A stretch of 64,000 bases of DNA, from assembly GCA_025677605.1 (NCBI GenBank), contig GCA_025677605.1_4110.1; one strand, written 5' to 3'. The notes below the pieces were generated by a model. That model saw nothing but the letters and a program-made list of their open reading frames with translations. It was not told the origin of the DNA and did not search any database. Positions 1-64,000 of this stretch are shown here, piece after piece (the first letter of the stretch is position 1; the number at the start of each line of letters is the position of its first letter). Position numbers and translations under genes: made by a program. This DNA comes from a phage.

Positions 1-48
1 AAAAAAAAATAGACACTCCACAATGTTCCTCGTGGAATGTCTCTATTA
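1..48 (-). terminator. Putative hairpin terminator downstream of gene 80..640
   Basis: Imperfect inverted repeat ATAGACACTCCAC...GTGGAATGTCTCTAT preceded on plus strand by A9 (U-tract on minus-strand RNA); resembles the hairpin at 733-774. Confidence 0.3.
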
Positions 49-79
49 TATCAGTACTTCTCAATGTGTCCCAAAAATT

Positions 80-640
80 TTATGGTCTGAATGGTAAATC
101 AATAAATGGGGTTTCATTTAAATCTATTGCCAACAGTTCTGCACGGTATGCACGAACTTCTGCTAGATAAGCTTGAAGTAAGCGTGGGGTCGTTAGCATC
201 TTGATTTCTTCATCAGCCCAACGAACTGCCATGTCTATTTCTTGTTGTCGCATGATTGCATTTGGAACTATTGTATCATTATACAACATATAATTCCACG
301 GATTCTCTAAGAAATCATCAGGTATGATACTTATATCTACAATATACAAATCATGATTTACAGGAGAGAGTCTATCAATTTCCGAACTAGCACTGGCGAT
401 GTAATTATTATTTGGATCTCCATCCCCGCGATAAGCTACAAGAAAACCACAAACATTGGACAATTTCATTAATTCATCACGCAATTCATACCAATCATTG
501 CCATTTTCATCTCTATAAAATGAAAATGAATATTCAGATTCTGGATAATACTGTTCCCAACCTCTATAAATTAACATGTATATAAAACCCCTCTTTTGAC
601 TGTAAATTATTAAAAATAAAATAAAAAAACTTATAAACAA
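80..640 (-). CDS. Tail fibre assembly (Tfa-like) chaperone; true start probably the internal Met (MLIYRGW, ~577)
   Basis: C-terminal segment WADEEIKMLTTPRLLQAYLAEVRAYRAELLAIDLNETPFIDLPFRP resembles the conserved C-terminus of caudoviral tail-fibre assembly proteins; first 21 codons are hydrophobic junk with no RBS. Confidence 0.45.
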   Translation of the reverse strand: MFISFFILFLIIYSQKRGFIYMLIYRGWEQYYPESEYSFSFYRDENGNDWYELRDELMKLSNVCGFLVAYRGDGDPNNNYIASASSEIDRLSPVNHDLYIVDISIIPDDFLENPWNYMLYNDTIVPNAIMRQQEIDMAVRWADEEIKMLTTPRLLQAYLAEVRAYRAELLAIDLNETPFIDLPFRP

Positions 641-732
641 AATAGAGCACTGTACTTAATAGTTTTCTACTCTGTACATAAGCATTGATATTTATTTTAA
701 TTTAATAAAAATACATCCAATTTAAAGGGATA

Positions 733-774
733 AAAATAGACACACTACCTAAATGAGTAGTATGTCTATTTTAT
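733..774. terminator. Hairpin terminator between gene 778..1233 and gene 80..640
   Basis: AAAATAGACAC-ACTAC...GTAGT-ATGTCTATTTT long inverted repeat flanked by A/T tracts. Confidence 0.45.
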
Positions 775-777
775 GTA

Positions 778-1233
778 TTATAGTAGATTTAGTACTTCTT
801 TAAGATCAGAGATTAGCTTCTCGTACTCAGCAGCTTCTTCAGTGCTCAACATATCGAATTCTTTCTTCATGTCCAGTACTTTTTTACGTTCACTCAAATC
901 ATTGAATATTTGTTGTGGGGTAGGTTTACGAGGTGGTCTTTCAGAAAAAGTGCCATCTTCTTCATGATATATTTTTCCTCTTAGTTCATGTCCATCACCA
1001 TCATATTCAATTTCATATACACTAGCATCCACTGGATACATCATAGTAATATCACGTGTTGCATTGCAAACTATATTATTTTTATCAACCACAATTTTCA
1101 TTGTATTTTCGGAAAATAATTTTTGAGAATCATACCAATCCATTCCACATTCTGAAATTAAAAAAGCAACATTTAATTTTTTTAATTTAGGGTCATTACC
1201 TTCATATGATTTAAAATTTTTTAAAGTTATCAT
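778..1233 (-). CDS. Hypothetical protein, possible tail-fibre chaperone (sits directly after the fibre gene)
   Basis: 151-aa ORF starting 4 nt after the fibre gene stop; acidic coiled C-terminus; call is by position only. Confidence 0.3.
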   Translation of the reverse strand: MITLKNFKSYEGNDPKLKKLNVAFLISECGMDWYDSQKLFSENTMKIVVDKNNIVCNATRDITMMYPVDASVYEIEYDGDGHELRGKIYHEEDGTFSERPPRKPTPQQIFNDLSERKKVLDMKKEFDMLSTEEAAEYEKLISDLKEVLNLL

Positions 1234-1236
1234 AAA

Positions 1237-2847
1237 TTATCCGTTTATATTTCTCCAGCTACCATCAACCAAAATTTGTATAAATTTATAATTCACACCA
1301 CCAATGTTATCAGCAGAGTTTTTACCAACATCTTGTACATTTATACCACTTAGTACTGCACCTGATGGACACACAAAGTGCCATGATAACTCATTACCAC
1401 CCGGCCAATAATAATCTTGATTGAAAAAACGTACATCTTGTACTGATCCGACAGATATATTTACATTACCGTCAGAACCAGCAGTTGAGCCGTTAACAGA
1501 ACGTACTATATGTTTCGTTCCGACAGTTGCTGATGCTGCGTTAACTGTTAATGAACCTGGAATATACAAAGAACCACCACTGTTAACTGTTACAGCACCA
1601 CCACCAGCACGAAGTCTTAGTTCATTACCTTGGAAGTATACTGCTGCACGTTCACCACCACTAGCGTTCTGGAAGAATAAGTACAAATCACCACCACCAC
1701 GAATACCAGCACGGTTAGCAATGTATAATTCACCAGACATTGTATCACCAGTTTTACGAACAAAACGATCATTTGCAGTATTTTCGCTCATCGCAACAGA
1801 TGGTTCGGAAATGTTATACAAAATTGCAGTGTTAAAGTGTGGTACGTCAATACCTGTTACTGTATGGTTATGGGTTATTGTGCGTGCATTCGCATCATCA
1901 TAAATTGGTTGTGAAGTTGATAATGCAGTTGCTGCATTGTTACCATCTACACTAAACTCCATACGGGCATTCTTATCACCAAAGATTGCAGGACCACGAT
2001 AGCCTCTACCATCATTCCATGCTCTACCACTAATGAAAACAGCATCATCCGCATCACTACCGTTAGTACCTAACATTTTACCAGTACCGTGAATATGATC
2101 AGGTATTGTGAAAGTACTAGGTGTTAATGAACCACCACCTGCTATCATTGCGTCAGTTTTGGTAATACCACTAGTTGTTATACTTCTTAAATATCCATCA
2201 CGGTTCAAGTTTGGTACTTGTTTCTTTATTGGACCATTAGTTCCTACCCATTCCCACCACATACCATCAGCAAAACACCAACCATCAGATGTTTTCCACG
2301 GTTTTGCCTGTGTGCCTTCTCTTCCATTCTGTCCACCAGTACTACCCGACATTTGTTCACGTATACTATCAACTGTTTGTCCAGATGTCAAGCTATAATG
2401 CATAATACATCCAGGTTTAGCACTCGTGTACAAACCATTAGCACCTTGAATTGATGAAGGTGTTGGGAATATAATATTCAATGTAGTTCCGCTAATAGAA
2501 GCAGTTGGAATTGATGACATTGAATAGGTTACTCTATCAACCTTAGTTCCAAGTATAGAATTGATATCCTGAATCTGTTGTTCAATTGGTGCAACTACAT
2601 CGGCAGCACTTAACATTTCAATCCAGTTAGTACCATCATGATACTTCAAAGTAAGAGTGTTTTTGTCAAATACTATCGCCCCTGCTTCACCAACAGGCAA
2701 ATCCTGAACAGGTAGTATTACCGATGAAGAATTCATTCTAATTGGTCGAGGATTAGTTGGTGTACCACCTAGTACTATTAGATTCAATGAACCATTTTCC
2801 GCAGTACTGGTTACAGTATTCTGTGGATGATTAAAACTTATGCTCAT
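1237..2847 (-). CDS. Tail fibre protein with phage tail-collar-like domain
   Basis: 536 aa; Gly/Ser/Thr-rich; segment PWKTSDGWCFADGMWWEW...VPNLNRDGYLRS matches the tail-collar pattern (GWxxCDG ... LPDLRG); late-promoter-like element upstream. Confidence 0.55.
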   Translation of the reverse strand: MSISFNHPQNTVTSTAENGSLNLIVLGGTPTNPRPIRMNSSSVILPVQDLPVGEAGAIVFDKNTLTLKYHDGTNWIEMLSAADVVAPIEQQIQDINSILGTKVDRVTYSMSSIPTASISGTTLNIIFPTPSSIQGANGLYTSAKPGCIMHYSLTSGQTVDSIREQMSGSTGGQNGREGTQAKPWKTSDGWCFADGMWWEWVGTNGPIKKQVPNLNRDGYLRSITTSGITKTDAMIAGGGSLTPSTFTIPDHIHGTGKMLGTNGSDADDAVFISGRAWNDGRGYRGPAIFGDKNARMEFSVDGNNAATALSTSQPIYDDANARTITHNHTVTGIDVPHFNTAILYNISEPSVAMSENTANDRFVRKTGDTMSGELYIANRAGIRGGGDLYLFFQNASGGERAAVYFQGNELRLRAGGGAVTVNSGGSLYIPGSLTVNAASATVGTKHIVRSVNGSTAGSDGNVNISVGSVQDVRFFNQDYYWPGGNELSWHFVCPSGAVLSGINVQDVGKNSADNIGGVNYKFIQILVDGSWRNING

Positions 2848-2878
2848 GTAAAAATCCTTTTTTGTTTAATATATATCA

Positions 2879-2886
2879 TATTTATA
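2879..2886 (-). promoter_or_regulatory. Candidate late promoter (TATAAATA on minus strand) for fibre gene
   Basis: Plus strand TATTTATA about 32 nt upstream of the 2847 start codon. Confidence 0.4.
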
Positions 2887-2887
2887 T

Positions 2888-3196
2888 CTATAGTAAATCA
2901 TTTTCCATATCATCCAATACGGAATCAATAATATTTGCAGCTAACTTTTTAGGCATCTTGAACCATTCAGAGTTAGGTTGCCTTGTTGCATTCATTTGCT
3001 TTAATCTCTTATGCACTTCCTTTTCTGCTGTTCGTGCATCGTCAAACATAACCTGATGGTATACCTCAAAATCCCTGAATGGTGAAGCAGTCTGGTAAAC
3101 ACCTAAACGCTCTTTCATCTCTGATTTTGTAGTGAAGCCTATCTTTACATATTCAGGCCATGCACTATTAGTGATTACATAACATATTTGTGACAT
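2888..3196 (-). CDS. T5orf172 / GIY-YIG-like domain protein (stand-alone, 102 aa)
   Basis: CYVITNSAWPEYVKIGFT...ERL...SPF...EVYHQVMFDDARTAEKEVHKRL...SEWF matches the GIY-YIG-like T5orf172 pattern (IYxxxN, KIGxT, R, E..H, EWF). Confidence 0.6.
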   Translation of the reverse strand: MSQICYVITNSAWPEYVKIGFTTKSEMKERLGVYQTASPFRDFEVYHQVMFDDARTAEKEVHKRLKQMNATRQPNSEWFKMPKKLAANIIDSVLDDMENDLL

Positions 3197-3226
3197 AGAT
3201 ATCTCCTAGTATGGAGATATTTATTA

Positions 3227-3577
3227 TTAACTAATTCTGAAGTTTACACCCGCATCTATCAGGCGTTGAAATGGATTTTGAGGATCAAACTCGGATGGGG
3301 TTTTAGGAGTGTTCAGTACTGGAGCATCAGCATGTAACTTCGACATGCGTTCTTTGTATTTGTCAATATATTCTTCATACAACATGTCTTCTGAATCAGT
3401 ACTCAATATATCTTCTATAAAATGATCAGTACTGTAATCCAGACGATCATCATTGTAATACAACGTCTCCGTAGCCTCATCATAACCCACCAACGTTCCA
3501 TAAGGAACATTGATCTCAATTTTTGAGTACTGACTCTTTAAGTACTCTTCTTTTTTAAAAATGTATACAGTTAACAT
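3227..3577 (-). CDS. Hypothetical acidic protein
   Basis: 116-aa ORF, same strand and tight spacing with neighbours; no recognisable motif. Confidence 0.4.
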   Translation of the reverse strand: MLTVYIFKKEEYLKSQYSKIEINVPYGTLVGYDEATETLYYNDDRLDYSTDHFIEDILSTDSEDMLYEEYIDKYKERMSKLHADAPVLNTPKTPSEFDPQNPFQRLIDAGVNFRIS

Positions 3578-3601
3578 AGTGAAAGCTTCCCTGCTTAGTG
3601 T

Positions 3602-4708
3602 TTATTCAAATGTATTTACAATCTCCAGTACTGTTTCAAGATACTTAGCATCAAAAGTTTCTGTGAATCCTGATGGCAACTCTTCAGTAGTTACTACACC
3701 ACTATCAATGTATTGTTTCAAAAACTTTTCCAGTACTAAGGGTTTATGACCATCTTCAAAGTAACGTTCTACCAGTACAGTGTGTTCAAAATCAGAATGA
3801 CGACTTTGCTCATTTACACGGCGTTTCATATCGCCAGTGATTCCATACTTGTACACTGTCTTATCTTTATTAGTTAGTTTTTGAACATAGAAATATCCAG
3901 GTTTTGATGGCTGATATCCATATTCACCACATGATGGGCATCCTTTACCAGCCATATGTGCTTTTGGTTGTTGGGAGAAAACACCATGAGTTGGACATAC
4001 AATATCAACATAATTCTCGCTTATAGTATATTCAACCAAACTATAATCATACTTATGGTTATGGATAGGTGATACCAGTTCAATGAAACGTTCAGTACTG
4101 CGACCACCTTTACCGGAGCATGTACCACAACCAGTCTTACCAACAAGTAAAGTTTTCGGATCAACTGTCCATTCATGGTTACCCGCTTTACAATACACAG
4201 TTACTTTAGTTTTTTGATTTACATATACTGTGTTAGTTAAATCTAATGAATCACCATAATTTTCTTTTACTTTTTCTACGAATTCTTCAGTACTGTATGC
4301 TTCATTTTTATTACATATAGGACATCCCTTACCAGTAAGAAATTTGTTTGGTGTAATTTCAAAGTAATCGTTATGTTCTTCGTCTGTACAGAGTATTGTT
4401 ACTTTTGTTATAGCGTTAATGTAATTTAGTTTATCAAATTTGAATTTATCTTTTCCAAATTTAGTTTCTACCGTGCTGATAAATTTTTCGTTGTTCGAAC
4501 GCTGTGACATGTTTGAATAACATGAAGAACATGTACATGAAATGTGACGTAGTGCAGGTTTAGTATTTTCTTTTCCGCATTTATTACATTTAACTGTTGT
4601 CTTACTGGCTTTGAATACTAAAGTGCTGAAATCAAATTCACCATATGCTCCATACTTGTTGTTCATCTCTTCAATGAATTTTTCTTTGTCGATACTTACT
4701 TTTGGCAT
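3602..4708 (-). CDS. Zinc-ribbon repeat protein with C-terminal GIY-YIG/T5orf172-like domain (possible homing-endonuclease-like or DNA-binding protein)
   Basis: Repeated units F..G(K)GCP.C (FLTGKGCPICN, LLVGKTGCGTCSGKG, HMAGKGCPSCG) plus CNKCG...CTCSSC; C-terminus GYFYVQKLTNKDKTVYKYGITGDMKRRVNEQSR resembles GIY-YIG/T5orf172; own consensus sigma70 promoter. Confidence 0.5.
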   Translation of the reverse strand: MPKVSIDKEKFIEEMNNKYGAYGEFDFSTLVFKASKTTVKCNKCGKENTKPALRHISCTCSSCYSNMSQRSNNEKFISTVETKFGKDKFKFDKLNYINAITKVTILCTDEEHNDYFEITPNKFLTGKGCPICNKNEAYSTEEFVEKVKENYGDSLDLTNTVYVNQKTKVTVYCKAGNHEWTVDPKTLLVGKTGCGTCSGKGGRSTERFIELVSPIHNHKYDYSLVEYTISENYVDIVCPTHGVFSQQPKAHMAGKGCPSCGEYGYQPSKPGYFYVQKLTNKDKTVYKYGITGDMKRRVNEQSRHSDFEHTVLVERYFEDGHKPLVLEKFLKQYIDSGVVTTEELPSGFTETFDAKYLETVLEIVNTFE

Positions 4709-4743
4709 TTTATTTGTCTCTTTGTGATTTTTGGTATGTGGTA

Positions 4744-4772
4744 ATTATATATAATTAAAATCTACTTGTCAA
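4744..4772 (-). promoter_or_regulatory. Consensus sigma70-type promoter (TTGACA-17-TATAAT) driving gene 3602..4708
   Basis: Minus-strand reading: TTGACA agtagattttaattata TATAAT, about 30 nt upstream of the start codon with AAAGAGA RBS. Confidence 0.6.
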
Positions 4773-4783
4773 GCTTTTTTTCT

Positions 4784-4814
4784 GAAAAAAAGAAAAGGGA
4801 CTCCGAAGAGTCCC
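4784..4814 (-). terminator. Rho-independent terminator after major capsid gene
   Basis: Minus-strand RNA: GGGACUC-UUCG-GAGUCCC (7-bp stem, UUCG loop) followed by CUUUUCUUUUUUU. Confidence 0.6.
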
Positions 4815-4837
4815 TAGTATATTTAAATTCTTTATTA

Positions 4838-6013
4838 TTACATGAAAGTAACGTTTTTGATAGCGATTTTGCTGTAGTAGTCCGCAGCGTTACCTAGTGA
4901 ACTGGTGCTATCGGTCAACTGAACATACCCGTATCTGGTTAAGAAAGTTGTAACGAGTTCTCCAGTGTTAGGGTCCATAACAGTACCAGATGCCATTAGT
5001 GGGATGTATGGGCAATAGAATACACCAGCATCAGTTTCTGCATTACCTTTATAACCAATTAGAATATCTTCTACGTCACTTGCGTAGGTATCAACAAAGA
5101 TACGCATGGTGCTGTTTAGAGTACCAACGAATTTAACGTTAGTTGGTGCTTCAAAAGTACCTTCAGTAGTACGTGCAAAGCTAGAAGTAGTTGCAGATTG
5201 TAGAATAGTTAGAGCGGTTGGGGAAACAACAGCCCAGTTCGCAGCACCACGTTTGGTACGACGAGCAACTTCGTTCGCTTGACGGTTGATTAGGGTAGCT
5301 AGAGCAGCGTGCTCATCACCAACGAAAGTAGCAACACCAGTTACTTTAGATTGGTCATAAGTTACAGCAGCAGCACCTGGTAGAGCACGTAGACGGCTTA
5401 GTAGTTCTTGGTCGATTTCAACGGTAACTTCTTGTGCGATAGCAGCCATTAGTTCAGCTTCAACGTCGATACCATGTTGAGATTGTGCATCTTGTGCAGA
5501 TTCAACAGTCCAGCGTGCAGATAGACGACGAGATTTCGCTTCAACAGTTTCACGTAGGATACGGATGTTAACGCGACGACCCATAGTACCTTCTAGTTGG
5601 CTAGTAGGAGCAGCTTGTGGGTTGCTGTTGTCAGAGTTTAGCTCACCAGTGTAAGATTTAGCAATCTTGAATGGAGATAGCATTTCTTCGCCAGCTACAA
5701 CACCTGGTGCGTTGTCAGCGTATTGAACACGTAGAGTGTGGATTTGACCAACTGGGCCAGTCATTGGTTGAACACCGATGATTTCGTTAGCGATAACGGT
5801 TGGCATTACACGACGCATAATTGGTAGAATCACTTTGTTTAGAGTAGCGATGTTACCAGCAGAAGTTGCACCAGCGGTTGCAGATTCTTGTAGCATAACT
5901 TTACGATGGTTATCAAGAACGGTTTCCATTACGGATTTACGAGTACCTTGAAGACCTTCAACTAGTTTCTCTTTAACTGCTACCCATTTGGATTCATTTA
6001 GTAGTTGTGACAT
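4838..6013 (-). CDS. Major capsid protein (T4 gp23-like fold)
   Basis: LPIMRRVMPTVIANEIIGVQPMTGPVGQIHTLRVQY matches the conserved gp23/gp24 segment (…RR.IPNLIAFDICGVQPM..P.GQ…LR..Y, from memory); sits after scaffold and protease in canonical order; strong RBS. Confidence 0.85.
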   Translation of the reverse strand: MSQLLNESKWVAVKEKLVEGLQGTRKSVMETVLDNHRKVMLQESATAGATSAGNIATLNKVILPIMRRVMPTVIANEIIGVQPMTGPVGQIHTLRVQYADNAPGVVAGEEMLSPFKIAKSYTGELNSDNSNPQAAPTSQLEGTMGRRVNIRILRETVEAKSRRLSARWTVESAQDAQSQHGIDVEAELMAAIAQEVTVEIDQELLSRLRALPGAAAVTYDQSKVTGVATFVGDEHAALATLINRQANEVARRTKRGAANWAVVSPTALTILQSATTSSFARTTEGTFEAPTNVKFVGTLNSTMRIFVDTYASDVEDILIGYKGNAETDAGVFYCPYIPLMASGTVMDPNTGELVTTFLTRYGYVQLTDSTSSLGNAADYYSKIAIKNVTFM

Positions 6014-6059
6014 TATATTATCTCCTTAAAGATGTTATATTCGTTTTTCAGTATGTTAT

Positions 6060-6067
6060 TATTTATG
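6060..6067 (-). promoter_or_regulatory. Candidate late promoter (CATAAATA on minus strand) for capsid gene
   Basis: ccATAAATAata about 47 nt upstream of the start codon; part of an element shared with 8799-8890. Confidence 0.4.
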
Positions 6068-6105
6068 GTACTGAAAAAATTGATTATTAAAATGCTTTAA
6101 AATGT

Positions 6106-7224
6106 TTATTTTTTATTGATACCAGAAAGAACGTCGAGTTCTTTTAGGAATGCCATATCGTCAGCGGTCATTTCTTCGCTTTCAACAATAGCCTGACGGT
6201 TGCCAGTGATTACTTTACCTTCTGCTAGGGTTGTTTTCTTCGCTGAAGGTTGAACTGCTTGACGAGTGGTAGCAGATTCATTTACTTTAGTACCGTTAAG
6301 TACAGACTTATGGTACTTGCTGAAATCTTCTTTAAGCTTTTCTGTTGGAGAAGCAGCTAGAAGGGATTCCATAATTTGTTTTTGTTGACTAGTCAAAGGC
6401 TTAACCAATTCAGACATAATTGCATTGCGTGCCTGTGTATCTTCCATGATACGTAGTTTTGATTGAACTTCTTTAACTGCGTTAACAGATTCATTTAGTT
6501 CTTGTTTAACTTGAGCAATCTCATCTTCTTTAGATTTGATTGATTCAGTCAAAGAACGAAGTAGTGAATTCTCATTAAATTGTTTGGTATTAAATTCTTG
6601 AGCAAATGCTTCAAAGATTTTACGACCGAACATATTTTGTTTAGCTTCAGCAAGATCTTGTTTCAAAGCGTAAAGATTTTTCTGAGTGGTTTCTGCAATA
6701 TATTTAGCAGCACTTTCAGAGGTACGTTTGATAAAGTTATTACGTGCTTCTGCAATTTGACGAGAACCTTCAGCAAGTAGTTTTACACGAGCTTCTACTA
6801 GTTGACGTTTTTCGCTGTGGAATTCTTTTAGTTCTTCAGCTAGGATACCGTTAGAGAAATTAACGAATTTACCGAGGCTTTCTTGAACTAGTTTACGTTC
6901 GTTACGCATTTGTTTAACTTCTTCAGCTAGTACTGAATTAGCGAATTCAGAGAAGTTACCAAGAGTTTTACGGAGGGTAACGCGGTCTTCAACGAGACGT
7001 TTTTTCTCGTCATATACTGCACCCATTTCTTCAGCGATAACTTGAGTAACCATAGTGTTAAGACCTTCTGTTAGTTCAGCTAGGTCTTGTTTATAACGGC
7101 CTTTCATTTCTTCACGCATTTCAGCGGCTAGTGTGTTCTTTTCTTCATTCCATGCTTCCTGAATTAGCTGTTTTGCTTCATCAGAAAGAGATGATTCTTT
7201 TAGAAGCTTTTCTAATTTAGACAT
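6106..7224 (-). CDS. Prohead scaffolding protein (gp22-like)
   Basis: 372 aa, strongly alpha-helical / coiled-coil composition (E,K,L,A,Q-rich), located between protease and capsid genes. Confidence 0.6.
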   Translation of the reverse strand: MSKLEKLLKESSLSDEAKQLIQEAWNEEKNTLAAEMREEMKGRYKQDLAELTEGLNTMVTQVIAEEMGAVYDEKKRLVEDRVTLRKTLGNFSEFANSVLAEEVKQMRNERKLVQESLGKFVNFSNGILAEELKEFHSEKRQLVEARVKLLAEGSRQIAEARNNFIKRTSESAAKYIAETTQKNLYALKQDLAEAKQNMFGRKIFEAFAQEFNTKQFNENSLLRSLTESIKSKEDEIAQVKQELNESVNAVKEVQSKLRIMEDTQARNAIMSELVKPLTSQQKQIMESLLAASPTEKLKEDFSKYHKSVLNGTKVNESATTRQAVQPSAKKTTLAEGKVITGNRQAIVESEEMTADDMAFLKELDVLSGINKK

Positions 7225-7273
7225 TCTGTTCTCTCCTTTAAGTACTGAAATATCTGTACTTCAAATATACAAA

Positions 7274-7281
7274 TATTTATA
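7274..7281 (-). promoter_or_regulatory. Candidate late promoter (TATAAATA on minus strand) for scaffold gene
   Basis: Plus strand TATTTATA about 50 nt upstream of the 7224 start codon. Confidence 0.45.
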
Positions 7282-7292
7282 ATTTTAAAATG

Positions 7293-7913
7293 TTAACCTT
7301 TTAATTTCTTGAAAAAATCATAAATTTCAGAATCTAGTTTATTTACTGATTTAGATTCTGCGATTTTTTTAGGTCCATTGCAAGGTGAGCCGTACTTACT
7401 CATCAAAGACTCAAATACCGCTGTTGGGTACGCTTCGGGAGCACTAGGTTGAGCAACAATATCAATTGTGATAATTTCGAAATCAGAAACTATTCCATTA
7501 TAATCAACGTTACCGGAACCACGAGAACTTACACCAAGTTTTACACCTGCTTCGAGCATTTTACGAATATTTTGACCATGTGCAGTATCAAGTAATTTGA
7601 TTTCTGCCATCCCATTAGAACCTTCCATCCAGACTTTAGTAATCATTGCTGCTACACGGTCAAGGTTAATAGTCAAAGTTTCAGGGTGGTCACATTCTAC
7701 TAGAATGCTTTCGCCTTTAGCCAAACGTTGAGCCATATTATTAACAGCTTTAGCAATTTCGGCTAAAGGGTAAATTCTTTCGTTCAAATTACGCTGGTCA
7801 GCTTGAATTGCGATACCACGAAGATAGCAATCGCGACCTCCCAGCCCATTATCACGATGTTCCATAACAATTTGTGAATCATTGAATGAAGACCATTCAC
7901 GAATCATACTCAT
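7293..7913 (-). CDS. Prohead core protease (gp21-like)
   Basis: 206 aa (T4 gp21 is ~212 aa); position between portal/core proteins and scaffold; segment CYLRGIAIQADQRNLNERIYP resembles the gp21 family. Confidence 0.65.
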   Translation of the reverse strand: MSMIREWSSFNDSQIVMEHRDNGLGGRDCYLRGIAIQADQRNLNERIYPLAEIAKAVNNMAQRLAKGESILVECDHPETLTINLDRVAAMITKVWMEGSNGMAEIKLLDTAHGQNIRKMLEAGVKLGVSSRGSGNVDYNGIVSDFEIITIDIVAQPSAPEAYPTAVFESLMSKYGSPCNGPKKIAESKSVNKLDSEIYDFFKKLKG

Positions 7914-7943
7914 AATGATCTCCTTTCTTTGTTTTATTTATTA

Positions 7944-8798
7944 TTAGAATTTTGGTTGTGATTTTGGTAGTGGGGAACGAGACTTAGAAGAACCAGTGGT
8001 TACTTTCTTAACGTCTTTCATTACGCCTTTGCCGCTATCCATAACATTATTCATATCTTCTGGTACGGTGTGAGATTCAGTATCTACGCCATCAAATTTG
8101 TCATCAACTACTGGAGTTGAGTTTTTAGCGATTTTTACTGGAGCTACGCCTTGTACTGGAGATTTAGCTTGGGAAGCAACTGGGGATTTAGTATTTGCAC
8201 CAGCTTTTTCTTTCTTATCAACATCAGCAACTGCTTTTAGTTTGAAAGACTCACCAACTTTTTCATCACCGAATTGAACATCAGCGAAATCATCACCGCC
8301 GTCTTCGGAACCAACTTCTAGATCAACTTCTTCTTCGCCACCTACTGGTTCTTCAGCGTCTAGGTCAACTTCACCTTCGCCGGAGATTTCATCAAACATT
8401 TGTTGTAGGCCACGGAAAGCATCTTGAATGGAAGCCCATTGGTCTTCGGAAGGGACTTCTTCACCTTCTGCACCAACTTCACCTTCAGAATCTTCTTCAC
8501 CAGCTTGGAATTCGATATCATCTTCAGCACTCTTGTCTTCTTCACCAAGAGAATATTCGATTTGACTATTAAGACCAGCATCTGGGGAAACGTCGAAGTC
8601 TTCTTCTAGTTTCTCTTCTTTGTCGTCTTCATCGCAGCATTCTTCGTCGTCCATGCTTTCTTCTAGTTCTTTGTTAATTTCTTGTGCTTGTTCAACAAAG
8701 TACTTACGCATTTTTTTATCAGCTACATCTTGCTCGCCGTTAGCAAAAGCTTCGATTGCTTCTTGTAGTAGTTTTAAATTAGCCATTATATCCTCCAA
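7944..8798 (-). CDS. Highly acidic prohead core / internal head protein
   Basis: 284 aa with long D/E-rich tracts (EEDSEGEVGAEGEEVPSEDQ...), in the head-core gene position. Confidence 0.4.
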   Translation of the reverse strand: MEDIMANLKLLQEAIEAFANGEQDVADKKMRKYFVEQAQEINKELEESMDDEECCDEDDKEEKLEEDFDVSPDAGLNSQIEYSLGEEDKSAEDDIEFQAGEEDSEGEVGAEGEEVPSEDQWASIQDAFRGLQQMFDEISGEGEVDLDAEEPVGGEEEVDLEVGSEDGGDDFADVQFGDEKVGESFKLKAVADVDKKEKAGANTKSPVASQAKSPVQGVAPVKIAKNSTPVVDDKFDGVDTESHTVPEDMNNVMDSGKGVMKDVKKVTTGSSKSRSPLPKSQPKF

Positions 8799-8890
8799 AG
8801 ATATATTTAATTCCTATAAAGTATGATATTATTTAGTACTGAAAAAATTCGTCATTTTTAAAAGCGTTAAAAAGAGCGATTTTTAAGGTA

Positions 8891-9136
8891 TTACATCATT
8901 CCGGCATTAGCATCAGGTGCTGGTGCTGGAGCATAAACAACAGCGACTACATTATTTCTACGCTGTTCTTCATTTGCTTTAAATTCTCTGTACTTACGCA
9001 GATTGTTAAGTACTTGCAATGTGAGTTTGGGTTTTCTAGAATCCGTAATTTTATATACGGTCTGATCATCTTCAGGGTCGTACATAGAATCAGAATTCGA
9101 TTCAAAGATATCCTTTAACATGCTATCTCCTTGCAT
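8891..9136 (-). CDS. Small prohead core protein (gp67-like by size and position)
   Basis: 81 aa ORF between portal and core genes; positional inference only. Confidence 0.3.
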   Translation of the reverse strand: MQGDSMLKDIFESNSDSMYDPEDDQTVYKITDSRKPKLTLQVLNNLRKYREFKANEEQRRNNVVAVVYAPAPAPDANAGMM

Positions 9137-9191
9137 TAATATGAAGGGAATTTTTTACGTTCCCTTCATTTATATACATTGTTATTTATTA

Positions 9192-10919
9192 TTAAAAAGA
9201 TTCACCTAAATTATTAGGGTCAAAAGAGCCATTTCCTTGCTGATTTTGGTATTCAGCGTCAGCACTTTCCAGATTACCATCTGCATCTAATCCTAGGTCC
9301 ATACCTGGGTCATTAGGAGAGTCGATACCAACTGACTGTAATCCAGCAACATCTTCTTGTTGTGGTGCATTAGAATCTTGTGGATTCTCTTGTAACCATA
9401 GCTGTTCATTTTTAACAATATCTTTCTGGGAGAAGCCCATTTTTTCAAGGATAGTTTGTTTCGCCATATATGGTAATTCATTAAGTGGCATATATGTATT
9501 AATGAGTTTCGCATCCAATTCTGCTTTACGATAAGAAGCCAAGTTAATTGGTGGATTCATAATAACTTCAAAAGAAGAAGTACTAATGTTATATCCATTT
9601 TTTACCATAAAACGCTTAAATTCAGCATCGAAAATTTTTGCAACTAGACGCTGATAACGCATACATTGGTTATTAAAACGTAATTCACTTGCCATTGCTT
9701 GAGTTGCACCATCACCAAATAGTGATACGCCGCCGTCATCTGGACCTTGTGGAAGGTAAGATGCTGGGATTTGTAAGCCACGAATTAGTTTATTATTAAA
9801 ATATCTCAAGTCATCAATCTGACCTAAGTTATCACCACCAGGTAGTGTTTGAACATCTGAACCACGACCTTCGGAAGTTTGTGGGAAGAAATAGTCTTCC
9901 AATATACTTAGTGGGTTGTATGCTGCATCCATCAATGAAGTACTGCCACCTTTATTAGAAGGTATACGTCTTTGATGGATTTCATTTTTAAAGCGTTCAA
10001 CATATGCCATTGCTTGGTGAGTTTGCATATCACCAACATCAATTTTGAATACACGGCGTTCTGGTGCACGTTGTACACGATAGATAATAATACTATCTTC
10101 AAGAAGTTCTTTTTGTTTGTAGACTTTAAAGACATCTTCTAGTATACTTGTACCGAAAGGCCAAACTCCATCTTGTCCTGTATTTAGTGACAGATGAATT
10201 ACGTGTTCTGCACCAACTGGTATAATATCCATACGACCATTTGTATTAAATGGATCGGAACTATTACCTTGGTTGGTAAAACCAGATGCACCACCTGCGG
10301 CAACTTGACCACCACCACCTAGTGTGTTCGGTATTGCCCCTGGATATGAAGCTTTATCAAAACCAATTTGAAGGTTACTAAAAACTTTATCTTTAAGGTT
10401 AAGAGATACATCTCTTATATAGTATATTACTGGTGTTTTTCCGGTTGCTTCGTTAACAAAAACCTGTTCGACATTTTTTGGGTTAACCCAATACCAGTCG
10501 AATGTTTCTGGGTCACGAATAAAGAACTGGTCACCGTACTTAAGTAGTCCGCGAACAATTTCATACATTCTTGTTTTGAAATCATTCTGTTCAGTCCATG
10601 CATCTAAGCGGTCTTCAATAGTGGTTACTTCCGTATCACCAATATTATCTTTATATTTAATTTTATATGGTAGACCAAAATCTTCAGTACTCTGTGTACA
10701 AAAGTCAGCAATAATGTTTAGTGCCGTTCTGATTTCTGGGTCTTGATCCATCTGGTCGTATTGACTGTAACGGTCAGTACGGTTTGCCAATCCGTTATAA
10801 ACCACCGGAAGGTAGGAAGCAAAATTAGTTTTGCTCCCAGTGGATTTATTACTATTGGATTGCTGGGGTACGATCGATAATTTTGATCTTCCCATAGTCA
10901 TGTGACGTTTCCAACTCAT
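9192..10919 (-). CDS. Portal protein (gp20-like)
   Basis: IYRVQRAPERRVFKIDVGDM matches the gp20 segment [20 protein letters not shown] (from memory); 575 aa; canonical position upstream of core and protease. Confidence 0.8.
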   Translation of the reverse strand: MSWKRHMTMGRSKLSIVPQQSNSNKSTGSKTNFASYLPVVYNGLANRTDRYSQYDQMDQDPEIRTALNIIADFCTQSTEDFGLPYKIKYKDNIGDTEVTTIEDRLDAWTEQNDFKTRMYEIVRGLLKYGDQFFIRDPETFDWYWVNPKNVEQVFVNEATGKTPVIYYIRDVSLNLKDKVFSNLQIGFDKASYPGAIPNTLGGGGQVAAGGASGFTNQGNSSDPFNTNGRMDIIPVGAEHVIHLSLNTGQDGVWPFGTSILEDVFKVYKQKELLEDSIIIYRVQRAPERRVFKIDVGDMQTHQAMAYVERFKNEIHQRRIPSNKGGSTSLMDAAYNPLSILEDYFFPQTSEGRGSDVQTLPGGDNLGQIDDLRYFNNKLIRGLQIPASYLPQGPDDGGVSLFGDGATQAMASELRFNNQCMRYQRLVAKIFDAEFKRFMVKNGYNISTSSFEVIMNPPINLASYRKAELDAKLINTYMPLNELPYMAKQTILEKMGFSQKDIVKNEQLWLQENPQDSNAPQQEDVAGLQSVGIDSPNDPGMDLGLDADGNLESADAEYQNQQGNGSFDPNNLGESF

Positions 10920-10934
10920 TATATTATTAATCCT

Positions 10935-13106
10935 TTAACTATTGCGTTCACCTTGTGTATTTTCAGAAATTGTTCTTAAGTAATTATTTGTCTGATTTGT
11001 TGCTGCGAGTGATTGTTCACTCATTTCTGCTAGACGTTTAAAAATTTCTTTGATCTCTTCTGAACTCATGTCATTATTTATAGTTCCGTTTTGTGGCGTT
11101 ACCAGAGATTTTATATCACGATCTGGTTCTGGTGGGAATGGTGCTTCACCAGGTTTCCATGCGGATTTATCATAATGTTTACGAGTTAATTCCATCATAG
11201 GTGGTGTATTTGGCATTACTGTAGTCTGGACGTTTTTAGGTGGTTCATAGCCCAAGACTCGATATGCATTATCTACGTTAAATGGTCTAGGTGGTGTATA
11301 TAATTTAGAAGATTTCCATTTTTGGAAGTCAAGTGTTTTTTCTTCTACAAATTTTGTGAAATCGTCTACTGAATTACCAATAGAATCCCAGAAAGATGTA
11401 GCTTTCTCTTCTATTTTCTTTTTAGGTTCTTCTTGTTTTTCAGATTTATCATCTGAACCAAACCATCCTTTTACTTTATCCCATAACTTTCCAGGTAAAT
11501 CCATGAGATTCTTCATGAAGTCATCGAATGCTTTTGAAACTTGAGTGTATGTATCACCAAATATATCTGCACCTAATCCTTCAAGCCACAATACAAATTC
11601 ATTACCGACACGATCAACATAAGCAACTGCATCCTTGAATATTGGAACTAACCCAAATCCATCTTTAGCCAATTCCCAAATAAATCCCCATGCACTATCG
11701 GTACGATCTGCAATTGCTGTCAAATAATCAACAACATTATTTTGAACATCAGCATACATTTTATTGAATGGAGCAACAAATTCAGTACTGACCCATCTGT
11801 TCAATCTATCAGTAAATTCTGCGATTTTATCTGCTGGTCGATTTTTGTCAGCATTAATTGCAGCTTCCATATCTAACATTTGCTTAGCAAATGCGGCAGC
11901 GGTGAAGTTTTGACTTCGTTGCATATCTTCCATATCTTTTTCAACGCGTTTTCTGTTTTTCTTCACCCACTGATATTGTGCTTCACGTATAGCTTTTGCA
12001 TCGGTTACACCAGACTTAACCATGTTCTCACCAAGGTCAGCGAATTCGCTAATCATTGGAGATAATAAATCATCAGGAACACCACCAATTGATATTCTGT
12101 GGCTAATCAATCTTAGGAAATCAGTACCCATATCCCCCATACCACCTGCCGCTTCGGTAAGTGCTTTAGTGGTTAATGTTGCGGTTTCTTCTGATAGTCC
12201 CACCCAGTTGTTTAGTGTAGTTTTTAGTATTCTTGCATCAAATGATTTATCAAGTGATTGTGTCTTTTTAAGTAATTCATCAATTGACATACCCATTGTC
12301 TTACTAAAAGTAGACATAGTTTTAATTAACTCTTGGGTACTTTGTGCTTGGTTTATATTCCTTACTAGTTCTGCACCACCAAATTGTTTTTGAATTTTGA
12401 TGTTACGTGCTGCTAAATCTGATAAAGTTTTTTGTGACATACCATATAGGCCAAGTTTATCTTGGGCATTTTGAACTACACCTAACAATTTACCAAATTC
12501 CTTAACGCCATCTCCATACGAACCATCCAATTGTGCAATAACATCACTATGAGTTGATATTACTTCACTGAATAGATCCATAGACATTAACGCTGAACCT
12601 GAACCTTTTAGCAAAGAGCCATAACCTTCAGCAAGAGAAACACCCGCACTGTTGACTCTGTTGTACATTTCAAGCTGGGCGTTCATTACGTTATATACTG
12701 CCATCCCTACATCAGCAACCATTTTAAATGCTGATGCTGCCATTCCTACAGGACCGGGAATCATAGAAAGAGAGCCAGCTACGGATGATGCACTCATACC
12801 CATTGAGTTAATGACAGTACTGACATTCGCTGAAGTACTCATCATTGTTTTACCAACGTTTGTCATTTCGCTGGACATTGCTCTGAACATTTTACCCATA
12901 GAGGATGAATTACCACGAGAACCGCGTCCACCACCACTTGGTCCAGGTGAATCGCCAGGTGATGGGTTACCACCACCATTATTTTTCTTTTTATCATTCT
13001 TTAAACTTTCTGCTAACAATTCACGTATAGCTGAAAGACCATCTACGGTATCATTAGATTTATTCACTATCTGTTGTAGTAAGTAATCACTGTTGTTTAC
13101 AGCCAT
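10935..13106 (-). CDS. Gly/Ser/Met-rich virion protein (tape-measure-like or ejection protein?)
   Basis: 723 aa; N-terminal GGGNPSPGDSPGPSGGGRGSRG then Met/Ala/Ser-rich helical segments; ends 16 nt before the portal start. Confidence 0.35.
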   Translation of the reverse strand: MAVNNSDYLLQQIVNKSNDTVDGLSAIRELLAESLKNDKKKNNGGGNPSPGDSPGPSGGGRGSRGNSSSMGKMFRAMSSEMTNVGKTMMSTSANVSTVINSMGMSASSVAGSLSMIPGPVGMAASAFKMVADVGMAVYNVMNAQLEMYNRVNSAGVSLAEGYGSLLKGSGSALMSMDLFSEVISTHSDVIAQLDGSYGDGVKEFGKLLGVVQNAQDKLGLYGMSQKTLSDLAARNIKIQKQFGGAELVRNINQAQSTQELIKTMSTFSKTMGMSIDELLKKTQSLDKSFDARILKTTLNNWVGLSEETATLTTKALTEAAGGMGDMGTDFLRLISHRISIGGVPDDLLSPMISEFADLGENMVKSGVTDAKAIREAQYQWVKKNRKRVEKDMEDMQRSQNFTAAAFAKQMLDMEAAINADKNRPADKIAEFTDRLNRWVSTEFVAPFNKMYADVQNNVVDYLTAIADRTDSAWGFIWELAKDGFGLVPIFKDAVAYVDRVGNEFVLWLEGLGADIFGDTYTQVSKAFDDFMKNLMDLPGKLWDKVKGWFGSDDKSEKQEEPKKKIEEKATSFWDSIGNSVDDFTKFVEEKTLDFQKWKSSKLYTPPRPFNVDNAYRVLGYEPPKNVQTTVMPNTPPMMELTRKHYDKSAWKPGEAPFPPEPDRDIKSLVTPQNGTINNDMSSEEIKEIFKRLAEMSEQSLAATNQTNNYLRTISENTQGERNS

Positions 13107-13138
13107 ATAATAATTCCTACATTAAGTTTATATAGGAA

Positions 13139-13146
13139 TATTTATG
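13139..13146 (-). promoter_or_regulatory. Candidate late promoter (CATAAATA on minus strand) for the 723-aa/portal operon
   Basis: ttCATAAATAttcc about 33 nt upstream of the 13106 start. Confidence 0.4.
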
Positions 13147-13159
13147 AAATGCAATGCAT

Positions 13160-13196
13160 AAAAAAAGCCCACATGGATATTAACCATATGGGCTTT
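13160..13196 (-). terminator. Rho-independent terminator after gene 13214..13756
   Basis: AGCCCACATGG/CCATATGGGCT inverted repeat (one mismatch) followed on minus strand by U7. Confidence 0.55.
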
Positions 13197-13213
13197 GATT
13201 TTATTTAATTATT

Positions 13214-13756
13214 TTAGTATCGTGGTTCCAGTACTGCACTATAGGTTCGTTTTGGTGAACCGTCACTAACATTTTTATTACTGAATATGATAGAGTTTGT
13301 TTCTCTATTAACATACAATGTACCTTCAAGTTTTACTGTCTTTTGAACACCGCCGACAGTATAAGTGAAGTCGTTAATGTTGTAATAAACATCATATCCA
13401 GATGCAGTACTTCCAATATAACTCCATGATTCATATGTCTGACCCATCAGTACTTCATCACCGTTAACAGTGAATTGGATGAATGTCCATTTTAAATGTT
13501 CCTCGTTAGGATCTTCGTTATACAGTTTACCTTTGTAGCTAACAATTTGTGTTGGTAATTCACGTTTAGTTAACTGCTCTTTGTACTCTGATTCTTTAGA
13601 TGTGGATGTTTCGCTTTTCGGAACAATCATACCGATTACTAACATAACAACCATAAAGATACCAAAGGCTTGGAACAAACGTTTGATTGTTGTCTTTATC
13701 ATAAAATATTCCTCTTGGGTGATTTTGAAGTTTTGAACATACATAAATACTTTCAT
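13214..13756 (-). CDS. Membrane-anchored hypothetical protein (start probably Met at ~13702)
   Basis: N-terminal hydrophobic helix LFQAFGIFMVVMLVIGMIVP then a soluble beta-rich domain. Confidence 0.4.
   Translation of the reverse strand: MKVFMYVQNFKITQEEYFMIKTTIKRLFQAFGIFMVVMLVIGMIVPKSETSTSKESEYKEQLTKRELPTQIVSYKGKLYNEDPNEEHLKWTFIQFTVNGDEVLMGQTYESWSYIGSTASGYDVYYNINDFTYTVGGVQKTVKLEGTLYVNRETNSIIFSNKNVSDGSPKRTYSAVLEPRY
13743..13750 (+). promoter_or_regulatory. Candidate late promoter (CATAAATA) for gene 13762..14649
   Basis: About 30 nt upstream of the probable start ATGTCAATG (13780) with GGAG RBS. Confidence 0.35.
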
Positions 13757-13761
13757 AATTA

Positions 13762-14649
13762 TTGCATGGAGAAAGTATTATGTCAATGAACCCGTTAGCA
13801 AAATACACAAAAATCGAAGAAATTAGTACTAAACTCGTCACTAACAACATTTTCCAGTACAAAGATGGTGTATTGGGGAGCAAAGGCATTAAATGTGGTG
13901 TCTGTGCTCGTAGTGCTCGTGACGAAATGATGCTCAATACACCTGATATGTTACTCAATGGTAGTGCAGTGTCATCTGTTATCGAAAACTGTGTACCAAA
14001 CATTCTAAACGCAGATGAGCTTTTTGTCAATGATGTTGAGCAAATTCTTATTGCTATCAAGTTAGCATCCAAAGAAACCAGTTATGATGTCAATGTCGTA
14101 TGTCCATCATGTTCCAAAGAAGGCCGTTTTGAACGTGATCTTTCTTATCTATTGGAAACGGCAGAATCTTTTACTGAAATTCCTAGTATTGATCTTAATA
14201 ATGGTTTGTCTCTTCAGTTCAGACCACTTACTTGGAAAGAATATTCAGAGTTTTCTCAACGTATGTTAGCTGAACAGCAAAAAACTAAGTATCTTGAAAG
14301 TACTATTGATATTTCTGAAGATGATAAAATTAAAATGTTTTCTGAAGTATTTGAAAACATGGCACAACTAAACTTTGATATGATTGCTGGAGTTATTGAT
14401 AAGGTAATTACTCCTGATGGTGATGAAGTATCAGATAAGAAATTCATAAGTGAATGGTTAGGTACTCAATCAAAAGAAGTGATCAAGCAAATCAGAGAGA
14501 AAATGGATGAAGTACTAGAGATTGGTGTATCGCATACAATGGAAGTTGAATGTATTGAATGTCAGCATCAATGGGAACTTACTGGATTAAAGTATGACCC
14601 TACTCATTTTTTCGATCTCAGCTTCTCTTCTCAAACCCAGAAGAAATAA
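13762..14649 (+). CDS. Hypothetical zinc-ribbon protein (probable start 13780, MSMNP); possible C-terminal extension by -1 frameshift
   Basis: Three CxxC pairs (CGVCARS, CPSCSK, CIECQH); slippery T_TTT_TTC near the 3' end (see findings). Confidence 0.45.
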   Translation: MHGESIMSMNPLAKYTKIEEISTKLVTNNIFQYKDGVLGSKGIKCGVCARSARDEMMLNTPDMLLNGSAVSSVIENCVPNILNADELFVNDVEQILIAIKLASKETSYDVNVVCPSCSKEGRFERDLSYLLETAESFTEIPSIDLNNGLSLQFRPLTWKEYSEFSQRMLAEQQKTKYLESTIDISEDDKIKMFSEVFENMAQLNFDMIAGVIDKVITPDGDEVSDKKFISEWLGTQSKEVIKQIREKMDEVLEIGVSHTMEVECIECQHQWELTGLKYDPTHFFDLSFSSQTQKK

Positions 14650-14841
14650 AAGAACTTCTGGATGATATGGAGTTGAATAAATCAGATATTAAAAATGCCC
14701 TTATGGATGCTGCTGTTTATGTAGATAATGTCGATTATGCAACTCTACTTAATATGCCAGTAAATGACAGAGATATGCTTATTAAGGCATACAATAAGAA
14801 AGTAAAGAAGATGAACGAGAAGCACTAATACTCATAAGAAG

Positions 14842-14866
14842 CCAGCACATTGTTGCTGGTTTTTTT
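14842..14866 (+). terminator. Rho-independent terminator
   Basis: CCAGCA-cattgt-TGCTGG hairpin followed by TTTTTTTGTTTTTGTTTTTTGGGTTTTTT. Confidence 0.6.
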
Positions 14867-15123
14867 GTTTTTGTTTTTTGGGTTTTTTACTTACAAAGTA
14901 GATGAAAGAAATTATGATCTTAAAAGATTTATTCTTGAAGGAATTCATTTGATTTATATTGAACTCATCTAACTCATTTCATTCGTTAGCTGAAGAATAT
15001 TCGTTAACTACGTTAACTCATATTCATTTTAATATAATTATAAAGAACTTTAAATGATTTAATACTTGACGGGATTTGTTGAGGATATTTCATCCCCCCG
15101 CAGGGGAATGAAGATAATAAAAA

Positions 15124-15148
15124 AGAGACAATTAAGTCTCTGTTTCTT
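15124..15148 (+). terminator. Hairpin with T-rich tail (terminator-like) inside the ORF-free region
   Basis: AGAGAC-aattaa-GTCTCT then GTTTCTT; an adjacent hairpin TCATCCCCCC-gca-GGGGAATGA lies at ~15090-15112. Confidence 0.3.
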
Positions 15149-15683
15149 GACGCTGATGGCATCGGTATTATTGTATTGCGAATTTCTTAAAATTTAAACG
15201 TAATTATATTGTAAAAATATTAAGAACGAAAGCGGGTTGCTCTGTTTCTCTCTATCGCAGTCATGTGCAACGGTCGTCAGTCTTAAACATCCTGACACTC
15301 ACCTGAAAGTCTATACAATCAAACTTCAGGCTGTTTAATGAAATGAATCATCAAACTCCCTTAGCAAATCTGGTAAGGTGCGATCCTTATACATCTATCG
15401 AGGAACTCTCTGTATGCTTATCGGAGTTCTTTATTGAGCCGTGTCGCCGTGAGGGGTTCATAATATGCCCACATCTAACGGGTTTCTTTTGCTCATCGCA
15501 CTGTTGAACTGCTCATCTACCCTCTACATTTTCGAGTGGATTAGGTTCTAATTTATATGCATTTCTGCATTCAACAGGATTGTCAGTACTACATGAAACA
15601 TTATAGCACGCAATTTAAAAGTGTCTCAAAATATCTAATCTTTTTTATAAAAAAGTACTTAAAAATTTCTTAGGAATGTATTT

Positions 15684-15691
15684 CATAAATA
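15684..15691 (+). promoter_or_regulatory. Candidate late promoter (CATAAATA) for endonuclease VII-like gene
   Basis: About 32 nt upstream of ATG 15724. Confidence 0.4.
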
Positions 15692-15723
15692 TTTCATAAA
15701 CTAACTTAGATCTAAGGCACATT

Positions 15724-16215
15724 ATGAAACGAAGACTTAAAGATAGTAAGGAAGCTGCTACGTACAGAAATGAATTATTAAAAAAGCAAAAAGGTATTGA
15801 TCCTATAATCAAGGAACCGATTAAGAAACCAGTACTCGACCACTATCACTTCGAAAACCAGCATTGTAGAGAAGTTCTACAAAATGAGGTTAACGCATGG
15901 GAAGGTAAGGTGCAGAACTCTTTCAATCGATACTTGCGTCATTTAACTGATAAACCTCTTCATGAAGTACTAAGAAATCTGGCAGATTATCTTGAAAAGA
16001 ACAATAATATTCCACCAGAAGAGCAAGTGATTCATCACACGGCATTAACTGTGGATGTTAATAAGTTTAAAAGGCTCCCAGCAACGCAGCAAAACGCGAT
16101 TCTGGAAGGGTTAGGAGTTGTCCCTGGTAGCAACACTACTGCTCGTGTAAAACAGGCTAGGAAGCTTATTAAGGACGGCAAATTAAACATGTTAGATATA
16201 AAAAAAGGGAGCTAA
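15724..16215 (+). CDS. Endonuclease VII-like (T4 gp49-type) junction-resolving nuclease, lacking the zinc-binding cysteines
   Basis: VLDHYHF...AWEGKVQNSFNRYLRHL...LRNLADYLEKNNNIPP aligns with T4 EndoVII HLDHDHE...AAEGQMKHKFNRSGL...LENLLTYLKSDYTQNNIHP (from memory); 163 aa vs 157 aa. Confidence 0.6.
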   Translation: MKRRLKDSKEAATYRNELLKKQKGIDPIIKEPIKKPVLDHYHFENQHCREVLQNEVNAWEGKVQNSFNRYLRHLTDKPLHEVLRNLADYLEKNNNIPPEEQVIHHTALTVDVNKFKRLPATQQNAILEGLGVVPGSNTTARVKQARKLIKDGKLNMLDIKKGS

Positions 16216-16235
16216 GGCTCCCTTTATTCATTATA

Positions 16236-18383
16236 TTAGAAAATATCATCAAGAGTAGCATATTCAACAGTACTGAAACCGTCTTCTTTAACCACTTTAA
16301 GGATTTTTTCTGTTTTAGATAGTAATTCTTCTCTGTGAGATATTGCATATACGTTTTTACCACGTACAGCAGCCATATCCTGGAAGATTGACCATACTCT
16401 TAGAACACCACTTGAATCAAGACCCTGATCTATCATCTCATCTATGATAAGAATATTAATACTTTGATATAATGATTCATAAGTATCGCGGAAAGCACAT
16501 GATAATGCAATATTAACACGTGTTCGTTCTCCACGACTCAATTGTTTATAGTCAAAGTACTGTCCACTCTTCTCAATCTCAACACTAAGGTCATTCAAGA
16601 AGACCACATTGTGTTCTGAACCACACATATCAATATAGTACTGCAATCTGGAGTTCAAATATGAGATATTTTGTTCAATGATACGTTTACGAACATAACT
16701 ATCCTTATTGAGCAATAGTTTAACTAAGAAATCTTGGTGATTAGCCAATTTTTCAAGGTTATTGAAGTCAGTATAATCAATAGGAACCAACGAATCGGTT
16801 GTTAAAGTATTAATCTGACTAATAAACGTATTAGTTGTGTTCATTTCGCGTTCAAGTTGTTGAGTAAGTGAGTTAAAAGTCATTTCTAACTCTTTAACTT
16901 CTGATTTATTCAACGCATCTGGAACTTCCTTTACTTCTAATGCATCAAGAGCCTCATAAGAAGACATTAGTTCATCACGGTAGATGTTAATTTGTTCTTC
17001 CTCACTCTTTTTAATAAGTTCTTGAAGCTTATGGTCATGCATTTGGGCTTCGGTAAGGGTATTATAGAAAGTTACAGGTTTAGGGGGCATATCAAATATC
17101 TCAATTGCATTGATTTCATCTGATAGTGTTGCAATTTCCAACTCAACCTTACTTATATTTTCTCTGATTAGACGAATAGTATCATTAATCTTATCTTTTA
17201 TACCATTACCATGCTCATTATGCTCCAACTCTGATAAACAAAGTGGACATTTACTATCCTCAACTGATTTTAATTTCTCTTCTTCTGCTGTAAGAGATTT
17301 AATATGAGCATTCAACGAAAGATTTAGTGAATTTAGTTTCTGTGTTTTGAAATTCTTTTGCAACTGATTATCTTTTAAGATAGATTCTAGTTGTTTCCAC
17401 AGTTCCATTTCTTCATGGTTTTTTAATTCAGATTCAATATCAATAGTTTTTAATTTATCGATACTATGCTGAATAATATTTTTATTAGTGGCTAGTTCTC
17501 TATCGTACTGATCATATTTCACTGCAAGTTCTTGAACTCTACGTTCGAGTTGTAAACGTTTAGAGATGTGTAGAAGTGCTTCTTCTTTCTCTTCAGCAGC
17601 AGCATATAAATCAGAAAATACAAAAGTACTGTATACTTCTAATTCACTTTTTAGTTTTTGCACTCTATTAGCCTTATCAATTTCAAACTTATTAGCCTGT
17701 TCCTGTAAGGTTTCAATGCTGCGTTGAATGCGTTCATTACTTGCTGCAACTGTTTCAATTTTAAACTTCTCTTGGTCAGCTAAACGTTTTGACTCTTTGT
17801 TCATATCCTTTAACAGTTCAGCTTTCTCTGTTAATTGGGTAATACCTAATAGCTCTTCAATCATATCACGTTGTTTCTGTGAAGAAAGAGCAAGGAAAGG
17901 TTCAACGTTAGCATTCAGTACTACAATGTGCTCAAAAAGTAATTGAGAGATTCCTAGAATTTCATTTAGATCTTCTTGTGTATCTTTCTTTTCACCTCTT
18001 GATTCATCGAGAACTTTATTGTCCTGACCTAGAGTGATGAAATTGAAATATGTGGGACTACGCCCACGCTCAACAAGGTATTGTATACCGTCTTTCTCGA
18101 ACTCAACGGTAACTTCACAATTTTTAGCATTTGTTTTATTAACTAAGTTTGGAATTTTAATATCGTTACCAATACTTTTTCCAAATAGTCCAAAAACAAG
18201 ACCTTGAATAATTGCACTTTTACCTACACCGTTACGACGACCAGAACTATCACCACCTTCAATGACAGCATCATTGTTTTGACCGAGTACTAAAGATATG
18301 TCAGCACCATTTAAATCAATAACTTGTGGTGCATTACCAAAGGAAAAGAAATTCCTCATTGTTATACGTGTAATGTTTAACAT
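16236..18383 (-). CDS. Recombination nuclease ATPase subunit (gp46-like, SbcC/Rad50 family)
   Basis: N-terminal Walker A GRRNGVGKSAI, long central coiled coil with CPLC zinc hook, C-terminal signature/Walker B region (LSRGERTRVNIALSCAF...ILIIDE) and H-loop. Confidence 0.85.
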   Translation of the reverse strand: MLNITRITMRNFFSFGNAPQVIDLNGADISLVLGQNNDAVIEGGDSSGRRNGVGKSAIIQGLVFGLFGKSIGNDIKIPNLVNKTNAKNCEVTVEFEKDGIQYLVERGRSPTYFNFITLGQDNKVLDESRGEKKDTQEDLNEILGISQLLFEHIVVLNANVEPFLALSSQKQRDMIEELLGITQLTEKAELLKDMNKESKRLADQEKFKIETVAASNERIQRSIETLQEQANKFEIDKANRVQKLKSELEVYSTFVFSDLYAAAEEKEEALLHISKRLQLERRVQELAVKYDQYDRELATNKNIIQHSIDKLKTIDIESELKNHEEMELWKQLESILKDNQLQKNFKTQKLNSLNLSLNAHIKSLTAEEEKLKSVEDSKCPLCLSELEHNEHGNGIKDKINDTIRLIRENISKVELEIATLSDEINAIEIFDMPPKPVTFYNTLTEAQMHDHKLQELIKKSEEEQINIYRDELMSSYEALDALEVKEVPDALNKSEVKELEMTFNSLTQQLEREMNTTNTFISQINTLTTDSLVPIDYTDFNNLEKLANHQDFLVKLLLNKDSYVRKRIIEQNISYLNSRLQYYIDMCGSEHNVVFLNDLSVEIEKSGQYFDYKQLSRGERTRVNIALSCAFRDTYESLYQSINILIIDEMIDQGLDSSGVLRVWSIFQDMAAVRGKNVYAISHREELLSKTEKILKVVKEDGFSTVEYATLDDIF

Positions 18384-18392
18384 CCGTGTCCC

Positions 18393-19442
18393 TTATAATG
18401 ATCTATAGATTTGTATTAGTAGATTCTTGTCGAACATTGGAGAATCAATTTCCATGATTTGTTGTAAAACTATCTCATCAACTGATTCAGTACTTTCAAA
18501 GTGTTCACCTTCTTCCAAAAGTTCTTTGATACTTTGTTTACTTGTAACAACGTTAAACTCACGAATATTATAAAGTTTAGTAAAAGTATCACGAATAAAA
18601 CTAATCTCATCAGTTGTGATTGGAATATCAACCTGAACTTTCGAGATAGAGTTATCTTGTAAGTAATAACTTGGATCAGTTAGTAGCTCTGACAAAGTAA
18701 ATGTTCTGTATTTCGGTGCAGCATCCCATGATTTGAATGTTGGTTCTGAACCGTGTTCAAGAATCATAACACCTCTAGCATCATCCCATGTGTCTGAGAA
18801 GTTATGAGGGAAACAGTTACCAGTATAAATGACACGAGTTCCTTTGGATGTGAGTTTTGATTGTCGTTTATGGAAATGCCCACTAAAAACATACTCACAA
18901 CCACCAAAAGAACCTTCAGTCTCTTTGCCATGATCTGGCATTTCTACCATTTTGTTAAGCAAATATCCAGGTAATTCAAGATGACCAAATACATATTTGC
19001 TTTGTAATTTAGGTAGCATTTTGTATTCATCTTCAATCATAAATGGAATGAAAGTACAATCGTCGATTGTAGTAATTTCATTAATGAACTCGATGTTTTC
19101 ATAAACTTGTGCCATATTAATACTTGTAATATCGCGTTTGTTTTTATGATACATGTCATGGTTCCCAACTAAGAAGTAAACTTTATCAAAGTTGTCATTT
19201 AGTAATTGGAGAATTTGTAAACCATAGTTTAATGTTTGAATATTAATGTTGCTGCGGTTATGGAAGTAATCTCCCATAAACACACATACTTTAATACCTT
19301 TCTTTTTGGCTTCATCAATCATAAATTTAATGAAGTTCAAACAATCTTCGTTGTGCTGCTTACTGTTATTCTTTAATCCTAAATGAATATCAGTGAATGT
19401 AATTGCTTTATCAAATAGTGCCATCGTCATTTTTCCTTTCAA
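18393..19442 (-). CDS. Recombination nuclease subunit (gp47-like, SbcD/Mre11 family)
   Basis: Calcineurin-like phosphoesterase motifs: DIHLG, GDYFH, GNHD, GHxH (FSGHFHKRQ); immediately upstream of the gp46-like gene. Confidence 0.85.
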   Translation of the reverse strand: MKGKMTMALFDKAITFTDIHLGLKNNSKQHNEDCLNFIKFMIDEAKKKGIKVCVFMGDYFHNRSNINIQTLNYGLQILQLLNDNFDKVYFLVGNHDMYHKNKRDITSINMAQVYENIEFINEITTIDDCTFIPFMIEDEYKMLPKLQSKYVFGHLELPGYLLNKMVEMPDHGKETEGSFGGCEYVFSGHFHKRQSKLTSKGTRVIYTGNCFPHNFSDTWDDARGVMILEHGSEPTFKSWDAAPKYRTFTLSELLTDPSYYLQDNSISKVQVDIPITTDEISFIRDTFTKLYNIREFNVVTSKQSIKELLEEGEHFESTESVDEIVLQQIMEIDSPMFDKNLLIQIYRSL

Positions 19443-20295
19443 TCATATTCATTTCGATTTCAATCTGTCTTGTATGTGATGGTGTAAAACCATGCATCTC
19501 AAGAAGGTCGTCGCGAATGTTACGTACATTCTTCTCACTGTTCAAAATAGAACGGAAGCTATTGTTAACGAATGACGTATAGTATGAGAAAGGATTTAGT
19601 TGGACAGCGGGTTTATCTTTCTTATACAAGATACTCTCTTTAAAGAGAAGTGCATTTTTAACTAATTGTATTCTAGCATCACCCATCATTTCATCCAAAT
19701 ACGTATAATTTCTGTAGTTAGATTTGTGAGAGATCTCTTCTGCTAGTTTAATGAACATTTTACCGAGTTCATTTGTGATTTTACCATGTGTTAAGCAGAA
19801 ATCGCCATCTTCCAAGTCGCCTTTCCAATGTGAACGAACAACTTCATACAGAATACCTTCATTATCAACGATATAATGTTTAAATGGTTCAAAATTCACT
19901 CGTGTATCTGGTGGAATGTGCTCATCAGTGATAACTCGAATCACCACTTCATCCAGTGGTACATCATTTACGAATAGACCGTGCTCATCAGCATATTCCT
20001 TTGCTTTCTTAGCACTCATATTCTCTTTTTCGCGAACACTATCAAGCATTTCATTATTCAAACGTTTGATTCGTGCTGCTTTTGCCTTTTCAAGTAATTC
20101 TTCTGTGATTTCAGACTCATGAAACACAATATAATCATACATACCATAACTTTTATCCAAAAGCCAGCAGTATGATATCTTACTTTTATGTATTTCACGT
20201 AATAAGTCTGCGTTATTCAGATACTTCTTACGCTTCGGCTTGTTTATCATTGTAACTCTCCATGTAATGACCAATAGGCACAATCCGTGTGCCAT
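19411..20295 (-). CDS. Late-transcription sigma factor (gp55-like) with internal insertion; probable start Met at 20250 (MINKPK)
   Basis: N-terminus INKPKRKKYLNNADLLREI vs T4 gp55 TKPKYNYVNNKELLQAI; core LGKMFIKLAEEIS...NYTYLDEMMGDA...NPFSYYTSFVNNSF vs T4 IGLAIMLIAEGLS...SGYTQSWKQEMIADG...NPHAYITQACFNAF (from memory). Confidence 0.7.
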   Translation of the reverse strand: MAHGLCLLVITWRVTMINKPKRKKYLNNADLLREIHKSKISYCWLLDKSYGMYDYIVFHESEITEELLEKAKAARIKRLNNEMLDSVREKENMSAKKAKEYADEHGLFVNDVPLDEVVIRVITDEHIPPDTRVNFEPFKHYIVDNEGILYEVVRSHWKGDLEDGDFCLTHGKITNELGKMFIKLAEEISHKSNYRNYTYLDEMMGDARIQLVKNALLFKESILYKKDKPAVQLNPFSYYTSFVNNSFRSILNSEKNVRNIRDDLLEMHGFTPSHTRQIEIEMNMIERKNDDGTI

Positions 20296-20302
20296 CGCTA
20301 AT

Positions 20303-20330
20303 ATTATAGCACTAAAATCAGCTTTGTCCC
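20303..20330 (-). promoter_or_regulatory. sigma70-like promoter for the gp55-gp47-gp46 operon
   Basis: Minus-strand GGGACA-16-TATAAT followed by a 5'-UTR hairpin GGCACAcggatTGTGCC and a GGAG RBS. Confidence 0.45.
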
Positions 20331-20333
20331 ACC

Positions 20334-20341
20334 TATAAATA
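20334..20341 (+). promoter_or_regulatory. Candidate late promoter (TATAAATA) for the baseplate operon
   Basis: Exact TATAAATA about 34 nt upstream of ATG 20375; divergent from the gp55 promoter. Confidence 0.5.
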
Positions 20342-20347
20342 CTTCAA

Positions 20348-21106
20348 ATGTTTCCTTGTAATGGAGTAACACAAATGATTGATCGTCGAATCCGACTAAG
20401 ACCTAAAGCCGCTGGTGCTAACTATGTGTATGGGGATTTTGGTGACGGAGCCAACCCAACACTACTATCGTTTTTGCGTCCAACCAATGGTTTGGTATGG
20501 ACCGTAACGCCAACAATCACTGAACAAAGAAGTATTCAGTATGAAACACAGTCTCCTGTGCATTCAAATAGTAACTATAACAACTATAAAAATACAAGTA
20601 ATACTATTTTCACGATACAAGGTGAATTTTATGCAAATACTGCTGCTGAAGCTCTATACACTTTAGCATGTATGCATTTTATTCGCTCTGTATCATTGAT
20701 GGATTTTGGTAGAAAAGCTGCATCAGCTAATAACCCCGATTTAGCTGTTCCTGGTGCACCACCACCAATCCTATTACTAAGTGGGTATGGTCGTTATACA
20801 TATAATGATATTCCTGTAGTAATGAAATCATATAATTTTACCTATCCAAATGATGTTTCTTATATTCAAGTACCATTGGATAGTAGTAACAGTACTTTTA
20901 ATTTGTCCGATATGGATAGTAGACAATTTTTTGAACAATTAAGAAGTTCTGGGTACATGAATCCACAAGATGAAGTGTGGGTTCCACAAAAGATATCGGT
21001 AACTATTCAATTAGAAGAGCAACCAACATCAGAATTTATGACTAAGAAGTTTAATCTTAACGCATTTAAGCGTGGTGATATGCTTCGCAATGGAGGATTC
21101 ATTTAA
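20348..21106 (+). CDS. Virion structural protein (baseplate/tail); probable start at 20375 (MIDRR)
   Basis: 252-aa ORF heading the baseplate operon; conserved motif TAATGGAGTAACACA immediately precedes ATG 20375; stop overlaps next start (TAATG). Confidence 0.4.
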   Translation: MFPCNGVTQMIDRRIRLRPKAAGANYVYGDFGDGANPTLLSFLRPTNGLVWTVTPTITEQRSIQYETQSPVHSNSNYNNYKNTSNTIFTIQGEFYANTAAEALYTLACMHFIRSVSLMDFGRKAASANNPDLAVPGAPPPILLLSGYGRYTYNDIPVVMKSYNFTYPNDVSYIQVPLDSSNSTFNLSDMDSRQFFEQLRSSGYMNPQDEVWVPQKISVTIQLEEQPTSEFMTKKFNLNAFKRGDMLRNGGFI

Positions 21107-21420
21107 TGTCAAACTATAGTCAATATTCACCTTATGCAAAAGTTAAACAGACGTGGTATTTGGATTATACCTTACCTCGTGACATAATTCCAGCAGATAC
21201 TGATGATTTTTATGAAATACCTGCAAAGTACAACCACCAACCGTGGCGTTTAGCGTATGAAATGTATGGTAATGAGCGTTTATATTATGTATTCGCCTTA
21301 CTTAATCCTGATTTATTGGGTGAAGACCCGATTTACAACTTTCAAACTGGAATAACTATTAGAGTACCGTCAAGTCAACGCATTCAATCATACCTTAATG
21401 GTACACGCAGTGTAGGTTAA
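21106..21420 (+). CDS. Small baseplate wedge protein (gp53-like)
   Basis: LAYEMYGNERLYYVFALLNPDLLGEDPIYNF resembles the gp53 segment LANAIYGNPQLYWVLLMCNDNYDPYYGW (from memory); directly upstream of the hub gene region. Confidence 0.4.
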   Translation: MSNYSQYSPYAKVKQTWYLDYTLPRDIIPADTDDFYEIPAKYNHQPWRLAYEMYGNERLYYVFALLNPDLLGEDPIYNFQTGITIRVPSSQRIQSYLNGTRSVG

Positions 21421-21431
21421 TGGAGTAACAC

Positions 21432-23582
21432 ATGGATACTAAAATTGGACTAGACCCTAGTCAGAGTAACAAATATGGTGCTAAAGTAAGTAACGTACAA
21501 TCAAAACCAATTCAAAGCACACATACTGATAGAATTTATGACGATAAAAAGATTTCTGATTTTATTATTGACAATGAAAATGTTTTATTAAAATACAATT
21601 CAGCAACGTGGCACTTTACCTTGTTTGCCTTAGATAAAGATGACTTTAAGATGTTCTGGGAAAATCCAGATGCTGAAGTCCAACGTTATGTAATCACTGA
21701 AAGTGGCGTTACTGGTAAGTATAATATCACAAATGTTCAGATGACGCAAGCTGGTCCCTCAACTCCTGGTATGACAACAAACTATACATTTAATACTGCT
21801 TCAATAAGTATGTCAGAAAACAATAGTATGAGTTTTTACGATGAGTTGATATCATTAAGTAATAAACTTCGTTATCATAAATTTATGGATTTACCATTAA
21901 TCCTTGAACTAAAGTTCATTGGTTATAATGAAGATGGTGTTCCTCAAGTCATACCAAACACTACAAAACGTTGGTCAGTGAAGATTAACAACGTTAAAGC
22001 AAGTGCCAGTGCAACTGGTAGTACAATGTTATATACCATTAACTTAGTACACAATCGTGCTGCATTGGTTGATAACGTAGAATGGACATTAAAAGAAACA
22101 TTCTCATGTACTGCTGCACAATTTGGAGCATTTTGTTATGATTTGGAAGATAAGTTAAATGAAATGTCAGAACAACAGTATGGTTATTTGTGTATGAAAT
22201 TTCCAGAACTGGCAGAAGGTAAATTTTTTGAATTTAAAGTTGCACCTGAACTTGCTGATATGTTCATAAACTATGATTCTAAACAAATGACTGAAGTAAC
22301 TTCAACAAAAAATGGTTCACAGGGTTCTAAAAACTTTTCATGGAATCCAAGTACACCAATATCAAGAATAATTGATGATGTTATTGATGCATGTACTGTT
22401 CGTGAAGGTGATAGTACTAGCGTTCGTCAATTTGTTAATATAATCCCACTTAAACAATATGTTGGTTTTGATAATTTACGTAACACATCAGTATATAAAG
22501 TTATTTTTAATATTGTTCGTTTTCGTATTGGTGATGTTGTTCATGAATCCGATTTACAACCAGAAAACTTTAACTTCGAAACGTTCCTAGAAAACTCTGA
22601 ACGTTATCTTGACCCTAGAGATAATGAAGAAAAGTTAAGAATGAAAATATACAATTATCAATTCAGTGGATTGAATAATGAAATATTAGATTTGGATATG
22701 AATTTCGATCAGCAATTTTATGTAGCTACAACACGTAACCCAGGTCCAATACAAGACCAAGGTAACAGAAGTGGTACACATGCATCACAGGAATTAACCA
22801 TACAAGGGGTTCAATATAGTAACCCATTAGATGCGTGGAATAAGACTAGTGATATAAGAAAAGCACGAAGTAAAGGGGAAATTATAACACAAGCTCAAAC
22901 TGCATTACTAAATGAAGTAGATGAGCAATTAAAAAATGCGATGGGTGTGGGTAATCAAGAAGAACAAGATGCTTATATGAATTACAAAGTTCATGTCCTT
23001 CCTGAATACATTGAAGATTATCGTAGTGTATATGAAGAAAATGACATGGGTGCTGATGGAATTGGTGATCGTAGGGGTGAAATATTCACTATACCAACTG
23101 AAGCTACAAACAACCATACAACTTTATCGGCATCTGATAACGATAATAGTAGTACGTATGAAATGGACAGACGTAAAATACGCGACAACTATTATAACCG
23201 TCCATTTATGTGTAAGTTGGATATGCGTGTAATTGGTGACCCATATTGGTTGGGGTGGGGTGATCATGCATATCTTCAATATTTGGATATGTTGGTAAAT
23301 GGTGAAGCATTATATATAAATCCAGAGGATTTCAAATATGCAAATTATATTTCAACTGAAGCATATTTGTTATTGAAATTACAACCAGTTGTTTCTATTA
23401 ATGATAATACTGGTATTTTGGACATAACCACGCCAACCACATTCAACGAAACAATCTATCGCGTAAACAAAATAATTCATGATTTTGGTACAAACGGTAC
23501 TTTCACGCAACAAATTCAAGGTGCTATTGTCGCTCGTGCACTTAAACGTAAAGATAGTATAATAAACCCAGGTGGTGAGTAA
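21432..23582 (+). CDS. Baseplate structural protein (possibly hub-associated)
   Basis: 716-aa ORF, translationally coupled to the gp5-like gene (TAATG overlap); no motif recognised. Confidence 0.4.
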   Translation: MDTKIGLDPSQSNKYGAKVSNVQSKPIQSTHTDRIYDDKKISDFIIDNENVLLKYNSATWHFTLFALDKDDFKMFWENPDAEVQRYVITESGVTGKYNITNVQMTQAGPSTPGMTTNYTFNTASISMSENNSMSFYDELISLSNKLRYHKFMDLPLILELKFIGYNEDGVPQVIPNTTKRWSVKINNVKASASATGSTMLYTINLVHNRAALVDNVEWTLKETFSCTAAQFGAFCYDLEDKLNEMSEQQYGYLCMKFPELAEGKFFEFKVAPELADMFINYDSKQMTEVTSTKNGSQGSKNFSWNPSTPISRIIDDVIDACTVREGDSTSVRQFVNIIPLKQYVGFDNLRNTSVYKVIFNIVRFRIGDVVHESDLQPENFNFETFLENSERYLDPRDNEEKLRMKIYNYQFSGLNNEILDLDMNFDQQFYVATTRNPGPIQDQGNRSGTHASQELTIQGVQYSNPLDAWNKTSDIRKARSKGEIITQAQTALLNEVDEQLKNAMGVGNQEEQDAYMNYKVHVLPEYIEDYRSVYEENDMGADGIGDRRGEIFTIPTEATNNHTTLSASDNDNSSTYEMDRRKIRDNYYNRPFMCKLDMRVIGDPYWLGWGDHAYLQYLDMLVNGEALYINPEDFKYANYISTEAYLLLKLQPVVSINDNTGILDITTPTTFNETIYRVNKIIHDFGTNGTFTQQIQGAIVARALKRKDSIINPGGE

Positions 23583-26245
23583 TGGCAGATACAAGTAAAA
23601 AGTATGCAAAGGAACAGTTGGGTCGTTTTGACCCATCTTATCCACAATTAGCAACCGTTATGGATAACCGTGATCCTACGAAATCTGGTAAGCTAAAAGT
23701 ATGGATACAAGGTTCACAAAGTGATAAAAACTCTAAAGATTCATGGATTGAAGCTTCTTATATGGCTCCGTTTGCTGGCAAAACTCCAGGAATACCGAGT
23801 GCAGATAGTTATGGACAATATCCAAAGGGTTATGGTTTTTGGGCCGTTCCACCAGATGTGGGATGTACTGTTGTTGTTATTTTTGCACAAGCACGTACAT
23901 TCCAAGCTTACTGGATTGGATGTGTTTATGACCAACGTATGAATACAATGGTTCCTGGAATGGCAACTGCGGATACCAATTACAATGGTACTGATATGCC
24001 ATTACCAGTAACTGATTATGATCGTAACACAATCACAACTGACATGCAAGACAAATATATTAACGTTCCTGCTGTTGAAGGATTGAAAAAACAAAACTTA
24101 TTATACGATGATGAAGCAGGTGTTGCAAACCGTAGCAGTACTCGTCAAACAACCAGTACTGTATATGGTATGAGTACACCTCGTGGTAATAGTTTTATTC
24201 TTGATGATGGATATACCGAAGAAGAATTAACCAAACCAACATGGGATCAAGATCCTGATGGATATCAAGACACACAATTTAACAACCCAGTTAATGACAC
24301 GCGTGTTGGTTCCCGTAAGAATGAAGGTATTGTTATTAAAACACGTAGTGGTGCACAACTTCTTATTTCTGAAGCTACTGGTAATGTTTTATTAATTAAC
24401 CGCGACGGTACGGCTCGTATTAAATTCACTGGCGATGGTGATATTGAAATGCACTGTGATAAAAACATAAACATTCGTGCAGGTCAAGATATTAACATGG
24501 TTGCAGGTCGTTCTTATAATATTGAAAGTGGGCAAGACTTCAATACTCGTGTTGGTGGAAATACCAAACTGGAATTGGTCGGTAATTTGGATGCTAAGGT
24601 CAATGGTCAGGTTGTAATTAATTCTGGTGCTGATCTTCGTTTGGTTACTGGTGCTTCATTACGTCTTCAAAGTGGTAGCAGTACTGATATTACGGCTGGG
24701 TCAACTGCATCTATTAAAGGTTCATCCTCTGCAAACGTTATTGGTGGTTCATCCGTTAACATTAGTGGTGGTGGTCAAAACCTAACAGTTGATAGTTCAG
24801 GTAATAGTGGTAGTGCTGCATTCATGGCTCCTGACTTCAAAACTCCATCAGTGGGTCTTAATGACCACATTCATATGATTGCTAACTGGAAAGATGCAGA
24901 AAACCACGGTGATAGGGTTGATCCTGGTATAAGTGGTGGTGGTCAAGGTAGTACGACATCTCCGGTTGAACCACAACCAGCTAACGATGTTAAACCAACA
25001 CTAGCAGAACAACAAGAAACTGAAGCAGTTCAATTTGTAAACTATGCTCCAGAGACGAGTGAAGTTCAAACGCAAGATTTAATGGCGGCTGAGCCTGGAA
25101 TGACTGGTTATTCACAGACGTTTGAAGGTTTGCATATGCTTATGCCATGTAGTGGTACTATACGCCAGAATGGATATTGGGGTAAAGGTGTAACAACCGA
25201 AAATGGAACCAAGCGTGATAGTAGTGGGTGGGAAATTCAAGCCCGTGGTAGTGTGGTTGCACCAGACGGTGGTATTGTTGGTATCAGTGGTGATGCTATT
25301 ATTGTTGAGCATAAATCTGGTTATAAATCGGTTTTCTATGGTTTAACTTCTGACCTATTCAATAAAGATGTTGTTGAAAAAGGGCAAGTGATAGGAACTG
25401 CCAATGGAATACTTCGATTTGAAATAAGAGTTCGATCATCTAATATCTATGGTTTTAGTGGTTCAGTCGATCCTGGGTTATTCTACACAACTGTAACTGG
25501 TCAGGGTTCTGCTGCTGCGAATAAAACATTAATTGGGGGCCAACCATCAACACAAAATAATCCTAAAGATGTGGTCAGACCATCTGCTGATAGTGATGAA
25601 TTGGTAATATCAACTCGCATACGAACTATTGGAACTGGTTATTCACAACGTGGTTCTCGTCATGTTCCTCGTCGTAGAGAACGTAAGCCTCGAAATGCAG
25701 GAACCGCTCCAAAAGTTGAACAAAATTATAATGTAGGTAATGTTGATAAAACTGCCGTTGGATGGAAAGTTGCTCCGGGTGATTCCCAATTTATATCAGA
25801 ACTTAAAGAACACGAAGGTACTATCCAATATCAAACAGCACTTGGATATTTCAGAAATGGAAAATTCTGGCGTTATATTGATAGCCGTGGATTCCCTACA
25901 ATTGGATATGGACACCTTATTGTCGGAGGTGAAGATTTTTCTGGTGGTATAACTGAAGCAGAAGCTGAAGCAATGTTAGTACGAGACAGTACGCAAGCAA
26001 TTAATGATGCCAAATCAATATATGCGGCATGGGATTTAAAAACACCTGTTATTGCTCAACAAGTACTATGTCAAATGGTATTCCAAATGGGCAAATACAA
26101 AGTTCAAAAATTCAAAGGTATGCTTGGATGTTTAGCTAAAGGTGATTATCGTGGTGCTGCTGCTCATATACGTAGTTCAGCTTGGTATCGTCAAACAACT
26201 CGTCGTGCAGAGTTAATGGCACGTAGAATTGAGGCATGTCAATAA
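23582..26245 (+). CDS. Baseplate central spike/hub protein (gp5/VgrG-like) with M23/LytM-like and C-terminal T4-lysozyme-like domains
   Basis: N-terminus DNRDPTKSGKLKVWIQGS resembles gp5 OB-fold start (…DPKLSGRVRVRVVG…); repetitive beta-helix ~24540-24800; M23-like segment ~25170-25470; C-terminal 160 aa (YxDSxGxxTIGYGHL, MVFQMG, SAWYRQT) is T4-lysozyme-like. Confidence 0.75.
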   Translation: MADTSKKYAKEQLGRFDPSYPQLATVMDNRDPTKSGKLKVWIQGSQSDKNSKDSWIEASYMAPFAGKTPGIPSADSYGQYPKGYGFWAVPPDVGCTVVVIFAQARTFQAYWIGCVYDQRMNTMVPGMATADTNYNGTDMPLPVTDYDRNTITTDMQDKYINVPAVEGLKKQNLLYDDEAGVANRSSTRQTTSTVYGMSTPRGNSFILDDGYTEEELTKPTWDQDPDGYQDTQFNNPVNDTRVGSRKNEGIVIKTRSGAQLLISEATGNVLLINRDGTARIKFTGDGDIEMHCDKNINIRAGQDINMVAGRSYNIESGQDFNTRVGGNTKLELVGNLDAKVNGQVVINSGADLRLVTGASLRLQSGSSTDITAGSTASIKGSSSANVIGGSSVNISGGGQNLTVDSSGNSGSAAFMAPDFKTPSVGLNDHIHMIANWKDAENHGDRVDPGISGGGQGSTTSPVEPQPANDVKPTLAEQQETEAVQFVNYAPETSEVQTQDLMAAEPGMTGYSQTFEGLHMLMPCSGTIRQNGYWGKGVTTENGTKRDSSGWEIQARGSVVAPDGGIVGISGDAIIVEHKSGYKSVFYGLTSDLFNKDVVEKGQVIGTANGILRFEIRVRSSNIYGFSGSVDPGLFYTTVTGQGSAAANKTLIGGQPSTQNNPKDVVRPSADSDELVISTRIRTIGTGYSQRGSRHVPRRRERKPRNAGTAPKVEQNYNVGNVDKTAVGWKVAPGDSQFISELKEHEGTIQYQTALGYFRNGKFWRYIDSRGFPTIGYGHLIVGGEDFSGGITEAEAEAMLVRDSTQAINDAKSIYAAWDLKTPVIAQQVLCQMVFQMGKYKVQKFKGMLGCLAKGDYRGAAAHIRSSAWYRQTTRRAELMARRIEACQ

Positions 26246-26248
26246 ATA
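26241..26248 (+). promoter_or_regulatory. Candidate late promoter (AATAAATA) for endolysin gene
   Basis: ATAAATA core ~32 nt upstream of ATG 26280; a second copy at 26257-26264. Confidence 0.35.
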
Positions 26249-26279
26249 TTTTATCCAATAAATATTATAGGAGAAGTAT

Positions 26280-26768
26280 ATGAGTAAATGGGAAATTAAA
26301 CCTGATGATGCACAGTATTTGAAAGAAATTAAAGAGTTTGAAGGTACTATTGCTTTCCAAACTAAATTAGGTTATTTCAAGAATGGTAAATTCAGAGTTT
26401 ATAAAGATAGCCTAGGACTAGATACCATTGGATATGGTCACTTAGTACTAAAAGGTGAAAATTTCAGTGCAGGGCTAACGGAAGCTGAAGCTGAAGCATT
26501 ACTTCAAAAAGATTCCCTAAATGCATACAGAGAAGCAAAAGAGATTTACGATCAATTCGGAATGACTGCACCTATTCAAGTACAACGTGTACTTTGGATG
26601 ATGGTATTCCAAATGGGTAAATCTCGTGTATTGAACTTTAAGAAAGCAATGGCAGCATTGGGACGTGGTGATTATAAAACCGCTGGCAAAGAAATGCGTG
26701 ATTCCGCTTGGTATCGTCAAACAACTTCTCGTGCTGAAAAAATGGCAAGGATTGTTGAATCCGTATAA
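26280..26768 (+). CDS. Endolysin, T4 lysozyme (gene e)-like muramidase
   Basis: YKDSLGLDTIGYGHL, MVFQMGKSRV, DSAWYRQTTSRAEKMA match T4 lysozyme motifs (YKDTEGYYTIGIGHL, MVFQMGETGV, SRWYNQTPNRAKRV); catalytic Glu in EFEG context; 162 aa. Confidence 0.85.
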   Translation: MSKWEIKPDDAQYLKEIKEFEGTIAFQTKLGYFKNGKFRVYKDSLGLDTIGYGHLVLKGENFSAGLTEAEAEALLQKDSLNAYREAKEIYDQFGMTAPIQVQRVLWMMVFQMGKSRVLNFKKAMAALGRGDYKTAGKEMRDSAWYRQTTSRAEKMARIVESV

Positions 26769-26781
26769 ATGAGGAAAGTCT

Positions 26782-27177
26782 ATGGCAATAGTTTTTAAAG
26801 GTTTCTCTACTCCTGTTGTGGGTAAAACACAAACTCTGTATGATGCTGAGTTGGTGAGACAGGATTTGATGAACCACTTCAATACAAAGAAAGGTGAAAG
26901 AGCATTTGATGCTGATTATGGTTTCATTGCTTGGGATTTGATTTTTGAACTTGATGGTTATAATACAAAAAATCTTTTAGAAGCTGACGCTCGTAGAATT
27001 ATTTCATTAGACCCACGTTTGAATTTAAAAAATCTAACAGTTAGTAATGTTGAATATGGTTATCGTTTGGATATAATTTTAGAGTATGTAATGCTTGATA
27101 AATTAGAACAACTAACTATAGTGTTTGATGCCAGAAGTAATAATAGAATGGCGACATTCACAACATCTAAATTATAA
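26782..27177 (+). CDS. Baseplate wedge protein (gp25-like)
   Basis: 131 aa (T4 gp25 is 132 aa); KGERAFDADYGFIAWDLIFE vs T4 gp25 KGSRPFDPEFGCDLSDQLFE (from memory). Confidence 0.75.
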   Translation: MAIVFKGFSTPVVGKTQTLYDAELVRQDLMNHFNTKKGERAFDADYGFIAWDLIFELDGYNTKNLLEADARRIISLDPRLNLKNLTVSNVEYGYRLDIILEYVMLDKLEQLTIVFDARSNNRMATFTTSKL

Positions 27178-27183
27178 TTTACT

Positions 27184-27210
27184 AAGCACTCTTCGGAGTG
27201 CTTTTCTTTT
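27184..27210 (+). terminator. Rho-independent terminator after gp25-like gene
   Basis: AAGCACTC-TTCG-GAGTGCTT (8-bp stem, UUCG loop) + TTCTTTTGG. Confidence 0.6.
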
Positions 27211-27211
27211 G

Positions 27212-27219
27212 GATAAATA
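27212..27219 (+). promoter_or_regulatory. Candidate late promoter (GATAAATA) for gp6-like gene
   Basis: ATAAATA core ~58 nt upstream of ATG 27277, followed by TTTCAGTACTG element. Confidence 0.35.
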
Positions 27220-27276
27220 TTTCTATATAAAATTTCAGTACTGACCCAGTACTTTATTGGCTTAAAGGATTAATAA

Positions 27277-30200
27277 ATGTCACAACAAAAAAGACAATCT
27301 AATTTATACGCGGGGGAAGACTGGACCCAGGTATATGAAAGTTTCTATAAAATAAATCTGACGGCTTATGACTTCGATACTATACGTCAAAGTATGATTG
27401 ATTATTTGCGTCAAACATATCCTGATTCATTCAATGACTGGATTGAGAATGACCAGTTTATCTTCATTTTAGATACCATTGCGATGCTTGGACAAAACTT
27501 AGCATTTCGTATGGATTTAAACACGCGTGAAAACTTCCTAGATACTGCTAGTCGTCGTGCATCTGTACTTAAATTAGCTAAAATGATCTCATATTCACCT
27601 CGTCGTGCATATCCAGGGCGAGCAACAGCAAAACTAACTGAAATTAAAACTAACCAAGACGTTCGCAACAGCTATAACGAATCTCTTAAAGATAAAATTA
27701 TCCGTTGGAATGACCCAATGGACTCTAACTGGTATGAAAACTTTATCCTGGTGATGAATAGTGCATTTGTCAGTACTAACCAGTTTGGTAATCCAGTAAA
27801 ACGTTTAGATATTAATGGTGTGTCTCGTCATTTGTATAGAATGAACACTTTACCTATGTCTGCACCTAATTTACCATTCACCGCAACAGTAAATGGTGAA
27901 TCGATGACATTTGAAGTCGTAAACCCAGATATTAACGTTATTGGTGTTGATGAAAGACACCCTGAGCCACAAGAACAGAAATATATTGTGTATCAGAATG
28001 ATGGTAATGGTTTTAGTTCACCTAATACTGGATTCTTTGTCTATTTTATTCAAGGAACATTACAATATCAAGATTTCCAATACGATGTAAGACAAGAAAA
28101 CCGTATTCAGGATATAAACGTAGACAATATTAACGAAACTGACGTATGGGTACAGGAAATCACTGAAGATGGTATAGTTCGTACTAAATGGACTAAGGTT
28201 CCATCGATGGAAAGTATCGCATATAACACAGTAACACGCCAACTTAAAACAATTTATGCGGTAACTACTCGTGATCGTGACCAAATCAGTATTAAGTTCC
28301 CTGATTCACGTAGTGGTGTTGTTCCACGTGGTACATATCGCGTTTGGTATCGTGTTAGTAATGGCGAAACATACAACATCAAAACTGCTGACATTCAAAA
28401 CAAAAGTGTTAAGTACATTTACAGAACTAAATCACAATCTAACTATGAGAATAGTACATTAGATATTAAATTTAGTTTACAATTTGAATCAGACCGTGCA
28501 CAAAGTGCAGAAACCCTTGAACAAATTAAAGCTCGTGCACCACAAATGTATTATACTCAAAACCGTTTTGTGAATGGTGAAGATTATAACATTGCTCCGT
28601 TGAGTCAAGGTAATGCAGTACTGAAATCTAAAGCGATTAACCGAATTTACAGTGGGCAATCACGATTTATTGACATAAATGACCCAACTGGTAAGTATCA
28701 AAACACTGATGTGTTTAGTGATGATGGTGCAATGTACAAAAATGTCACCAAATACAATAAATCTGTTAATTTACCAAGTACTAAATCTAATTCTAGTATT
28801 GTTATCGATGATATACAACCATTAATTGGTGAAAACGCTGTTATTCAGAAGTATCAAGCATATCCACAGAATACAGTACGTGTTGAATTACAACAAAACT
28901 GGGTTCCATCATATAGTTCAAGCTATGCAACTAATACATATGGTCGTATTATTGGGGCAACTGGTACAATTTATGGTGATTATAAAGTTGGTACATTAAT
29001 TAAATTCGGTAGTAGTTCAAATAATATCGTATGGGCTAGTATTGTTAGCGTGTTACCTAACGGTTTTTATGTTCTAAGTACGCCGATTTCTTCCTCTATG
29101 CAGATTCAGGAGTACATTAGCCCATATAGAACTCGTTTCAACACAGTTGAAGTACAAAATATTGCTGCAATGTTAGATAAGAAAACTAACTTTATTCTAA
29201 TTTATGATATTGTATCCACTACATGGGTTCCTTTGGAAATGACAACCACTAGTGATACTATAACATACAATGGTTCGTTAGTACAGGTGATGGTTAACAT
29301 CCAATACACTGCTGAAACATGGGAATTTGATTCCAATGGTGTTGAGTATGTATTTGTTGGTGGAGAAAAAGTTCGTTTTTACTTTGTAAGCTCTAAGAAA
29401 ATCACTGATATTAGTTCTGGTTCAGTGCAAAGTGATAAAATTGAGATTCTTTCATCAAACTCTACCAGTACTAGTAACGTGGGTCTAACCAATAACATTG
29501 ATTTCCAGATTCTGGATACAATAAAACAAGAAAATGGTTATTTGGATGGTTCAAGAGTTGTAATTACATCAGAAAGTATGGATAGTAATGGTATTCCATT
29601 AAATCCTAACCAATTCCAATCTATTGTTCCTGATTGGACAGGTGAAGATTCTAGAAAATATGGTGGTATATTGGTATTTCAACAAAATGAAGATTTTACT
29701 ATTTCTTCATTGACATTACCAAATTCATCATTCACTATCATGGATTCAACATGGAATTACACAATGGATCAGGCATTAGCAGAAACTAATGCGTACAAGA
29801 GACAAGAATTCATTCGTAATAATGAAATTCGCTCAACTACACTGAGTGAACTATATAGTAAAGGTACTGGTTTTATTATTGCATTCCAATACGAAGGTCA
29901 ATATTACTTCATCGAACAAACAGTTGGTAATAACAATGACCGTTTGGGTGTTCTAATTCAGAACATGACTGAAGTTACAGACCCAAGTGCGGCTACTCCA
30001 GAAACTGCTTTCTATCGTTGTATTAAAAACATGGGTACAAGTGTTGACGCTAATAAAAAGCTTAATTATTATGGTTATAAGGATATTACATCTGAACTTA
30101 CTATAAAAACTAATGCTAGAACGTCTATTAACTTCCACTGGAAGCATTATGCACCAGATGATAATCGAATCGACCCAAGCAGAACCAACTTAATTGATAT

Positions 30201-30741
30201 GTATGTTTTAACAAACTCATATAAGACAGAAGTTGATATTTGGTTGAAGAATGGTGCTAAAGGTGATATGCCTAAACCACCAACATCGGTTGAATTACAA
30301 GATATCTTCAAGGATGTTGAGAAGAAAACTGTAATTAGTGATAGTTTGATATGGCACAGTGCTGAATATTTGCCTTTATTTGGTAATAGTGCAGCACCGG
30401 ATTATAAAGCTGATTTCAAAGTAGTGAAATTACCTAATAGTACAATGAGTGATGATGAAATTCGTCAAAATATTGTTTCATTAACTAACCAGTACTTTGC
30501 AGTTGAGAACTGGGATTTTGGTGAAAGTTTCTATTATACTGACTTGTGTACGTACCTTCATACCCAACTTGGTAGACACATTAGTACTGTTGTAATTGTA
30601 GCTCAAAACCCTAATTCTAAGTTTGGTTCATTGTTTGAGATACCTTCAAGACCTGACCAAATATTCATTAGTACTGCTACCGTTGATAACGTACAAATCG
30701 TTAACTCTCTAGCTAAAAGTAATATTAATATTGGTTTTTAA
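27277..30741 (+). CDS. Baseplate wedge protein (gp6-like, baseplate-J family), enlarged
   Basis: 1154 aa; N-terminal region (DFDTIRQSMIDYLRQTYPDSFNDW...) resembles baseplate-J/gp6; follows gp25-like gene as in T4-like phages. Confidence 0.55.
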   Translation: MSQQKRQSNLYAGEDWTQVYESFYKINLTAYDFDTIRQSMIDYLRQTYPDSFNDWIENDQFIFILDTIAMLGQNLAFRMDLNTRENFLDTASRRASVLKLAKMISYSPRRAYPGRATAKLTEIKTNQDVRNSYNESLKDKIIRWNDPMDSNWYENFILVMNSAFVSTNQFGNPVKRLDINGVSRHLYRMNTLPMSAPNLPFTATVNGESMTFEVVNPDINVIGVDERHPEPQEQKYIVYQNDGNGFSSPNTGFFVYFIQGTLQYQDFQYDVRQENRIQDINVDNINETDVWVQEITEDGIVRTKWTKVPSMESIAYNTVTRQLKTIYAVTTRDRDQISIKFPDSRSGVVPRGTYRVWYRVSNGETYNIKTADIQNKSVKYIYRTKSQSNYENSTLDIKFSLQFESDRAQSAETLEQIKARAPQMYYTQNRFVNGEDYNIAPLSQGNAVLKSKAINRIYSGQSRFIDINDPTGKYQNTDVFSDDGAMYKNVTKYNKSVNLPSTKSNSSIVIDDIQPLIGENAVIQKYQAYPQNTVRVELQQNWVPSYSSSYATNTYGRIIGATGTIYGDYKVGTLIKFGSSSNNIVWASIVSVLPNGFYVLSTPISSSMQIQEYISPYRTRFNTVEVQNIAAMLDKKTNFILIYDIVSTTWVPLEMTTTSDTITYNGSLVQVMVNIQYTAETWEFDSNGVEYVFVGGEKVRFYFVSSKKITDISSGSVQSDKIEILSSNSTSTSNVGLTNNIDFQILDTIKQENGYLDGSRVVITSESMDSNGIPLNPNQFQSIVPDWTGEDSRKYGGILVFQQNEDFTISSLTLPNSSFTIMDSTWNYTMDQALAETNAYKRQEFIRNNEIRSTTLSELYSKGTGFIIAFQYEGQYYFIEQTVGNNNDRLGVLIQNMTEVTDPSAATPETAFYRCIKNMGTSVDANKKLNYYGYKDITSELTIKTNARTSINFHWKHYAPDDNRIDPSRTNLIDMYVLTNSYKTEVDIWLKNGAKGDMPKPPTSVELQDIFKDVEKKTVISDSLIWHSAEYLPLFGNSAAPDYKADFKVVKLPNSTMSDDEIRQNIVSLTNQYFAVENWDFGESFYYTDLCTYLHTQLGRHISTVVIVAQNPNSKFGSLFEIPSRPDQIFISTATVDNVQIVNSLAKSNINIGF

Positions 30742-30750
30742 TAAAATCGT

Positions 30751-30775
30751 GGCGGCCTTCGGGTCGCCTTTTTTA
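30751..30775 (+). terminator. Rho-independent terminator after gp6-like gene
   Basis: GGCGGCC-TTCG-GGTCGCC hairpin (UUCG loop) + TTTTTT. Confidence 0.6.
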
Positions 30776-30792
30776 TAGCATAAATAAATCAA

Positions 30793-33700
30793 ATGAATGA
30801 ACGAATTTATGGAGTCCTATACATGACTAATAATTTTAAGTTTCTACCAACTAAAACGGCAGAAGCAGTACAACAGAAGCTTTTCATTAAAAGATTACCT
30901 GAATGGATGCAAGGCTTAGAAGACATTCAAAAGGTTAGTGATGATGTAATTCAACAATGGTTCAATCCAGCGGATAATGAAATCGTTGATGGATATATTG
31001 GTGATATGGGTTCTCCTGCTGCATCTGCTAAGATTTTCCTTGACGAAGCAACCGTTGAACGTCAGCTATATCAATTATCAACAGCATATGTGTCTCGTAA
31101 TGATGACACAAGCATTCGTTCGCTTCAATTTTATGATGATTTGGTTGGCTACATGGAACACTACGGCACGTTAACTTCAAACGAGAGCCGTCTATTTTCT
31201 GGTAAGTTCTATTCTTGGACACCACCAATTAACCCAAACAAAATGACCAACTACAGTTCCTATTTGTGGGATAGTAAAAATAGTTATGGTATCACAACTC
31301 CTGACTTTATTGTTATGGAACGTGGTGCTGATAACGGAAACACATGGTCCCTACAGAACTTTTGGTATACTATTGGTCAAACACTAGAAGATGGAACAGT
31401 ACTAACTGCTGACATGACACAAGATACTCGTTTTATTCGTGCACAAGCACCAATCATCGAGTACAATAAAAATATCGAATTAATTAACTACGGGACACAT
31501 TTCCGTGGTGTTGTGGATCTTTTCTCTGATACAATTAAACCAGAAGATATCGTCCAAAAAGACGTAAATGATGGTATTCGTATTGACGGGATTATTCCAC
31601 AAGATGGTATGCGTATTCTTTTCACTAGTATAGGTAACGTTGGTGAAAACAACCGCATTTATAAAGTTTTTATTAAGAAAATGCAAGATGGTTCTCGCAC
31701 ATATGGTCTAGCATTGGACCCAGATGAAGAAACTGACGACCGCCCAAGTGGTGAGCCACATAATGGTGATGTTATTTTGGTGCGTGATGGTAATGTATAT
31801 AAAAATACATCCATGTATTGGAATGGTGTTAACTGGATTAGAGCACAAACAAAATCTGGTGTAAACGTATTCCCACAATTCCAACTATATGACCGTGATG
31901 GTGTTAAATTAAATGATTCTACAATTTATCCATCAAGTAACTTTGTTGGTTCATCCCTATTTGGTTTTAAAATCAACTATAATTACGGCACTGATAAAGT
32001 ATATGGTTATAACATCGAACTAGGTAATTATAATTACTATATGTACGAAAACTTCCTACAAAGTGTTCGTTATACATATGATCATTTGGGTGTTGAAACT
32101 GAAATTTCTGGATTGTACTACTATAACGTAGTTGGTAAAGATAATGAACTACACCTTAAGACCGATTGGGTTCGTTCTAAGGAAGATTCAAAGCAATTCG
32201 TTAAACAAACGCCACAAATCGAACACACTGATATGTATCGTGTATTCAATACCGTATTCGAAATGGAAAACTTTAAAAATCCATTAGAAGGTATGTATGC
32301 ATATGTTACTGAAGTGGATCGTACCTATCAATATTACAAAGAAGAACGTCAAACCTATATGGATTGGCATGTAATTAGTGGTGAAGGTATTCAAAGTGAA
32401 CGTTTCAATCGCACATTTGAATTAGCCCAGAAAATTATTGATGGTAAGAGTACTGAAATCATTGAAATTCAAGTTGATGGTGTGGATGTAACCGATTATA
32501 CACGTCATGTATATAATAACAAGGTTCAAAGCATCACTTTAGGTGAAGATGTAGCTCTTAAAGATGAATCAGTGATTCAAATTAGAACATACAGCAGTAC
32601 TGAAGTACCAAATAAAGAGTTGGGTGCATATGAAATCCCAATCAACTTACAAAATAACCCATACAACGATAATATTCTTTATATCAACCAAAGTAATTTT
32701 ACATTACATTTTAAAGATATCATTCAAAAGAATATCACCAGTGGTTCCGTTGATGATTTCAACGACTACGAAGATCGTTTGTCTAAAGGTTTAGTGGATA
32801 ACTCCGTTGGTACTAAGATTATTCAAAACGAAGCATCAATGCTACCGTTAATGGCACATTCTGCAAATGAAGATATTGACCTATTTGAATCTGTATTGTT
32901 TATGCAATCCGAATATTTCCGTTTCGTAAACAAGTTCAATACACAAATGATCCGTTTGTACAATGAGAACCCAGCAAACTTCTTAGCTAATAATGCTTCT
33001 AATATTGTTGATGAAATTCTAACAATTATTAATATGGGTCATGATAATACTTTCCCATTCTATTATGATAACGTAGCAAGTACTTCTGGCTTCATTCGTG
33101 CGTTTGTACCACCAACTCCACAGTTTTTGGGTATTTTGAAAGCACACGTTCCAGAAAAAGCAACATTTTTGAATGCTGGTAGTAAGCAAAGCTGTTATAA
33201 CATCAGTCATACAGGTGCAATCACTAAAGCATACCGTGTAATAAACGGTGTTGATAAAATGGATGACGTTATATATGAGTTAGAAAATAGAATTTTCAAT
33301 AGTATTGATGTTATTTTCAAAGATGAAGATTACCAACCTAAGCTAGATGCTTCTGATCTTTTCCCAACTCCGTATTACAGAGATACAGAGTATAATGACG
33401 AAGAGAAAAAGAACTTACTACTACGTGGTTATATTAATTTCATCGCAACCAATGGTATCAGTAACAGTTCACATGATTATGATCCAAATAACTGGATGAC
33501 TTGGAACTATACTGGAACACATTATATGGTTAATGGTCAACAAACACAAATAGCAGCCCGTGGTTCATGGCGAGCAATCTACACTGACCAATTTGGTACA
33601 TATCGCCCAGCAACCCATCCGTGGGAAATGTTTGGTTTCTCCCAACGTCCAGTTTGGTGGAACCAGGAATATGAACCTACCGCAGTTCAAGTTGGCGAAC

Positions 33701-36700
33701 GTGATGGTGATGTTGTTTATGTATATGAGGCATTAGTTATCAACGAACAAGGTAACATGGTTCCTAGTGGGTTATGGGACGTTGGTAACGAGAAAGGTGA
33801 TAGCTCAACGGGTACTATCTTGTTTGGTGCACGTAAAGGTCAATATGACAAGTACAAACGTTTTGGTACACAACCATTTAAGATCACTAAAACAGGCAAG
33901 CAGACAGCATCTGGTGTTGATATTTGCGTCATTGAGTACATTGCTCCTGAAGTTTTAGGTCTTGTATATGGTAGTCTAAATCATCGTGCTGAACCGTGGA
34001 CTTATGGTGATATGGGTGATATGGAATTCACTTATATGAACACAGCAATGTTTGCATATGATGAATTATTGATGTTATTCAAAGCTAAACCTGCACAGTT
34101 CACAAACTATTTCTGGGATACCCGAAATAATACATTAAAAACTGTATCTGGTAATGAACCACAGTTTTTATATGGTGATACTCGTTTACGTTTGAACTTT
34201 AATAGTGATACAATCGTACATGGTGAGAATAGTACTCGCGTTATTGGTTATCAAATGATTGTTAGTGATTATTTGATGTATCAAAACAAAAATATTACAA
34301 CTAAGTACGGTGAAATTGTTCGTTCTTCTCATATTAATGTGGGTCATAAACTAGGTGGATTCACTAAAGCTGACCAATTAACATTTACATCAGAAGCAAC
34401 TGGTCTAATTTCACAAGAAAACCAATCTATCGGTTTAGTTCGTTCTAATAATATTAGAAATGAGCAAATGAGTGCAATTAAAATTACTTGGACTGGTAGT
34501 GCTTACCAAATTGATGGTTATGATTTAGTTTCTGCAACATTCAATTATAAATTGCCTGTTAAAAACGGTCATAAAGTATCTTTGAAAGTTGATAATCGTA
34601 ATGTTGTTCATTATAATGAGTGGAAAAATGATGCATCCATTCCTTACGGAACTTTGATGAATACCTTCCAGGAAGTTTACACATTTATTTGTGGTTATGG
34701 TGAGTATCTAAAGCAACATGGTTGGATTTTTGAAGAAGTTGATGAATCTGGTATCCAACAGGACTGGAATACAATTGCAAAAGACTTTTTAATCTGGAGT
34801 CAACAACAATTGAGTACTGGTGAATTCATTTCTTGTACCCCATCAGCAATTAATGCTAAATTTGGTACAGATTTTGGTTCAGTTCAGTCAATTGCACAAA
34901 ATAGTGGTGGTGTTTGGTCATTATTAGATGATTCAAACCAAGGTATACGTCAATTTGAGATTGAAACATCTCGTATTGGTAACATATTCACGGTAAGAAC
35001 TACTGAAGAATCAAATAAACGCATGGCACTTATTCGTTTAAGTATCAGTTCTTATGAACATGCTGTTATTTTTGATGATCAGACTATTTTCGGTGATTAT
35101 ATCTATGAACCAACCTATGGTGCAGTTCAAGAATTGATTAAATTGTATGGATATATCACTGGTTCATGGTCTGGACGTTTACAAGCTCCTGGATTTATCA
35201 TCCTAGAAGCTGGGACATTACCATCATTTGAAACTTTGGTGTCTAATTTCCAACATTATTATGATAATGAAACCCCAGTTAGTGATGTTCAATTAAATGA
35301 ACTTTCAAACCACTTAATTGGCTATCAGTCTCGTGATTACTTACAACGTATGATCACTAATGAGCCTGGTCGAATTGATTTCTATAAAGGTTTTATTCAT
35401 GATAAAGGCACTAACCAAGTACTAGAAAAAGTATTACGTGTATCTAAATCATATAATACTGATGAGTATAAAGCATTACAAGAATGGGCATTCCGTGTTG
35501 GTTCTTATGGTAACATTGATGGTGTTAAAAATCTTCAATTTAAACTAATTAATAATGAGTTTAAACAACAACCACAAATGATTACGTTCGACCGTTATTC
35601 CGATAAGGTTGAATCTGAGAATGAAATTGTATATTATGGTGAAATTGGTGAAGATTCACGCTGGATTAGTCGTCCAAAAGGTAAATTCTCATTCCCTATG
35701 CGTAATGGGAGAAGTGAGAATATCCAATTACCTAATATTGGACCAGTAACCCTAGATGAAATTGATTATACCACATTAAATTACGAAACTGCAAATCAAG
35801 ACCGCATTAGTTATATGAATAATTCTGGTAAAATCCCAACATCTGTTTGGATGTTCCAAGATATCAATAACGAATGGAATGTGTATGATTTAGTAGATAC
35901 TGGTATTACAATGGTTTCTATTACACCAATTGAAAGTGAAGATCCATATGCTGAGCAATATTGTAAAGTACTATTGTCTGATGATATCCCACTCAATGAT
36001 GGTGATTATTATTATTTTGTTGATGAAACAAACTTTATGCCTGATGCCCTACGTGATGAATGCCAATACTACACTTCTGGACTAGATCCAAAAGTTATGG
36101 TAGTGCCATTTGACACTTCCATTACTATTGACTTTTCAACAGTAGAATCAGCACCACGTTTGTATCGTTATGTTAGTAGATTTAGTACTCAACAAGAACG
36201 CGATGAATATATTGCTAAAAAATATAGTTACAGTGCACCTGAAAGCACTTTGTTTGACCGTCCTACTACGTATGATGAAAGAACAAACATTACTGCATTG
36301 TATTTGAATGTGTTTGACCCAATTAACGGTGTTATTCCTGGGGTTGCAATGCAAGATGTTGATTTCATCTCTCCAGTGGACCCAGCACAGTATAGCAGTA
36401 ACGGTGAACTATTACAAGCATGGGGTGCTGAAAAGGTAGGTAAAGTGTGGTGGAACACTAGCACTGCATTCTATCTGGATTATACCCGTCCAATCTTTGA
36501 TGAGGATGGTAACGTTGATGTAAAAGCAACTAATGAATATAAGCGTTATAATTGGGGTAAATTATTACCACACAGTGTTATTGATGTTCTAGAATGGGTT
36601 AGTTCACCAGTAGAACCATACAACTGGGAAAAATATTGTGCAGAACAAGCCAATAAAAATAAAAACAATACTATGTATCTCCCAAGTGGGATTGCAATGG

Positions 36701-39700
36701 ATGAGAACTACAGTTCATCTATGGAATATGATCCAATCACTGATACATATGTAGTTCGTTATTATTTCTGGGTTCGTAATACCATTTATGTTCCACCAAT
36801 GACTACTCGTAGTAAGTCTTGTACTGATATTGCACGTATTATTCAAGATCCAACACAATTGAATGTTCCTTGGTTTGCACCTATTAATGAAAATAGTTTC
36901 ATTCTAAGTAATATGCAATTTGAAGTTAATGATGATACAAGCATTTTGACAATTTCATATAGAAATGACAATATCGAAGTACTGAAGCATGATCAATATC
37001 AACTTTGTAAAGAAGGTGATAGTTATGACTTTAACCCAGATATTTGGAATTCACTATGGAACTCACTAATTGGTCAAGAAACTACTTCAACTGGTGTTGT
37101 AAATGAAATAATTTATCCTAAAGTTGAAACTGGTTTAGGTTCTAATAAAACTTGGTTCCAGAATGTCATTGAAGCTCGTCGTGCGTTTGTTGAAAGTGCA
37201 AATAACTTTTACCGTTCACAGAACATCACAACTAACAGTGTTGTTATGAATGATGTGTTTAATGTGAAAACATTAAAAATGAACCCAAATGATATTACAT
37301 TCCGTGTTCTATCATTTAACAATGAATTGGTAATTGCACCAGAAGATAACCGCTTTAAAGAGAATGATGCAGTATTTGTAAGTTCCATCGGAACTCTACC
37401 AGCACCATTATCTTCTAGTTCAGTATATTTTGTTCACATTGATCCAAATGGATACATTCAATTGATGAACAGCCCAAGTACAGTTGGTAGTACTGTTACA
37501 ATCACTCTAGAAAATAGAGGTGAAGGTCAACACAAGATGATTAAACAAGCTGACTTCATAGAATCACTTGGTACATCTTTGGATATGACCCAGTACTGGA
37601 ATCTGGCTGATTGGTACGATACTGGATACGATAGCAACACTGAATATACACAAGAAGTTAGTTTAGATGACGCAAACACTAAAAATTACCAAATTGGTGA
37701 TATTATCCGTGTAACTGATAGTGATGGTGTTTGGACATTATACATCAAGACTGCATCTCGTAATAATATATACTGGAAAGCTATTGGACGTGAGAATAGT
37801 ACAGTTGAATTGAATTCAATGTTATATTCTGGGTACAATGTTTACAATGATGATGGTTCTTTGAATTCTCATGAGGTTAACGTTCGTAATGCGTTAGCGT
37901 TGTTGAAAAATTCATTCAACTTATATCAAAGTAATATTGTTTTTGATATGGTTAAGTACGTACACACTGAACAAAGTGTTGTTGACTGGGTATTCAAAAC
38001 CTCATATATCTATATTGTAGGTTTAGAACAATCTCTCGTACAAAACTACTCAAATGACAACTTGATTAATCAAATTGTTGAGTACTTCGAAGAAGTTAAA
38101 CCATACAGAACCAAAATCCGTTCTCAAATAGAACAGAAAACTTCTGATGATGATTTGATTAATGGTATCAGTAATGACCTTGACCCAGATGGCTATATTT
38201 TAGTTGATGGTGTGTGGGTTAAGACTGAAAAAGACATTTGGGATTTAGAATATGCACAATTTAATGACGTAACCCAACGTTGGGAAAAGATTGGTTCACT
38301 ACCAAGTGACTTTATCACACCTAACAGACGATTCCAAGAAATCGACGTTATTATGCATTATGATAATATTCAATGTGACCCGTATGATAGTAATTATACA
38401 ATTGATGAGTTGAAATCAACCAATAGTAAGTATCAATCTAATGCTTCGGATATAGGAAATGATTATGAGTTACAGAGATATGTTTATACATTCCCTGAAT
38501 ATGATAATAATACCTTAATTTCACAGATTGGTATTGAAATGACTACCAAATATTCAGATTTGGATATTAGTAATGGTGTCATTAAAGGAATTGATGCATG
38601 GTATAAAGCCCATTCAACTGATATTGCAATGACTGACCAATTTACTGCTGATTTGGAGCAGGTAACTGCTGATACAAACAACAGTAACATTTTAGAAGAC
38701 GTTAAGAAATATATTCAATACAATACATTGGCAACTCGTGTGAAAATGTTTAAGAATATATCTGATGACATGGTTTCTAATGAGATTGGTTGTCCATTTA
38801 AGGGTACGAACTATAATGATAATCCTAATACTCGCCTACCTTTTGGGTTCAGTGCAAGTAGTGATTACAACTATGGTTATTTTGAGATTAGTATTGAACT
38901 ATATGAAAAATATGTCGATATGATCAAGAAAAATCACCCTGAGTTTACTAATGAAGACCAAGTTCGTAATATACTAGAGATAGAATATGGTGTTTATTGC
39001 TACAAGTATGATACCACATTAAATGACCGTTATTATTCTGATACCGTTCATGTGTTATCTGCAATGCGACAAACATTTAATAAGAATATTCTAGATCATT
39101 ATTATGTTGCTAGAGAAATCTTAAGTAATCGTGCAGTTGATAAGTATGCTTTTGTTATGATGCCAAGGAAATATGTGTATGTTGTGAATGCGGCAGGTGA
39201 ATATCTACCGATTCCTGAAAGTTACAGCATATCTGATTTCATGGAAGACTTATTCATAACAACCGGAGAATCAGTTGTATTGGCTGAAATTGATTTAAAT
39301 GATTTACCACAAGACCAGAATAATCCAATGTATTCTGCATATGTTGAAGTACTGGAAAGTATCAATACTGCAAAATATTTCAATGATATGAATGCATTCG
39401 ATAACTTGGCATTGGAATCACAAACCAAATCCATTAAATGGGAAGTTAAAGATAGTGAGATTGATCCTTATATCATCGACATTTCTGAACTAAACCCATC
39501 AGGAAGAACAATGGCACAATTACGTTTCACTGTTGATGGTTACGGTTTCGATGAAGTTGCTCAAGAGCAATTAAAAGACACAAGTAGATTCCAGATTGAG
39601 GGTATGATCGTACAAAACCCTTACAATATGTCAGAAGCAGTTGTAAGTATTCCATCATATGATATTGTCATTGAGAATATGGGTAAAGATGTGTTCAAAG

Positions 39701-40800
39701 AATCTGAAAAATACTTCTTCCCAATTTCAGAAATTAAAACAATTACTGAAATCAAAGTTCACGATGAAGGTTTGAAAGATGGTGATAAGGTTATGATTTT
39801 CACGCCAGATGGTGAAGATTATGTACGATTCCAAGACGGTAACTGGGTAACTATATTAAGTGCTAGTAAAATCCAATCCTCTAAAAAACCAAAACTATAC
39901 ACAGTACGTGTATTGGGTAATGGTAACGTAGAGTTGGTTGATAGTAATGGTGTAGTGTTAATGTTTGATAGTATAACTAAGCGTGAAAGTAATGAGCGTT
40001 TTTATACATTATCAATGAACTTAGTTAGAATCCGCACTTTCCAAGACCCTGAGTTTGATGACAATGGACTTAAACTATATGAAAATAATCGTCATTACAG
40101 TATACATGCATTGAACTATGAAGTATTCTATGACGAAACATTATATGGTGGTAAATTCAATGATGGTATCACACCTGATGAAATTGATTTGTGGTTAGTT
40201 TCCAATGAGATTTTTGAAGTTGATGGTATTACAATTGATAATGGTTACAATCAGCCAATCTCTGGTAAAGGTGTCCTGGGTGAACTAGTACGAGCTAAAA
40301 TGACTGATGGTATTGAAATCACTGTATTTGAATACGATGTTGATGTTATTCAACCAGTACTAAGTTATGATCGCGTGTGGCAGTATGCACAACCTGTGGT
40401 CAATAACACGTTCATCAAAGAAGTAGGATGTAGTGTAATTAACATTACAACCGTTGAAGATGAGGCAATCACTTATGTTGCTAAACCTCGTTCAATAAGC
40501 CCATATATCATTACTGATTCAGTACTGTCAGGTGCTGCGGCACAGAATGATGATATTATTGTGGTTGGATATGAGAAGGTTCAGGTAAGAAACACTGACC
40601 GTCTATTACGTGGTGTCATGTATAGTGCGGAACATAATTTTACTAAAGGAACGTCTTATAGCTTTAATGGATTGAACTTGGGGAGCATTGATAAGTTTAC
40701 TCAATATCAAAACTTCTATCCACCAATTCCATTAGATACATTCAGAAATGGATTGTCAATTACTGGAACTGATATCGAAAATCTATTGAATATTCAATAA
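30793..40800 (+). CDS. Giant virion protein (3335 aa), in the gp7 (baseplate wedge) position
   Basis: Uninterrupted 10,008-nt ORF with RBS (GGAG) upstream; follows gp6-like gene where T4 has gp7 (1032 aa); no motifs recognised by eye. Confidence 0.6.
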   Translation: MNERIYGVLYMTNNFKFLPTKTAEAVQQKLFIKRLPEWMQGLEDIQKVSDDVIQQWFNPADNEIVDGYIGDMGSPAASAKIFLDEATVERQLYQLSTAYVSRNDDTSIRSLQFYDDLVGYMEHYGTLTSNESRLFSGKFYSWTPPINPNKMTNYSSYLWDSKNSYGITTPDFIVMERGADNGNTWSLQNFWYTIGQTLEDGTVLTADMTQDTRFIRAQAPIIEYNKNIELINYGTHFRGVVDLFSDTIKPEDIVQKDVNDGIRIDGIIPQDGMRILFTSIGNVGENNRIYKVFIKKMQDGSRTYGLALDPDEETDDRPSGEPHNGDVILVRDGNVYKNTSMYWNGVNWIRAQTKSGVNVFPQFQLYDRDGVKLNDSTIYPSSNFVGSSLFGFKINYNYGTDKVYGYNIELGNYNYYMYENFLQSVRYTYDHLGVETEISGLYYYNVVGKDNELHLKTDWVRSKEDSKQFVKQTPQIEHTDMYRVFNTVFEMENFKNPLEGMYAYVTEVDRTYQYYKEERQTYMDWHVISGEGIQSERFNRTFELAQKIIDGKSTEIIEIQVDGVDVTDYTRHVYNNKVQSITLGEDVALKDESVIQIRTYSSTEVPNKELGAYEIPINLQNNPYNDNILYINQSNFTLHFKDIIQKNITSGSVDDFNDYEDRLSKGLVDNSVGTKIIQNEASMLPLMAHSANEDIDLFESVLFMQSEYFRFVNKFNTQMIRLYNENPANFLANNASNIVDEILTIINMGHDNTFPFYYDNVASTSGFIRAFVPPTPQFLGILKAHVPEKATFLNAGSKQSCYNISHTGAITKAYRVINGVDKMDDVIYELENRIFNSIDVIFKDEDYQPKLDASDLFPTPYYRDTEYNDEEKKNLLLRGYINFIATNGISNSSHDYDPNNWMTWNYTGTHYMVNGQQTQIAARGSWRAIYTDQFGTYRPATHPWEMFGFSQRPVWWNQEYEPTAVQVGERDGDVVYVYEALVINEQGNMVPSGLWDVGNEKGDSSTGTILFGARKGQYDKYKRFGTQPFKITKTGKQTASGVDICVIEYIAPEVLGLVYGSLNHRAEPWTYGDMGDMEFTYMNTAMFAYDELLMLFKAKPAQFTNYFWDTRNNTLKTVSGNEPQFLYGDTRLRLNFNSDTIVHGENSTRVIGYQMIVSDYLMYQNKNITTKYGEIVRSSHINVGHKLGGFTKADQLTFTSEATGLISQENQSIGLVRSNNIRNEQMSAIKITWTGSAYQIDGYDLVSATFNYKLPVKNGHKVSLKVDNRNVVHYNEWKNDASIPYGTLMNTFQEVYTFICGYGEYLKQHGWIFEEVDESGIQQDWNTIAKDFLIWSQQQLSTGEFISCTPSAINAKFGTDFGSVQSIAQNSGGVWSLLDDSNQGIRQFEIETSRIGNIFTVRTTEESNKRMALIRLSISSYEHAVIFDDQTIFGDYIYEPTYGAVQELIKLYGYITGSWSGRLQAPGFIILEAGTLPSFETLVSNFQHYYDNETPVSDVQLNELSNHLIGYQSRDYLQRMITNEPGRIDFYKGFIHDKGTNQVLEKVLRVSKSYNTDEYKALQEWAFRVGSYGNIDGVKNLQFKLINNEFKQQPQMITFDRYSDKVESENEIVYYGEIGEDSRWISRPKGKFSFPMRNGRSENIQLPNIGPVTLDEIDYTTLNYETANQDRISYMNNSGKIPTSVWMFQDINNEWNVYDLVDTGITMVSITPIESEDPYAEQYCKVLLSDDIPLNDGDYYYFVDETNFMPDALRDECQYYTSGLDPKVMVVPFDTSITIDFSTVESAPRLYRYVSRFSTQQERDEYIAKKYSYSAPESTLFDRPTTYDERTNITALYLNVFDPINGVIPGVAMQDVDFISPVDPAQYSSNGELLQAWGAEKVGKVWWNTSTAFYLDYTRPIFDEDGNVDVKATNEYKRYNWGKLLPHSVIDVLEWVSSPVEPYNWEKYCAEQANKNKNNTMYLPSGIAMDENYSSSMEYDPITDTYVVRYYFWVRNTIYVPPMTTRSKSCTDIARIIQDPTQLNVPWFAPINENSFILSNMQFEVNDDTSILTISYRNDNIEVLKHDQYQLCKEGDSYDFNPDIWNSLWNSLIGQETTSTGVVNEIIYPKVETGLGSNKTWFQNVIEARRAFVESANNFYRSQNITTNSVVMNDVFNVKTLKMNPNDITFRVLSFNNELVIAPEDNRFKENDAVFVSSIGTLPAPLSSSSVYFVHIDPNGYIQLMNSPSTVGSTVTITLENRGEGQHKMIKQADFIESLGTSLDMTQYWNLADWYDTGYDSNTEYTQEVSLDDANTKNYQIGDIIRVTDSDGVWTLYIKTASRNNIYWKAIGRENSTVELNSMLYSGYNVYNDDGSLNSHEVNVRNALALLKNSFNLYQSNIVFDMVKYVHTEQSVVDWVFKTSYIYIVGLEQSLVQNYSNDNLINQIVEYFEEVKPYRTKIRSQIEQKTSDDDLINGISNDLDPDGYILVDGVWVKTEKDIWDLEYAQFNDVTQRWEKIGSLPSDFITPNRRFQEIDVIMHYDNIQCDPYDSNYTIDELKSTNSKYQSNASDIGNDYELQRYVYTFPEYDNNTLISQIGIEMTTKYSDLDISNGVIKGIDAWYKAHSTDIAMTDQFTADLEQVTADTNNSNILEDVKKYIQYNTLATRVKMFKNISDDMVSNEIGCPFKGTNYNDNPNTRLPFGFSASSDYNYGYFEISIELYEKYVDMIKKNHPEFTNEDQVRNILEIEYGVYCYKYDTTLNDRYYSDTVHVLSAMRQTFNKNILDHYYVAREILSNRAVDKYAFVMMPRKYVYVVNAAGEYLPIPESYSISDFMEDLFITTGESVVLAEIDLNDLPQDQNNPMYSAYVEVLESINTAKYFNDMNAFDNLALESQTKSIKWEVKDSEIDPYIIDISELNPSGRTMAQLRFTVDGYGFDEVAQEQLKDTSRFQIEGMIVQNPYNMSEAVVSIPSYDIVIENMGKDVFKESEKYFFPISEIKTITEIKVHDEGLKDGDKVMIFTPDGEDYVRFQDGNWVTILSASKIQSSKKPKLYTVRVLGNGNVELVDSNGVVLMFDSITKRESNERFYTLSMNLVRIRTFQDPEFDDNGLKLYENNRHYSIHALNYEVFYDETLYGGKFNDGITPDEIDLWLVSNEIFEVDGITIDNGYNQPISGKGVLGELVRAKMTDGIEITVFEYDVDVIQPVLSYDRVWQYAQPVVNNTFIKEVGCSVINITTVEDEAITYVAKPRSISPYIITDSVLSGAAAQNDDIIVVGYEKVQVRNTDRLLRGVMYSAEHNFTKGTSYSFNGLNLGSIDKFTQYQNFYPPIPLDTFRNGLSITGTDIENLLNIQ

Positions 40801-40801
40801 C

Positions 40802-40836
40802 AAAAAAGGAGAGCCAATGGCTCTCCTTTTCTTTTT
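40802..40836. terminator. Bidirectional terminator between the convergent giant gene and clpA-like gene
   Basis: AAAAAA-GGAGAGCC-aat-GGCTCTCC-TTTTCTTTTT. Confidence 0.6.
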
Positions 40837-43120
40837 ACACTACAGATGGGGTTTTAACTTGACGTTTTGGTTTGATACCCAACTTTCCGTTAATCACATC
40901 AAATGTTACGTTACCACCATTTACCAGTGAACCGCATAGCATTTCTTTAGCCAGAGGAACACGGATGTTCTGCTCGATTGTACGTTTCATTGGACGTGCA
41001 CCCATTCCAGGCTGAACACCATTTGCTTCTAACCATTCACGAGCCGCTTTAGTCAGTGTTACTTTCACGCCACGCTCTTTGATTTGCTCATTTAGACCAG
41101 CCATGAACTTATCAATAACGCTCTGGATAGCTTCACTGGATAGCTCATTAAACTTCACGATGCTATCGATACGGTTTAGGAATTCAGGTGGTAGGAAAGC
41201 TTTCACTGCCTTCTCCTGTGCTGTTTCACCACCACTCAAACCCAGACTACGTTTATTTGCATCTGCTGCACCCAAGTTGGTTGTCATAATAACTGTTACG
41301 TTGTTAAAGTATACAGTTTTACCCTGTGAACCAGTTAGGTGACCTTCATCCAGAACCTGTAGGAAGGTTAGCAGTACTTTAGGGTGTGCTTTTTCAATTT
41401 CGTCCAGCAGTAGAACTGCATTCGGGAATTGCTCAATTTTGTCGAGTAGCAGACCATTACCAGTATCGTGACCAACATAGCCAGGAGGTGAACCAATTAG
41501 TTTTGCAACGGTATGTTCTTGTGAAAATTCAGACATATCGAAGCGAATCAGTTCAGAACCCATTGCATCGGCTAGTGCTTTAGTGATTTCAGTTTTACCA
41601 GTACCAGACGGACCGACAAACATGAATGCACCCTGAACACTTGCTTTCTCACGAAGTCCTGCACGTGCAACCATTACGTTATCAACCAATTTCTCCACTG
41701 CTTCTTCTTGACCGAATACACGACTACGAAGTGCTGCTGGTAGTGACTTCATACGTTCAGTTTCAGTACAAGCTACTACGTTGATATCCAAGTTTGCAAT
41801 TCCCGCAACAACTTCTTGAATTGTGCGTAGTGAAATCACATTATCAGATTCATCGCGTGAACGTTTCTTAGCTGCTGCTGCATCCATAATGTCGATTGCT
41901 TTGTCTGGGAAGTGTTTGTTCTTCAGGAACTTATCACTCAAAGACACAATCGCATCCATTGCTTCAGTACTGAAAGTTACGTTATGGAATTTCTCATATG
42001 TACCTTGCAGACCATTTACAATCGCACGAGTTTCTTCAATAGTTGGCTCAACTACGTCAATTTTCATGAAACGACGAGTCAATGCACTATCTTTCTCGAT
42101 GTTTTTACGATATTCATCATAAGTAGTTGCACCGATTACACGAATCTCACCACGAGATAGTGCTGGTTTCAACATGTTACTCATATCCATTGAACCGTTG
42201 CTTGCAGAACCTGCACCTACCATGATATGGATTTCGTCAATGAACACGATTGTATTTTCACGTTTCTTCAGTTCTTTGAGAAGATTATCAATACGTTCTT
42301 CGAATTCACCACGATACTTAGTACCAGCGGTTAGTGCACCAACGTTAAGAGATAAAATCTCAATGTTTTGTAGATGTTCTGGTACATTACCATCAACAAT
42401 GGCTTGTGCTAGACCGTCAACAATCTGAGTTTTACCAACACCAGCTTCACCAGTAAGAATAGCATTCTTCTTAGTTTTACGAGCCAGAGTTTCAATTAGT
42501 GCATCCAGTTCTTTTTGACGACCAATCATTGGGTCCAGTTTACCATCTTTAGCCAACTGTGTTAGGTTGGTCGTGTAATCTTCGATTGATTTCTGTTTTG
42601 ATGCAGGTTGTTGTTGAGCCACCTTTTTCTCCCCAGTAGGTTCATCAGCGATGCTTTGTAGGTTAATTTCAGAATCAAGAGATTCTACATATTTCTGAAG
42701 AGTGCGGGCCGCTTCAGTACGAGTTACACCCTCTTCCAACAATGCTGCTTCTAATGCAGTGTTTGGGAATGACAAACATTCAAACAGTACAAAGAATGCA
42801 TCAATTGAGAAATCGTCACGTTTGAGTTGTTCGATGACAGATTTCTTAGATAGTTCTTGCATTACACGATTGACGATTAGTGTAGTGCGATTAACTTCTT
42901 CCCCCATAGTGCTGCGTGGTGCGTGTGGAACATTGGTATTTTTCAGATATTCAATCAAGCGGTCACGCACTTTCGTTGCGTCAACGTTCATTGTACCAAA
43001 TACATCAATAATGCTATCCACTGTCAGTACTGTAGCACTGATGTGATCGATTGTCAAGAAAGTATGACCCATAGAGGTTGCAAGGTCGTCGCTGCTTTTG
43101 AATAGCTGTGTTAAATTCAT
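40835..43120 (-). CDS. clpA: ClpA-like two-ring AAA+ unfoldase (Clp/Hsp100 family)
   Basis: Walker A GEAGVGKT (D1) and GPSGTGKT (D2); Walker B IVFIDEIH and LLLDEIEKAH; RFDMSEFSQEHTVAKLIGSPPGYVGHD matches ClpA [27 protein letters not shown]; N-terminal Clp-N-like repeats; GARPMKR sensor; 761 aa, no ClpB-type middle domain. Confidence 0.85.
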   Translation of the reverse strand: MNLTQLFKSSDDLATSMGHTFLTIDHISATVLTVDSIIDVFGTMNVDATKVRDRLIEYLKNTNVPHAPRSTMGEEVNRTTLIVNRVMQELSKKSVIEQLKRDDFSIDAFFVLFECLSFPNTALEAALLEEGVTRTEAARTLQKYVESLDSEINLQSIADEPTGEKKVAQQQPASKQKSIEDYTTNLTQLAKDGKLDPMIGRQKELDALIETLARKTKKNAILTGEAGVGKTQIVDGLAQAIVDGNVPEHLQNIEILSLNVGALTAGTKYRGEFEERIDNLLKELKKRENTIVFIDEIHIMVGAGSASNGSMDMSNMLKPALSRGEIRVIGATTYDEYRKNIEKDSALTRRFMKIDVVEPTIEETRAIVNGLQGTYEKFHNVTFSTEAMDAIVSLSDKFLKNKHFPDKAIDIMDAAAAKKRSRDESDNVISLRTIQEVVAGIANLDINVVACTETERMKSLPAALRSRVFGQEEAVEKLVDNVMVARAGLREKASVQGAFMFVGPSGTGKTEITKALADAMGSELIRFDMSEFSQEHTVAKLIGSPPGYVGHDTGNGLLLDKIEQFPNAVLLLDEIEKAHPKVLLTFLQVLDEGHLTGSQGKTVYFNNVTVIMTTNLGAADANKRSLGLSGGETAQEKAVKAFLPPEFLNRIDSIVKFNELSSEAIQSVIDKFMAGLNEQIKERGVKVTLTKAAREWLEANGVQPGMGARPMKRTIEQNIRVPLAKEMLCGSLVNGGNVTFDVINGKLGIKPKRQVKTPSVV

Positions 43121-43160
43121 GTTCTCTCCTATGTGATTCTTCTCACTGTCATTAAAATCA

Positions 43161-43188
43161 TTATATCACATTCTTTCAGTTTGTCTAC
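43161..43188 (-). promoter_or_regulatory. sigma70-like promoter with extended -10 for clpA-like gene
   Basis: Minus strand: TAGACA-16-TGaTATAAT about 35 nt upstream of the start codon; GGAGAGAA RBS. Confidence 0.55.
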
Positions 43189-43216
43189 CTAGTAAATACA
43201 GATATACCGATTTATT

Positions 43217-44725
43217 TTGGAGAACAAAATGGCATACAGAATGTGGAAAAAAGGTAGAACCAATGATTATAAATTCATAGATTCTGCCATTGCTGAACAA
43301 TACAATATTGGTGGCGTAGACATGTGGCTTTATGCCTTTGTCGGTGCTAAACCATCAACAACTCCTAACGACTATTCTTACGGTGGTGATTATATCACTG
43401 ATGGTTCCGCTGCGTCAAGTATTGGTGACCTAATTTTTGGTGAAACCTCAAATCGTAGTTACAATCTAGAGGCTATCACACTTAGTTGTGTTTATCAAGT
43501 ACAAGAAGCAACACCTGATTTAAAAATTCCTGGGTTGTTCTTTAACTTCAACACAATGGACATTACAGTTCATTATAACACAATGATGCAGCGATTGGGA
43601 AGAAAAATTATGCCTGGTGATGTAATTGAACTTCCAAACCTTCGTGATTTCGATGTTGTTGGTAAAGATTCAGGTTTAAACCGTTTTTACGTAGTTCAGG
43701 ACGGATTTAGAACATCTGAAGGTTACTCTGCAACATGGCAACATCACATTTACAAAATTCGTGTCAAACCTATTACCGATTCACCTGAGTACGCGGACTT
43801 ACTTACTAATAATGATTATCCAGACAACCCAGATGACCCAAATAATGGTAATGGTAACAGTGGTTCCAATGGTTCTTCACCAAACAGCAGTTATGATAAC
43901 GAAATGGATATCATGAACCGTATTATAATGCAAGCTGATGATGAAGTCCCTTATATCCACTTCACAAATGAACATATATACGATGATAGACTAGATACAA
44001 CCGATTTGTCAAAGTTTGTTCTTAATGGATATGACTTCCCAGAAGAACCAGCTAACAAAATGTACTTCTTGAAGAAAACTTTACCAGTACTGAAAGAGAA
44101 AGTCAACAATTCATGGGAAAATGTTTCAGTACCGTATGGAACAACGTTTCCACGTAAACCATCTGATGGTGATTTCTTCTATAAAGAGAATGATTCAGAT
44201 GTTACTGGATATTCCCTGTATCAATATGACAAATCTCTCAAAAAGTGGCTCAATTGTGACGTTGAATACTCAACTGGTGACGTTCCACCTAATAATGCTG
44301 AGGATTTTTACATTCAATATGAAAAACCAACAATGTACCAGTACTTAGATGGTACATGGCAAGTTCCACCAGATACACATGTTAACTTACCTTTCAGTTC
44401 GAACAGCGTGTATGGTAACATAGACTCACAACAAGATTCAAGACCTAAAATTCCACCCGCTCGTGGTACTGTGCAAGAAGGAAATACTTTCCCATCTGAT
44501 CCAACTGATGGTGAATACTTCTATCGCACTGATTACAACCCTGTAACTCTTTGGGAATACAGTGAAGTTAAAAAGTCTTGGGTAATCTTTGATTATGGTG
44601 GACGTAAACCGTGGGAAGGTGCAGATTTAGCCCTAACCGAGTTCGTTAACAGTCCTAATCGTGTCCCATTACACGACGCGGCAAAACCAAACACTCTATA
44701 CCGTGCAAAAGGGGATAAAGAATGA
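43217..44725 (+). CDS. Baseplate wedge-like structural protein (tentatively gp8-like)
   Basis: 502 aa; GGVDMWLYAFVGAKP loosely resembles gp8 LGVTDMWTHMMGTVK (from memory, weak); internal repeats DGDFFYKEND / DGEYFYRTDYN. Confidence 0.3.
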   Translation: MENKMAYRMWKKGRTNDYKFIDSAIAEQYNIGGVDMWLYAFVGAKPSTTPNDYSYGGDYITDGSAASSIGDLIFGETSNRSYNLEAITLSCVYQVQEATPDLKIPGLFFNFNTMDITVHYNTMMQRLGRKIMPGDVIELPNLRDFDVVGKDSGLNRFYVVQDGFRTSEGYSATWQHHIYKIRVKPITDSPEYADLLTNNDYPDNPDDPNNGNGNSGSNGSSPNSSYDNEMDIMNRIIMQADDEVPYIHFTNEHIYDDRLDTTDLSKFVLNGYDFPEEPANKMYFLKKTLPVLKEKVNNSWENVSVPYGTTFPRKPSDGDFFYKENDSDVTGYSLYQYDKSLKKWLNCDVEYSTGDVPPNNAEDFYIQYEKPTMYQYLDGTWQVPPDTHVNLPFSSNSVYGNIDSQQDSRPKIPPARGTVQEGNTFPSDPTDGEYFYRTDYNPVTLWEYSEVKKSWVIFDYGGRKPWEGADLALTEFVNSPNRVPLHDAAKPNTLYRAKGDKE

Positions 44726-46065
44726 AAGTAGAATACTACTATGATGGTCAATTTCGTCGAGTACTGAAACATCTTATCAGGATTTTTGGTGGGTTTCAAG
44801 TACAAAATGGAGTTGATGACGAAGGTAAACCAAGATACAAGCAAGTTCCATGTAGATATGCAGATATTTCACGTTTGGCTGCTGCTGTTATCAATGGTAA
44901 CAGTGAGAACGTAATGCCTACTGCACCGATCATGACTATTAGTGTGAATCAATTGAAATTGGATCGTAAAAGTATTCGTTCAAATGCGAACGAAACTATT
45001 ATTATGGGGACAAATAAGTCCCCTGCACCAAATGAATTCACTCCTGAGTTGGATAAGCAGTATAAAATAACAAGACATAACCCTGTACCTTGGACATTTA
45101 CATTTGATTTAAACATATGGGTTACACAACTGCAAACAAAAATGGAATTATATGAGCAAATCAGTACATTGTTTGCTCCAAGTGTTCAATTGCAACTATC
45201 TGATAACCCATTAGACTGGACGGCACAAAGTGATGTGGAATTAATTGACTGTCAATTCAGTACTCGTGGATTTCCACAAGGAACTGATACTGAACTTGAT
45301 ATTATGGTTCTTACATTTGAAACAACTATATGGTTATCATTACCTGCTATCGTTGAAAAGCCAAAGCTTATACAACAGATAACAACTAATATAGAAAGTG
45401 GTCGTGATGAATTGGATTTTGAAATAGGAAACTATCAGGATATAATTACTGATGTATTCACTCCTAAAAATTTATGCATCAAAGTTGAAGAAATAACAGA
45501 AGCATCGGATAAAAACGCAGATACTTATGTCCTTACATTGGTAAGTCAAAGTATGAGTGAGAGAACATCCAACGGTGGTATATATTCTTGGGAGAAATAT
45601 ATTCAGTACTTAGAGCCTGAATACAAAGATAAGAAACTCGGTATTAAATTCCAACAAGCAATCGAAGAAAGTAATCCTTTGCGTGGAACTATAATATCAA
45701 TGGGACACGAAGATAAGGCAAACAAGATTGTTGTTCAATTGGATAGTAGTAATTATGTTGTCGATTACTCTATCATAGCGTTGATATCTAAAGATGCAGA
45801 ATTGTATTCAGCTATACCTGAACAATATTATGTAAATAATAGTGCAAGAGATTTAATTTACAAAGACACAGTTATTCCACCAAATTATTTGTTCAAAATA
45901 ACGAATGAAGGTGCTGAACTAATTGAACCGTCTTCAGTACTTAATTATGTTTACAATCGTCAAGATAGTCACTATTATAGATACAATGAAAAATTCAAAT
46001 GGCATAAGAGTATTATGTCGCAATACCGTCAGGGATATTGGAAGATATCATTCACTGACAAATAA
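44722..46065 (+). CDS. Virion structural protein (baseplate/tail-associated)
   Basis: 447-aa ORF translationally coupled to the upstream gene (ATGA overlap); no motif recognised. Confidence 0.35.
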   Translation: MKVEYYYDGQFRRVLKHLIRIFGGFQVQNGVDDEGKPRYKQVPCRYADISRLAAAVINGNSENVMPTAPIMTISVNQLKLDRKSIRSNANETIIMGTNKSPAPNEFTPELDKQYKITRHNPVPWTFTFDLNIWVTQLQTKMELYEQISTLFAPSVQLQLSDNPLDWTAQSDVELIDCQFSTRGFPQGTDTELDIMVLTFETTIWLSLPAIVEKPKLIQQITTNIESGRDELDFEIGNYQDIITDVFTPKNLCIKVEEITEASDKNADTYVLTLVSQSMSERTSNGGIYSWEKYIQYLEPEYKDKKLGIKFQQAIEESNPLRGTIISMGHEDKANKIVVQLDSSNYVVDYSIIALISKDAELYSAIPEQYYVNNSARDLIYKDTVIPPNYLFKITNEGAELIEPSSVLNYVYNRQDSHYYRYNEKFKWHKSIMSQYRQGYWKISFTDK

Positions 46066-46074
46066 GGAGGATGT

Positions 46075-46539
46075 ATGAATGAGGCAGTAGGAGCAATATT
46101 TTTATCTAAAAGTACTGGTCATATGATGCTCAATCTTAGATCTGAAAGCAGTACCTATTCAAACAACTGGGCTTTTGTTGGTGGAAAACTCGAATACAAC
46201 GAATCCCCTTTGCAAGCTTTGCATCGTGAAATACGAGAAGAATTGGGAGATTCGTTACCTGATATAATTGATATTATACCCTTTGATGTATTTTGTACTA
46301 AGAATGGTAAGTTCAAATATTATTCTTTCGTTGTTGTTGTTGAAAATGAGTTTGTTCCTATTCTCAATAAGGAAAGCTCTGGATATGCTTGGGTTAAAAT
46401 TGGCTCATGGCCTAAACCTCTTCACCCTGGAGCTAAAAATACATTATTAAATGTCAATTTGATGAAAGATTTTTATTCTTTATGGGAAAGTATAAACGCT
46501 GGTACACAATTTGTCAATAGTCTACCATATAGATATTAA
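46075..46539 (+). CDS. Nudix hydrolase
   Basis: Nudix box GGKLEYNESPLQALHREIREELG fits Gx5Ex7REUxEExGU. Confidence 0.8.
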   Translation: MNEAVGAIFLSKSTGHMMLNLRSESSTYSNNWAFVGGKLEYNESPLQALHREIREELGDSLPDIIDIIPFDVFCTKNGKFKYYSFVVVVENEFVPILNKESSGYAWVKIGSWPKPLHPGAKNTLLNVNLMKDFYSLWESINAGTQFVNSLPYRY

Positions 46540-46569
46540 AAAAAGGAGCCAATGGCTCCTTTTTCTTTT
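46538..46569. terminator. Bidirectional terminator between Nudix gene and minus-strand operon
   Basis: AAAAAAA-GGAGCC-aat-GGCTCC-TTTTTCTTTT. Confidence 0.55.
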
Positions 46570-46572
46570 GTA

Positions 46573-47670
46573 TTACACACCAATAATAGGAATACCAGTT
46601 ATATTAAGCAGTACTGAAGCCTGAAGCTTAACACTTTGACCAGTTCCTAAACCGGAAATTGAACCATCAACACGGAAACCTAAATGTTTATTAGTATTGA
46701 GTGAGTTGATAACCCATGCTTCATAATCAGTCTTCGTCATTCCACCTGGATTTGGAATTGTTGGGTCCACACCATTAACTACCATATTAACATCCCAAGT
46801 TGGTTGTGAACTGGTAATAACATCTTTAATAACTTCCAGACTTGTAATTCTACGTGGATCTGGAATCTCACTACATGGGATAGAACCAGGAACAAAAGCA
46901 CCTTCATTGTCAATATAGAATTGACCTTTAATGATAAATGTCTTGGAGTTGAATGGTAAAGAAACAACTTCACCAGTACTATCCTGTACTTCACGAATCA
47001 TAATCTTCAAATCATAGAAATAGTTACTTCCGAATTGGAAAACACCATTACCATTACTAAATGATGTCCAGTTGTCTGGATCTACCTTAGAACCACCACC
47101 TAAGTTGAAATATGCAAGTGTCTTAGTACTTTCAGTTTGGGTAAATTCAATATATTTTTTACCTAAATCATAGTTTATATCCAATAGTGATGAATATTCT
47201 TTGTTTTCAGGACGAGATGTTTGAATTTCACGCCATTCTTTGTTTTTCATCAAAACACGGAGTGAATCACCGTTATTTGTCAAAACCATACGACCCATAA
47301 CACTACTTTCGCCATCTGGGATGGTGTTGAAAATTGTGATCATTGGGATTGATGCCCAATCTGCTTCAGAAGCAGTATCTATTGGTTGACGAGCGTTATC
47401 TACTAGAGAAATAAGTAGTTCACCTATGTTACCAGTGTTTTTATACCAAATTTGTCCTTTAACACTACCACGTGGTGCAGATGGACCACTAAAATGCTCA
47501 ACTAAGTGTAGAAAGTTTTCGTTCCATGCTTGACCATAACCAACCTTATTACGCCCAACTAAGTTAATAGGAACTGGGTTAGTACCTGGTTGGTTAGGAC
47601 CAAGGATAACGTTGTTTGGAATGGAAGCATAAACGCTTCCATCACTGCGATATATAGTATAATTATTCAT
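46573..47670 (-). CDS. Baseplate / short tail-fibre-like protein
   Basis: 365 aa, beta-rich, last gene of a three-gene minus-strand late operon; N-terminal segment NLVGRNKVGYGQAWNENFLHLVEHF is of a type common in baseplate-attached fibre proteins (weak). Confidence 0.35.
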   Translation of the reverse strand: MNNYTIYRSDGSVYASIPNNVILGPNQPGTNPVPINLVGRNKVGYGQAWNENFLHLVEHFSGPSAPRGSVKGQIWYKNTGNIGELLISLVDNARQPIDTASEADWASIPMITIFNTIPDGESSVMGRMVLTNNGDSLRVLMKNKEWREIQTSRPENKEYSSLLDINYDLGKKYIEFTQTESTKTLAYFNLGGGSKVDPDNWTSFSNGNGVFQFGSNYFYDLKIMIREVQDSTGEVVSLPFNSKTFIIKGQFYIDNEGAFVPGSIPCSEIPDPRRITSLEVIKDVITSSQPTWDVNMVVNGVDPTIPNPGGMTKTDYEAWVINSLNTNKHLGFRVDGSISGLGTGQSVKLQASVLLNITGIPIIGV

Positions 47671-47680
47671 TTACCACTCC

Positions 47681-48295
47681 TTACTGTAGTTGTACACGAA
47701 CAGTATATTTTATTTGTAAAACACGGTTCGCACTTTTCTCTACTGGGTGGAAAATAATATGAGATAACGGCATACCATTATCACCATCAGTATATAAACC
47801 CAATTCATCAAACACGTAAGTACCGTCCATGTTAGTACTTGAACTTGTATTCTGGTCTACTGGTTCACCTAGTCCCAAAGTACAAATACAAACGATATCG
47901 GTGTATGCTTGACCTGGAATATGAACAGTTGTGATGTTATTATATTGTGAATCAATGCTACTTGAGATTCGTGGGTTTATTTTCTTCAAATATGTTTGTG
48001 AATATAGACCACCAAATGAAGTTACACGTGGTTTTTTGTATGTTACACGCCCAGTACTCAATACTACAGTACCACCGTTACCAAAACGCATTTCTGATAT
48101 TGAACCAACTGGGATACCAGAACTATCTTGGTTATATGCTAGTGCGTTAGCGATTGCAGTACTCATGTTTTCTGGGTGAATTGCGTTCGATTTATCGAGC
48201 ACAATTTTTTCATTCGCAGGATCAGTAACGTCAGTAATTAGTACATGACCCTTAACGAACAGTTTTGGTTGTTCTGTTTCTAATTTCATTTCCAA
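47681..48295 (-). CDS. Hypothetical virion protein
   Basis: 204-aa ORF in tight operon spacing; no motif recognised. Confidence 0.35.
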   Translation of the reverse strand: MEMKLETEQPKLFVKGHVLITDVTDPANEKIVLDKSNAIHPENMSTAIANALAYNQDSSGIPVGSISEMRFGNGGTVVLSTGRVTYKKPRVTSFGGLYSQTYLKKINPRISSSIDSQYNNITTVHIPGQAYTDIVCICTLGLGEPVDQNTSSSTNMDGTYVFDELGLYTDGDNGMPLSHIIFHPVEKSANRVLQIKYTVRVQLQ

Positions 48296-48298
48296 TCC

Positions 48299-48796
48299 TT
48301 AAAAGTTTATTAAAATTTCTTCAATTTTTCCAGCCATACTCTTTTGAATATCAGTTGGATTCTGACTAATGTAATTACGGTCGATGCCAACTTTCAAATA
48401 TGTAAAATTACCAGTTAGTGTTTCTGCAAATGTGCCAGTTGTACCATGCTCAAGCATACTATCGCCATTATTTGGGTTGTAAATTCTGGTATCAGTAAAT
48501 TCCAGATAATAATTACATGATTCGGTAAATTTAATCGGGAACCAATCATCATCAGTTGGGTTACTAGCTAATGTTGCTAACACATAAATTCTTCCAATAA
48601 ATTCACGTAATGTGAAGGAAATTGTATGTAGACCAGTTGTACTACCATAGTAGCCACCGCTTGCCATTGGTAATGTCACTTCGTTCCAGTGATAATCGTC
48701 ATTTGATGGATACCAACTATCAGAATCTGGAAAATCCTGAATAGCTCCATCTTTTCCTTTGCGTTTGAAAAGAAAATTCTTTGATCTTAAAGCCAT
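48299..48796 (-). CDS. Hypothetical virion protein
   Basis: 165-aa ORF, first gene of the operon; late-promoter-like element upstream. Confidence 0.35.
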   Translation of the reverse strand: MALRSKNFLFKRKGKDGAIQDFPDSDSWYPSNDDYHWNEVTLPMASGGYYGSTTGLHTISFTLREFIGRIYVLATLASNPTDDDWFPIKFTESCNYYLEFTDTRIYNPNNGDSMLEHGTTGTFAETLTGNFTYLKVGIDRNYISQNPTDIQKSMAGKIEEILINF

Positions 48797-48828
48797 TGTT
48801 AAGCCCTTTTGTGTAGTGAACTTTCATT

Positions 48829-48836
48829 TATTTATT
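48829..48836 (-). promoter_or_regulatory. Candidate late promoter (AATAAATA on minus strand) for operon 48796->46573
   Basis: Plus strand TATTTATT about 33 nt upstream of the 48796 start. Confidence 0.35.
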
Positions 48837-48862
48837 ATTGGTCTTCGTTGCTGCATTGAACA

Positions 48863-48870
48863 GATAAATA
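48863..48870 (+). promoter_or_regulatory. Candidate late promoter (GATAAATA) for collagen-like gene
   Basis: About 36 nt upstream of ATG 48906; divergent from the preceding promoter. Confidence 0.35.
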
Positions 48871-48905
48871 TTCCTATATGATAACAATTCATAAAGGGAA
48901 TAATT

Positions 48906-50033
48906 ATGACAATTTCATTCAACAATGGGTCTGGCGGTTCATGTAACAATTCTGGTATTAAGAGTTTAGTAATTAACTCTGCTGGTCATTTGATTGTAAC
49001 ATTCGCTGATAATACAATACAAGATTTGGGTCTAGTCGTTGGACATGACGGTACTAATGGTAAAAATTTCTATCCTGATGATGTTGGTATGGAAATACCA
49101 GACGGTACATTTGCAGTTGATAAACCAGAAGGTTGGTGTTATTTAAGTCTAGCAAATGGAACTGCAAAACTATATTTTAAAACAAATGATGCTGGTGTAG
49201 CACCAAGTACTTGGAACACAGTAGAATTTGGTAAAGGTGATACTGGTGCACCAGGTAAATCATTTAAAATTGATTCTTCTGGTCCTGTTTTCCCAACCAC
49301 TGGTCTATTTGACCAATATACTTTCTATAATACTTCCGATGGTAAAGTGTATTTTTATAATCAAAAAGCTGGTTCATGGAGTAATGGTATTGATTTCCGT
49401 GGTGAACAAGGTCCACGTGGTCGTTTCCATATTGACAGTGATGGTCCTGCTTTCCCAAGTATTGATAACTTACCAGAAGATTATTGCTTCTATAACACGA
49501 CTGATGGAAAACTATATTACGTAGATATTAATAAGCAAACCACCCCTCCAACAAAAGAATGGAGTGAAGGTATTGAGTTCCGTGGTAAAGATGGTGAACC
49601 TGGTCCAGAAGGTAAGCAAGGTGATCCGGGTCAGAATGGTAAAGATTCAATTATCGTTGTAAACACGATTGATCATTCATGGACCAACGCAGTATTGGTG
49701 ATCGGTACATGCCCAGCAGGTTATGTAGTAACTAATATTGAAGTTGATATCACCCAAGCTTATATTGACCCTGTAACTGAAATGCACATTCGTGTAGGTG
49801 GGGAAGCACAAGAAGATATCGGTGGTACTATTATTGCACCAGTTGATTATTTTGATATCAACCGTGCACTACGCTTTATCGTTAATGAAACAAACCATGA
49901 ACCGTCAGCAGAAGATGAAATCATTGCTTGTGTTTTTAATGAATCAGTTAATAACAGTAATTATGGTCAAATGAAAGTAATTTGTACTCTAGCATGGCAA
50001 GCACCAATCCAACCAATTGAAAACAACATCTAA
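48906..50033 (+). CDS. Collagen-like repeat-containing fibre protein
   Basis: Gly-X-Y runs (FRGEQGPRGR; FRGKDGEPGPEGKQGDPGQNGKD) and duplicated motif FYNTSDGKVYFYN / FYNTTDGKLYYVD. Confidence 0.5.
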   Translation: MTISFNNGSGGSCNNSGIKSLVINSAGHLIVTFADNTIQDLGLVVGHDGTNGKNFYPDDVGMEIPDGTFAVDKPEGWCYLSLANGTAKLYFKTNDAGVAPSTWNTVEFGKGDTGAPGKSFKIDSSGPVFPTTGLFDQYTFYNTSDGKVYFYNQKAGSWSNGIDFRGEQGPRGRFHIDSDGPAFPSIDNLPEDYCFYNTTDGKLYYVDINKQTTPPTKEWSEGIEFRGKDGEPGPEGKQGDPGQNGKDSIIVVNTIDHSWTNAVLVIGTCPAGYVVTNIEVDITQAYIDPVTEMHIRVGGEAQEDIGGTIIAPVDYFDINRALRFIVNETNHEPSAEDEIIACVFNESVNNSNYGQMKVICTLAWQAPIQPIENNI

Positions 50034-50046
50034 GGGGGATTGATTA

Positions 50047-50120
50047 ATGGCAGTTTTTTCTAACTTTGAAGGGACAATGAAAACCAAGTTTATACTTGGT
50101 AAAAATGGGGCATTAATTAA
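50047..50120 (+). repeat. Shared 5' module (copy 1) of the two tailspike genes
   Basis: atggcagttttttctaactttgaagggacaatgaaaaccaagtttatacttggtaaaaatgg is ~80% identical to 52236-52300. Confidence 0.6.
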
Positions 50121-52218
50121 TTATGCTAACAATTCCCTGTCTATTACAGATAGTTTCGGAAGCATCTTATTGCCCGTACAAGTTGGTGAACCGATTAATG
50201 ATAATTCAGCGATTACTGCAAAGTATCTCGCTGACCACCCAACTGTATTATTTGGGAATGAAATCCCAGATAATAGTCTTGGTAAGGATAATTATACTTA
50301 TTTGCAATTAGACCAAGAAAGTGGTGGTATCCTAGATATTTTCGCTAAGAAGAATGGTGCATGGATAAAATCAATGTATGTTAATACTAAAGTATTATCC
50401 AGTACTAATGGTTCTGATTATATTGGTTTGGTTTCTGGTGGAACACTACAACAAGCTTTGTATTATATAACACCTGAAGAATTTGGTGCTATCGGTGATG
50501 GTATTGCTGATGATACTGACGCAGTTCAAGCTTGTGCTGATTACGCTAAAGCTCATGATATCCAAATACAAGGTAAAGGTGTTTATCGTTTATCCAAAGC
50601 AATATATTTTGAAAATATTGAATGGTATGGTGGAACATTAACTGGCACTGGTAAAACAATGATATCAGCAACCAACTGTAAAATACAAGGGGCAAACATT
50701 GCTCGTAGTTATATTCAGTTTTCTGGTGGTAATGGTAAGTTCTATTTCAACCGCTTTTATGGTACAACATTCACCTGTGCATTCTTTATGCGTGATTTAA
50801 CTTCAGAAGGTATTCTCGACTTTTGTTTCAATGAAATGTACGATGTTAACTTTGGTGTTCTACAGCAAGGTGGTAGTGGTGAAATAGTAAAATATGCTCG
50901 CTATGCATATAACCATATTCACGATATCTATGGTGATGGTATTGAATTAAACGTAGTTTCAAGACACTTCACTGATGGTCTAATCATTGAAGGAAACCAT
51001 ATTGAAAACGTTGATGGTACTAACGCTCCAATCCCACTATCAAACTGGGGTATCGGTATCGGTGTTGCTGGTAAAGGTCCATATGGAGTTGATATTCCAG
51101 ATAGTCAATATGTTAAAAACTTCACTATTGCTCGAAATAGAGTATATAACTGTCGTCAATGTATACACGTTGAAGTCGGTAAGAATTTTAATATAATAGA
51201 TAATGAGACATTTCCATCAACCACAATATCAACTGGAACTGGCTTAACTGCCGCAGGTATCATCACTTATGGATGTCAAGATTTTGTTGTTGACGGATTA
51301 ACTGGTCGCTATTTGGATGATCCAGCAACTGCACCAACAAACAGAATGATTAAATTTACATGGGGTGTTAACCCTGCTGATGCAACACACCAATATGCAT
51401 GGTATGCAGGTCCACCAAAAGATTTTAAAGTTCAAAACGTTTTCATTCCTGAATCTAGTATAGAAATATACACATCCGGTGCAAACGCATGGACTAACGA
51501 AACTGATATGCACAATATAACTTGTGAAAAATTATATTGGCGTGGATTACCATCATCATCAAAATTCAGTAAAATTTATACAAAAAATTTAGATGTAATT
51601 GGTCAATATCAAGATGGTGAAGGTGGTGGCGTTTATACCAGAACTAATTATACATATACCAGTTGGATTGGTAATATAGTTCAAGATGACGCTAATATAT
51701 CAAATTATTCATTCTCACGAATGTATGTTGATAGAATAGATCAATCTGGTAATAACTTCACGGTAACAACTGAAATAGATGGAACTGGTCACCGTGGCCC
51801 AGTACTGATACCAGTCACGGAGCAATATTATCTACCTTATGATGAATTCCCAGGTGGTAGATATTTCCCCAAAGGAACAATTTTACACAAACAATCTGGG
51901 GGTAAATATGTAGTAACAGTAGCTGGTGCATTCGTAGGAAAATATGAACAGCTTAAAGCAGCAGTAGTTGGTGCTAAAACTATTAGAACACATAACACTG
52001 CATGGGGTACAAACCAATATGCTAAAGCAGCAGGTACAAGAATTGTAATTCCTGGTGCTGGTGAAAATGGAACTGATCTCCACACTCATATAACACGAGC
52101 TACATACGTGGTCAACTCGGTATTTTGCATTGATATAGCAGATGAAATAAAAACTGCTTTCCCTGATGGGACTCCATTGTTAGCCGAATCCCCAATTACA
52201 TACATTACACTTCCATAA
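50047..52218 (+). CDS. Tailspike with pectate-lyase-like (right-handed beta-helix) domain; candidate depolymerase
   Basis: ITPEEFGAIGDGIADDTDAVQACADYAKAH is the typical start of pectate-lyase-3-type beta-helix domains; N-terminal 25 aa shared with gene 52236. Confidence 0.55.
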   Translation: MAVFSNFEGTMKTKFILGKNGALINYANNSLSITDSFGSILLPVQVGEPINDNSAITAKYLADHPTVLFGNEIPDNSLGKDNYTYLQLDQESGGILDIFAKKNGAWIKSMYVNTKVLSSTNGSDYIGLVSGGTLQQALYYITPEEFGAIGDGIADDTDAVQACADYAKAHDIQIQGKGVYRLSKAIYFENIEWYGGTLTGTGKTMISATNCKIQGANIARSYIQFSGGNGKFYFNRFYGTTFTCAFFMRDLTSEGILDFCFNEMYDVNFGVLQQGGSGEIVKYARYAYNHIHDIYGDGIELNVVSRHFTDGLIIEGNHIENVDGTNAPIPLSNWGIGIGVAGKGPYGVDIPDSQYVKNFTIARNRVYNCRQCIHVEVGKNFNIIDNETFPSTTISTGTGLTAAGIITYGCQDFVVDGLTGRYLDDPATAPTNRMIKFTWGVNPADATHQYAWYAGPPKDFKVQNVFIPESSIEIYTSGANAWTNETDMHNITCEKLYWRGLPSSSKFSKIYTKNLDVIGQYQDGEGGGVYTRTNYTYTSWIGNIVQDDANISNYSFSRMYVDRIDQSGNNFTVTTEIDGTGHRGPVLIPVTEQYYLPYDEFPGGRYFPKGTILHKQSGGKYVVTVAGAFVGKYEQLKAAVVGAKTIRTHNTAWGTNQYAKAAGTRIVIPGAGENGTDLHTHITRATYVVNSVFCIDIADEIKTAFPDGTPLLAESPITYITLP

Positions 52219-52235
52219 TAAGGAGATATTTCAAA

Positions 52236-52300
52236 ATGGCAGTTTTTTCTAATTTAGAAGGAACTTTGAAGAAGAAATTTATTCTAGGTAAAAATGGTGC
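52236..52300 (+). repeat. Shared 5' module (copy 2)
   Basis: See 50047-50120. Confidence 0.6.
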
Positions 52301-53138
52301 ACAATTCACAACAAATGGTGATATTGTGCAAATCCAAGATTATTCTGGAACACGACTTCTTCCGGTTTCTGCTGGTGACCCAACCGCAAACACACACCTA
52401 GTAACCTTAGCATATTTTAATGCTCATGGTGGTAGTGGTGCAAGTGGTATTTTGCGTGGTGATATCGCTCCTGCTGATACACTAGGAACTGATGGTGATG
52501 TTTATTTTATGGTTGATGCAACCAACATCGTTCAAATATATATTAAAGACCTTGGGATTTGGAAACCATTTAATGGTGGTGGTCCAGTAACCGATAGTCC
52601 TTATGTAACTTCATTCTCTGTCCCTGTTGCAGCATTTGTTCTTATTCCTGGAACAGTCGATGAATATACATATACCATTCCTGAATCACAACATGACCGT
52701 GGTCGTGACATTTTAGTTCAAATGGAAGATACACCAACAGACGGTAATCCAAATATTCGTAGTGTGGTTAATTCCGAAATTACAGTGTCTGGATTTGGGG
52801 ATATTACAATTAAAATGCTTGGCCTCCCAGATGGTATTACTGAGGTTAAAGTTAATATTATAGGAGCAACCGCTATGACTACCCCATACGGAAAATTGAT
52901 TAACAAAGCAGACTGGATTGCTGCTGCTGATAAATTCACTTACACTGTCACTGCTGATACACATAAACAAAGTCCTGATTCTTTGTACGTGGCAATCTAT
53001 GGTAATGATGTACCTGGTTCAACAGCATCTGCACCGTTTGATTTGGTATTCGTGGATACACAAATTGATACAGATGGTAATGTTACTTTTGTATCTGATG
53101 AACAATTCAGTGGTAAGATTGTTATCGCTGGGAAATAA
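52236..53138 (+). CDS. Second tailspike / receptor-binding protein with the same N-terminal anchor
   Basis: MAVFSNLEGTLKKKFILGKNGA vs MAVFSNFEGTMKTKFILGKNGA in the preceding gene; different C-terminal domain. Confidence 0.5.
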   Translation: MAVFSNLEGTLKKKFILGKNGAQFTTNGDIVQIQDYSGTRLLPVSAGDPTANTHLVTLAYFNAHGGSGASGILRGDIAPADTLGTDGDVYFMVDATNIVQIYIKDLGIWKPFNGGGPVTDSPYVTSFSVPVAAFVLIPGTVDEYTYTIPESQHDRGRDILVQMEDTPTDGNPNIRSVVNSEITVSGFGDITIKMLGLPDGITEVKVNIIGATAMTTPYGKLINKADWIAAADKFTYTVTADTHKQSPDSLYVAIYGNDVPGSTASAPFDLVFVDTQIDTDGNVTFVSDEQFSGKIVIAGK

Positions 53139-53145
53139 GATATAT

Positions 53146-53178
53146 GCCAGGTATGATGTCTTAGTGCCTGGCTTTTTC
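53146..53178 (+). terminator. Possible terminator after second tailspike
   Basis: GCCAGG...CCTGGC stem with long loop + TTTTTC. Confidence 0.3.
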
Positions 53179-53187
53179 ATATATACA

Positions 53188-53195
53188 AATAAATA
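53188..53195 (+). promoter_or_regulatory. Candidate late promoter (AATAAATA) for the 1847-aa fibre gene
   Basis: About 58 nt upstream of ATG 53253. Confidence 0.35.
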
Positions 53196-53252
53196 ATTAC
53201 ATATTAACACAGTTAATAAGTATTTTAATTTTACCCAAATGGAGGGAAATGA

Positions 53253-56200
53253 ATGTACTCGATAAAAACAGATCTAGCAGTAACTGGTAATACTAATGTT
53301 GGTAAAGAATTATCAGTTAAAGGTAATGCGGTCTTCGATAAAAACGTAACCATTAAGGGGACCGTTAGTTTCGCTGATGCTACCTTCACTGCAATTACAG
53401 TAGATCAAGCAACAATCAACACAACACTCGATGTTACAGGCAAAGCGTCACTTAAGGGTGGAATGGATGTACTTGGCAATACAGTTATTGGTAATACTAC
53501 TGCTGGTTCCGATACAGCAACTATTAATTCCAATGCTACTTTTAATGGCACTTCTACTTTTGCCAAAGATATTACACAAACATCAGGAAAAGCAATTTTT
53601 CAAGATACCACCACTTCTGCATTAGAAGTTAATGGTACAACAACATTAAATGGTAACCTCACTGCTGCGGCAGCAACCACTGCAAGCTTTGATAAATTAA
53701 CTGCTAATGAAGCAACCATTGCAACTGTATCAGCAACTGATATTACTGCAACTGGTGCAACCGTTGAGAATCTAACTGTAACTGGTAAATTAGATGGTGA
53801 TTTCACATTAGGGGATGTTAATACCGATAATTTAGTTGTTGAAAAACTATCTACATTAAAAGGTGCTGTAACCCTAGAATCAAACATCATTGGTACTAAT
53901 ACTGTAGCAAACCTAAAAGCTGTATCTTTGGGTTCTAATGCAGCGGATTCGACTGCACGCCTAGGCTTTGCATATACTGCTCCTGGTTTACGCCCAACTG
54001 TAATTCTACAAAACGAAGTACAGTCCGAGCTAATGACACCAGCAAATCTAACAGTACTTAAAACTGCTACATTTGGTGATGTATCAGCAGCAACCAATGG
54101 TATTACCGCAAAAGGTTTGAACCTATTTGATTACCTAACACTTTCTGGTAACTCAATACAAGATCCAACCACACCAATTCTACGTGTAACTAAAGGTAAA
54201 ACACAATTAACTGACCTACAAGTTGATGGAACTACTAATATTACTGGTAAAACTACTGTTGGTGATTTGGATATTACTGGAACACTATCAGGTAACTTTG
54301 TACTAAGTGATATTACTGCGGATAATTTAGTTGTTGAAAAACTAACTACACTAAAAGGTGCATTAAACCTAGAATCTAATATTGTTGGTTCAACTGCGAA
54401 TGCTAATTTAAAATCTGTCACTTTAGGTGGAAACGTAGCAGACACGAATGCTAAAGTTAACTTTACATATACTGCTCCTGGTTTACGTCCAACTGTAATT
54501 CTACAAAACGAAGTACAGTCCGAATTAATGACCCCAGCAAATCTAACAGTGCTGAAAACTGCTACATTTGGTGATGTATCTGCATCTACCTACGGTATTA
54601 CAGCAAAAGGTTTGAACCTATTTGATTATTTGAAAATAACTGGTAATGCGGTACAAGATCCAAATACATTAACTCTAGATGTGGATGGTAAGGCTCAATT
54701 CAAAGACGTTAATTTCACTGGTACAGTTACTGGTTTTGTTCCTGACATTTCTGGTCAAGATATTACACCTAAAGATGTAACTGCTTCTGGTAATATTAGT
54801 GGTGTTAATCTAGATGCTTCTGGTACACTAACAGTTGATGGGGATTCCGTTCTAAAAGGCACAACTATAACTGATTTGACTGTTACTGGAACTACAACTG
54901 GTATTACACTAGCTGGTCAAGACATTACTCCTAAAGATGTAACTGCATCTGGTAATGTTAAAGGTGTTGACGTAACTGCATCTGGAAACCTAACAGTTGA
55001 CGGTACTACCACATTGGTTGGTAACACGGTAGTTGATGGTTTATTTGAAGTTGTTGGTCAAACAACCACTGTTAAAGATTTGAACGTTACTGGTACACTA
55101 TCTGGTGCTGCAATTAAAGCAAACGTTGATGGTCTAGACATTCTACCTAATTCTGTAACCACAACTGAAGAAGTTGCAGTGGGGACTAATCTAAGTGTTG
55201 GTGGAAACGCACTCTTTAGTGGCTTGAAAGTTGAAGTTACTGGTAAAGTTACTGGTGTTGGTTCTGATGCATTAGAAACTGGTTCAATTGAATCTGACGG
55301 TACTATCACTGCCCCAAATATCACAGCAACTACTAAAGTGACCGCAGCTTCCGCACAAATTACCGGAACCGGAACTGGTCTAAGTGTAGATCATAATGCA
55401 TCAGTTGGTGGTGATTTAAATGTTACTGGAACTTTAACGGCTGGTGTTATTGACCTAAGTGCGGCTGATGTAACTGTTAAAACACTTGATGTATCTGAAA
55501 GTGCACATGTAGGTGGAAACCTAACTGTTGATGGTACTGTAGATTTAAGTGCAGCAGATGTAAGTGTTAAATCTTTAACTAGTGCTGGTCCTGTGATTAG
55601 TAATGATGCTACTGGAACTAACATTCTACCAAAATTACAAAGTACTGATATTACTACAACTAACAGTACAACTGGTACAGCAACAGTAACTACAGCAAAC
55701 ATTTCTACATTAAATGTTACTGGTGAAAGTACATTGGCTGCTGTTTCTGCTGTTTCTGTAACTACTCCTTCTATTGTTAATACCGATGGTATTAATTTAG
55801 AAAATGATACAGTTGCACATGGTGACCTAACTGTTAAAGGTACATTTACACCTGAAGGTGGATTAGATTTAAGCCCAGTTGATATCAGTTCTAAATCATT
55901 AACAACAACTGAAGGTGCAACCATTGGTGGAAGCTTAACTGTTGATGGTGCAATTAATGCTGCTGCGGCAGATCTAACTGTTAAATCACTAACTTCTTCT
56001 GGTGTTATTACTGTTACTGAAAATACTGAACCAAGTATTCTACCAAAACTAACAAGTACTGAAGCAACCGCTGGTAAATTGAATGTTACTGGTGATGCAA
56101 CAGTCGGTGGTAAAGCGACCGTTTCTGGTGCACTTGAAGTTACTGGTGCTTCAACATTTGGTAACGCAGTAACTGTAAACGTCGGTGGTATTACTGCTAA

Positions 56201-58796
56201 AGGTGGCTTGACTGTTGCTTCTGGAAACTTGAAAGTTGCTGCTGCGGCAGTGGTTGATGGTTCAGTAAGTGCTGGTTCATACACAAGTGCTGGAGATAAA
56301 ATAACACTAGCTAAACCAACAGATGTTACTGGTGATTTGCACGTTGAAGGTGCTTTCACTGCAACTTCCGTTGATTTTAGTACAACTGATTTAACTGTTA
56401 AATCACTACAAGTTGATAATGACGTTACTATCGATGGTAACTTGACTATCACAAATGCTGATTTGGAAACTAACTCATTAGCAAGTACTACAAGTACTAC
56501 TGTTGGTACTGACCTAATTCTAACTACTGGTACAATTACTGGTGCTCCAACAATTTCTGGTGCAACTACACTAAGTTCAACCCTACATACTGTAGGTGCT
56601 GCAACTTTTGATGGTACTGTTGATGTTGGTGGTAAAATTACTTCTAAATCAATCCAAGTAAGTGCTACTGGTGTTGGTGTAGCTGTTGATAATGATGCAA
56701 CTGTTGGTGGTTATTTGACAATTGGTGAAACATTAGGTGTTACTGGACTAAGTACTCTGTCTGGTGGGGTTGATGCAGGTTCTGCATTAATCAAAACTAC
56801 TGGTGAAGTTCAATCAGCAACTCTACAAACTTCTGGTAAAGCAACACTAGCAAGTGTTGATGTTTCAGGTGATGCAGTTGTTACTGGTGACCTAACTGTT
56901 AAAGGTGCATTTACACCTGAAGGTAGCCTAAACTTAGGTTCTGCTGTTCTAAACGTTGAAGGTGTTGATGCAAGTGCTAACTTAACTGCACTCGGTTCTG
57001 TAACTGCTGGTACTACACTAACTGTTACTGGTGTTTCAACTCTAAATGGTGGTACTAACACTACTACTCTTTCAACAAGTGGTAAAGCTACATTAAGTAG
57101 TGCGGAAGTTACTGGTGCTCTAAGTGCTGGTGGTGCTTTGGCTGTTACTGGTACTACAAATCTAACTGGAAAACTAACCGCTGGTGAAGCTGCTCTCAGT
57201 TCACTAACAGTTTCTGGTGATGTTACCATTAATGGAACACTAAACCCTGGAACATTGGATCTATCTACTACTCCAGTTGATGCGAAAAGCTTGAAATCTA
57301 GAGAAACACTAGAAGTTACTGGTCTAAGCACTCTAACTGGTGGTTTGGCTGTTAGTGCAAATACCGCAATCACTGCTGCTGGTGACATTACTGGTACTAC
57401 AATTACCACAACTGGTAAAGGTACATTTGGTAGTGCAGCGGTAACTACTGGTTTGACTGTTGGTGGTGCTTTGGTTGTTAATGGTGCATCCGTGAACATC
57501 TCTGATGCTTCTACTGTGACTATGCCTAAAGCTGATATTTCTGCGAAAGGTATTATCATCGGTCCTAAAGTTAGTTCAAGACCGGAAACTATCCAATTTG
57601 TTGGTGATACTTATATTGGTAGTAACCTATTTGTTGCTGGTAATATTAACGGTTCAGTAGATTTGGCTGGTCAGGATATTTCCCTGAACTCATTAACTTC
57701 TAATACCACAATTCACGCAGTTGAGGATATTACTACTGATGAAGATATGCACGCACGTGCTGCAACATTCGGTGCACAAGGTTCAACAGCTAACAGCCTA
57801 ACTGTTAATGGTAACGCAGTAACTACTGGCGACTTTACTGTTAGTGGTAAGATTATTGGTACACTGGACCAATCTGCAAGTGCAGTCGAAGTTAAATCTC
57901 TAACTTCTACAACCTTTATCGCTGCTGGTACAACCCTAACAGTTGGTTCAACAATCACTGCTGAAGGTTTGAGTACTTTGAAAGGTGGTATTGCAACTAA
58001 TGGTGCTACAATCAACGCTGGTGATGGTGCAATCACTACAACTGGTGATGTGTCTGGTGCAAACGTTAGTGCGTCTGGTGCAGTAACTACTGCAACTATT
58101 ACAACTTCTGGCCTAGCAACTATGGCAAGTGCTAAGATTAACACTACTCTAGCAGTTACTGGTGCAACTACACTATCTGATGTTGTTACTATCGGTAAGA
58201 AACTAACTGTTAGTACTGGTGGTATCGAAATCACTGCGGGTGGCTTCAATGTAGTTGCGGGTGGTGCAGCAATTACTGGTGCTACTAACCTTAAAGGTGC
58301 TGTAACACTAGGTTCTGCGTCTGCTGATGCAATCACAGTTACTGGTACATCTTCATTTGCTGAAAATGCAACATTTGCTAAAGATGTGACTATTGAAGGC
58401 ACACTACATACAGATATTGCTGATTTAGTAACTGAAAGTGTAACTACTAAAAAGTATGCTGTTACACCTGCTGCTAAAGTACAGGCATCTGTTGCTGCTC
58501 CAAGTGAAGGAACATGGTCACCTGATGGTGAGTCTAATGTGTACTATATTACACTAGACCAAGCATCAACTACACTAGGTCCAATTAACGGATTGATTGG
58601 AAGTGGTAAGGCTGGTTCTTACTATATCTACGTACAACAAGATGCAACTGGTGGACGTGAACTTATCACTGATGGTACTTATGCAGTAGTAGGTGGTGAG
58701 ATTAACAAAACACAAAATACAGTTAGTATCATTCAGTTGATTTATGATGGATACAGCCCAGTAGTAGATATGTTTATTGCACAACGTACTGCTTAA
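53253..58796 (+). CDS. Giant repetitive fibre protein (1847 aa)
   Basis: Extreme Thr/Val/Gly/Ala/Asn composition with recurring units (..LTVDGT..LSAADV.VKSLT..); internal tandem duplications; GGAGGG RBS. Confidence 0.6.
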   Translation: MYSIKTDLAVTGNTNVGKELSVKGNAVFDKNVTIKGTVSFADATFTAITVDQATINTTLDVTGKASLKGGMDVLGNTVIGNTTAGSDTATINSNATFNGTSTFAKDITQTSGKAIFQDTTTSALEVNGTTTLNGNLTAAAATTASFDKLTANEATIATVSATDITATGATVENLTVTGKLDGDFTLGDVNTDNLVVEKLSTLKGAVTLESNIIGTNTVANLKAVSLGSNAADSTARLGFAYTAPGLRPTVILQNEVQSELMTPANLTVLKTATFGDVSAATNGITAKGLNLFDYLTLSGNSIQDPTTPILRVTKGKTQLTDLQVDGTTNITGKTTVGDLDITGTLSGNFVLSDITADNLVVEKLTTLKGALNLESNIVGSTANANLKSVTLGGNVADTNAKVNFTYTAPGLRPTVILQNEVQSELMTPANLTVLKTATFGDVSASTYGITAKGLNLFDYLKITGNAVQDPNTLTLDVDGKAQFKDVNFTGTVTGFVPDISGQDITPKDVTASGNISGVNLDASGTLTVDGDSVLKGTTITDLTVTGTTTGITLAGQDITPKDVTASGNVKGVDVTASGNLTVDGTTTLVGNTVVDGLFEVVGQTTTVKDLNVTGTLSGAAIKANVDGLDILPNSVTTTEEVAVGTNLSVGGNALFSGLKVEVTGKVTGVGSDALETGSIESDGTITAPNITATTKVTAASAQITGTGTGLSVDHNASVGGDLNVTGTLTAGVIDLSAADVTVKTLDVSESAHVGGNLTVDGTVDLSAADVSVKSLTSAGPVISNDATGTNILPKLQSTDITTTNSTTGTATVTTANISTLNVTGESTLAAVSAVSVTTPSIVNTDGINLENDTVAHGDLTVKGTFTPEGGLDLSPVDISSKSLTTTEGATIGGSLTVDGAINAAAADLTVKSLTSSGVITVTENTEPSILPKLTSTEATAGKLNVTGDATVGGKATVSGALEVTGASTFGNAVTVNVGGITAKGGLTVASGNLKVAAAAVVDGSVSAGSYTSAGDKITLAKPTDVTGDLHVEGAFTATSVDFSTTDLTVKSLQVDNDVTIDGNLTITNADLETNSLASTTSTTVGTDLILTTGTITGAPTISGATTLSSTLHTVGAATFDGTVDVGGKITSKSIQVSATGVGVAVDNDATVGGYLTIGETLGVTGLSTLSGGVDAGSALIKTTGEVQSATLQTSGKATLASVDVSGDAVVTGDLTVKGAFTPEGSLNLGSAVLNVEGVDASANLTALGSVTAGTTLTVTGVSTLNGGTNTTTLSTSGKATLSSAEVTGALSAGGALAVTGTTNLTGKLTAGEAALSSLTVSGDVTINGTLNPGTLDLSTTPVDAKSLKSRETLEVTGLSTLTGGLAVSANTAITAAGDITGTTITTTGKGTFGSAAVTTGLTVGGALVVNGASVNISDASTVTMPKADISAKGIIIGPKVSSRPETIQFVGDTYIGSNLFVAGNINGSVDLAGQDISLNSLTSNTTIHAVEDITTDEDMHARAATFGAQGSTANSLTVNGNAVTTGDFTVSGKIIGTLDQSASAVEVKSLTSTTFIAAGTTLTVGSTITAEGLSTLKGGIATNGATINAGDGAITTTGDVSGANVSASGAVTTATITTSGLATMASAKINTTLAVTGATTLSDVVTIGKKLTVSTGGIEITAGGFNVVAGGAAITGATNLKGAVTLGSASADAITVTGTSSFAENATFAKDVTIEGTLHTDIADLVTESVTTKKYAVTPAAKVQASVAAPSEGTWSPDGESNVYYITLDQASTTLGPINGLIGSGKAGSYYIYVQQDATGGRELITDGTYAVVGGEINKTQNTVSIIQLIYDGYSPVVDMFIAQRTA
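53790..54670 (+). repeat. Tandem ~390-bp duplication inside the fibre gene (units ~53790-54180 and ~54290-54670)
   Basis: ~90% nucleotide identity between e.g. 53983-54160 and 54473-54650 (TAPGLRPTVILQNEVQSELMTPANLTVLKTATFGDVSA in both). Confidence 0.7.
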
Positions 58797-58804
58797 TATA
58801 AATG

Positions 58805-58830
58805 GTGCGGGGTTTTCCCCGCACTGTATT
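58805..58830 (+). terminator. Hairpin after fibre gene
   Basis: GTGCGGGG-TTTT-CCCCGCAC perfect 8-bp stem; weak T-tract. Confidence 0.4.
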
Positions 58831-58862
58831 GTAAATAATTTAATTTTAAATGAGGAAATATT

Positions 58863-59651
58863 ATGGCTCAATTTACATATGTGAGTGGTAGTTCAGCGGC
58901 AGATTACAAACTAGGTAAAATAATTTCTAATCCTAGAGGTGTTAAAGGTCAATCACGTAGTCCACAACCACCCAATGATCCTAGTGGTGAGTATTTTTAT
59001 ACATACGACGATGTTCGTCCATTCTATGGTATTAAACTAAATCCAAATGCAGAAATACCAAAAGCTGCTGATGAAATTCGCAAGAGAGAAGGCTTCTGGT
59101 GGTTAGAATATGTATCTGTTGGCGATAGAAATTCAAAGGGTGAATACCTTGAATATCGCAAAATTGAAGGTGATGCAGTAGTTACATTTAACGAAACCGA
59201 AGTAGCACCATATGCAGCATTAACCGCAGTAAAAACACAAACCTACATTGATATGGATTTGGCTGATGTTAAAGCTGATTTGAAGCAAAGAACCGCATAT
59301 GAACGAGATAATTTAATTAATAGTGGTTATCATTATAAAAATGCTGACGGAACAGTTGATGTAACATTCCCTAGTGATGTTAATGGTCGTCAGATGTTAA
59401 ACAACTATTATACACAAGCGATTAATGGTTCCCAAACTATTAATATCTATCTAGATAGTGGTGAGATTGTAACAGTTGATGGTGATGAGATGGTTGAAAT
59501 TTTCAATGGTCTATTGGCACAAATCGACGGATACTTTAATGACGCAATTGCACAACAAACTGCAATTGATGCAGCAACTACCATTTTTGATGCACAAAAA
59601 GCAGCAACTTTTGTATATCCAGATCAATCTAAGATCCCAGTACGTAATTAA
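58863..59651 (+). CDS. Hypothetical protein (possible fibre accessory)
   Basis: 262-aa ORF with RBS (GAGGAAA); shares DPSGEYFYTYDD-type motif with the 43217 protein. Confidence 0.35.
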   Translation: MAQFTYVSGSSAADYKLGKIISNPRGVKGQSRSPQPPNDPSGEYFYTYDDVRPFYGIKLNPNAEIPKAADEIRKREGFWWLEYVSVGDRNSKGEYLEYRKIEGDAVVTFNETEVAPYAALTAVKTQTYIDMDLADVKADLKQRTAYERDNLINSGYHYKNADGTVDVTFPSDVNGRQMLNNYYTQAINGSQTINIYLDSGEIVTVDGDEMVEIFNGLLAQIDGYFNDAIAQQTAIDAATTIFDAQKAATFVYPDQSKIPVRN

Positions 59652-59660
59652 TAAACACTA

Positions 59661-59690
59661 AGGTCAACTATGGTTGGCCTTTTCTTTTTC
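59661..59690 (+). terminator. Rho-independent terminator
   Basis: AGGTCAAC-tatg-GTTGGCCT (one G-U pair) + TTTTCTTTTTCTT. Confidence 0.5.
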
Positions 59691-59694
59691 TTAA

Positions 59695-59702
59695 AATAAA
59701 TA
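59695..59702 (+). promoter_or_regulatory. Candidate late promoter (AATAAATA) for fibre gene 59733
   Basis: About 31 nt upstream of the start codon. Confidence 0.35.
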
Positions 59703-59732
59703 CTTGATATAATTGTATGAGGATAGTCAATA

Positions 59733-61706
59733 ATGTCAATTAATAGAATTCGTGGTGATGGTGGTGTTATCATAGATAGCAAAGCATTCCTTGAACTACC
59801 AAAAGCCCCAACGATAGTAACAGCAGACCAAATGCGTACAGGTATGATTCGATACAACACTGAATGGAAAGCATTCGAAGGTGTTCTTGAATTTGAAGAT
59901 GGTTCAGTTGCGTATAGACGTTTTGCGAACCTAGATGCAAATGGTAAACTATTGTCATCTCAATTACCAGATTCTGTAACAAGTGGATTGCAATTCCTTG
60001 GTACATATGATGCTATTGAAGATGATACTAACCCACCCGCATCCTATGCAGCATTACCTGCACCATCTGTTTCCTTAAATGGTGATTATTATGTAGTTCG
60101 TGGTATTATGGATGCCGCACAAGAGCACTATACACAAAATACCCCTACAACAAGTCCAGTTAAATTCACACCAGTGAACCCAACTGGTCAAGGTGATTGG
60201 ATTGAAATTCTATATTATATAGATCAAAACCCAATTGAACCAACTAAAAAATTGGTAAGTTATGCATTTGCTCGTATTGTAACAACTGCAATCCCAGCAA
60301 GTGGTCATGAAGGTCTTGTGGATTTGGCACAAGATGAATCGATCACTACACCGTTTGATACATCTTTAACACCACAAGGTCAGACTGCATTAGCTGACAG
60401 TGATTGGATTATAATCACAGAAACGAAAAACATTCGCCTACGTCAGTCAAGAGCTAGTATTTCAGCTTCTTCAGTACTGTATGATAACACTATCATGGTT
60501 GGTAGTCAACGTCAATTTAGTACCAACGCAGGTACAGTTCAAACTACCTTAGATAACCTCGTATTAGAGGGCTTACGCCGCACTGGTGACTCTATGGTTG
60601 ATGATGGACTGATAGGCAAAGGAAGACTAGGGGTAACTTATGGTAGTGCTACAGAGCCAGCTATAGGCTTTAATAACGCTCCATATGACCCAAATACTAA
60701 CCCAGGAAACGATCCAAGTAAATGGACTGACACAAAAACTGGTATTTTCCACCCAGCAGATGCCGCTATTGGTTTAACCACAGCAGGTGTTGAACGTGTG
60801 AGAGTAACAAATGGTTCTTTGAATTTATATCAAAGCACTACTACTCCCGCATCTGCACCAACATTACGTTTTGCTAATGCTTCCAACACAAACGTAGGCA
60901 TTAGTGGTGAAAATAATATTTTGTCATTTAGTTCTATGAACAAAGTACAAGTTGAAATACAAAATGGTGTAACCAAATTACATGGAAACTTAGAAGTTGA
61001 TGGTATTAGTACTTTAACGGGTGATGTTACGGCGGTTTCAAATGTTACAACTAATGGTAATTTGAACGTTAAAGGGAATACTATATTAGGAACTGGTATT
61101 TCAACTAATTTATTAACAGTTAACTCGGTGTCCACGTTTAATAAAGAAACTAATTTTAACAATGCTAATAATAATTTTAATGGAATCCTGCTAACCAGTG
61201 GTAATTCATTTAGATTTGCACACGTTACCAACGATATTAATATGAAACTACTAAACGGTGAATTGCGTATGGATGTTCGTGGTTATGCGGATTTATCTGT
61301 ATATGACAGTAATGTGTTGCGTACACGTATTAACCGTTATGGTATCCAATTACCAGTACTAACAACTGTTAATGACAGTGAAGGTGTTGATGGTATGATT
61401 GCGTACTCTGAACAGAATAGAACATCAATGCAGAAAGTTGATGGTAAATGGGTTCCGATTGGTTCTGGTACAGTAAGAACTACATTATTCACTGTTGATA
61501 ATTGGGTACTTGATGGTGCATATTACAGACTGACAGTTCCAGAAACTGATATAGTTAATGCTGAAATTCAAGAACAAGTAGCAACTGATGAATTTGTTAA
61601 AGTTGATGTTGATAGTGTTAAGTTTACATTAACTGGTGTAGTTTATAGTATTCCTTCTTCTCCTGATGTTCGTTTTGCAGGAAGAACATTAGTAACAGTG
61701 AAATAA
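59733..61706 (+). CDS. Tail fibre protein
   Basis: 657 aa, beta-rich Thr/Asn/Gly composition, fibre-like repeats (NLEVDGISTLTGDVTAVSNVTTNGNLNVKGNTILG). Confidence 0.5.
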   Translation: MSINRIRGDGGVIIDSKAFLELPKAPTIVTADQMRTGMIRYNTEWKAFEGVLEFEDGSVAYRRFANLDANGKLLSSQLPDSVTSGLQFLGTYDAIEDDTNPPASYAALPAPSVSLNGDYYVVRGIMDAAQEHYTQNTPTTSPVKFTPVNPTGQGDWIEILYYIDQNPIEPTKKLVSYAFARIVTTAIPASGHEGLVDLAQDESITTPFDTSLTPQGQTALADSDWIIITETKNIRLRQSRASISASSVLYDNTIMVGSQRQFSTNAGTVQTTLDNLVLEGLRRTGDSMVDDGLIGKGRLGVTYGSATEPAIGFNNAPYDPNTNPGNDPSKWTDTKTGIFHPADAAIGLTTAGVERVRVTNGSLNLYQSTTTPASAPTLRFANASNTNVGISGENNILSFSSMNKVQVEIQNGVTKLHGNLEVDGISTLTGDVTAVSNVTTNGNLNVKGNTILGTGISTNLLTVNSVSTFNKETNFNNANNNFNGILLTSGNSFRFAHVTNDINMKLLNGELRMDVRGYADLSVYDSNVLRTRINRYGIQLPVLTTVNDSEGVDGMIAYSEQNRTSMQKVDGKWVPIGSGTVRTTLFTVDNWVLDGAYYRLTVPETDIVNAEIQEQVATDEFVKVDVDSVKFTLTGVVYSIPSSPDVRFAGRTLVTVK

Positions 61707-61738
61707 AAAAAAAGGGAGACAAATGTCTCCCTTTTCTA
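61705..61738. terminator. Bidirectional terminator between fibre gene and thyA
   Basis: AAAAAAAAA-GGGAGACA-aa-TGTCTCCC-TTTTCT. Confidence 0.6.
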
Positions 61739-62668
61739 TTATACAGCCATTGGTGCTTTGATTGTTGGCATTGGATTGTAATTCAAAAGTTTGAAAGAAT
61801 CCATTGTAAAATCTTCAATATCGGTAATTGAAGGATCTAGCCATAATTCTGGTAAATCACGCGGTTCACGTTGAAGTTGTTCTTTAACTTGTTCTACGTG
61901 GTTTTTGTAAATGTGACAATCACCACCATTCCAAATAAACTCACCAACCTCAAGTCCAGTGATTTGTGCAATCATATGGGTTAGTAGTGAATAGCTACTA
62001 ATATTAAATGGTACTCCCAAAAATAGATCCGCACTGCGTTGATGTAGAATACAGCTTAGCTTACCCTGTACGACACAAAACTGTACGAAGCTATGGCAGG
62101 GTGGTAAAGTCATATCATCAAGCTCACCAACGTTCCAGGCACTTAGAATGTGACGACGACCGTATGGATCTGCTTTGATACCTTCAATGACTTGTTTTAG
62201 TTGGTCAGTAACACGACGCATAACAACACCATGTGAACCAGTATAATCAATTACTTTATAACCTTTATCTTTTAATTCTTGAATTTCTGCTGTACTGGCA
62301 CTGAATTTATAATCTTCCCATTCACGCCATTGCTTACCATAAACTGGTCCAAGCTCACCATTAGAATATCCAAGAGCTACACCTTGATTAAGGTAGTTGT
62401 CTGTCCAAATTGTTTTCTTTTCCCAATCACGAGTGCCGTGTAGAATTTCACACAAGCGACGCTCATCATGAGAACCTTCAATGAACCATAATAATTCTGA
62501 AGTCATTGCTTTCCAAGCTAAACGTTTGGTTGTCACTGCTGGAAAGCCTTGTTGAAGGTCAAAACGCATTTGTTGACCGATTAGTTTGATAGTACCTACA
62601 CCTGTACGATCAGTACTTTCTACGCCTTCATCCAGAATTTTTTGATATAGTTCTTGTAGTTGTTTCAT
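61739..62668 (-). CDS. thyA: Thymidylate synthase (ThyA/td family)
   Basis: DRTGVGT..FG.QMRFDL..GFP.VTTKR, LPPCHSF.QF.V..GKLSC.L.QRS.D.FLG.PFNI.SY..L.HM.AQ.....GEF.W.GGD.H.Y.NH matches ThyA active-site segments. Confidence 0.9.
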   Translation of the reverse strand: MKQLQELYQKILDEGVESTDRTGVGTIKLIGQQMRFDLQQGFPAVTTKRLAWKAMTSELLWFIEGSHDERRLCEILHGTRDWEKKTIWTDNYLNQGVALGYSNGELGPVYGKQWREWEDYKFSASTAEIQELKDKGYKVIDYTGSHGVVMRRVTDQLKQVIEGIKADPYGRRHILSAWNVGELDDMTLPPCHSFVQFCVVQGKLSCILHQRSADLFLGVPFNISSYSLLTHMIAQITGLEVGEFIWNGGDCHIYKNHVEQVKEQLQREPRDLPELWLDPSITDIEDFTMDSFKLLNYNPMPTIKAPMAV

Positions 62669-62671
62669 TGT

Positions 62672-63262
62672 TCATCCTTGAAAAAATGTTGTAAAGTGCA
62701 TCATATGCTTTTCTTGTGCATTTCTTGAGCCTATTCCCGTCCAATTTCCATGCGGCTTAGGTACTGATGCGGTTTCTTCGAATTCTTTTAGTACTGGATT
62801 ATATGAATATACTTTTCTGTCATTAATGTCATAGCAGTATATTTCAGGATTATCAGTACTGTCAATATACATTTGTACAGCCCATGCAGTACCACCACTA
62901 ACTTGAGTAGGTGAAACCAGTGATGCCATACAATAAACTCTCTCTGTGTTTAAAATTTGATATCTATTACGAGCTAATAGATTATAAACATACGAGCCAG
63001 GTTTAGGTACACGGCGTTGTAATGAATAACATGCCATGTTTAGTTGATGTAGAATAGAACTATCATTCAAAATATAAGATGGGATTTCTAATATAGTACT
63101 TTCATCAACACTATGATTATGATTTTTGAATGAAAAGTTAATTACATTAAAACCATTTTCCATAGCATATAAAGTGAAAAAGCGGTCTGCACCTTGTGCA
63201 CCACCGCTATAAAATGTATTAGTTAATCCCTTGATTGCTTCATCAAGTTCATTTATCGTCAT
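62672..63262 (-). CDS. Rossmann-like protein with SLOG-type glycine motif (DprA/LOG/deoxyribosyltransferase-like superfamily?)
   Basis: N-terminal FYSGGAQGADRFFTLYAMENG and later VSGGTAWAVQ resemble SLOG-superfamily motifs; weak. Confidence 0.3.
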   Translation of the reverse strand: MTINELDEAIKGLTNTFYSGGAQGADRFFTLYAMENGFNVINFSFKNHNHSVDESTILEIPSYILNDSSILHQLNMACYSLQRRVPKPGSYVYNLLARNRYQILNTERVYCMASLVSPTQVSGGTAWAVQMYIDSTDNPEIYCYDINDRKVYSYNPVLKEFEETASVPKPHGNWTGIGSRNAQEKHMMHFTTFFQG

Positions 63263-63575
63263 TCTTATGTTCCAAAGCAGACATTAATTCTTGTAATTTC
63301 TCATCCTCTAATGCGAAACTGGTTTCAAGGGCTGCCAAAATGACAGCACCAGCTTTGATTAAGGACTCTCTAAATTCATCGAATGATACATGCTTATCGG
63401 GGCGAGTTGCCCCTTCGAAGAGATAATAGGCACATAAGGAAGCCCAATCATTCTTTGTTTTAAGTGTATCAGATAATGTATTTGGATTATCTATTTGTTT
63501 CTGTCTTTCTTCAGTTATTTTGAGAATGATATCTTCTCTAGTAACTTTAGCCATTCTTACGCTCTGCAAAAACAA
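63249..63575 (-). CDS. Hypothetical small protein (probable start MAKVTR at ~63554)
   Basis: ~100-aa helical ORF; no motif. Confidence 0.35.
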   Translation of the reverse strand: MFLQSVRMAKVTREDIILKITEERQKQIDNPNTLSDTLKTKNDWASLCAYYLFEGATRPDKHVSFDEFRESLIKAGAVILAALETSFALEDEKLQELMSALEHKNDDK

Positions 63576-63978
63576 GTTTTAGTTTCTCAATTGCTTTGGT
63601 TTGAGAAATACCTTCTGGAAGTTCAATGTAAAAAACTTTCTTATCAGAATCAGTTTTCACATTCGTTTCGTTGGGACGAAGAGAAGGTTCTAGGTTATAA
63701 GCACGCTCATAATGCTCTTTAGCTAGTTGATCATATTTTGCAGCAGTTTTTAGTAGTTCATCAACAATAGTTTCATCTTCGACTTTTGTATCTTGAACTT
63801 GTGGATTGAATGGGTTGTAATCTTTTACTTTACCATCTTCATGTTTTTTACTTTCATTACCGTCGATTGCATCATTCAGTACATCAAGTGAAATCTTGTT
63901 GTTACCGCCAGTGTGCATGTCAATATCACAAGTACGGACTTTACGTAGATATTGTAGATTGTGAAGAACATCTAGCAT
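63547..63978 (-). CDS. Hypothetical protein (possibly truncated by window edge)
   Basis: 143-aa ORF, acidic; no motif. Confidence 0.35.
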   Translation of the reverse strand: MLDVLHNLQYLRKVRTCDIDMHTGGNNKISLDVLNDAIDGNESKKHEDGKVKDYNPFNPQVQDTKVEDETIVDELLKTAAKYDQLAKEHYERAYNLEPSLRPNETNVKTDSDKKVFYIELPEGISQTKAIEKLKLVFAERKNG

Positions 63979-64000
63979 TTTACGACCATCGAGATAACCT

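Follow-up and report, generated by a model that had tools for sequence, protein, structure and literature searches.

The gene directly upstream of the portal gene in this phage (called X here) probably encodes the tail tape measure of a T4-related jumbo myovirus and would thus be a functional counterpart of gp29 without detectable sequence homology to it. It is a single ATG-to-stop open reading frame of 723 aa at positions 10935..13106 on the minus strand of the analysed window, by which we mean the whole 64,000-nucleotide stretch of DNA. The window is 99.5% identical, in reversed orientation, to Escherichia phage A4 (Asteriusvirus), a Rak2-like jumbo myovirus in which X corresponds to A4_4 (99.3% identity), labelled "structural protein". 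Since Rak2-like jumbo phages are known to carry X in their virions, as judged from its homologues, and X is likely a tape measure, the gene order that seems odd beside T4 is a normal trait of this group of phages.

That X is not a chance ORF follows from the full-length match of PHROG 14121 ("virion structural protein"; E = 1.6e-246, residues 1–723 on profile positions 1–745 of 745), the presence of homologues in 74 phage records, and 265 matches at E ≤ 1e-3 among the protein representatives searched. The orthologues RaK2 ORF088, CBB_251, GAP32_244, phAPEC6 gp231c, and 121Q gene 597 are full-length, share 29–57% identity and belong to the same PHROG, while their labels vary between structural protein, hypothetical protein, tape measure, and pore-forming tail tip protein. 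A search for related loci in IMG/VR returned four Rak2-like loci. Published virion mass spectrometry detected the CBB homologue CBB_251 with 29 peptides and 50% coverage, phAPEC6 gp231c marginally (one peptide), and RaK2 gp088 not at all, i.e., the homologues were undetected or marginal in two of the three virion proteomes. Given the CBB detection, neither a profile match to a non-virion protein nor absence from virions, the two outcomes that would speak against a virion component, was found. The RaK2 authors (2013) put ORF088 among the tail genes because of its resemblance to tape measures, and no functional or structural study of this protein was found in the literature searched.

On the minus strand X is followed by the portal gene (T4 gp20 type, 575 aa; 9192..10919; PF07230, E = 4e-114; phrog_213), so the predicted 723-aa ORF directly ahead of the portal is real, and on its other side lies a divergent gp26-type baseplate hub gene (13762..14649, plus strand; PF12322, E = 2.4e-24; phrog_150). 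The complete layout, consisting of the divergent gp26-like hub gene, X, the portal, an 81-aa protein, an acidic protein, protease, scaffold, and capsid, persists in relatives down to ~14% identity, and from the portal onward it reproduces the T4 order 20-67-68-21-22-23, the 81-aa gene being gp67-sized; the scaffold protein of the window is helical and encoded at 6106–7224. The gp26-type/X/portal arrangement was also found in RaK2, CBB, and five metagenomic loci, and X occupies the same place in the Rak2-like orthologues, from which phage A4 differs solely by a membrane-protein gene, specific to A4 and equipped with a promoter and a terminator of its own, that is inserted between gp26 and X. 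This order is a hallmark of a deep clade. The original comparison with T4, in which terminase, sheath, and tube genes precede the portal, was correct (genes 16, 17, 18, and 19 stand upstream of gene 20), and T4 gene 26 is divergent from the adjoining 51-27-28-29 operon. The tube paralogues of the window are located elsewhere than X, and genes for gp51/27/28 and gp48/54 are not adjacent to it. The synteny does differ from T4 upstream of the portal, as originally predicted, but such a layout is standard in a large clade and not peculiar to this genome. As for its interpretation, the idea that the morphogenesis module is rearranged and includes a tape-measure-like protein is supported by the T4-like order from the portal on, the tape-measure-like and gp26-type upstream neighbours and the clade-wide conservation of the order, while the suggestion of a packaged internal protein is less well supported.

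As read from the sequence, X has a promoter of its own and belongs to the late genes. A T4-type late-promoter core (cATAAATA; 13139..13145, minus strand) lies 32 nt upstream of its start codon, 19 of the 20 copies of ATAAATA in the window precede a gene start on their own strand by no more than 57 nt (binomial P ~3e-30), and a gp55-type late sigma gene is present at 19411–20295. Further upstream, an intrinsic terminator with a 13-bp stem and a T-run (13164..13196, minus strand; terminator scan and sequence reading) parts X from the inserted gene. The spacer between X and the portal measures 15 nt (10920..10934, minus strand) and AAGGA overlaps the X stop codon, which bears out the earlier description of the two genes as translationally close; the terminator scan found no terminator in this spacer, and X and the portal are predicted to form one transcription unit. 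The sole intragenic copy of ATAAATA in the window (11075..11081, minus strand) falls within the 3' part of the X gene at a distance of 155 nt ahead of the portal ATG; it could serve as an extra late promoter for the portal.

This proximity to the portal bears on an alternative reading, which we consider unlikely, in which X would be an ejection (pilot) protein present in few copies, residing in the head or associated with the portal. It would be packaged via its N-terminal helices and, after injection alongside the DNA, its hydrophobic segment, like the lysin domains of its relatives, would help the DNA across the envelope. Ejection proteins with lysin fusions are known as well. X stands directly upstream of, and is apparently co-transcribed with, the portal in nearly all relatives, where it opens a head operon, and Atu_ph07 has kept the portal neighbour and lost the gp26 link (gp26 lies ~310 kb away); in Vibrio phage 2.275.O, on the other hand, X is beside and co-oriented with gp26, and the portal is separated from it and divergent. 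As the portal link is broken in one genome and the gp26 link in another, linkage is a draw as a tie-breaker. The N-terminal helix pair (residues 1–41, MAxNxSDYLLQQ...AIRELLAE; 12984..13106, minus strand; alignment A1 and model), with invariant or near-invariant columns in A1 and model helices at residues 3–18 and 23–43, provides the conserved amphipathic helix ahead of a flexible linker that such a protein could use, and it contains L-A-E (residues 31–33), which we take to resemble the T4 gp21 cleavage site. This motif is that of Asteriusvirus, however; several members have L-x-D, with Asp instead of Glu, and the Vibrio and Atu_ph07 homologues lack it; across the family (alignment A1, Vibrio and Atu_ph07 homologues) no conserved N-terminal capsid-targeting or prohead-protease site was found. 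The heads of phAPEC6 and 121Q are published to hold an inner body (91 × 18 nm, which we estimate at ~19 MDa of protein), but with one peptide in phAPEC6 and none in RaK2, X is too scarce to be a major component of it. An ejection role would also leave the phage without any tape-measure candidate. Compared with known internal and ejection proteins (T4 IPs/Alt, T7 gp14-16, P22 gp7/gp20/gp16), X shares the head-module link, the hydrophobic segment and the lysin domains in some relatives, but differs in lacking a conserved targeting or cleavage signal, in its scarcity in virion proteomes, and in having no neighbour of this class by structure or by sequence. Less likely still is the fuller version, in which X would be a head-delivered, portal-linked ejection protein with an unseen 340-residue helical domain, found in a large clade of jumbo phages that are related to T4, are mostly uncultured and measure their tails with another component, and would perhaps be tied to the inner body of 121Q and phAPEC6.

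The composition of X only partly agrees with its description as Gly/Ser/Met-rich. Over its whole length it contains 7.9% Gly, 9.1% Ser, and 5.1% Met, compared with 7.4, 7.5, and 2.3% in the other long ORFs of the window; Met alone is clearly enriched protein-wide (2.2-fold), whereas the combined Gly/Ser/Met-rich character is confined to residues ~43–200, which comprise a GGGNPSPGDSPGPSGGGRGSRG linker followed by a hydrophobic Met/Ala/Ser/Gly-rich stretch. Outside this region, ~520 residues of ordinary helical sequence remain, along with a Pro-rich segment. X has no Cys and 0.4% His, similar to T4 gp29. Both AF2 models are all-alpha, with 24–27 helices, zero strands, and flexible linkers.

After the N-terminal helix pair comes the Gly/Ser/Pro-rich linker (residues 42–68; 12903..12983, minus strand; 50-residue-block composition and model), with pLDDT < 50, no secondary structure, and variable length and sequence in A1. 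It leads into the hydrophobic Met/Ala/Ser/Gly-rich helices (residues 69–129; 12720..12902, minus strand; hydrophobicity and A1), where the Kyte-Doolittle profile of X peaks at 1.26 (residues 109–138) and S101, G103, S105, G121, A126, and F127 are invariant in A1. Together with the domain that follows, these helices form the best-conserved core of the family, remote relatives sharing profile positions ~100–340. That domain (residues 130–470; 11697..12719, minus strand; model) is compact and all-alpha with ~16 short helices, reaches pLDDT 80–94 in the model built with a 62-sequence alignment, and has no structural match in the PDB. Three long helices (483–510, 513–550, and 556–600) make up residues 472–600 (11307..11693, minus strand; model, pLDDT 50–68), which by the model would be the most ruler-like part of X. 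They are followed by the disordered Pro-rich segment (residues 601–680; 11067..11306, minus strand; composition, model, and A1), with pLDDT < 50, a variable and gapped alignment and 14 Pro within residues 601–700, and by a conserved C-terminal helix (residues 682–722, ending in ...QTNNYLRTISENTQGERNS; 10941..11063, minus strand; A1 and model) with invariant L710, R711, I713, N716, and T717 in A1 and pLDDT 83–90.

Several lines of evidence point to a tape measure. A BFVD structure search returned members of the X family as its first 13 matches, and among the top 50 the named non-family matches were tape measure, "minor tail protein", TP901 core, and COG5412 proteins (E = 8e-4 to 4e-2), with the exception of one generic "putative structural protein"; TM-scores were low (0.12–0.2), and long helical proteins tend to attract each other in such searches. 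No ejection or internal protein was among the named neighbours, which argues against an ejection role. With the tape-measure length rule of ~0.15 nm per residue, the 723 aa of X give a predicted span of 108 nm, and X would be long enough to span the tail. The published tail lengths of RaK2 (128 nm, homologue of 720 aa), CBB (123 nm, 722 aa), and Atu_ph07 (136 nm, 845 aa) are consistent with proportionality, in a comparison of three phages with differing measurement protocols. Likewise, phAPEC6 with 25 sheath rings and ~734 aa has 29 aa per ring, close to the 26 aa per ring of T4 (23 rings from 138 gp18 copies, 590 aa). At the C-terminus, syntenic relatives of X have either lysozyme and VanY domains or Gly-zipper segments with matches to tape-measure PHROGs. 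Its virion and late-gene character, its all-helical, Cys-free build, the earlier tape-measure annotations and a tie to the hub, in the form of divergent adjacency to the gp26-type gene in most relatives, count in favour of this role as well. Finally, in the phAPEC6 virion proteome every other protein from 55 kDa upward is assigned or not tape-measure-like, and X is the sole tape-measure-like virion protein of these phages. The other candidates considered for this role were rejected: the 716-aa protein at 21432–23582, phAPEC6 gp158c and gp323c are beta- and aromatic-rich, phAPEC6 gp162c has an HExxH motif, the genes behind the sheath gene are three tube paralogues, and Atu_ph07 gp701, although annotated "tape measure", has a mere 205 aa.

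Homology searches did not tie X to any known tape-measure family. Nothing was found for X in Pfam and NCBIfam (E ≤ 0.01) or among PDB sequences, and ten family members searched at E ≤ 10 against curated tape-measure families (PF10145, PF20155, PF09718, TIGR01760, and others) gave only noise, for instance Tape_meas_lam_C at E = 0.36 and 5; TMP_3 was matched by one of 62 remote members (E = 1.3e-4). The Pfam family of T4 gp29, PF25671, did not match X, although it is carried by all 32 of the 32 gp29 homologues, and when a 189-sequence profile of X was compared with an alignment of 15 gp29 sequences by hhalign, the full-length probability was 13%. The likeness between the C-terminal motifs QTNNYLR (X) and NTNNVIK (gp29) was not significant (hhalign 0.1%). 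Profile searches of PDB sequences were equally unproductive: with a 15-sequence alignment the best match was the central fibre gp20 of mycobacteriophage Douge (E = 0.046, not significant), and with the 62-sequence alignment chemoreceptors, designed bundles, spike HR1, and three tape measures were retrieved, generic coiled-coil matches that are too unspecific to use. Foldseek searches of the PDB with both models of X retrieved nothing beyond designed helical repeats and BAR domains (E > 0.05). The tape-measure PHROG matches of long relatives (P0082 and P0103) are located in their C-terminal lysin/Gly-zipper parts, outside the shared core, and so reflect domain fusion, not core homology. The sole outside matches in tblastn with RaK2 ORF088, a Microbacterium phage tape measure (E = 0.02) and Salicola SCTP-2 (E = 0.1), were both marginal.

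The lack of homology to gp29 is one of the points that would also suit a different tail protein, namely a structural or assembly component of the tail or baseplate hub that works with gp26 and does not set tail length. X might then plug the hub or act as a scaffold during its assembly, with another protein as the ruler or the length set otherwise; among the readings weighed here this is the least probable. The conserved adjacency to the gp26-type hub gene fits it, as does the confidently predicted compact helical domain of ~340 residues, which is unlike a simple coiled-coil ruler. The same domain speaks against a tape measure, since folded in this way it would not fit the ~4 nm lumen of the tube, and so does the position of X, which is not between tube/chaperone and hub genes and is apparently co-transcribed with the portal. 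A conserved helical core region is, however, common in true tape measures. The overall length of X, its long helices, and its structural neighbours (with one BFVD match labelled TP901 core) point to tape measures, and the virion proteins offer no other ruler.

T4 gp29, a baseplate hub subunit and the tail length determinator, is likewise a late, helix-rich virion protein devoid of Cys, with 590 aa (vs. 723 aa in X) and a similar number of residues per sheath ring. Its gene has the divergent gene 26 in the neighbourhood, and in both proteins the N-terminal part is helical and there are a linker rich in Pro/Gly and a hydrophobic segment. It differs in having no sequence or profile similarity to X and in its gene position, between gp28 and gp48 in the hub operon and far from gene 20. 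The tape measures of siphophages and other myophages (TP901-1/PF10145, lambda gpH, T5 pb2) are also long and all-helical with Gly/Ala-rich hydrophobic segments, and T5 pb2 as well as many tape measures of Gram-positive phages have muralytic domains, which are C-terminal in the relatives of X. Unlike them, X lacks a curated-family match and preceding tube and chaperone genes, and its compact 340-residue helical domain has no PDB counterpart.

As a tape measure, X would be synthesized late from its own T4-type promoter, and a few copies (three or six) may enter the baseplate hub together with the gp26-type protein, the gp27-type protein encoded at 21432–23582, and the gp5-type protein encoded at 23582–26245. 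Its helical chain would then run upward inside the growing tail tube and fix the length of the tube, one of the conserved terminal helices being anchored to the hub and the other to the tube-terminating proteins. Upon sheath contraction X would be expelled ahead of the DNA, and the Met/Ala/Gly-rich hydrophobic helices could insert into the envelope, while distant relatives could use their fused lysozyme and VanY domains to cut peptidoglycan. The adjacency to the portal would result from the lineage-wide shuffling of T4 modules and not from a function in the head.

The gene and its position are already recorded in GenBank for phage A4 and ~70 relatives, and the tape-measure resemblance was proposed for RaK2 in 2013. 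What is added here is the order as a clade hallmark, the late promoter of the gene itself, its standing as the only tape-measure-like virion protein, and the lack of detectable homology to gp29. The finding is an ordinary one, with little importance past annotation, yet a firm assignment would harmonise the divergent record labels and offer a handle on tail-length engineering in therapeutic jumbo phages.

Separately, an ORF-free element at ~15035–15640 of the window is present in multiple copies, covaries strongly, and appears to be a new structured RNA of large size.

The gene of interest is a single ATG-to-stop ORF at 10935-13106 (-) encoding 723 aa, and its position directly upstream of the portal is real: only 15 nt separate its stop codon, overlapped by an AAGGA motif, from the start of a T4-type portal gene at 9192-10919 (-; PF07230, E 4e-114). 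Over the surrounding 5.7 kb, the sequence shares 99.5% identity with Escherichia phage A4 (ON286972.1; genus Asteriusvirus), a jumbo myovirus of the Rak2-like group with a 355.5-kb genome; the window is reversed relative to the A4 record, in which the gene (A4_4) is annotated as 'structural protein'. The Gly/Ser/Met-rich composition in the original prediction was overstated, as Met was enriched 2.2-fold (5.1% vs. a background of 2.3%) while Gly (7.9 vs. 7.4%) and Ser (9.1 vs. 7.5%) were close to background over the whole protein, the Gly/Ser/Met-rich character being restricted to residues 43-200. Among E. coli assemblies, a 358,987-bp contig also encodes an identical protein, so that a whole jumbo-phage genome sits within a bacterial assembly. 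Another ORF, at 50047-52218 (+), likewise encodes exactly 723 aa but is unrelated (phrog_6117, E 3e-229; a protein of the tail-spike or colanic-acid-degrading type), and the shared length is coincidental.

T4 late promoters have the heptamer ATAAATA as their core. The window contained 20 copies vs. 32 expected by chance, 19 of them located 6-57 nt upstream of a gene start on the same strand (binomial P ~3e-30; e.g., 6060-6066 (-) and 27213-27219 (+)), with the motif depleted elsewhere; this set provides a ready-made late-promoter map of the phage. One copy (13139-13145 (-)) lies 32 nt upstream of A4_4, a strong intrinsic terminator (13164-13196 (-)) ends the preceding gene just before it, and the window also encodes a late sigma factor of the gp55 type, which together indicate that A4_4 is a late gene co-transcribed with the portal. 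The sole intragenic copy, at 11075-11081 (-) in the 3' end of A4_4 and 155 nt upstream of the portal start codon, may act as an internal late promoter that boosts the portal relative to A4_4.

A4_4 aligned along its whole length with PHROG 14121, a 'virion structural protein' family (E 1.6e-246), and homologues were found in 74 phage records, Rak2-like jumbo phages throughout, with identities of 57% in 121Q/PBECO4, 36% in RaK2, and ~31% in phages of Yersinia, Serratia, Erwinia, Cronobacter, and Pectobacterium. A profile search with the family against 1.8 billion representatives retrieved 265 matches at E ≤ 1e-3, sharing a core at positions ~100-340. In this phage group the feature is commonplace and has been described before: the RaK2 genome record labels ORF088 'similar to Enterococcus phage phiFL4A gp48 tail tape measure protein', the RaK2 paper grouped it with the tail genes on the basis of very low similarity and did not detect the protein by MS, and later GenBank labels for the gene read tape measure, putative tape measure, or pore-forming tail tip protein. 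The literature searched contained no structural or genetic work on the protein.

Downstream of the portal come, in turn, genes for an 81-aa protein, an acidic virion protein of 284 aa, a prohead protease (S77), a scaffold-type protein of 372 aa, and the major capsid protein. This order is colinear with T4 20-67-68-21-22-23; the 81-aa protein resembles gp67 in size and position only. On the upstream side, an A4-specific membrane-protein gene separates A4_4 from a baseplate hub gene of the gp26 type (PF12322, E 2.4e-24) that is divergently oriented. T4 genes 13-19 are absent from the locus, and the sheath and three tube paralogues are encoded elsewhere in the genome. Five remote relatives (~14-19% identity, 748-1411 aa) keep the order of divergent gp26-type gene, A4_4 homologue, portal, ~81-aa gene, ~300-aa gene, protease, scaffold, and capsid, so the layout is standard for the clade, though unusual compared with T4. 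The order is broken in Vibrio phage 2.275.O, where the homologue is co-oriented with gp26 and apart from the portal, and in the opposite way in Atu_ph07, where it sits beside the portal and gp26 is ~310 kb away; gene linkage by itself cannot assign the protein to head or tail. In two remote relatives from metagenomes (L007, 13775-15928, and the P0139 locus), an intein interrupts the portal gene (Portal_T4 - Intein_splicing - Portal_T4).

An AF2 model from 15 sequences was all-helical and poor (pLDDT 48), while one from 62 sequences (pLDDT 68, pTM 0.55) predicted, from the N-terminus, two helices, a disordered Gly/Ser/Pro linker (residues 42-68), hydrophobic helices of low confidence (69-129), a compact helical domain (130-470) modelled with confidence (pLDDT 80-94), three long helices (472-600), a disordered Pro-rich segment (601-680), and a C-terminal helix (682-722), again confident. 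Conservation is strong at both termini. Foldseek searches of the models against the PDB found no match. In BFVD, a viral structure library, the matches were led by the family's own members, including the Atu_ph07 and Vibrio homologues, and the named non-family matches in the top 50 were tape measure protein, minor tail protein, TP901 core region or COG5412, except for a generic 'putative structural protein' of Agrobacterium phage 7-7-1 (E-values 8e-4 to 4e-2, with low TM-scores and a ranking open to helical bias).

On balance, we consider A4_4 to be probably the tail tape measure. Its helical architecture and BFVD neighbours point in this direction, as do its length (723 aa would span ~108 nm as a helix vs. 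published tails of 123-136 nm), the number of residues per sheath ring (29 in phAPEC6 vs. 26 in T4), and the fusion of some relatives to lysozyme, VanY or Gly-zipper segments. The recovery of homologues in virion proteomes was low or variable, as expected for few copies per particle, which makes a role as a major inner-body component unlikely. No other tape-measure candidate was found among the phAPEC6 virion proteins of at least 55 kDa, the remaining ones being assigned, beta-rich or equipped with an HExxH motif. Against a tape measure count the lack of detected homology to T4 gp29 (the tail length determinator) or its Pfam family, the lack of matches to curated tape-measure families, and the compact domain, which would be too big for the tube lumen if folded as predicted. 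It also counts against a tape measure that the gene lies next to the portal and belongs to the same transcription unit; this linkage, like the N-terminal helix-plus-linker, agrees with a low-copy ejection protein, a reading that we regard as rather doubtful given that the protein has no conserved cleavage or targeting motif and no structural neighbours of that class, and that the phage would then be left with no ruler. A hub or assembly protein devoid of ruler function is a less likely alternative. The original prediction was half right, in that a rearranged module with a tape-measure-like protein is retained; a packaged internal protein is less well supported.

Atu_ph07 gp701, annotated as 'tail length tape measure protein', was rejected as a candidate: it has 205 aa, a size that makes the label implausible, and adjoins a lysozyme. 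It is the positional equivalent of the 162-aa lysozyme gene of the window (26280-26768 (+)), which reproduces as a stand-alone gene the lysozyme domain found at the C-terminus of the adjacent gp5-type spike protein (23582-26245 (+)) and matches phrog_13211 at positions 727-885. A 3335-aa ORF (30793-40800 (+)) directly follows the gp6-type wedge gene, its phAPEC6 homologue being the 382-kDa virion protein gp245, and a ClpB-like double AAA+ ATPase gene (40835-43120 (-)) lies within the baseplate and tail region.

The gene inserted between gp26 and A4_4 (13214-13756 (-)) encodes a protein of 162-180 aa for which a single transmembrane helix is predicted. It had no PHROG or Pfam match, and among 50,697 phage records only that of A4 itself contained it. 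The gene is preceded by the region's best sigma-70-type promoter (13758-13786 (-); TTGACA-17-AATAAT with TG, 11/12 matches) and, with its own terminator, has a moron-like architecture.

Between the gp26 operon and an endonuclease VII gene lies a ~0.9-kb stretch (14829-15723, core ~15035-15640, + strand), unannotated in the A4 record and with no ORF > 54 aa, tRNA or Rfam match. Its DNA is 66-89% identical across Rak2-like genera, the proteins of which have diverged to ~30% identity, and the element occurs in 3-5 copies per genome. The consensus fold of six copies reached -81 kcal/mol vs. -10.6 ± 3.7 for column shuffles, with compensatory changes at 35 pairs vs. 4.7 in shuffles and 94% of cells paired, and G-U counts favoured the + strand. 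The element appears to be a large structured RNA not described before and is a candidate for a new family of ~550-600 nt. A search of IMG/VR located its invariant 23-mer on seven Rak2-like jumbo contigs and on one contig of 33.6 kb.

Follow-up and report, generated by a model that had tools for sequence, protein, structure and literature searches.

The ORF-free gap and its setting

The locus described here raises the question of what is carried by a long stretch of phage DNA in which no substantial protein gene can be recognized. In the window (the whole stretch of 64,000 nucleotides that was analysed), no ORF of 60 aa or more is found between positions 14650 and 15723, i.e. over 1074 bp, the runner-up gap being 132 bp long. 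The window phage is an Asteriusvirus (121Q/PBECO4-type jumbo phage) and shares 98.9% identity with Escherichia phage A4 over positions 14600-16000. The counterpart gap of A4, which carries no annotation, is bordered by the EndoVII gene on one side and, on the other, by a 53-aa gene located after that of the baseplate hub. An initial annotation of the window had singled out this gap as devoid of substantial ORFs, with a GC-richer core and a terminator at its upstream border (14842-14866). All three observations are confirmed: GC content is 0.36-0.43 at 15100-15600 versus 0.25-0.30 in the flanks, and a terminator lies at nearly the same place. The features that border the gap on this side are the following.

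14836-14865, plus strand: terminator after the 53-aa gene (terminator scan)
14867-15063, no strand: AT-rich flank, downstream of the RNA gene proposed below (composition, similarity extents and HMM match limits)

The terminator has hairpin symmetry (A-rich on the 5' side, a T-run on the 3' side) and could stop transcription in both directions, including read-through from the RNA gene. The flank is conserved from about 14938, in Asteriusvirus only, and falls outside the core of the family described in the next section.

A family of conserved non-coding elements in giant phages

Window positions 15064-15629 correspond to one member of a family of conserved non-coding elements. Matches to the gap sequence occur in about 70 giant phage genomes, to which they are confined among isolated phages (roughly 71 genomes, all giants of the RaK2/121Q type). 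The core (about 15058-15563) is 68-72% identical to copies in Erwinia, Serratia, Pectobacterium, Yersinia, Cronobacter, Salmonella and Klebsiella phages, the full range across phage genera being 68-90%, with four to five matching places per genome. In the Yersinia phage fHe-Yen9-04, the best match is situated about 85 kb from the EndoVII gene of that phage, in another ORF-poor gap. Alignments of orthologs and paralogs display long invariant blocks, and between these lie hairpins that vary in sequence but keep their pairing. Conservation in related phages had been proposed initially as a check on this region, together with the possibility that an ordinary gene present in relatives is disrupted here. 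The check finds the same non-coding element in related genomes; since it is this element and not a gene that they carry there, the pseudogene reading fails.

Conserved blocks served as probes to collect copies from IMG/VR, and all loci gathered by then were searched with an HMM (nhmmer). This search returned 62 matches among these loci, including a full-length copy in RaK2, and none in contigs that match the block probe by chance only. A single nhmmer match is present in the window, at 15064-15584, and neither blastn nor nhmmer detects a second copy in its 64 kb. Four copies are found in 121Q-type phages and four in TH47, where they are spaced by 56-116 kb; with a probe of two blocks, which is more specific, five are counted each in GAP32, BF, CBB and Yen9-04 and at least two in RaK2. 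All copies of one genome share the same orientation.

Clustering of 63 copies reveals orthologous paralog groups common to several genera, one of which is represented once, and only once, in each of ten genomes. As these groups span genera, the paralogs are ancient and individually maintained. Copies from Citrobacter and E. coli cluster with jumbo-phage copies, which points to exchange between lytic giants and temperate elements. Judging from these sequence comparisons, the window copy is the EndoVII-adjacent member of the four to five ancient paralogs that all RaK2/121Q-type giants retain.

Non-Asteriusvirus copies (for instance L030, L039 and L033) contain about 130 nt more of conserved sequence downstream (columns 30-165 of alignment A3), left of the TGACG box. 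Compensatory changes are seen in two hairpins of this stretch, GCCATTC..GAATGTC and GTTGTTCTGTAC..GTACTGAAACAAC. At the corresponding place, 14975-15060, the window sequence is different.

Predicted promoter and transcript ends

The signals predicted for transcription of the element all lie on the minus strand.

15600-15629, minus strand: sigma-70-type extended -10 promoter (scan; 11/12 consensus plus TG), with -35 TTGAGA at 15629-15624, an 18-nt spacer, TG at 15608-15607 and -10 TATAAT at 15605-15600
About 15593, minus strand: predicted transcription start
15116-15593, minus strand: predicted primary transcript, structured core, about 478 nt (nhmmer, alignment A4 and covariation)
15116-15141, minus strand: intrinsic-terminator-like hairpin AGAGAC-UUAAUU-GUCUCU (15141-15124) followed by UUUUUUAUU (terminator scan)
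15064-15115, minus strand: 3' module past the terminator-like hairpin, with the CCCC/GGGG hairpin (15089-15113) and a second CGUCAA box (15066-15071)

Of the 49 unique phage copies, 48 have a perfect TATAAT and 47 the TGn; these occupy a constant place in the alignment and are preceded, at a distance of 16-19 nt, by a -35-like hexamer. This is the arrangement of a bacterial sigma-70 extended -10 promoter (TGnTATAAT with a -35 at 16-19 nt), kept at a conserved position. No conserved promoter is found on the plus strand, where the hexamer ahead of the invariant TGACG lacks the final T. In several copies the terminator of the upstream gene is found about 70 nt ahead of the promoter or overlaps the start site. 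One paralog subfamily (L052, L060, L057, L087, L089, L092 and L019/L044) shows a strong hairpin and U-run 2-6 nt past the -10. It looks like an insulator, since upstream read-through would be terminated there and the hairpin would be truncated in transcripts that start from the RNA promoter.

Among copies, the core after the promoter extends over about 430-510 nt and ends with a hairpin and U-run. In most copies this signal lies 410-490 nt past the -10, and its stem shows compensatory changes; divergent subfamilies have a different hairpin at the end. A G+C-containing hairpin with a U-run directly behind it, recurring at a constant spacing on the strand that is transcribed, characterizes an intrinsic terminator, which is predicted here from the sequence. 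Beyond it, the CCCC/GGGG hairpin, in which a U.G pair on the minus strand is a C.A mismatch on the plus strand, and the second CGUCAR box are conserved in both phage and bacterial copies. In view of this conservation past the predicted terminator, either partial read-through may yield an RNA of about 530-560 nt, or block 15064-15115 may act as DNA. Two hairpins had been assigned to the GC-richer core in the initial annotation; both are real (15089-15113 and 15124-15141), but they are located at the 3' end of the RNA and not in the core.

A conserved fold with a pseudoknot and an optional module

Thirty-seven predicted minus-strand RNAs were aligned (alignment A4) and a consensus was derived with RNAalifold. 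Its 80 pairs are formed in 93.0% of cells versus 77.3% in shuffled alignments, and 52 of them show two-sided changes versus 36.0 +/- 2.2. The covariation score is 0.426 versus 0.148 after shuffling, a value reached in none of 500 shuffles, and register-shifted controls, which preserve phylogeny, give 0.057-0.089. When the pseudoknot is included, the consensus comprises 86 pairs in 19 helices (93.4% paired versus 77.2% in shuffles), 57 pairs being changed on both sides versus 40 +/- 2.4; the score rises to 0.439 versus 0.153 (0/500 shuffles; register-shifted controls 0.057-0.083). Compensatory changes hence exceed both shuffled and register-shifted controls, as is the case for a structured ncRNA. 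Folded as a single sequence, the window RNA reaches -110.7 kcal/mol (z = -2.33). The elements of the fold, from 5' to 3' on the RNA, are listed below.

15557-15570, minus strand: 5' variable hairpin AUGCA-GAAA-UGCAU with a GNRA tetraloop (hairpin in 35 of 37 copies, sequence variable)
15403-15577, minus strand: 5' domain, helices 15571-15577/15501-15506, 15534-15544/15517-15524, 15491-15495/15435-15439, 15478-15481/15447-15450 and 15423-15429/15403-15409 (covariation)
15303-15330, minus strand: hairpin hpB, stem 15321-15330/15303-15312
15313-15319 with 15170-15176, minus strand: pseudoknot between the hpB loop (AUUGUAU) and a downstream strand (AUACAAU), alignment A4 columns 416-422 with 570-576
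15170-15297, minus strand: 3' domain, helices 15293-15297/15275-15279, 15255-15259/15177-15181 (stacks on the pseudoknot strand), 15248-15252/15228-15232 and 15223-15226/15184-15187 (encloses the optional module, 15188-15222)

The 5' domain corresponds to consensus helices 1, 2, 5, 6, 7 and 8, with two-sided changes at most pairs, and the 3' domain to helices 14 and 16-19, which are 90-100% paired and show compensatory changes. The pseudoknot helix, which stacks on the neighbouring helix, is 99.6% paired and five of its seven pairs have changed on both sides.

An optional hairpin module with a conserved UACAAUAUAG apex occurs at either of two sites (alignment A4 columns 337-400 and 517-558) in 35 of the 37 copies. 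It is found at site 1 in 26 copies and at site 2 in 13, four copies having both and two having neither. The window copy carries it at site 2, its 121Q ortholog lacks it at both sites, and phage A4 (98.9% identical overall) has 11 extra nt within the element. The peripheral parts thus turn over fast even between close relatives. Swapping of peripheral elements between positions is a typical trait of RNAs whose tertiary fold is defined, such as RNase P and group I introns. A small RNA, a cis element or small proteins had been envisaged initially for this gap. The RNA option is the one that these results favor, in a modified form: the predicted RNA is large (about 480-560 nt), lies on the minus strand and has its own putative promoter and terminator.

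Strand of the RNA

The RNA is quite probably encoded by the minus strand. This assignment leans mainly on the promoter, the terminator and the gene context, since the wobble-pair statistics are only mildly supportive. The consensus folding energy is equal on the two strands, and over all pairs predicted on both strands 53 wobbles are of the minus type versus 68 of the plus type. For interior covarying pairs, about 42 wobbles are of the minus type versus 15 of the plus type (38 versus 14 in an earlier alignment). In 16 of 18 copies the CCCC/GGGG hairpin folds much better as minus-strand RNA (-16.9 versus -11.5 kcal/mol in the window), and so does the hpB stem in 17 of 17. Some hairpins fold better on the plus strand, through invariant G.T pairs devoid of covariation. 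GNRA or UNCG loops close the 5' variable hairpin in 7 of 34 cases on the minus strand versus 0 of 30 on the plus strand. As to gene context, the RNA strand accounts for 78% of long-ORF bases in TH47, where three of the four copies are embedded in gene arrays of the same strand, and in prophages the RNA and the integrase are on the same strand in six of seven loci. That the region is a conserved multi-copy unit, with transcription predicted from the opposite strand, had escaped the initial annotation.

Coding potential

One ORF of the gap had been pointed out previously and does exist:

15343-15507, plus strand: 54-codon Cys-rich ORF, antisense to the RNA gene, a chance ORF

It is intact in only one of the 49 unique copies, being frameshifted in phage A4 and without a start codon in 121Q and TH47. 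Differences are distributed over the three codon positions as 5/4/3 and 20/13/14, with no third-position excess. The longest ORF per copy has a median of 66 codons and no positional conservation, and indels are not multiples of three. The element thus contains neither an in-frame conserved ORF nor a third-position bias, and the small-protein option that had been raised with this ORF is abandoned. An SD-like UAAGGGAG is a chance resemblance, no small ORF being formed with it.

Several deposited genomes have small hypothetical proteins (24-68 aa) annotated over the element, for instance RaK2 ORF245 and Yen9-04 g347 and g348. Annotated examples are at L018:2858-3064 (RaK2) and L017:3084-3236 (Yen9-04), with others in the SHEFM2K, JP4 and E9.1 records. 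These calls are probably spurious.

Copies in bacterial chromosomes and metagenomes

The two-block probe identifies nine bacterial assemblies, all with full-length homologues (E = 1e-70 to 1e-109). The carriers are Serratia fonticola (complete chromosome), Serratia sp., Citrobacter amalonaticus, Enterobacter chinensis, Silvania and Buttiauxella, together with two Enterobacteriaceae and a contig of 2.8 kb that was binned as Clostridium. In the bacterial loci the element is single copy and lies between an integrase, either a large serine recombinase or of the tyrosine type, and a CI-like S24 repressor, an order that is a prophage layout. These copies retain the 3' module, and eight of ten have the extended -10 promoter. 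Metagenomes provide 83 additional stretches, and plasmids none.

In S. fonticola the element follows the integrase and two ParB/RepB-like genes, beside the host genes rof and tilS. In strain GTA-SR07 (L136:4775-5490), a tandem pair of 87-aa ROF (Rho-modulator) genes is found beside this integrase/ParB/ParB/RNA island and tilS. The duplication of rof suggests that the island integrated into or beside rof and brought a replacement copy along. Only two of 5426 complete E. coli genomes carry the element, which there occupies an unannotated 1.4-kb gap in an integrase island of roughly 10 kb adjoining ffs. The island of strain LR-29-1 (L140:4791-15341) also encodes DUF4326 and DUF488 proteins, a dual-OB-domain protein and a small serine recombinase, and its integrase is interrupted by an IS3. 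It may correspond to a satellite or a defence island.

Comparison with known RNAs

A cmscan of window positions 14000-16500 against Rfam 15, on both strands and at E <= 10, returned noise only, the best match inside the element scoring 16.7 bits versus a threshold of 45. Three bacterial loci scanned at the Rfam gathering thresholds gave no match. The families covered include ROOL, GOLLD, OLE, HEARO, RNase P, tmRNA, 6S, group I/II introns and int-alpA, none of which matched. ARAGORN found no tRNA or tmRNA gene in the whole window, and the initial statement that the gap holds no tRNA cloverleaf or group I intron agrees with both searches. The element is also absent from the genome papers on these phages and the recent ncRNA-mining preprints that were searched, a survey outside which most subscription journals lie; the RNA family is apparently undescribed so far. 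Several short resemblances were discarded. The tmRNA-like GACGGGAUUUG on the plus strand and the RNase P-like ACAGAGCAACCCGC are due to chance, and the only CsrA-type motif is a single CAGGAUG, which does not constitute a conserved sponge. Within the RNA, GGCAUAUUAUGAA (15457-15469) is identical at 12 of 13 positions, in the same sense, to the RBS/start region of EndoVII, GGCACAUUAUGAA (15716-15728). This similarity is probably fortuitous since it is not conserved in other copies.

To our knowledge, very few bacterial or phage RNA classes exceed 400 nt and have a complex conserved fold (rRNAs, RNase P, group I/II introns, tmRNA, OLE, GOLLD, ROOL, HEARO and raiA), and each of those known to us has proved, or is expected, to be biochemically unusual. 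The T4 stable RNAs C and D, of about 120-140 nt, are processed from a tRNA cluster and await a function. Like the window RNA they are encoded by T4-related myoviruses, but they do not form a multi-copy set of structured paralogs.

In kind, the nearest analogues seem to be ROOL and GOLLD, large ornate phage and prophage RNAs that form RNA-only multimeric cages as seen by cryo-EM (PMC12286853). Like the predicted window RNA, they exceed 400 nt, have an intricate fold and an undetermined function, and are independent genes of phages or prophages. Both also combine a conserved multi-helix architecture with variable peripheral elements. The window RNA does not belong to either family, however, as their Rfam models give no match in sequence or structure. 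Its hosts are Enterobacterales phages rather than the Bacillota, rumen and lake taxa of ROOL and GOLLD, it occurs as four to five diverged paralogs per genome, and no regular association with tRNA genes is seen. In the related Pseudomonas jumbo phage PA5oct, ncRNA001-004 are ORF-free transcribed regions of 236-619 nt defined by RNA-seq (PMC7318152). They resemble the window RNA in lying in ORF-free regions of a related giant phage and in having no function determined. PA5oct ncRNA002 and ncRNA004 are not homologues, nhmmer giving no match even at E <= 10.

Interpretation and alternative explanations

Taken together, the sequence data suggest, with a probability that we put at roughly 0.78, that the minus strand of the gap carries a stand-alone gene whose product is a large ncRNA, highly structured and acting in trans. 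Host sigma-70 RNA polymerase would start at about 15593 from the near-consensus extended -10 promoter, and since this promoter is of the host type, expression is expected to be early and independent of any phage factor. Covariation shows that the RNA has about 19 helices, a pseudoknot between a loop and a distant strand, and a peripheral module that can occupy either of two sites. Transcription would terminate at the hairpin and U-run (about 15116), or extend by read-through of the conserved 3' module to about 15064. The RNA would then work in trans by means of the three-dimensional shape it adopts, serving as a scaffold or RNP component, as a ribozyme or as a decoy. Action in trans is preferred to that of a leader because no co-oriented gene follows in the window and the neighbours differ between copies.

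Part of the same evidence could be read differently. Among the other explanations, a replication-origin unit deserves most attention, although it is unlikely. The transcript would then resemble ColE1 RNA II or a T4 ori, forming an R-loop or primer at the downstream block and AT-rich tract, with several origins around a 350-kb genome. The four to five dispersed and co-oriented copies per genome (56-116 kb apart in TH47) are compatible with this, as are the conserved DNA block and AT-rich tract past the RNA and the presence of the element in small integrase islands, one of which adjoins ParB/RepB-like genes. With RNA II the window RNA further shares a structured transcript of about 500 nt, a host sigma-70 promoter and the absence of any element-encoded protein for its synthesis. 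However, a strong hairpin and U-run, a predicted intrinsic terminator, separates the RNA from the downstream block, no conserved antisense promoter of the RNA I type is found as would be expected of a ColE1-type primer, and there is no homology with RNA II. The GC skew has no turning point at three of the four TH47 copies, and at the fourth it coincides with a switch of coding strand; co-orientation is accounted for by the predominant coding strand. A replication or packaging cis element, one of the options raised initially, thus receives no positive support from the GC skew and coding-strand profiles of TH47. Moreover a primer would not require an ornate fold, a pseudoknot and a swappable peripheral module. 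Still less probable is a repeat that acts in DNA, be it a site of recombination or protein binding, a cruciform or a mobile repeat of the MITE type. Its multiple copies, the wobble strand symmetry with equal folding energies on both strands, the CGTCAR direct repeats around two hairpins and the proximity of integrases in bacteria would fit such a repeat. Yet terminal inverted repeats and target duplications, the marks of a MITE or transposable element, are absent, and the copies are syntenic orthologs across genera rather than recent insertions. The element is carried by lytic phages too, with no adjoining integrase seen in the fetched loci. Long-range nested helices and a pseudoknot, spanning more than 150 nt with compensatory changes, and a perfectly conserved promoter directed into the element also argue against hairpins acting in DNA.

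A cis-regulatory leader or attenuator, or a plus-strand transcript serving a neighbour such as EndoVII, is very improbable. In the window the element does lie directly upstream of EndoVII, a plus-strand gene, and some helices fold better on the plus strand; at other copies, however, the neighbours are unrelated and in the opposite relative orientation, the plus strand has no conserved promoter, and no minus-strand gene comes after the RNA in the window. The least credible explanation is one or more decayed or small protein-coding genes, for which the 54-codon ORF and the small hypothetical genes called by some annotators could be invoked. That ORF is intact in a single copy of 49, and the non-triplet indels, the lack of codon periodicity and the shifting positions of the longest ORFs speak against it.

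Within the preferred reading of a structured trans-acting RNA, we tentatively propose, as one possibility among others, that the family is a new class of large ornate RNA with its own biochemical activity, which could be that of a ribozyme, of an assembly made of RNA only or of an anti-defence decoy. Such an RNA would be needed early in giant enterobacterial phages, kept there as four to five specialised paralogs, and borrowed by temperate elements beside their integrase/immunity region. The family is tractable: its promoter is simple and of the host type, the predicted length fits in vitro transcription and cryo-EM, the natural paralog sets allow deletion one by one, and the carriers include the cultivable E. 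coli phages A4, 121Q, PBECO4, phAPEC6 and fEgEco12. This RNA family would account for the largest "empty" regions of these giant phage genomes.

Follow-up and report, generated by a model that had tools for sequence, protein, structure and literature searches.

The endonuclease VII of phage T4 (EndoVII, gp49) is the textbook junction-resolving enzyme, and it is also a laboratory reagent for mismatch cleavage. Recombination of the T4 type leads to branched concatemers, and the branches have to be removed before headful packaging. The zinc site of the T4 enzyme is considered integral to it. The signature published for the family reads CX2-4C ... DHDH ... CX2C (PMC6083498), and the structural zinc is located at equivalent sites in T4 EndoVII and in Hpy99I (PMC2699513). 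According to Giraud-Panis et al. (1995), as far as that work is summarized in PMC6083498, the substitutions C23S and C61S abolished both DNA binding and activity of the T4 enzyme, so a zinc-free EndoVII would not be trivially expected to fold. Within the His-Me finger superfamily there are many families without a zinc knuckle, which carry other decorations instead (PMC5714182). In a literature search that covered few subscription journals, we found no description of a zinc-less EndoVII.

The gene described here is located in a 64-kb stretch of phage DNA, which as a whole is called the window in what follows. It is an intact coding sequence of 163 aa at 15724..16215 on the plus strand, with an ATG start and with the TAA stop codon included in these coordinates; direct reading of the sequence shows a Shine-Dalgarno-like TAAGG at 15713..15717 (+), 6 nt before the ATG. 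The protein is 100% identical to A4_591 of Escherichia phage A4 (ON286972.1), annotated as 'DNA endonuclease VII'; this jumbo phage is of the Rak2/121Q-like type, has a genome of 355 kb and belongs to the genus Asteriusvirus. At the DNA level, identity to this genome is 99.2% in the 2 kb around the gene (window 15000-17000) and 99.1% for the whole window by local alignment. The gene is also present, with about 83% DNA identity, in 121Q, PBECO4 and many other phages, and the GenBank records of these orthologues label them either as endonuclease VII or as hypothetical protein. The enzyme is already annotated in GenBank as endonuclease VII, and it is the zinc-less variant that is apparently undescribed.

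The protein is a full-length homologue of T4 gp49, as seen from its PHROG family, from profile-profile alignment and from its predicted fold. It matched PHROG 423 (endonuclease VII) with an E-value of 1.5e-34, with protein residues 2-150 on positions 2-155 of the 159 in the profile, and T4 gp49 belongs to the same PHROG over its full length (E 5.4e-61). The match to Pfam PF02945 (Endonuclease_7) covered residues 13-91 of the protein and positions 13-81 of the 82 in the model, and reached 18.0 bits (E 0.0027), under the curated gathering threshold of 23.6 bits; precomputed PF02945 matches exist for only a few of the 120 homologues considered below, and a search of NCBIfam with the protein gave no match. 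Proteins that lie under the Pfam threshold and that are often recorded as hypothetical are therefore missed by annotation profiles. When an HMM built from 47 members of the clade was compared with the sequences of the PDB, T4 EndoVII was recovered with an E-value of 2.4e-6 and nothing else was credible. By hhalign, the clade aligned over 135 columns (probability 99.9%, E 3.5e-34) with a canonical Cys-bearing clade formed by T4 gp49 and nine Cys-bearing relatives, the T4 sequence used being that of the 1e7d/1en7 chain at 157/157 positions. The homology to endonuclease VII that had been proposed from the sequence was in this way recovered by profile methods, with PF02945 itself below its cut-off.

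The prediction of structure led to the same family. The AlphaFold2 (AF2) model obtained from the clade alignment had a mean pLDDT of 94, with values of 97-98 for residues 11-40 and 51-90, which comprise the former zinc region (AlphaFold does not model metals), and the T4 EndoVII crystals were its best structural neighbours in Foldseek, with a TM-score of 0.68-0.70 over 157 columns. Two structure comparisons placed T4 EndoVII in the same register as the profile alignments did. The model presents a two-domain fold with a C-terminal helical domain, as in T4 EndoVII; the similarity spans both the His-Me catalytic core and this helical domain, and so goes beyond a generic helix.

The catalytic core of T4 gp49 that had been recognized in the original prediction (DHxH, N, E and the FNR/NL..YL motif) was found in the same register by BLASTP, by the clade HMM and by hhalign. 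The motifs read LDHYH (D39, H40, H42), N57 and E60, followed by FNRY and VLRNLADYLE, and their counterparts in T4 gp49 are LDHDH, N62, E65, FNRS and WLENLLTYLK. The codons for D39-H40-Y41-H42, at 15838..15849 (+), align with T4 D40-H41-D42-H43, the cluster that provides the metal ligand and the general base (PMC6083498). The codon at 15868..15870 (+) encodes R49, which aligns with the active-site R54 of T4, the R of the 'DHHRN' signature (PMC6083498). The codons for Q53-N-E-V56-N57-A-W-E60 occupy 15880..15903 (+), where N57 aligns with T4 N62, a catalytic metal ligand, and E60 with T4 E65. Residues D39, H40, H42, N57, E60 and G61 are invariant in 120 homologues with identities down to 56%, which belong to jumbo phages of Escherichia, Klebsiella, Salmonella, Yersinia, Erwinia, Xanthomonas and Vibrio, and R49 is invariant in the aligned subset of 47 sequences. 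In a wider alignment, which comprised the query, T4 gp49 and 136 representatives (138 sequences, all of normal length), one Glu at the D40 column is the single departure from the D/H/H cluster. At the E65 column, about half of the wider zinc-less relatives carry Leu, Ile or Val, so the chemistry of the active site may not be uniform across the subfamily.

None of the four zinc-ligand cysteines is present, as had been claimed together with the reading LQNEVN at the second site. In the register shared by BLASTP, the clade HMM and hhalign, T4 C23, C26, C58 and C61 are replaced by D26, I29, Q53 and V56, respectively. The codons for D26-P27-I28-I29, at 15799..15810 (+), occupy the alignment columns of the first knuckle (T4 C23-L-I-C26), and those for Q53 and V56, which take the place of the second pair, lie within 15880..15903 (+). 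The whole protein contains one cysteine, C48, so a displaced four-Cys zinc site is impossible. D26, P27 and I28 are invariant in the clade. Among the 120 homologues, the C23 column is D in 120/120, the C26 column is I, T, L or V, the C58 column is Q, D or E with three exceptions, and the C61 column is mostly V, with C in 17. In the AF2 model a beta-bridge at residues 25/32 is retained (pLDDT about 98), and Q53 directly precedes the His-Me helix, modelled at residues 54-70. The wider alignment of 138 sequences presented D or C at the C23 column, D, H, Q or S at the C58 column, and small or hydrophobic residues at the C26 and C61 columns. The zinc-less forms are enriched in L71, in L79 and in an aromatic residue at 73/74, places where the zinc-bearing forms have Gly, gaps or variable residues.

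A replacement set of ligands was sought as group-specific Cys or His columns in the 138 aligned sequences, and none was found. Two individual candidates were discarded: the column of C48 is nearly invariant, but it is also Cys in 6 of the 10 Cys4 or CCHC forms, and the column of H73 is H, W or Y, a pattern of aromatic packing and not of a ligand.

The spread of the zinc-less forms was evaluated with an HMMER search run exhaustively against 1.84 billion cluster representatives, which gave 219 relatives at E <= 1e-3. When the 138 sequences of normal length were sorted by ligand pattern, 10 carried a Cys4 or CCHC site, 57 kept only the first Cys and 69, the query included, had Asp at the first ligand position, a split that comes from a sample biased towards the relatives of the query and that may differ from the ratio of zinc-bearing to zinc-less forms in all EndoVII; the remaining pattern class, with none of the listed ligand arrangements, held 2/138. 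At least three ligands are missing in 126/138, rV5-like phages among them. The four ligand columns read D, L, S, V in gp126 of the rV5-like Salmonella phage PVP-SE1, C, L, S, V in Acinetobacter phage ABPH49 (Vequintavirinae) and C, S, P, L in Marinomonas phage CPP1m (Autographiviridae). One apparent relative, P0121 (5650 aa), with 16 matched stretches to the C-terminal domain, was rejected: phmmer resolved it into 17 matches of 2-14 bits each, and such low-scoring matches spread over a repetitive surface protein indicate a summed false positive.

The loss of the ligands is fixed across the whole Rak2-like jumbo-phage clade. Since the same loss is seen in this clade, in rV5-like phages and in uncultured relatives, the zinc-less state is a trait of a subfamily. 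The original prediction had described it for this one homologue; the loss itself is real, and it is not peculiar to this gene. We lean, with some reserve, towards a broader statement: that the Cys4 zinc was given up in a large undescribed subfamily of T4-type EndoVII, made up of the enzymes of all Rak2-like jumbo phages, of rV5-like phages and of many uncultured relatives, and that an Asp-Pro turn, a helix cap and additional hydrophobic packing took its place. As junction resolvases, the members of this subfamily would retain full activity and, inside the infected cell, would be affected neither by a shortage of zinc nor by the oxidation of thiols.

The gene is under strong purifying selection, with a dN/dS of 0.058 in the comparison with PBECO4 (dS 1.3). 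To look for other enzymes of the same type, six-frame ORFs of at least 40 aa from the whole genome of phage A4 were compared with a profile of the whole family and with a profile of only the Cys-bearing forms. The EndoVII gene was matched with E-values of 1e-55 and 1.7e-29, respectively, and no second EndoVII was found in the 355-kb genome, the next ORFs having E-values of 0.09 or worse with the two profiles. No RuvC or RusA appears in the annotation of phage A4, which includes three small HNH endonucleases. In jumbo phages, the distributions of EndoVII-like and RuvC-like resolvases are nearly complementary (Iyer et al., PMC7824862).

With regard to the neighborhood, the annotation places a gp46-like gene at 16236-18383 (-), convergent with the endoVII gene, followed by a gp47-like gene at about 18393-19424 (-) and by a gene for a gp55-like late sigma factor at about 19411-20250 (-), 3 kb from endoVII; an operon with a gp26-like baseplate hub gene is located on the other flank. 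In T4 the corresponding order is 46-47-55-49, and the setting with gp46-, gp47- and gp55-like genes found here resembles it. Homologues of UvsX/RecA, UvsY and the gp32-type ssDNA-binding protein are annotated elsewhere in phage A4. The genes of a T4-like recombination and packaging module (gp46/gp47, gp55, UvsX, UvsY, gp32) therefore co-occur with the EndoVII gene, and with such a recombination set phage A4 would be expected to produce branched concatemers, whose branches have to be removed before headful packaging can proceed. Between the convergent endoVII and gp46-like genes, the terminator scan detected a GC-rich hairpin of 9 bp at 16204..16225, on neither strand in particular, which overlaps the stop codon of the EndoVII gene. 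It is probably a bidirectional terminator, with a T-run on the minus strand only.

The late-type promoter-like element that had been noticed upstream of the gene could be traced to the heptamer ATAAATA at 15685..15691 (+), 32 nt before the ATG, a computationally predicted signal. Of its 20 copies in the window, 17 lie at most 80 nt upstream of a gene on the same strand, where about 0.5 would be expected given that 2.7% of the strand positions meet that definition. The genes behind these copies are mostly virion genes (capsid, scaffold, hub, baseplate, fibre), with a spacing that is often about 30-32 nt. ATAAATA had been proposed as the Rak2-like late promoter by MEME analysis (PMC5259590). In PBECO4 the full TATAAATA stands at the equivalent place before the EndoVII gene. 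The exact T4 late promoter TATAAATA was also considered as a signal and was set aside, with 4 copies in the window, fewer than by chance; the informative motif is ATAAATA. The EndoVII gene would then be expressed mainly from a predicted late promoter of the gp55 type, along with the virion genes. Since the terminator scan showed no terminator-like site between the RNA gene located upstream and the EndoVII ORF, earlier transcription could also read through into the gene.

This upstream RNA is a separate observation. The stretch 14829-15723, 900 bp that seemed empty, contains at 15219-15547 (+) the core of a member of a structured RNA family. Three more paralogous copies are present in unannotated gaps of phage A4, four in total, and orthologues were found in PBECO4 and in the Eneladusvirus phages pEa_SNUABM_47 and fHe-Yen9-04. 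In IMG/VR the conserved pattern was matched 15 times, 12 times in contigs close to 350 kb long and 3 times in shorter ones of 23-174 kb, and 185,579 bacterial and archaeal genomes gave no match. RNAalifold on 17 distinct copies produced a model with 57 pairs in 11 helices, with compensatory double changes at 31 pairs; 94% of the cells are paired, versus 33-43% when the partners were slid, and the covariation score was 0.43 versus 0.03-0.08, a value reached by 0 of 500 shuffles. The conserved G-U pairs indicate that the RNA strand is the plus strand of the window. In the search of Rfam 15 there was no match, the best E-value being 0.37, far below any gathering score. The RNA is not tied specifically to endoVII: it is absent at this locus in K64-1, and other copies lie elsewhere, antisense to their neighbours. 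This family may be a more novel item than the zinc-less EndoVII itself.

Taking these results together, we propose, with a probability of about 0.72, that the gene encodes the T4-type His-Me finger EndoVII of the phage without the Cys4 zinc, which would be active as a junction resolvase, independently of zinc, and would remove branches from the DNA before it is packaged. This proposal combines the sequence, the predicted model and the analogy with T4. By that analogy the enzyme would be a homodimer acting on Holliday junctions and on other branches. D39 and N57 would hold the catalytic Mg2+, H40 would be the general base, and H42, R49 and E60 would complete the site, following the roles established for T4 EndoVII and Hpy99I (PMC6083498, PMC2699513). 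Both strands would be nicked across the branch, and the product of recombination-dependent replication would in this manner be debranched for headful packaging.

The contacts that would compensate for the zinc can be proposed from the patterns of conservation. The zinc knuckle may have been substituted by the invariant D26-P27 (Asx-Pro) turn, and the first residue of the former helix CxxC by a polar helix cap, which would be Q53 here and D, H, S or E in relatives; of these, D and S commonly cap helices. The two remaining ligand positions would have become small or hydrophobic, with I29 here (T, L or I in relatives) and V56 here (V, S, T or A). Additional hydrophobic residues after the helix, L71, H73/L74 and L79, typical of the zinc-less forms, may contribute to the packing.

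The alternative that deserves most attention, and which we nevertheless regard as unlikely, is that a structural metal is still bound at the old site by a set of residues other than cysteines, for example D26, the Q, H or D at position 53, and C48 or water. The invariant Asp at the C23 column, the D, H, Q, E or S of relatives at the C58 column, and the frequent 'D..D' and 'D..H' pairs would be compatible with such a site, since residues of this kind can coordinate Zn2+, Mg2+ or Ca2+. However, only two of the four positions are capable of holding a metal, the others being I, T or L and V, S, T or A, and the Gln at position 53 of this protein is a poor zinc ligand. As described above, C48 is not specific to the zinc-less forms, nor is the H73 column that of a ligand. 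Slightly less probable still is that the protein is an active His-Me nuclease whose main job is a different one, such as the nicking of mismatches or heteroduplexes, the degradation of host DNA, defence or counter-defence. T4 EndoVII itself cleaves many perturbed DNA structures, the same catalytic family yielded restriction (Hpy99I) and homing (F-CphI) enzymes, and the E65 column varies in the wider subfamily. Against this, the full-length T4 architecture is kept, C-terminal domain included, the homologues of gp46, gp47 and gp55 adjoin the gene, the late-type promoter is the one common to virion genes, and no other resolvase is recognizable in the genome.

Two further explanations attribute less to the gene. 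The disappearance of a motif that is essential in T4, together with the sub-threshold Pfam score, could be what is left in a decaying or catalytically dead relic, which would only bind DNA or have no function; we consider this very improbable because the catalytic residues are invariant among homologues, the dN/dS is 0.058, the AF2 model is confident and compact, and the phage, which carries T4-type recombination genes, has no other candidate resolvase. That the whole comparison is an artefact of alignment, with shifted cysteines or with a likeness limited to a generic helix, we regard as practically negligible. A single-sequence phmmer search against the PDB did not recover T4 EndoVII, and the BLASTP pairwise alignment with T4 gp49 spans 53 residues only; but the protein has a single cysteine, and the profile, the profile-profile alignment and the two structure comparisons agree in register over 135-157 positions, which include both domains. 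The reading as a zinc-independent T4-type resolvase is the one that we retain.

If this reading is correct, zinc would be an evolutionary option of the EndoVII fold and not a requirement, given that conserved ligand-free versions are apparently the only resolvase of 350-kb phages. The enzymes of T4 and of A4/121Q/rV5 would constitute a matched pair for the study of how a structural metal is replaced by protein packing, a natural 'zinc-to-core' conversion that can be compared with T4 gp49, and they might possibly provide sturdier reagents for the cleavage of mismatches and junctions. It should be mentioned that the surprise is limited: other branches of the His-Me superfamily are already known to have lost the zinc knuckle, and the enzyme most probably still does the same job.

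Regarding the known systems, one of the closest is T4 gp49 (PDB 1en7, 1e7d, 1e7l, 2qnc, 2qnf). Both proteins are of the same length class (163 vs 157 aa), with an N-terminal His-Me finger and a C-terminal helical domain, and they share the catalytic D, H, H, R, N and E, PHROG 423, the company of gp46, gp47 and gp55, and a late-type promoter. They differ in sequence, with an identity of about 21-24%, and in the four zinc-ligand positions, which here carry D, I, Q and V. In addition, the protein described here has a loop shorter by 4 residues between the beta strands and an insertion of 4 residues ahead of the IHH motif, and it does not reach the cut-off of PF02945. The nearest cultured relatives outside the jumbo phages are the rV5-like proteins named 'EndoVII packaging and recombination endonuclease' (PVP-SE1 gp126; Vequintavirinae), with about 41-43% identity over 113 residues. 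In gp126 the ligands are also replaced, the sequence reading GGLDPVL ... VLSQCVN, but this type of EndoVII has longer N- and C-terminal extensions (197 aa), and its gene lies beside exonuclease genes. Hpy99I and F-CphI, of the zinc-bearing 'DHHRN' family, keep the CxxC...CxxC zinc; their domains are arranged differently and their roles are sequence-specific. The published CX2-4C ... DHDH ... CX2C pattern (PMC6083498) does not fit the protein of phage A4, which belongs to the EndoVII lineage by ancestry and architecture but lacks a trait common to every characterized member. Phage P1 Ref, Serratia nuclease and EndoG have a beta-beta-alpha-metal core without zinc, stabilized by extra secondary structure (PMC5714182); these belong to other families with unrelated decorations, whereas in the protein described here the loss of zinc is found within the architecture of T4 EndoVII.

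Upstream of endoVII, the gene for the endonuclease VII homologue without zinc-ligand cysteines, a 900-bp gap without annotation contains a structured RNA that belongs to a conserved, multi-copy family, with four copies per genome. The RNA core occupies 15219-15547 (+) of the window, further conserved elements are present ahead of it from about 15060, and in all copies the core is preceded by a conserved TTGACG element (15147-15152 in the window). Paralogues in phage A4 are located at ON286972.1 65156-65649, 125755-126365 and 320997-321347. For 17 distinct copies, the predicted fold comprises 11 helices with 57 pairs, of which 31 show compensatory changes; 94% of the cells are paired, versus 33-43% in the slid controls. 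The G-U pairs indicate that the RNA is encoded on the window + strand. No match was found in Rfam 15, nor in bacterial or archaeal genomes, and all members found so far come from Rak2-like jumbo phages or from IMG/VR viral contigs, where 12 of the 15 matches are in contigs of ~350 kb. This RNA family may be more novel than the loss of the zinc ligands in the endonuclease.

As regards the annotation of phage A4, A4_511 (a 49-aa 'hypothetical protein' at A4 126001-126150, L011:28001-28150, minus strand) lies within one copy of the structured RNA and on the same strand as it, and the gene call is probably spurious. In a part of A4 that is not in the window, the annotation gives the large terminase as two adjoining ORFs, A4_29 and A4_30, 275 bp apart (L013:34273-36584, that is, A4 230273-232584). 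An intron, a frameshift or a split gene might account for this arrangement.

In Klebsiella phage K64-1, the endoVII locus does not have the upstream RNA element and the upstream gap is just 170 bp. An additional hypothetical gene of 343 aa (L007:1992-3023) is present there between endoVII and the gp46-like gene, and overlaps the endoVII stop by 4 nt. In the window these two genes are convergent, and the endoVII stop codon between them is enclosed by a perfect, GC-rich 9-bp hairpin, AAAGGGAGC-TAAG-GCTCCCTTT (16204-16225). Since its T-run is present on the minus strand only, the hairpin looks like a gp46 terminator with double duty.

Among Eneladusvirus phages, the C-terminal halves of EndoVII from Yersinia phage fHe-Yen9-04 (L006:1501-1995) and Erwinia phage pEa_SNUABM_47 (L008:1501-1983) are identical, whereas the N-terminal catalytic halves are unlike each other: that of fHe-Yen9-04 is similar to the Asteriusvirus type, with LQNEVN and a 4-residue insertion, and that of pEa_SNUABM_47 carries LDRTVN. 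This pattern suggests a recombination within the gene, at the domain boundary. The protein ranked second in the search of cluster representatives (P0121; E 1.9e-39, 16 matched stretches) was rejected as an EndoVII relative: it is a repetitive surface protein of 5650 aa, for which phmmer gave 17 matches of 2-14 bits each, and its rank is an additive false positive, the sum of numerous weak similarities to the C-terminal domain.

Throughout the window, 17 of the 20 copies of the heptamer ATAAATA are located at most 80 nt upstream of same-strand genes, often 30-32 nt ahead of the start codon, and the genes downstream include capsid, scaffold, hub, baseplate and fibre genes. Examples are found at 2879, 6060, 7274 and 13139 (-) and at 13743, 15685, 20335, 30780 and 53189 (+). 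The heptamer thus behaves as a genuine promoter-type signal. Copies of the complete T4 octamer, TATAAATA, are rare, with four in the window.

Follow-up and report, generated by a model that had tools for sequence, protein, structure and literature searches.

The window, by which is meant the whole stretch of 64,000 nucleotides that was analysed, carries on its reverse strand a gene whose product is identical in protein sequence to A4_588 of Escherichia phage A4, a 'sigma factor for late transcription'. This phage is an Asteriusvirus, a Rak2/121Q-like jumbo coliphage with a 355-kb genome. The gene and the features around it are listed in Table 1. The initial annotation had counted about 279 residues from a probable start at 20250, against 185 for T4 gp55; this was borne out by a Shine-Dalgarno-like site read from the sequence, by the GenBank record of phage A4, in which A4_588 (840 nt) also starts at the ATG at 20250, and by the homologues in the displayed alignment, whose start points are roughly equal to the MINKPK start. 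The ATG at 20295 was rejected as a start codon, since the predicted -10 hexamer is only 8 nt upstream of it. This hexamer belongs to a sigma-70-type promoter that was predicted for the gene through consensus match alone, at 10 of 12 positions. Downstream lies a gene for a gp47/SbcD-like nuclease, and this is followed by a gp46/SbcC-like gene.

Table 1. Features of the late sigma factor gene and ATAAATA motifs in the window (distances are to the gene named or to the same-strand gene)
Feature	Position	Strand	Details
Open reading frame	19411..20295	-	
Coding sequence of the sigma factor	19411..20250	-	279 aa plus stop; first residues MINKPK
Helix H1 motif YLNNADLLREIHKSKI	20176..20223	-	aa 10-25; counterpart of T4 gp55 H1 YVNNKELLQAIIDWKT; carries N13
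Inserted acidic alpha/beta domain	19795..20172	-	aa 27-152; ~125 residues
Sigma region-2 homology core and helix-loop-helix	19426..19794	-	aa 153-275; from alignments and predicted helices
C-terminal end DGTI	19414..19425	-	aa 276-279; tail ...ERKNDDGTI
Shine-Dalgarno-like GGAGAG	20256..20261	-	5 nt upstream of ATG 20250
Predicted sigma-70-type promoter of the sigma gene	20303..20330	-	GGGACA, 16-nt spacer, TGcTATAAT (extended -10)
gp47/SbcD-like nuclease gene	18393..19424	-	downstream; annotated ATG 19424; 14-nt overlap with the sigma gene
TATAAATA, T4 late-promoter consensus	20334..20341	+	7 nt upstream of ORF-caller start 20348 of divergent structural gene
ATAAATA	689..695	-	49 nt upstream
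ATAAATA (full TATAAATA)	2879..2885	-	32 nt upstream
ATAAATA	3218..3224	-	22 nt upstream
ATAAATA	6060..6066	-	47 nt upstream of major-capsid-protein gene region
ATAAATA (full TATAAATA)	7274..7280	-	50 nt upstream
ATAAATA	7935..7941	-	22 nt upstream
ATAAATA	9183..9189	-	47 nt upstream
ATAAATA	13139..13145	-	33 nt upstream
ATAAATA	13743..13749	+	13 nt upstream
ATAAATA	15685..15691	+	33 nt upstream
Two ATAAATA	26242-26248, 26258-26264	+	32 and 16 nt upstream
ATAAATA	27213..27219	+	58 nt upstream of baseplate-wedge gene
ATAAATA	30780..30786	+	7 nt upstream of 10-kb structural-protein gene
Divergent ATAAATA pair	48829-48835, 48864-48870	-, +	33-36 nt upstream of respective gene
ATAAATA	53189..53195	+	58 nt upstream
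ATAAATA	59696..59702	+	31 nt upstream

Profile comparisons supported the placement of A4_588 among the minimal late sigma factors of the T4 gp55 lineage. An E-value of 1e-151 was obtained for its match to PHROG 12791, 'sigma factor for late transcription', in which aa 3-277 covered positions 2-284 of the 286 in the profile. PHROG 12791 includes the proteins of RaK2, 121Q, PBECO4, GAP32, CBB (CBB_244) and PA5oct-like phages; the A4 protein is a full-length member of this family, with no family-level difference. It also matched PHROG 234, the T4-type late sigma family (E = 3e-17). When the profile of the long family was compared with the PDB, the sole match below E = 0.1 was gp55 (7d7c_F, E = 4e-7), while hhalign against an alignment of nine short gp55 members returned a probability of 98% (E = 8e-14). 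By these scores the similarity to gp55, on which the initial annotation had relied, was significant. A Pfam search with the window protein returned no family, and sigma region 3 or 4 was not matched; phmmer with the single sequence against the PDB produced nothing relevant.

The region-2 homology domain (H1-H4), which binds the beta-prime clamp helices in gp55-type sigmas, appeared to be present, with core helices predicted at aa 160-174 (H2), 185-198 (H3), 220-252 (H4) and 259-275 (H5). The long H4 and H5 were predicted to form a helix-loop-helix, in which K240 aligned to T4 R114, a template-strand DNA contact in T4. Regions 3 and 4 are absent, as they are from T4 gp55 (PDB 7D7C/7D7D chain F), since the protein ends four residues past H5. 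The roles of N13, L54, R57, F86, H95, Y97, T99 and R114 in T4 gp55, including those that make up the pocket for the -10-like element and the contact of N13 with the -9 adenine, have been described (PMC7892883). Aligned equivalents in the A4 protein were N13, F203 (T4 F86), Y223 (Y97) and T225 (T99), all four being the same residue as in T4 and invariant or nearly so across the long family. The two proteins therefore have in common the H1 motif with N13, the F/Y/T of the pocket and a basic residue in H4, and the A4 protein keeps residues with which T4 gp55 reads TATAAATA on the non-template strand. Other pocket residues are changed (L54 to I, R57 to K, H95 to F221). Of the three acidic residues with which T4 gp55 binds the beta-prime clamp helices, two are kept, as E187 (T4 E70) and D191 (D74), while T4 E77 is replaced by I194; the loop between H3 and H4 has 9 more residues than in T4.

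The distribution of ATAAATA, a near equivalent of the T4 late-promoter consensus, was consistent with this assignment. The motif was depleted in the window overall (20 occurrences, 32 expected by chance), and 18 of the 20 lay in non-coding DNA, which makes up 4.4% of the window; for 19 of them, a same-strand gene begins no more than 60 nt downstream. The full TATAAATA was present at only 4 sites. These positions, upstream of structural genes, support the interpretation of ATAAATA as putative late promoters of the A4-type sigma. In the related phages CBB and GAP32, both a likeness to gp55 and the ATAAATA motif have been reported before (PMC5259590). The copy nearest to the sigma gene, at 20334..20341, is back-to-back with that gene's own predicted promoter. 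The GenBank start of the divergent structural gene that it precedes is about 27 nt further downstream than that of the ORF caller.

The A4 protein is longer than T4 gp55, and than the compact norm for gp55-type sigmas (roughly 160-230 aa, H1 and H2 being joined by a short linker), because a folded domain of 125 residues lies between H1 and H2. That this domain is internal was supported by alignment and by structure prediction. The family profile aligned to T4 gp55 in two pieces, positions 2-26 to 2-26 and positions 149-243 to 23-116, which confirmed the earlier proposal that a conserved N-terminal motif and a sigma-like core are both present. N13 has the same residue number as in T4, with conservation of 90% or more across the long family; the hydrophobic pattern of L16, L17 and I20 is identical in the two proteins, and aa 13-25 were predicted to be helical. 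Among family members bearing RSHW, a motif near the end of the domain, the H1 motif was found upstream of the domain in 196 of 219, with a median spacing of 136 residues.

It might be supposed instead that the extra residues extend the protein at its N-terminus, the true counterpart of T4 H1 being aa 124-142 (KHYIVDNEGILYEVVRSHW) and YLNNADLL a chance or duplicated look-alike. Several local alignments have this form: BLASTP paired T4 7-134 with aa 124-248, the PHROG 234 HMM paired aa 125-262 with profile positions 8-135, and hhalign paired aa 122-255 with T4 6-129. In all three, and in the family-profile alignment also, W142 was paired with T4 W23. However, a gap of 115 residues is costly for local aligners to skip, and they would therefore extend the alignment so as to pair the T4 N-terminus with aa 122-142. 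When segments were compared in isolation with the N-termini of short gp55s, the first 32 residues of the long-family proteins scored 23.2 (E = 4e-4) and aligned position for position (1-20 to 1-20), while aa 112-146 scored only 9.2 (E = 0.06). Furthermore, aa 123-139 were confidently predicted to form a beta hairpin, unlike the helical H1 of T4, and the position in aa 124-142 that aligns with N13 is not conserved. An extension of this kind is improbable, and N-terminal mis-annotation was rejected on the two-piece alignment and the segment-by-segment scores.

The insert had been described in the initial annotation as about 100 acidic, helical residues at roughly aa 30-150. Its acidity and its internal position were upheld, but it is longer than was stated (Table 1), and it is not purely helical. 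A long helical hairpin was indeed predicted (aa 50-76 and 80-89), accompanied by strands at aa 28-30, 40-42, 104-107, 123-128 and 134-139. When modelled alone the insert had a pLDDT of 95.6, and the view that it is an autonomously folding domain is supported by prediction. SHW is invariant within RSHW (aa 139-142) and R139 nearly so; the conserved basic residues are few (R60, R63, K81, R105, K124 and R139). The lineage that bears the insert comprises 396 clusters at 50% identity, in gp55 context in every case, and the insert was found in about 90 sequenced phage genomes, its sequence being conserved down to 43% identity. Inteins do exist in long-family proteins, at other sites within the core (182/183 and about 230), and the block might likewise be a selfish element, intein-like or mobile, or else an artefact of annotation or assembly. 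Yet it has neither intein junction residues nor endonuclease motifs, and its conservation with invariant residues over so many clusters and genomes, together with its fold, leaves such an origin scarcely credible; it was rejected. The gene and its annotation were already known, and its basic role is unsurprising, while the inserted domain seems to be new to description; it was nowhere described in the literature searched, where the gene is named.

In the A4 clade the insert has a net charge of -12 and a pI of 4.8, while the family median charge is -9. The E. coli sigma-70 non-conserved region has acidic elements too. The insert might therefore be thought an auto-inhibitory or DNA-mimicking element, comparable to region 1.1 of sigma-70, that would prevent non-specific DNA binding by free sigma or holoenzyme or would aid promoter escape. 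However, family members vary in charge between -1 and -16, and acidity is therefore not a conserved property; the insert is also predicted to be folded and rigid, and it follows H1 instead of lying at the N-terminus. Such a function is accordingly thought very unlikely.

T4 gp55 is the textbook example of a minimal sigma factor: alone it is weak, and it needs a sliding clamp, loaded on DNA, to act as its mobile enhancer. Unlike T4 gp55, which has the tail SLDFLYEAND, the A4 protein has no aromatic or hydrophobic sliding-clamp-binding motif at its C-terminus, and an aromatic tail was found in only 8 of 199 full-length long-family proteins. In one subclade of the long family, the insert coexists with a clamp-binding-like C-terminal tail (e.g., MFDWG or LFDFG), and so the insert did not simply replace the clamp tether. 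Some short gp55s are also without a clamp tail (ACG-2014f, Moby), which shows that the tail is not universal in the gp55 family.

The initial annotation had raised the matter of a gp33-like co-activator and a gp45-like clamp elsewhere in the genome, but neither was detectable. HMMs built from 44 gp33 and 116 gp45 homologues, which very divergent homologues may escape, were run against six-frame ORFs of the whole genome and found nothing (best E = 0.57 and 0.29, respectively). The annotation tables for all 355 kb of the record show no gp33, gp45 or gp62, only a gp44-like clamp loader; single-sequence phmmer likewise recovered a gp44-type clamp loader (E = 8e-24) and nothing else of gp45, gp33 or gp62. 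About 20 unannotated replication-module proteins (100-370 aa) produced no clamp or co-activator in PHROGs and Pfam, and when small proteins ending in aromatic tails were scanned for, the result was noise only. Buttimer et al. came to the same negative conclusion for CBB (PMC5259590). Iyer et al. (2021) report that jumbo phages of A4's group do have gp33 orthologues. The C-terminal tail of the A4 DNA polymerase is aromatic (...NNGFFSW), and this, with the clamp loader, means that a very divergent clamp may exist.

These last observations bear on the possibility that the insert is mainly a docking platform for a phage or host partner, such as an unrecognised co-activator, a divergent clamp or a timer of the anti-sigma kind. 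In that case late transcription would remain tied to replication, as it is in T4, though by way of another partner. The acidic surface and the invariant residue set, kept over the 396 clusters, would suit such a role, as would the unrecognised clamp suggested by the loader and the polymerase tail. It is nevertheless pure inference, with no signal of clamp or gp33 in the replication-module proteins searched, and is considered somewhat unlikely.

The evidence as a whole was best explained by a late sigma factor of the gp55 lineage in which an insert between H1 and H2 probably adds stabilising contacts with RNA polymerase or DNA, a reading to which a probability of about 0.8 may be attached. On this explanation, early or middle transcription of the gene would start at its own sigma-70-type promoter, and its product would take the place of sigma-70 on the host core RNA polymerase. 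ATAAATA promoters would be opened in the manner of gp55, with flipped adenines in the H1 and H4 pockets and the template strand held by the helix-loop-helix. The H1-H2 junction would be the topological site of the sigma-70 non-conserved region, between regions 1.2 and 2.1, and the insert is for that reason most likely situated on the outer, upstream side of the clamp. Both this placement relative to RNA polymerase and the way in which H1 packs on the core we infer from topology. The insert would resemble the non-conserved region of group 1 sigmas in being a lineage-specific, independently folded and acidic insertion between a region-1.2-like helix and region 2.1; no homology or fold similarity to a known sigma-70 non-conserved region was found. 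The position of that region, and its contact with DNA via R157, have been described (bioRxiv 10.1101/256826).

The suggestion of the initial annotation, that the insertion could alter how the sigma interacts with clamp, co-activator or RNA polymerase, is plausible. Extra contacts with RNA polymerase or DNA are probably the function of the insert. They might be made with RNA polymerase, or with the DNA backbone via R60, R63 and the other conserved basic residues, and would make the holoenzyme or the open complex more stable; the strong acidity of the insert in the A4 clade counts against a simple DNA-binding role. In T4, the equivalent stabilisation is supplied in trans by gp33 and the sliding clamp. 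The contacts of the insert would leave the A4 sigma less dependent on activation of this kind; it has no clamp-binding tail, and the partner proteins are undetectable in the genome. A stronger proposition, that the inserted domain represents a second, clamp-independent mode of gp55-type late transcription, is doubtful; if true, it would account for the loss of the clamp tail in most of the lineage and for the lack of a recognisable gp33 or gp45.

There is a widespread sister form of gp55 with an extra folded domain, probably at the topological site of the non-conserved region of bacterial primary sigmas, and mostly without a clamp tail. It occurs in a lineage that includes jumbo phages studied for use in therapy, which infect E. 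coli, Klebsiella, Erwinia and Pseudomonas. The insert-bearing gp55s constitute a natural experiment on what such sigma insertions do, and they bear on whether late transcription stays coupled to replication in these jumbo phages. The gene order at the locus, gp55-gp47-gp46, is a further likeness to T4, where the sigma gene also adjoins the genes for gp47 and gp46; gp55 and gp47 are likewise neighbours in phages PhiW-14, Moby and BUCT-ZZ01.

The 279-aa product of 19411-20250 (minus strand) was 100% identical to A4_588, the "sigma factor for late transcription" of Escherichia phage A4 (ON286972.1, 355,528 bp; genus Asteriusvirus, a Rak2/121Q/PBECO4-like jumbo myovirus). At the DNA level, positions 1-40250 of the window showed 99.3% identity to this record over 40 kb (272 mismatches, 4 gaps); the two are therefore one species, although the window is apparently not that exact sequence. 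Differences were concentrated at approximately 2000-2500, 11500-12000, 15000-15500 and 21000-25500, leaving the sigma protein unaffected, while the ends of the comparison were identical across 183 and 827 bases. The start at MINKPK, considered probable in the initial annotation, was upheld by the GGAGAG upstream, by GenBank and by the homologues in alignment A1, which begin near this position; the difference in length from T4 gp55 (185 aa) is real. An ATG at 20295 was rejected as the start because only 8 nt separate it from the predicted -10 hexamer of the sigma gene's promoter, which lies upstream.

Coordinates of features in the window and in L005 to L008, which are stretches of the phage A4 genome outside it
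Feature	Position	Strand	Basis or remark
ORF of the sigma gene	19411..20295	-	ORF listing
Start ATG (MINKPK)	20250	-	GGAGAG 5 nt upstream; GenBank start identical
Predicted promoter of the sigma gene, strong sigma-70-type, GGGACA-16-TGcTATAAT (extended -10)	20330..20303	-	consensus match
TATAAATA, facing a divergent structural gene at 20348	20334-20341	+	motif search
Family B DNA polymerase	L005:595-3600		
gp44-like clamp loader	L006:4226-5179		
Further sigma-like gene	L006:48938-49900		annotated
Further sigma-like gene	L007:1886-2164		annotated
Further sigma-like gene	L008:33644-33976		annotated

Similarity to gp55 was significant by several methods. A4_588 matched PHROG 12791 ("sigma factor for late transcription") end to end (E = 1e-151) and the T4-type PHROG 234 (E = 3e-17). 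A 66-sequence family profile retrieved T4 gp55 from the PDB (E = 4e-7) and no other match below E = 0.1, while comparison by hhalign of the long family, i.e., gp55s bearing the extra residues, with nine diverse short gp55s (T4, Acinetobacter, Aeromonas, two Vibrio phages, two cyanophages, PhiW-14 and Moby) gave a probability of 98%. No Pfam model matched A4_588, and single-sequence phmmer against the PDB found nothing. Shi et al. (PMC7892883) showed which residues of T4 gp55 recognise the promoter or contact RNA polymerase; gp55 docks on the clamp helices of beta-prime, recognises flipped non-template-strand bases and grips the template strand with its helix-loop-helix (PMC7892883). Identical or conservative counterparts in A4 were N13, E187 (T4 E70), D191 (D74), F203 (F86), Y223 (Y97), T225 (T99) and K240 (R114); by contrast, H95 and E77 of T4 were replaced by F221 and I194.

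The main point of doubt was whether the extra residues are instead an N-terminal extension, in which case the counterpart of the T4 N-terminus would be aa 122-142 (KHYIVDNEGILYEVVRSHW); BLASTP, the PHROG HMM and hhalign all placed it there. However, the alignment of the family profile with T4 gp55 split in two (2-26 with 2-26, and 149-243 with 23-116), reproducing the claim that a conserved N-terminal motif and a sigma-like core are both present and separated by extra residues. When segments were isolated, the first 32 residues of the long family matched the first 20 of the short gp55s position for position (score 23.2, E = 4e-4), whereas aa 112-146 alone scored 9.2 (E = 0.06), and when the whole of aa 1-152 was offered to the short gp55s the N-terminus was preferred. 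Residue numbers are equal between Y10-L-N-N13-x-D-L16-L17-x-x-I20 in A4 and Y10-V-N-N13-x-E-L16-L17-x-x-I20 in T4; N13 is kept in at least 90% of the long family, but the residue paired with it by the local aligners is not conserved. T4 H1 is a helix, as is predicted for aa 13-25, whereas aa 123-128 and 134-139 are predicted to form a beta hairpin (pLDDT >90). Modelled alone, aa 27-152 behaved as an inserted autonomous domain (pLDDT 95.6, pTM 0.84). Given the segment comparison, the conservation of N13 and the domain modelling, the extra block is very probably (approximately 0.9) an internal insertion between helices H1 and H2, with H1 predicted to pack on the core, and not an N-terminal mis-annotation.

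The insert (aa 27-152) is predicted to comprise two short strands, a hairpin of 27-residue and 10-residue helices, and further strands, ending directly before H2 in an invariant SHW motif (RSHW, in which R139 is nearly invariant). The initial description of it as acidic and helical stood as regards charge (net -12, pI 4.8 in the A4 clade; family range -1 to -16) and the hairpin, but omitted the beta strands. Among 1.84 billion representative proteins, an insert-only profile matched 396 clusters at E <= 1e-3, 235 of them at E <= 1e-10; among the 150 matches listed, most started at about residue 22-30 and the remainder further in. All nine insert-bearing sequences examined at full length were gp55-like, and the downstream core motif was also present in most of the retrieved proteins that carry RSHW. 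The H1 motif lay upstream in 196 of 219 retrieved proteins (median spacing 136 residues), and an NPFxY core downstream in 199. In some members (two of 241 aa, for example) the helical hairpin was shortened but the beta part kept. The long form was found in sequenced jumbo phages of Escherichia, Klebsiella, Salmonella, Erwinia, Yersinia, Xanthomonas, Vibrio and Pseudomonas. Because of the 396 clusters, their gp55 context and the H1 and core motifs among retrieved proteins, the long form is, as judged from sequence, a large and old lineage rather than an oddity of one phage.

T4 gp55 ends in the clamp-binding SLDFLYEAND, whereas the A4 protein ends in ...ERKNDDGTI. Only 8 of 199 full-length long-form proteins had an aromatic tail; the other 191, including the A4 clade, were without one. 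The aromatic-tailed subclade (among the retrieved homologues P0094-P0113), which is ~50% identical to the A4 protein and includes a Vibrio phage (2.275.O), has longer, acidic tails (e.g., GGMFDWGGE, SIFDFGDGNV, DDLFPFDD, ILTYDD) whose sequences resemble the clamp-binding peptides of phages T4 and RB69. Since one subclade has both the insert and clamp-like tails, the insert was not a simple replacement for the putative clamp tether.

Neither a gp33-like co-activator nor a gp45-like sliding clamp, both raised initially as possible partners elsewhere in the genome, was detected. The annotation of phage A4 listed a gp44-like clamp loader but neither a clamp nor gp33; single-sequence phmmer in the A4 genome recovered gp44 (E = 8e-24) and nothing else; HMMs from 44 gp33 and 116 gp45 homologues (33-99% identity) had no match among 3,142 six-frame ORFs (best E = 0.57 and 0.29); and PHROGs and Pfam were negative for both on ~20 candidate neighbour proteins. 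Downstream of the clamp loader gene, and translationally coupled to it, is a gene for a 206-aa protein that may be the small loader subunit. Since the family B DNA polymerase of A4 ends in an aromatic tail, ...EKSTAAVNNGFFSW (...NNGFFSW), that could be a clamp-binding motif, and since gp33 orthologues and PCNA-type clamps were asserted for this jumbo-phage group by Iyer et al., the genome may encode a very divergent clamp. Three further sigma-like genes are annotated in A4, one being a 320-aa sigma-70-family protein (PHROG 351, E = 2e-50) and the remaining two either small fragments or putative sigma factors. With these, the phage may re-programme the RNA polymerase of its host in several steps.

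In sigma-70, a non-conserved region sits between regions 1.2 and 2.1 (bioRxiv 10.1101/256826), and the position of the A4 insert between H1 and H2 would be equivalent. By this analogy, the insert would occupy the outer upstream face of the clamp and might supply extra contacts to RNA polymerase or the DNA backbone, stabilising the holoenzyme or open complex and lessening dependence on gp33 and the sliding clamp; this role is offered tentatively, the odds being against it. That the insert is a docking site for some partner is doubtful, and a region-1.1-like inhibitory or escape element is improbable. For relatives, earlier papers already cover the gene, how it is annotated, its resemblance to gp55 and the late motif; no paper was found that describes the inserted domain, how widely it occurs, its placement at what would be the counterpart of the sigma-70 non-conserved region, or the widespread loss of clamp tails.

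The late-promoter-like motif ATAAATA is scarcer in the window than chance would predict (20 copies, expectation 32), and so is TATAAATA (four copies, expectation nine). Non-coding DNA makes up 4.4% of the window and held 18 of the 20 ATAAATA copies; 19 stood no more than 60 nt ahead of a gene on the same strand (baseplate, portal and capsid genes among them), and coding sequence seems to avoid the motif. Aligned sites extend to ATAAATA-ttt..ATA, only four being the full T4 octamer. A (C/T)ATA common to these sites, 3-5 nt past the motif, is possibly the transcription start site. Buttimer et al. (PMC5259590) described this motif ahead of structural genes in two related phages, CBB and GAP32, and also noted a gp55-like gene but neither gp33 nor gp45. 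The gp55 fold and sequence, the conserved DNA-reading residues, the positioned ATAAATA and the autonomous H1-H2 domain are supported by computation. There was no ATAAATA upstream of the sigma gene itself; the 52-bp intergenic region (20296-20347) places its predicted sigma-70-type promoter and TATAAATA back to back, with the -35 hexamer 3 bp from the late motif.

The first 14 nt of a gp47/SbcD-like gene (18393-19424) overlap the end of the sigma gene (19411-19424), and a gp46-like gene follows. The overlap suggests translational coupling; the alternative TTG start of the gp47-like gene at 19442 is probably too far upstream. Overlapped gp55-gp47 genes are common to PhiW-14, Moby and cyanophage BUCT-ZZ01, whereas in T4 the adjacency is loose.

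Roughly a quarter of long-form cluster representatives (33 of 146; e.g., P0129, P0132, P0157, P0189, P0227) were 400-980 aa, with intein-like inserts at exactly A4 position 182/183 (NYRNY|TY), where the polymerase-binding helix H3 starts; a second, at approximately position 230 in the DNA-reading helix H4, was present in at least eight. Both sites are within the most conserved, functional helices and map to window codons 182/183 (~19702-19707) and ~230 (~19561), the homologues themselves being from outside the window. In the sequences examined, these inserts had Cys first and Asn last, followed by Ser or Cys, and Pfam gave weak Intein_splicing and LAGLIDADG matches.
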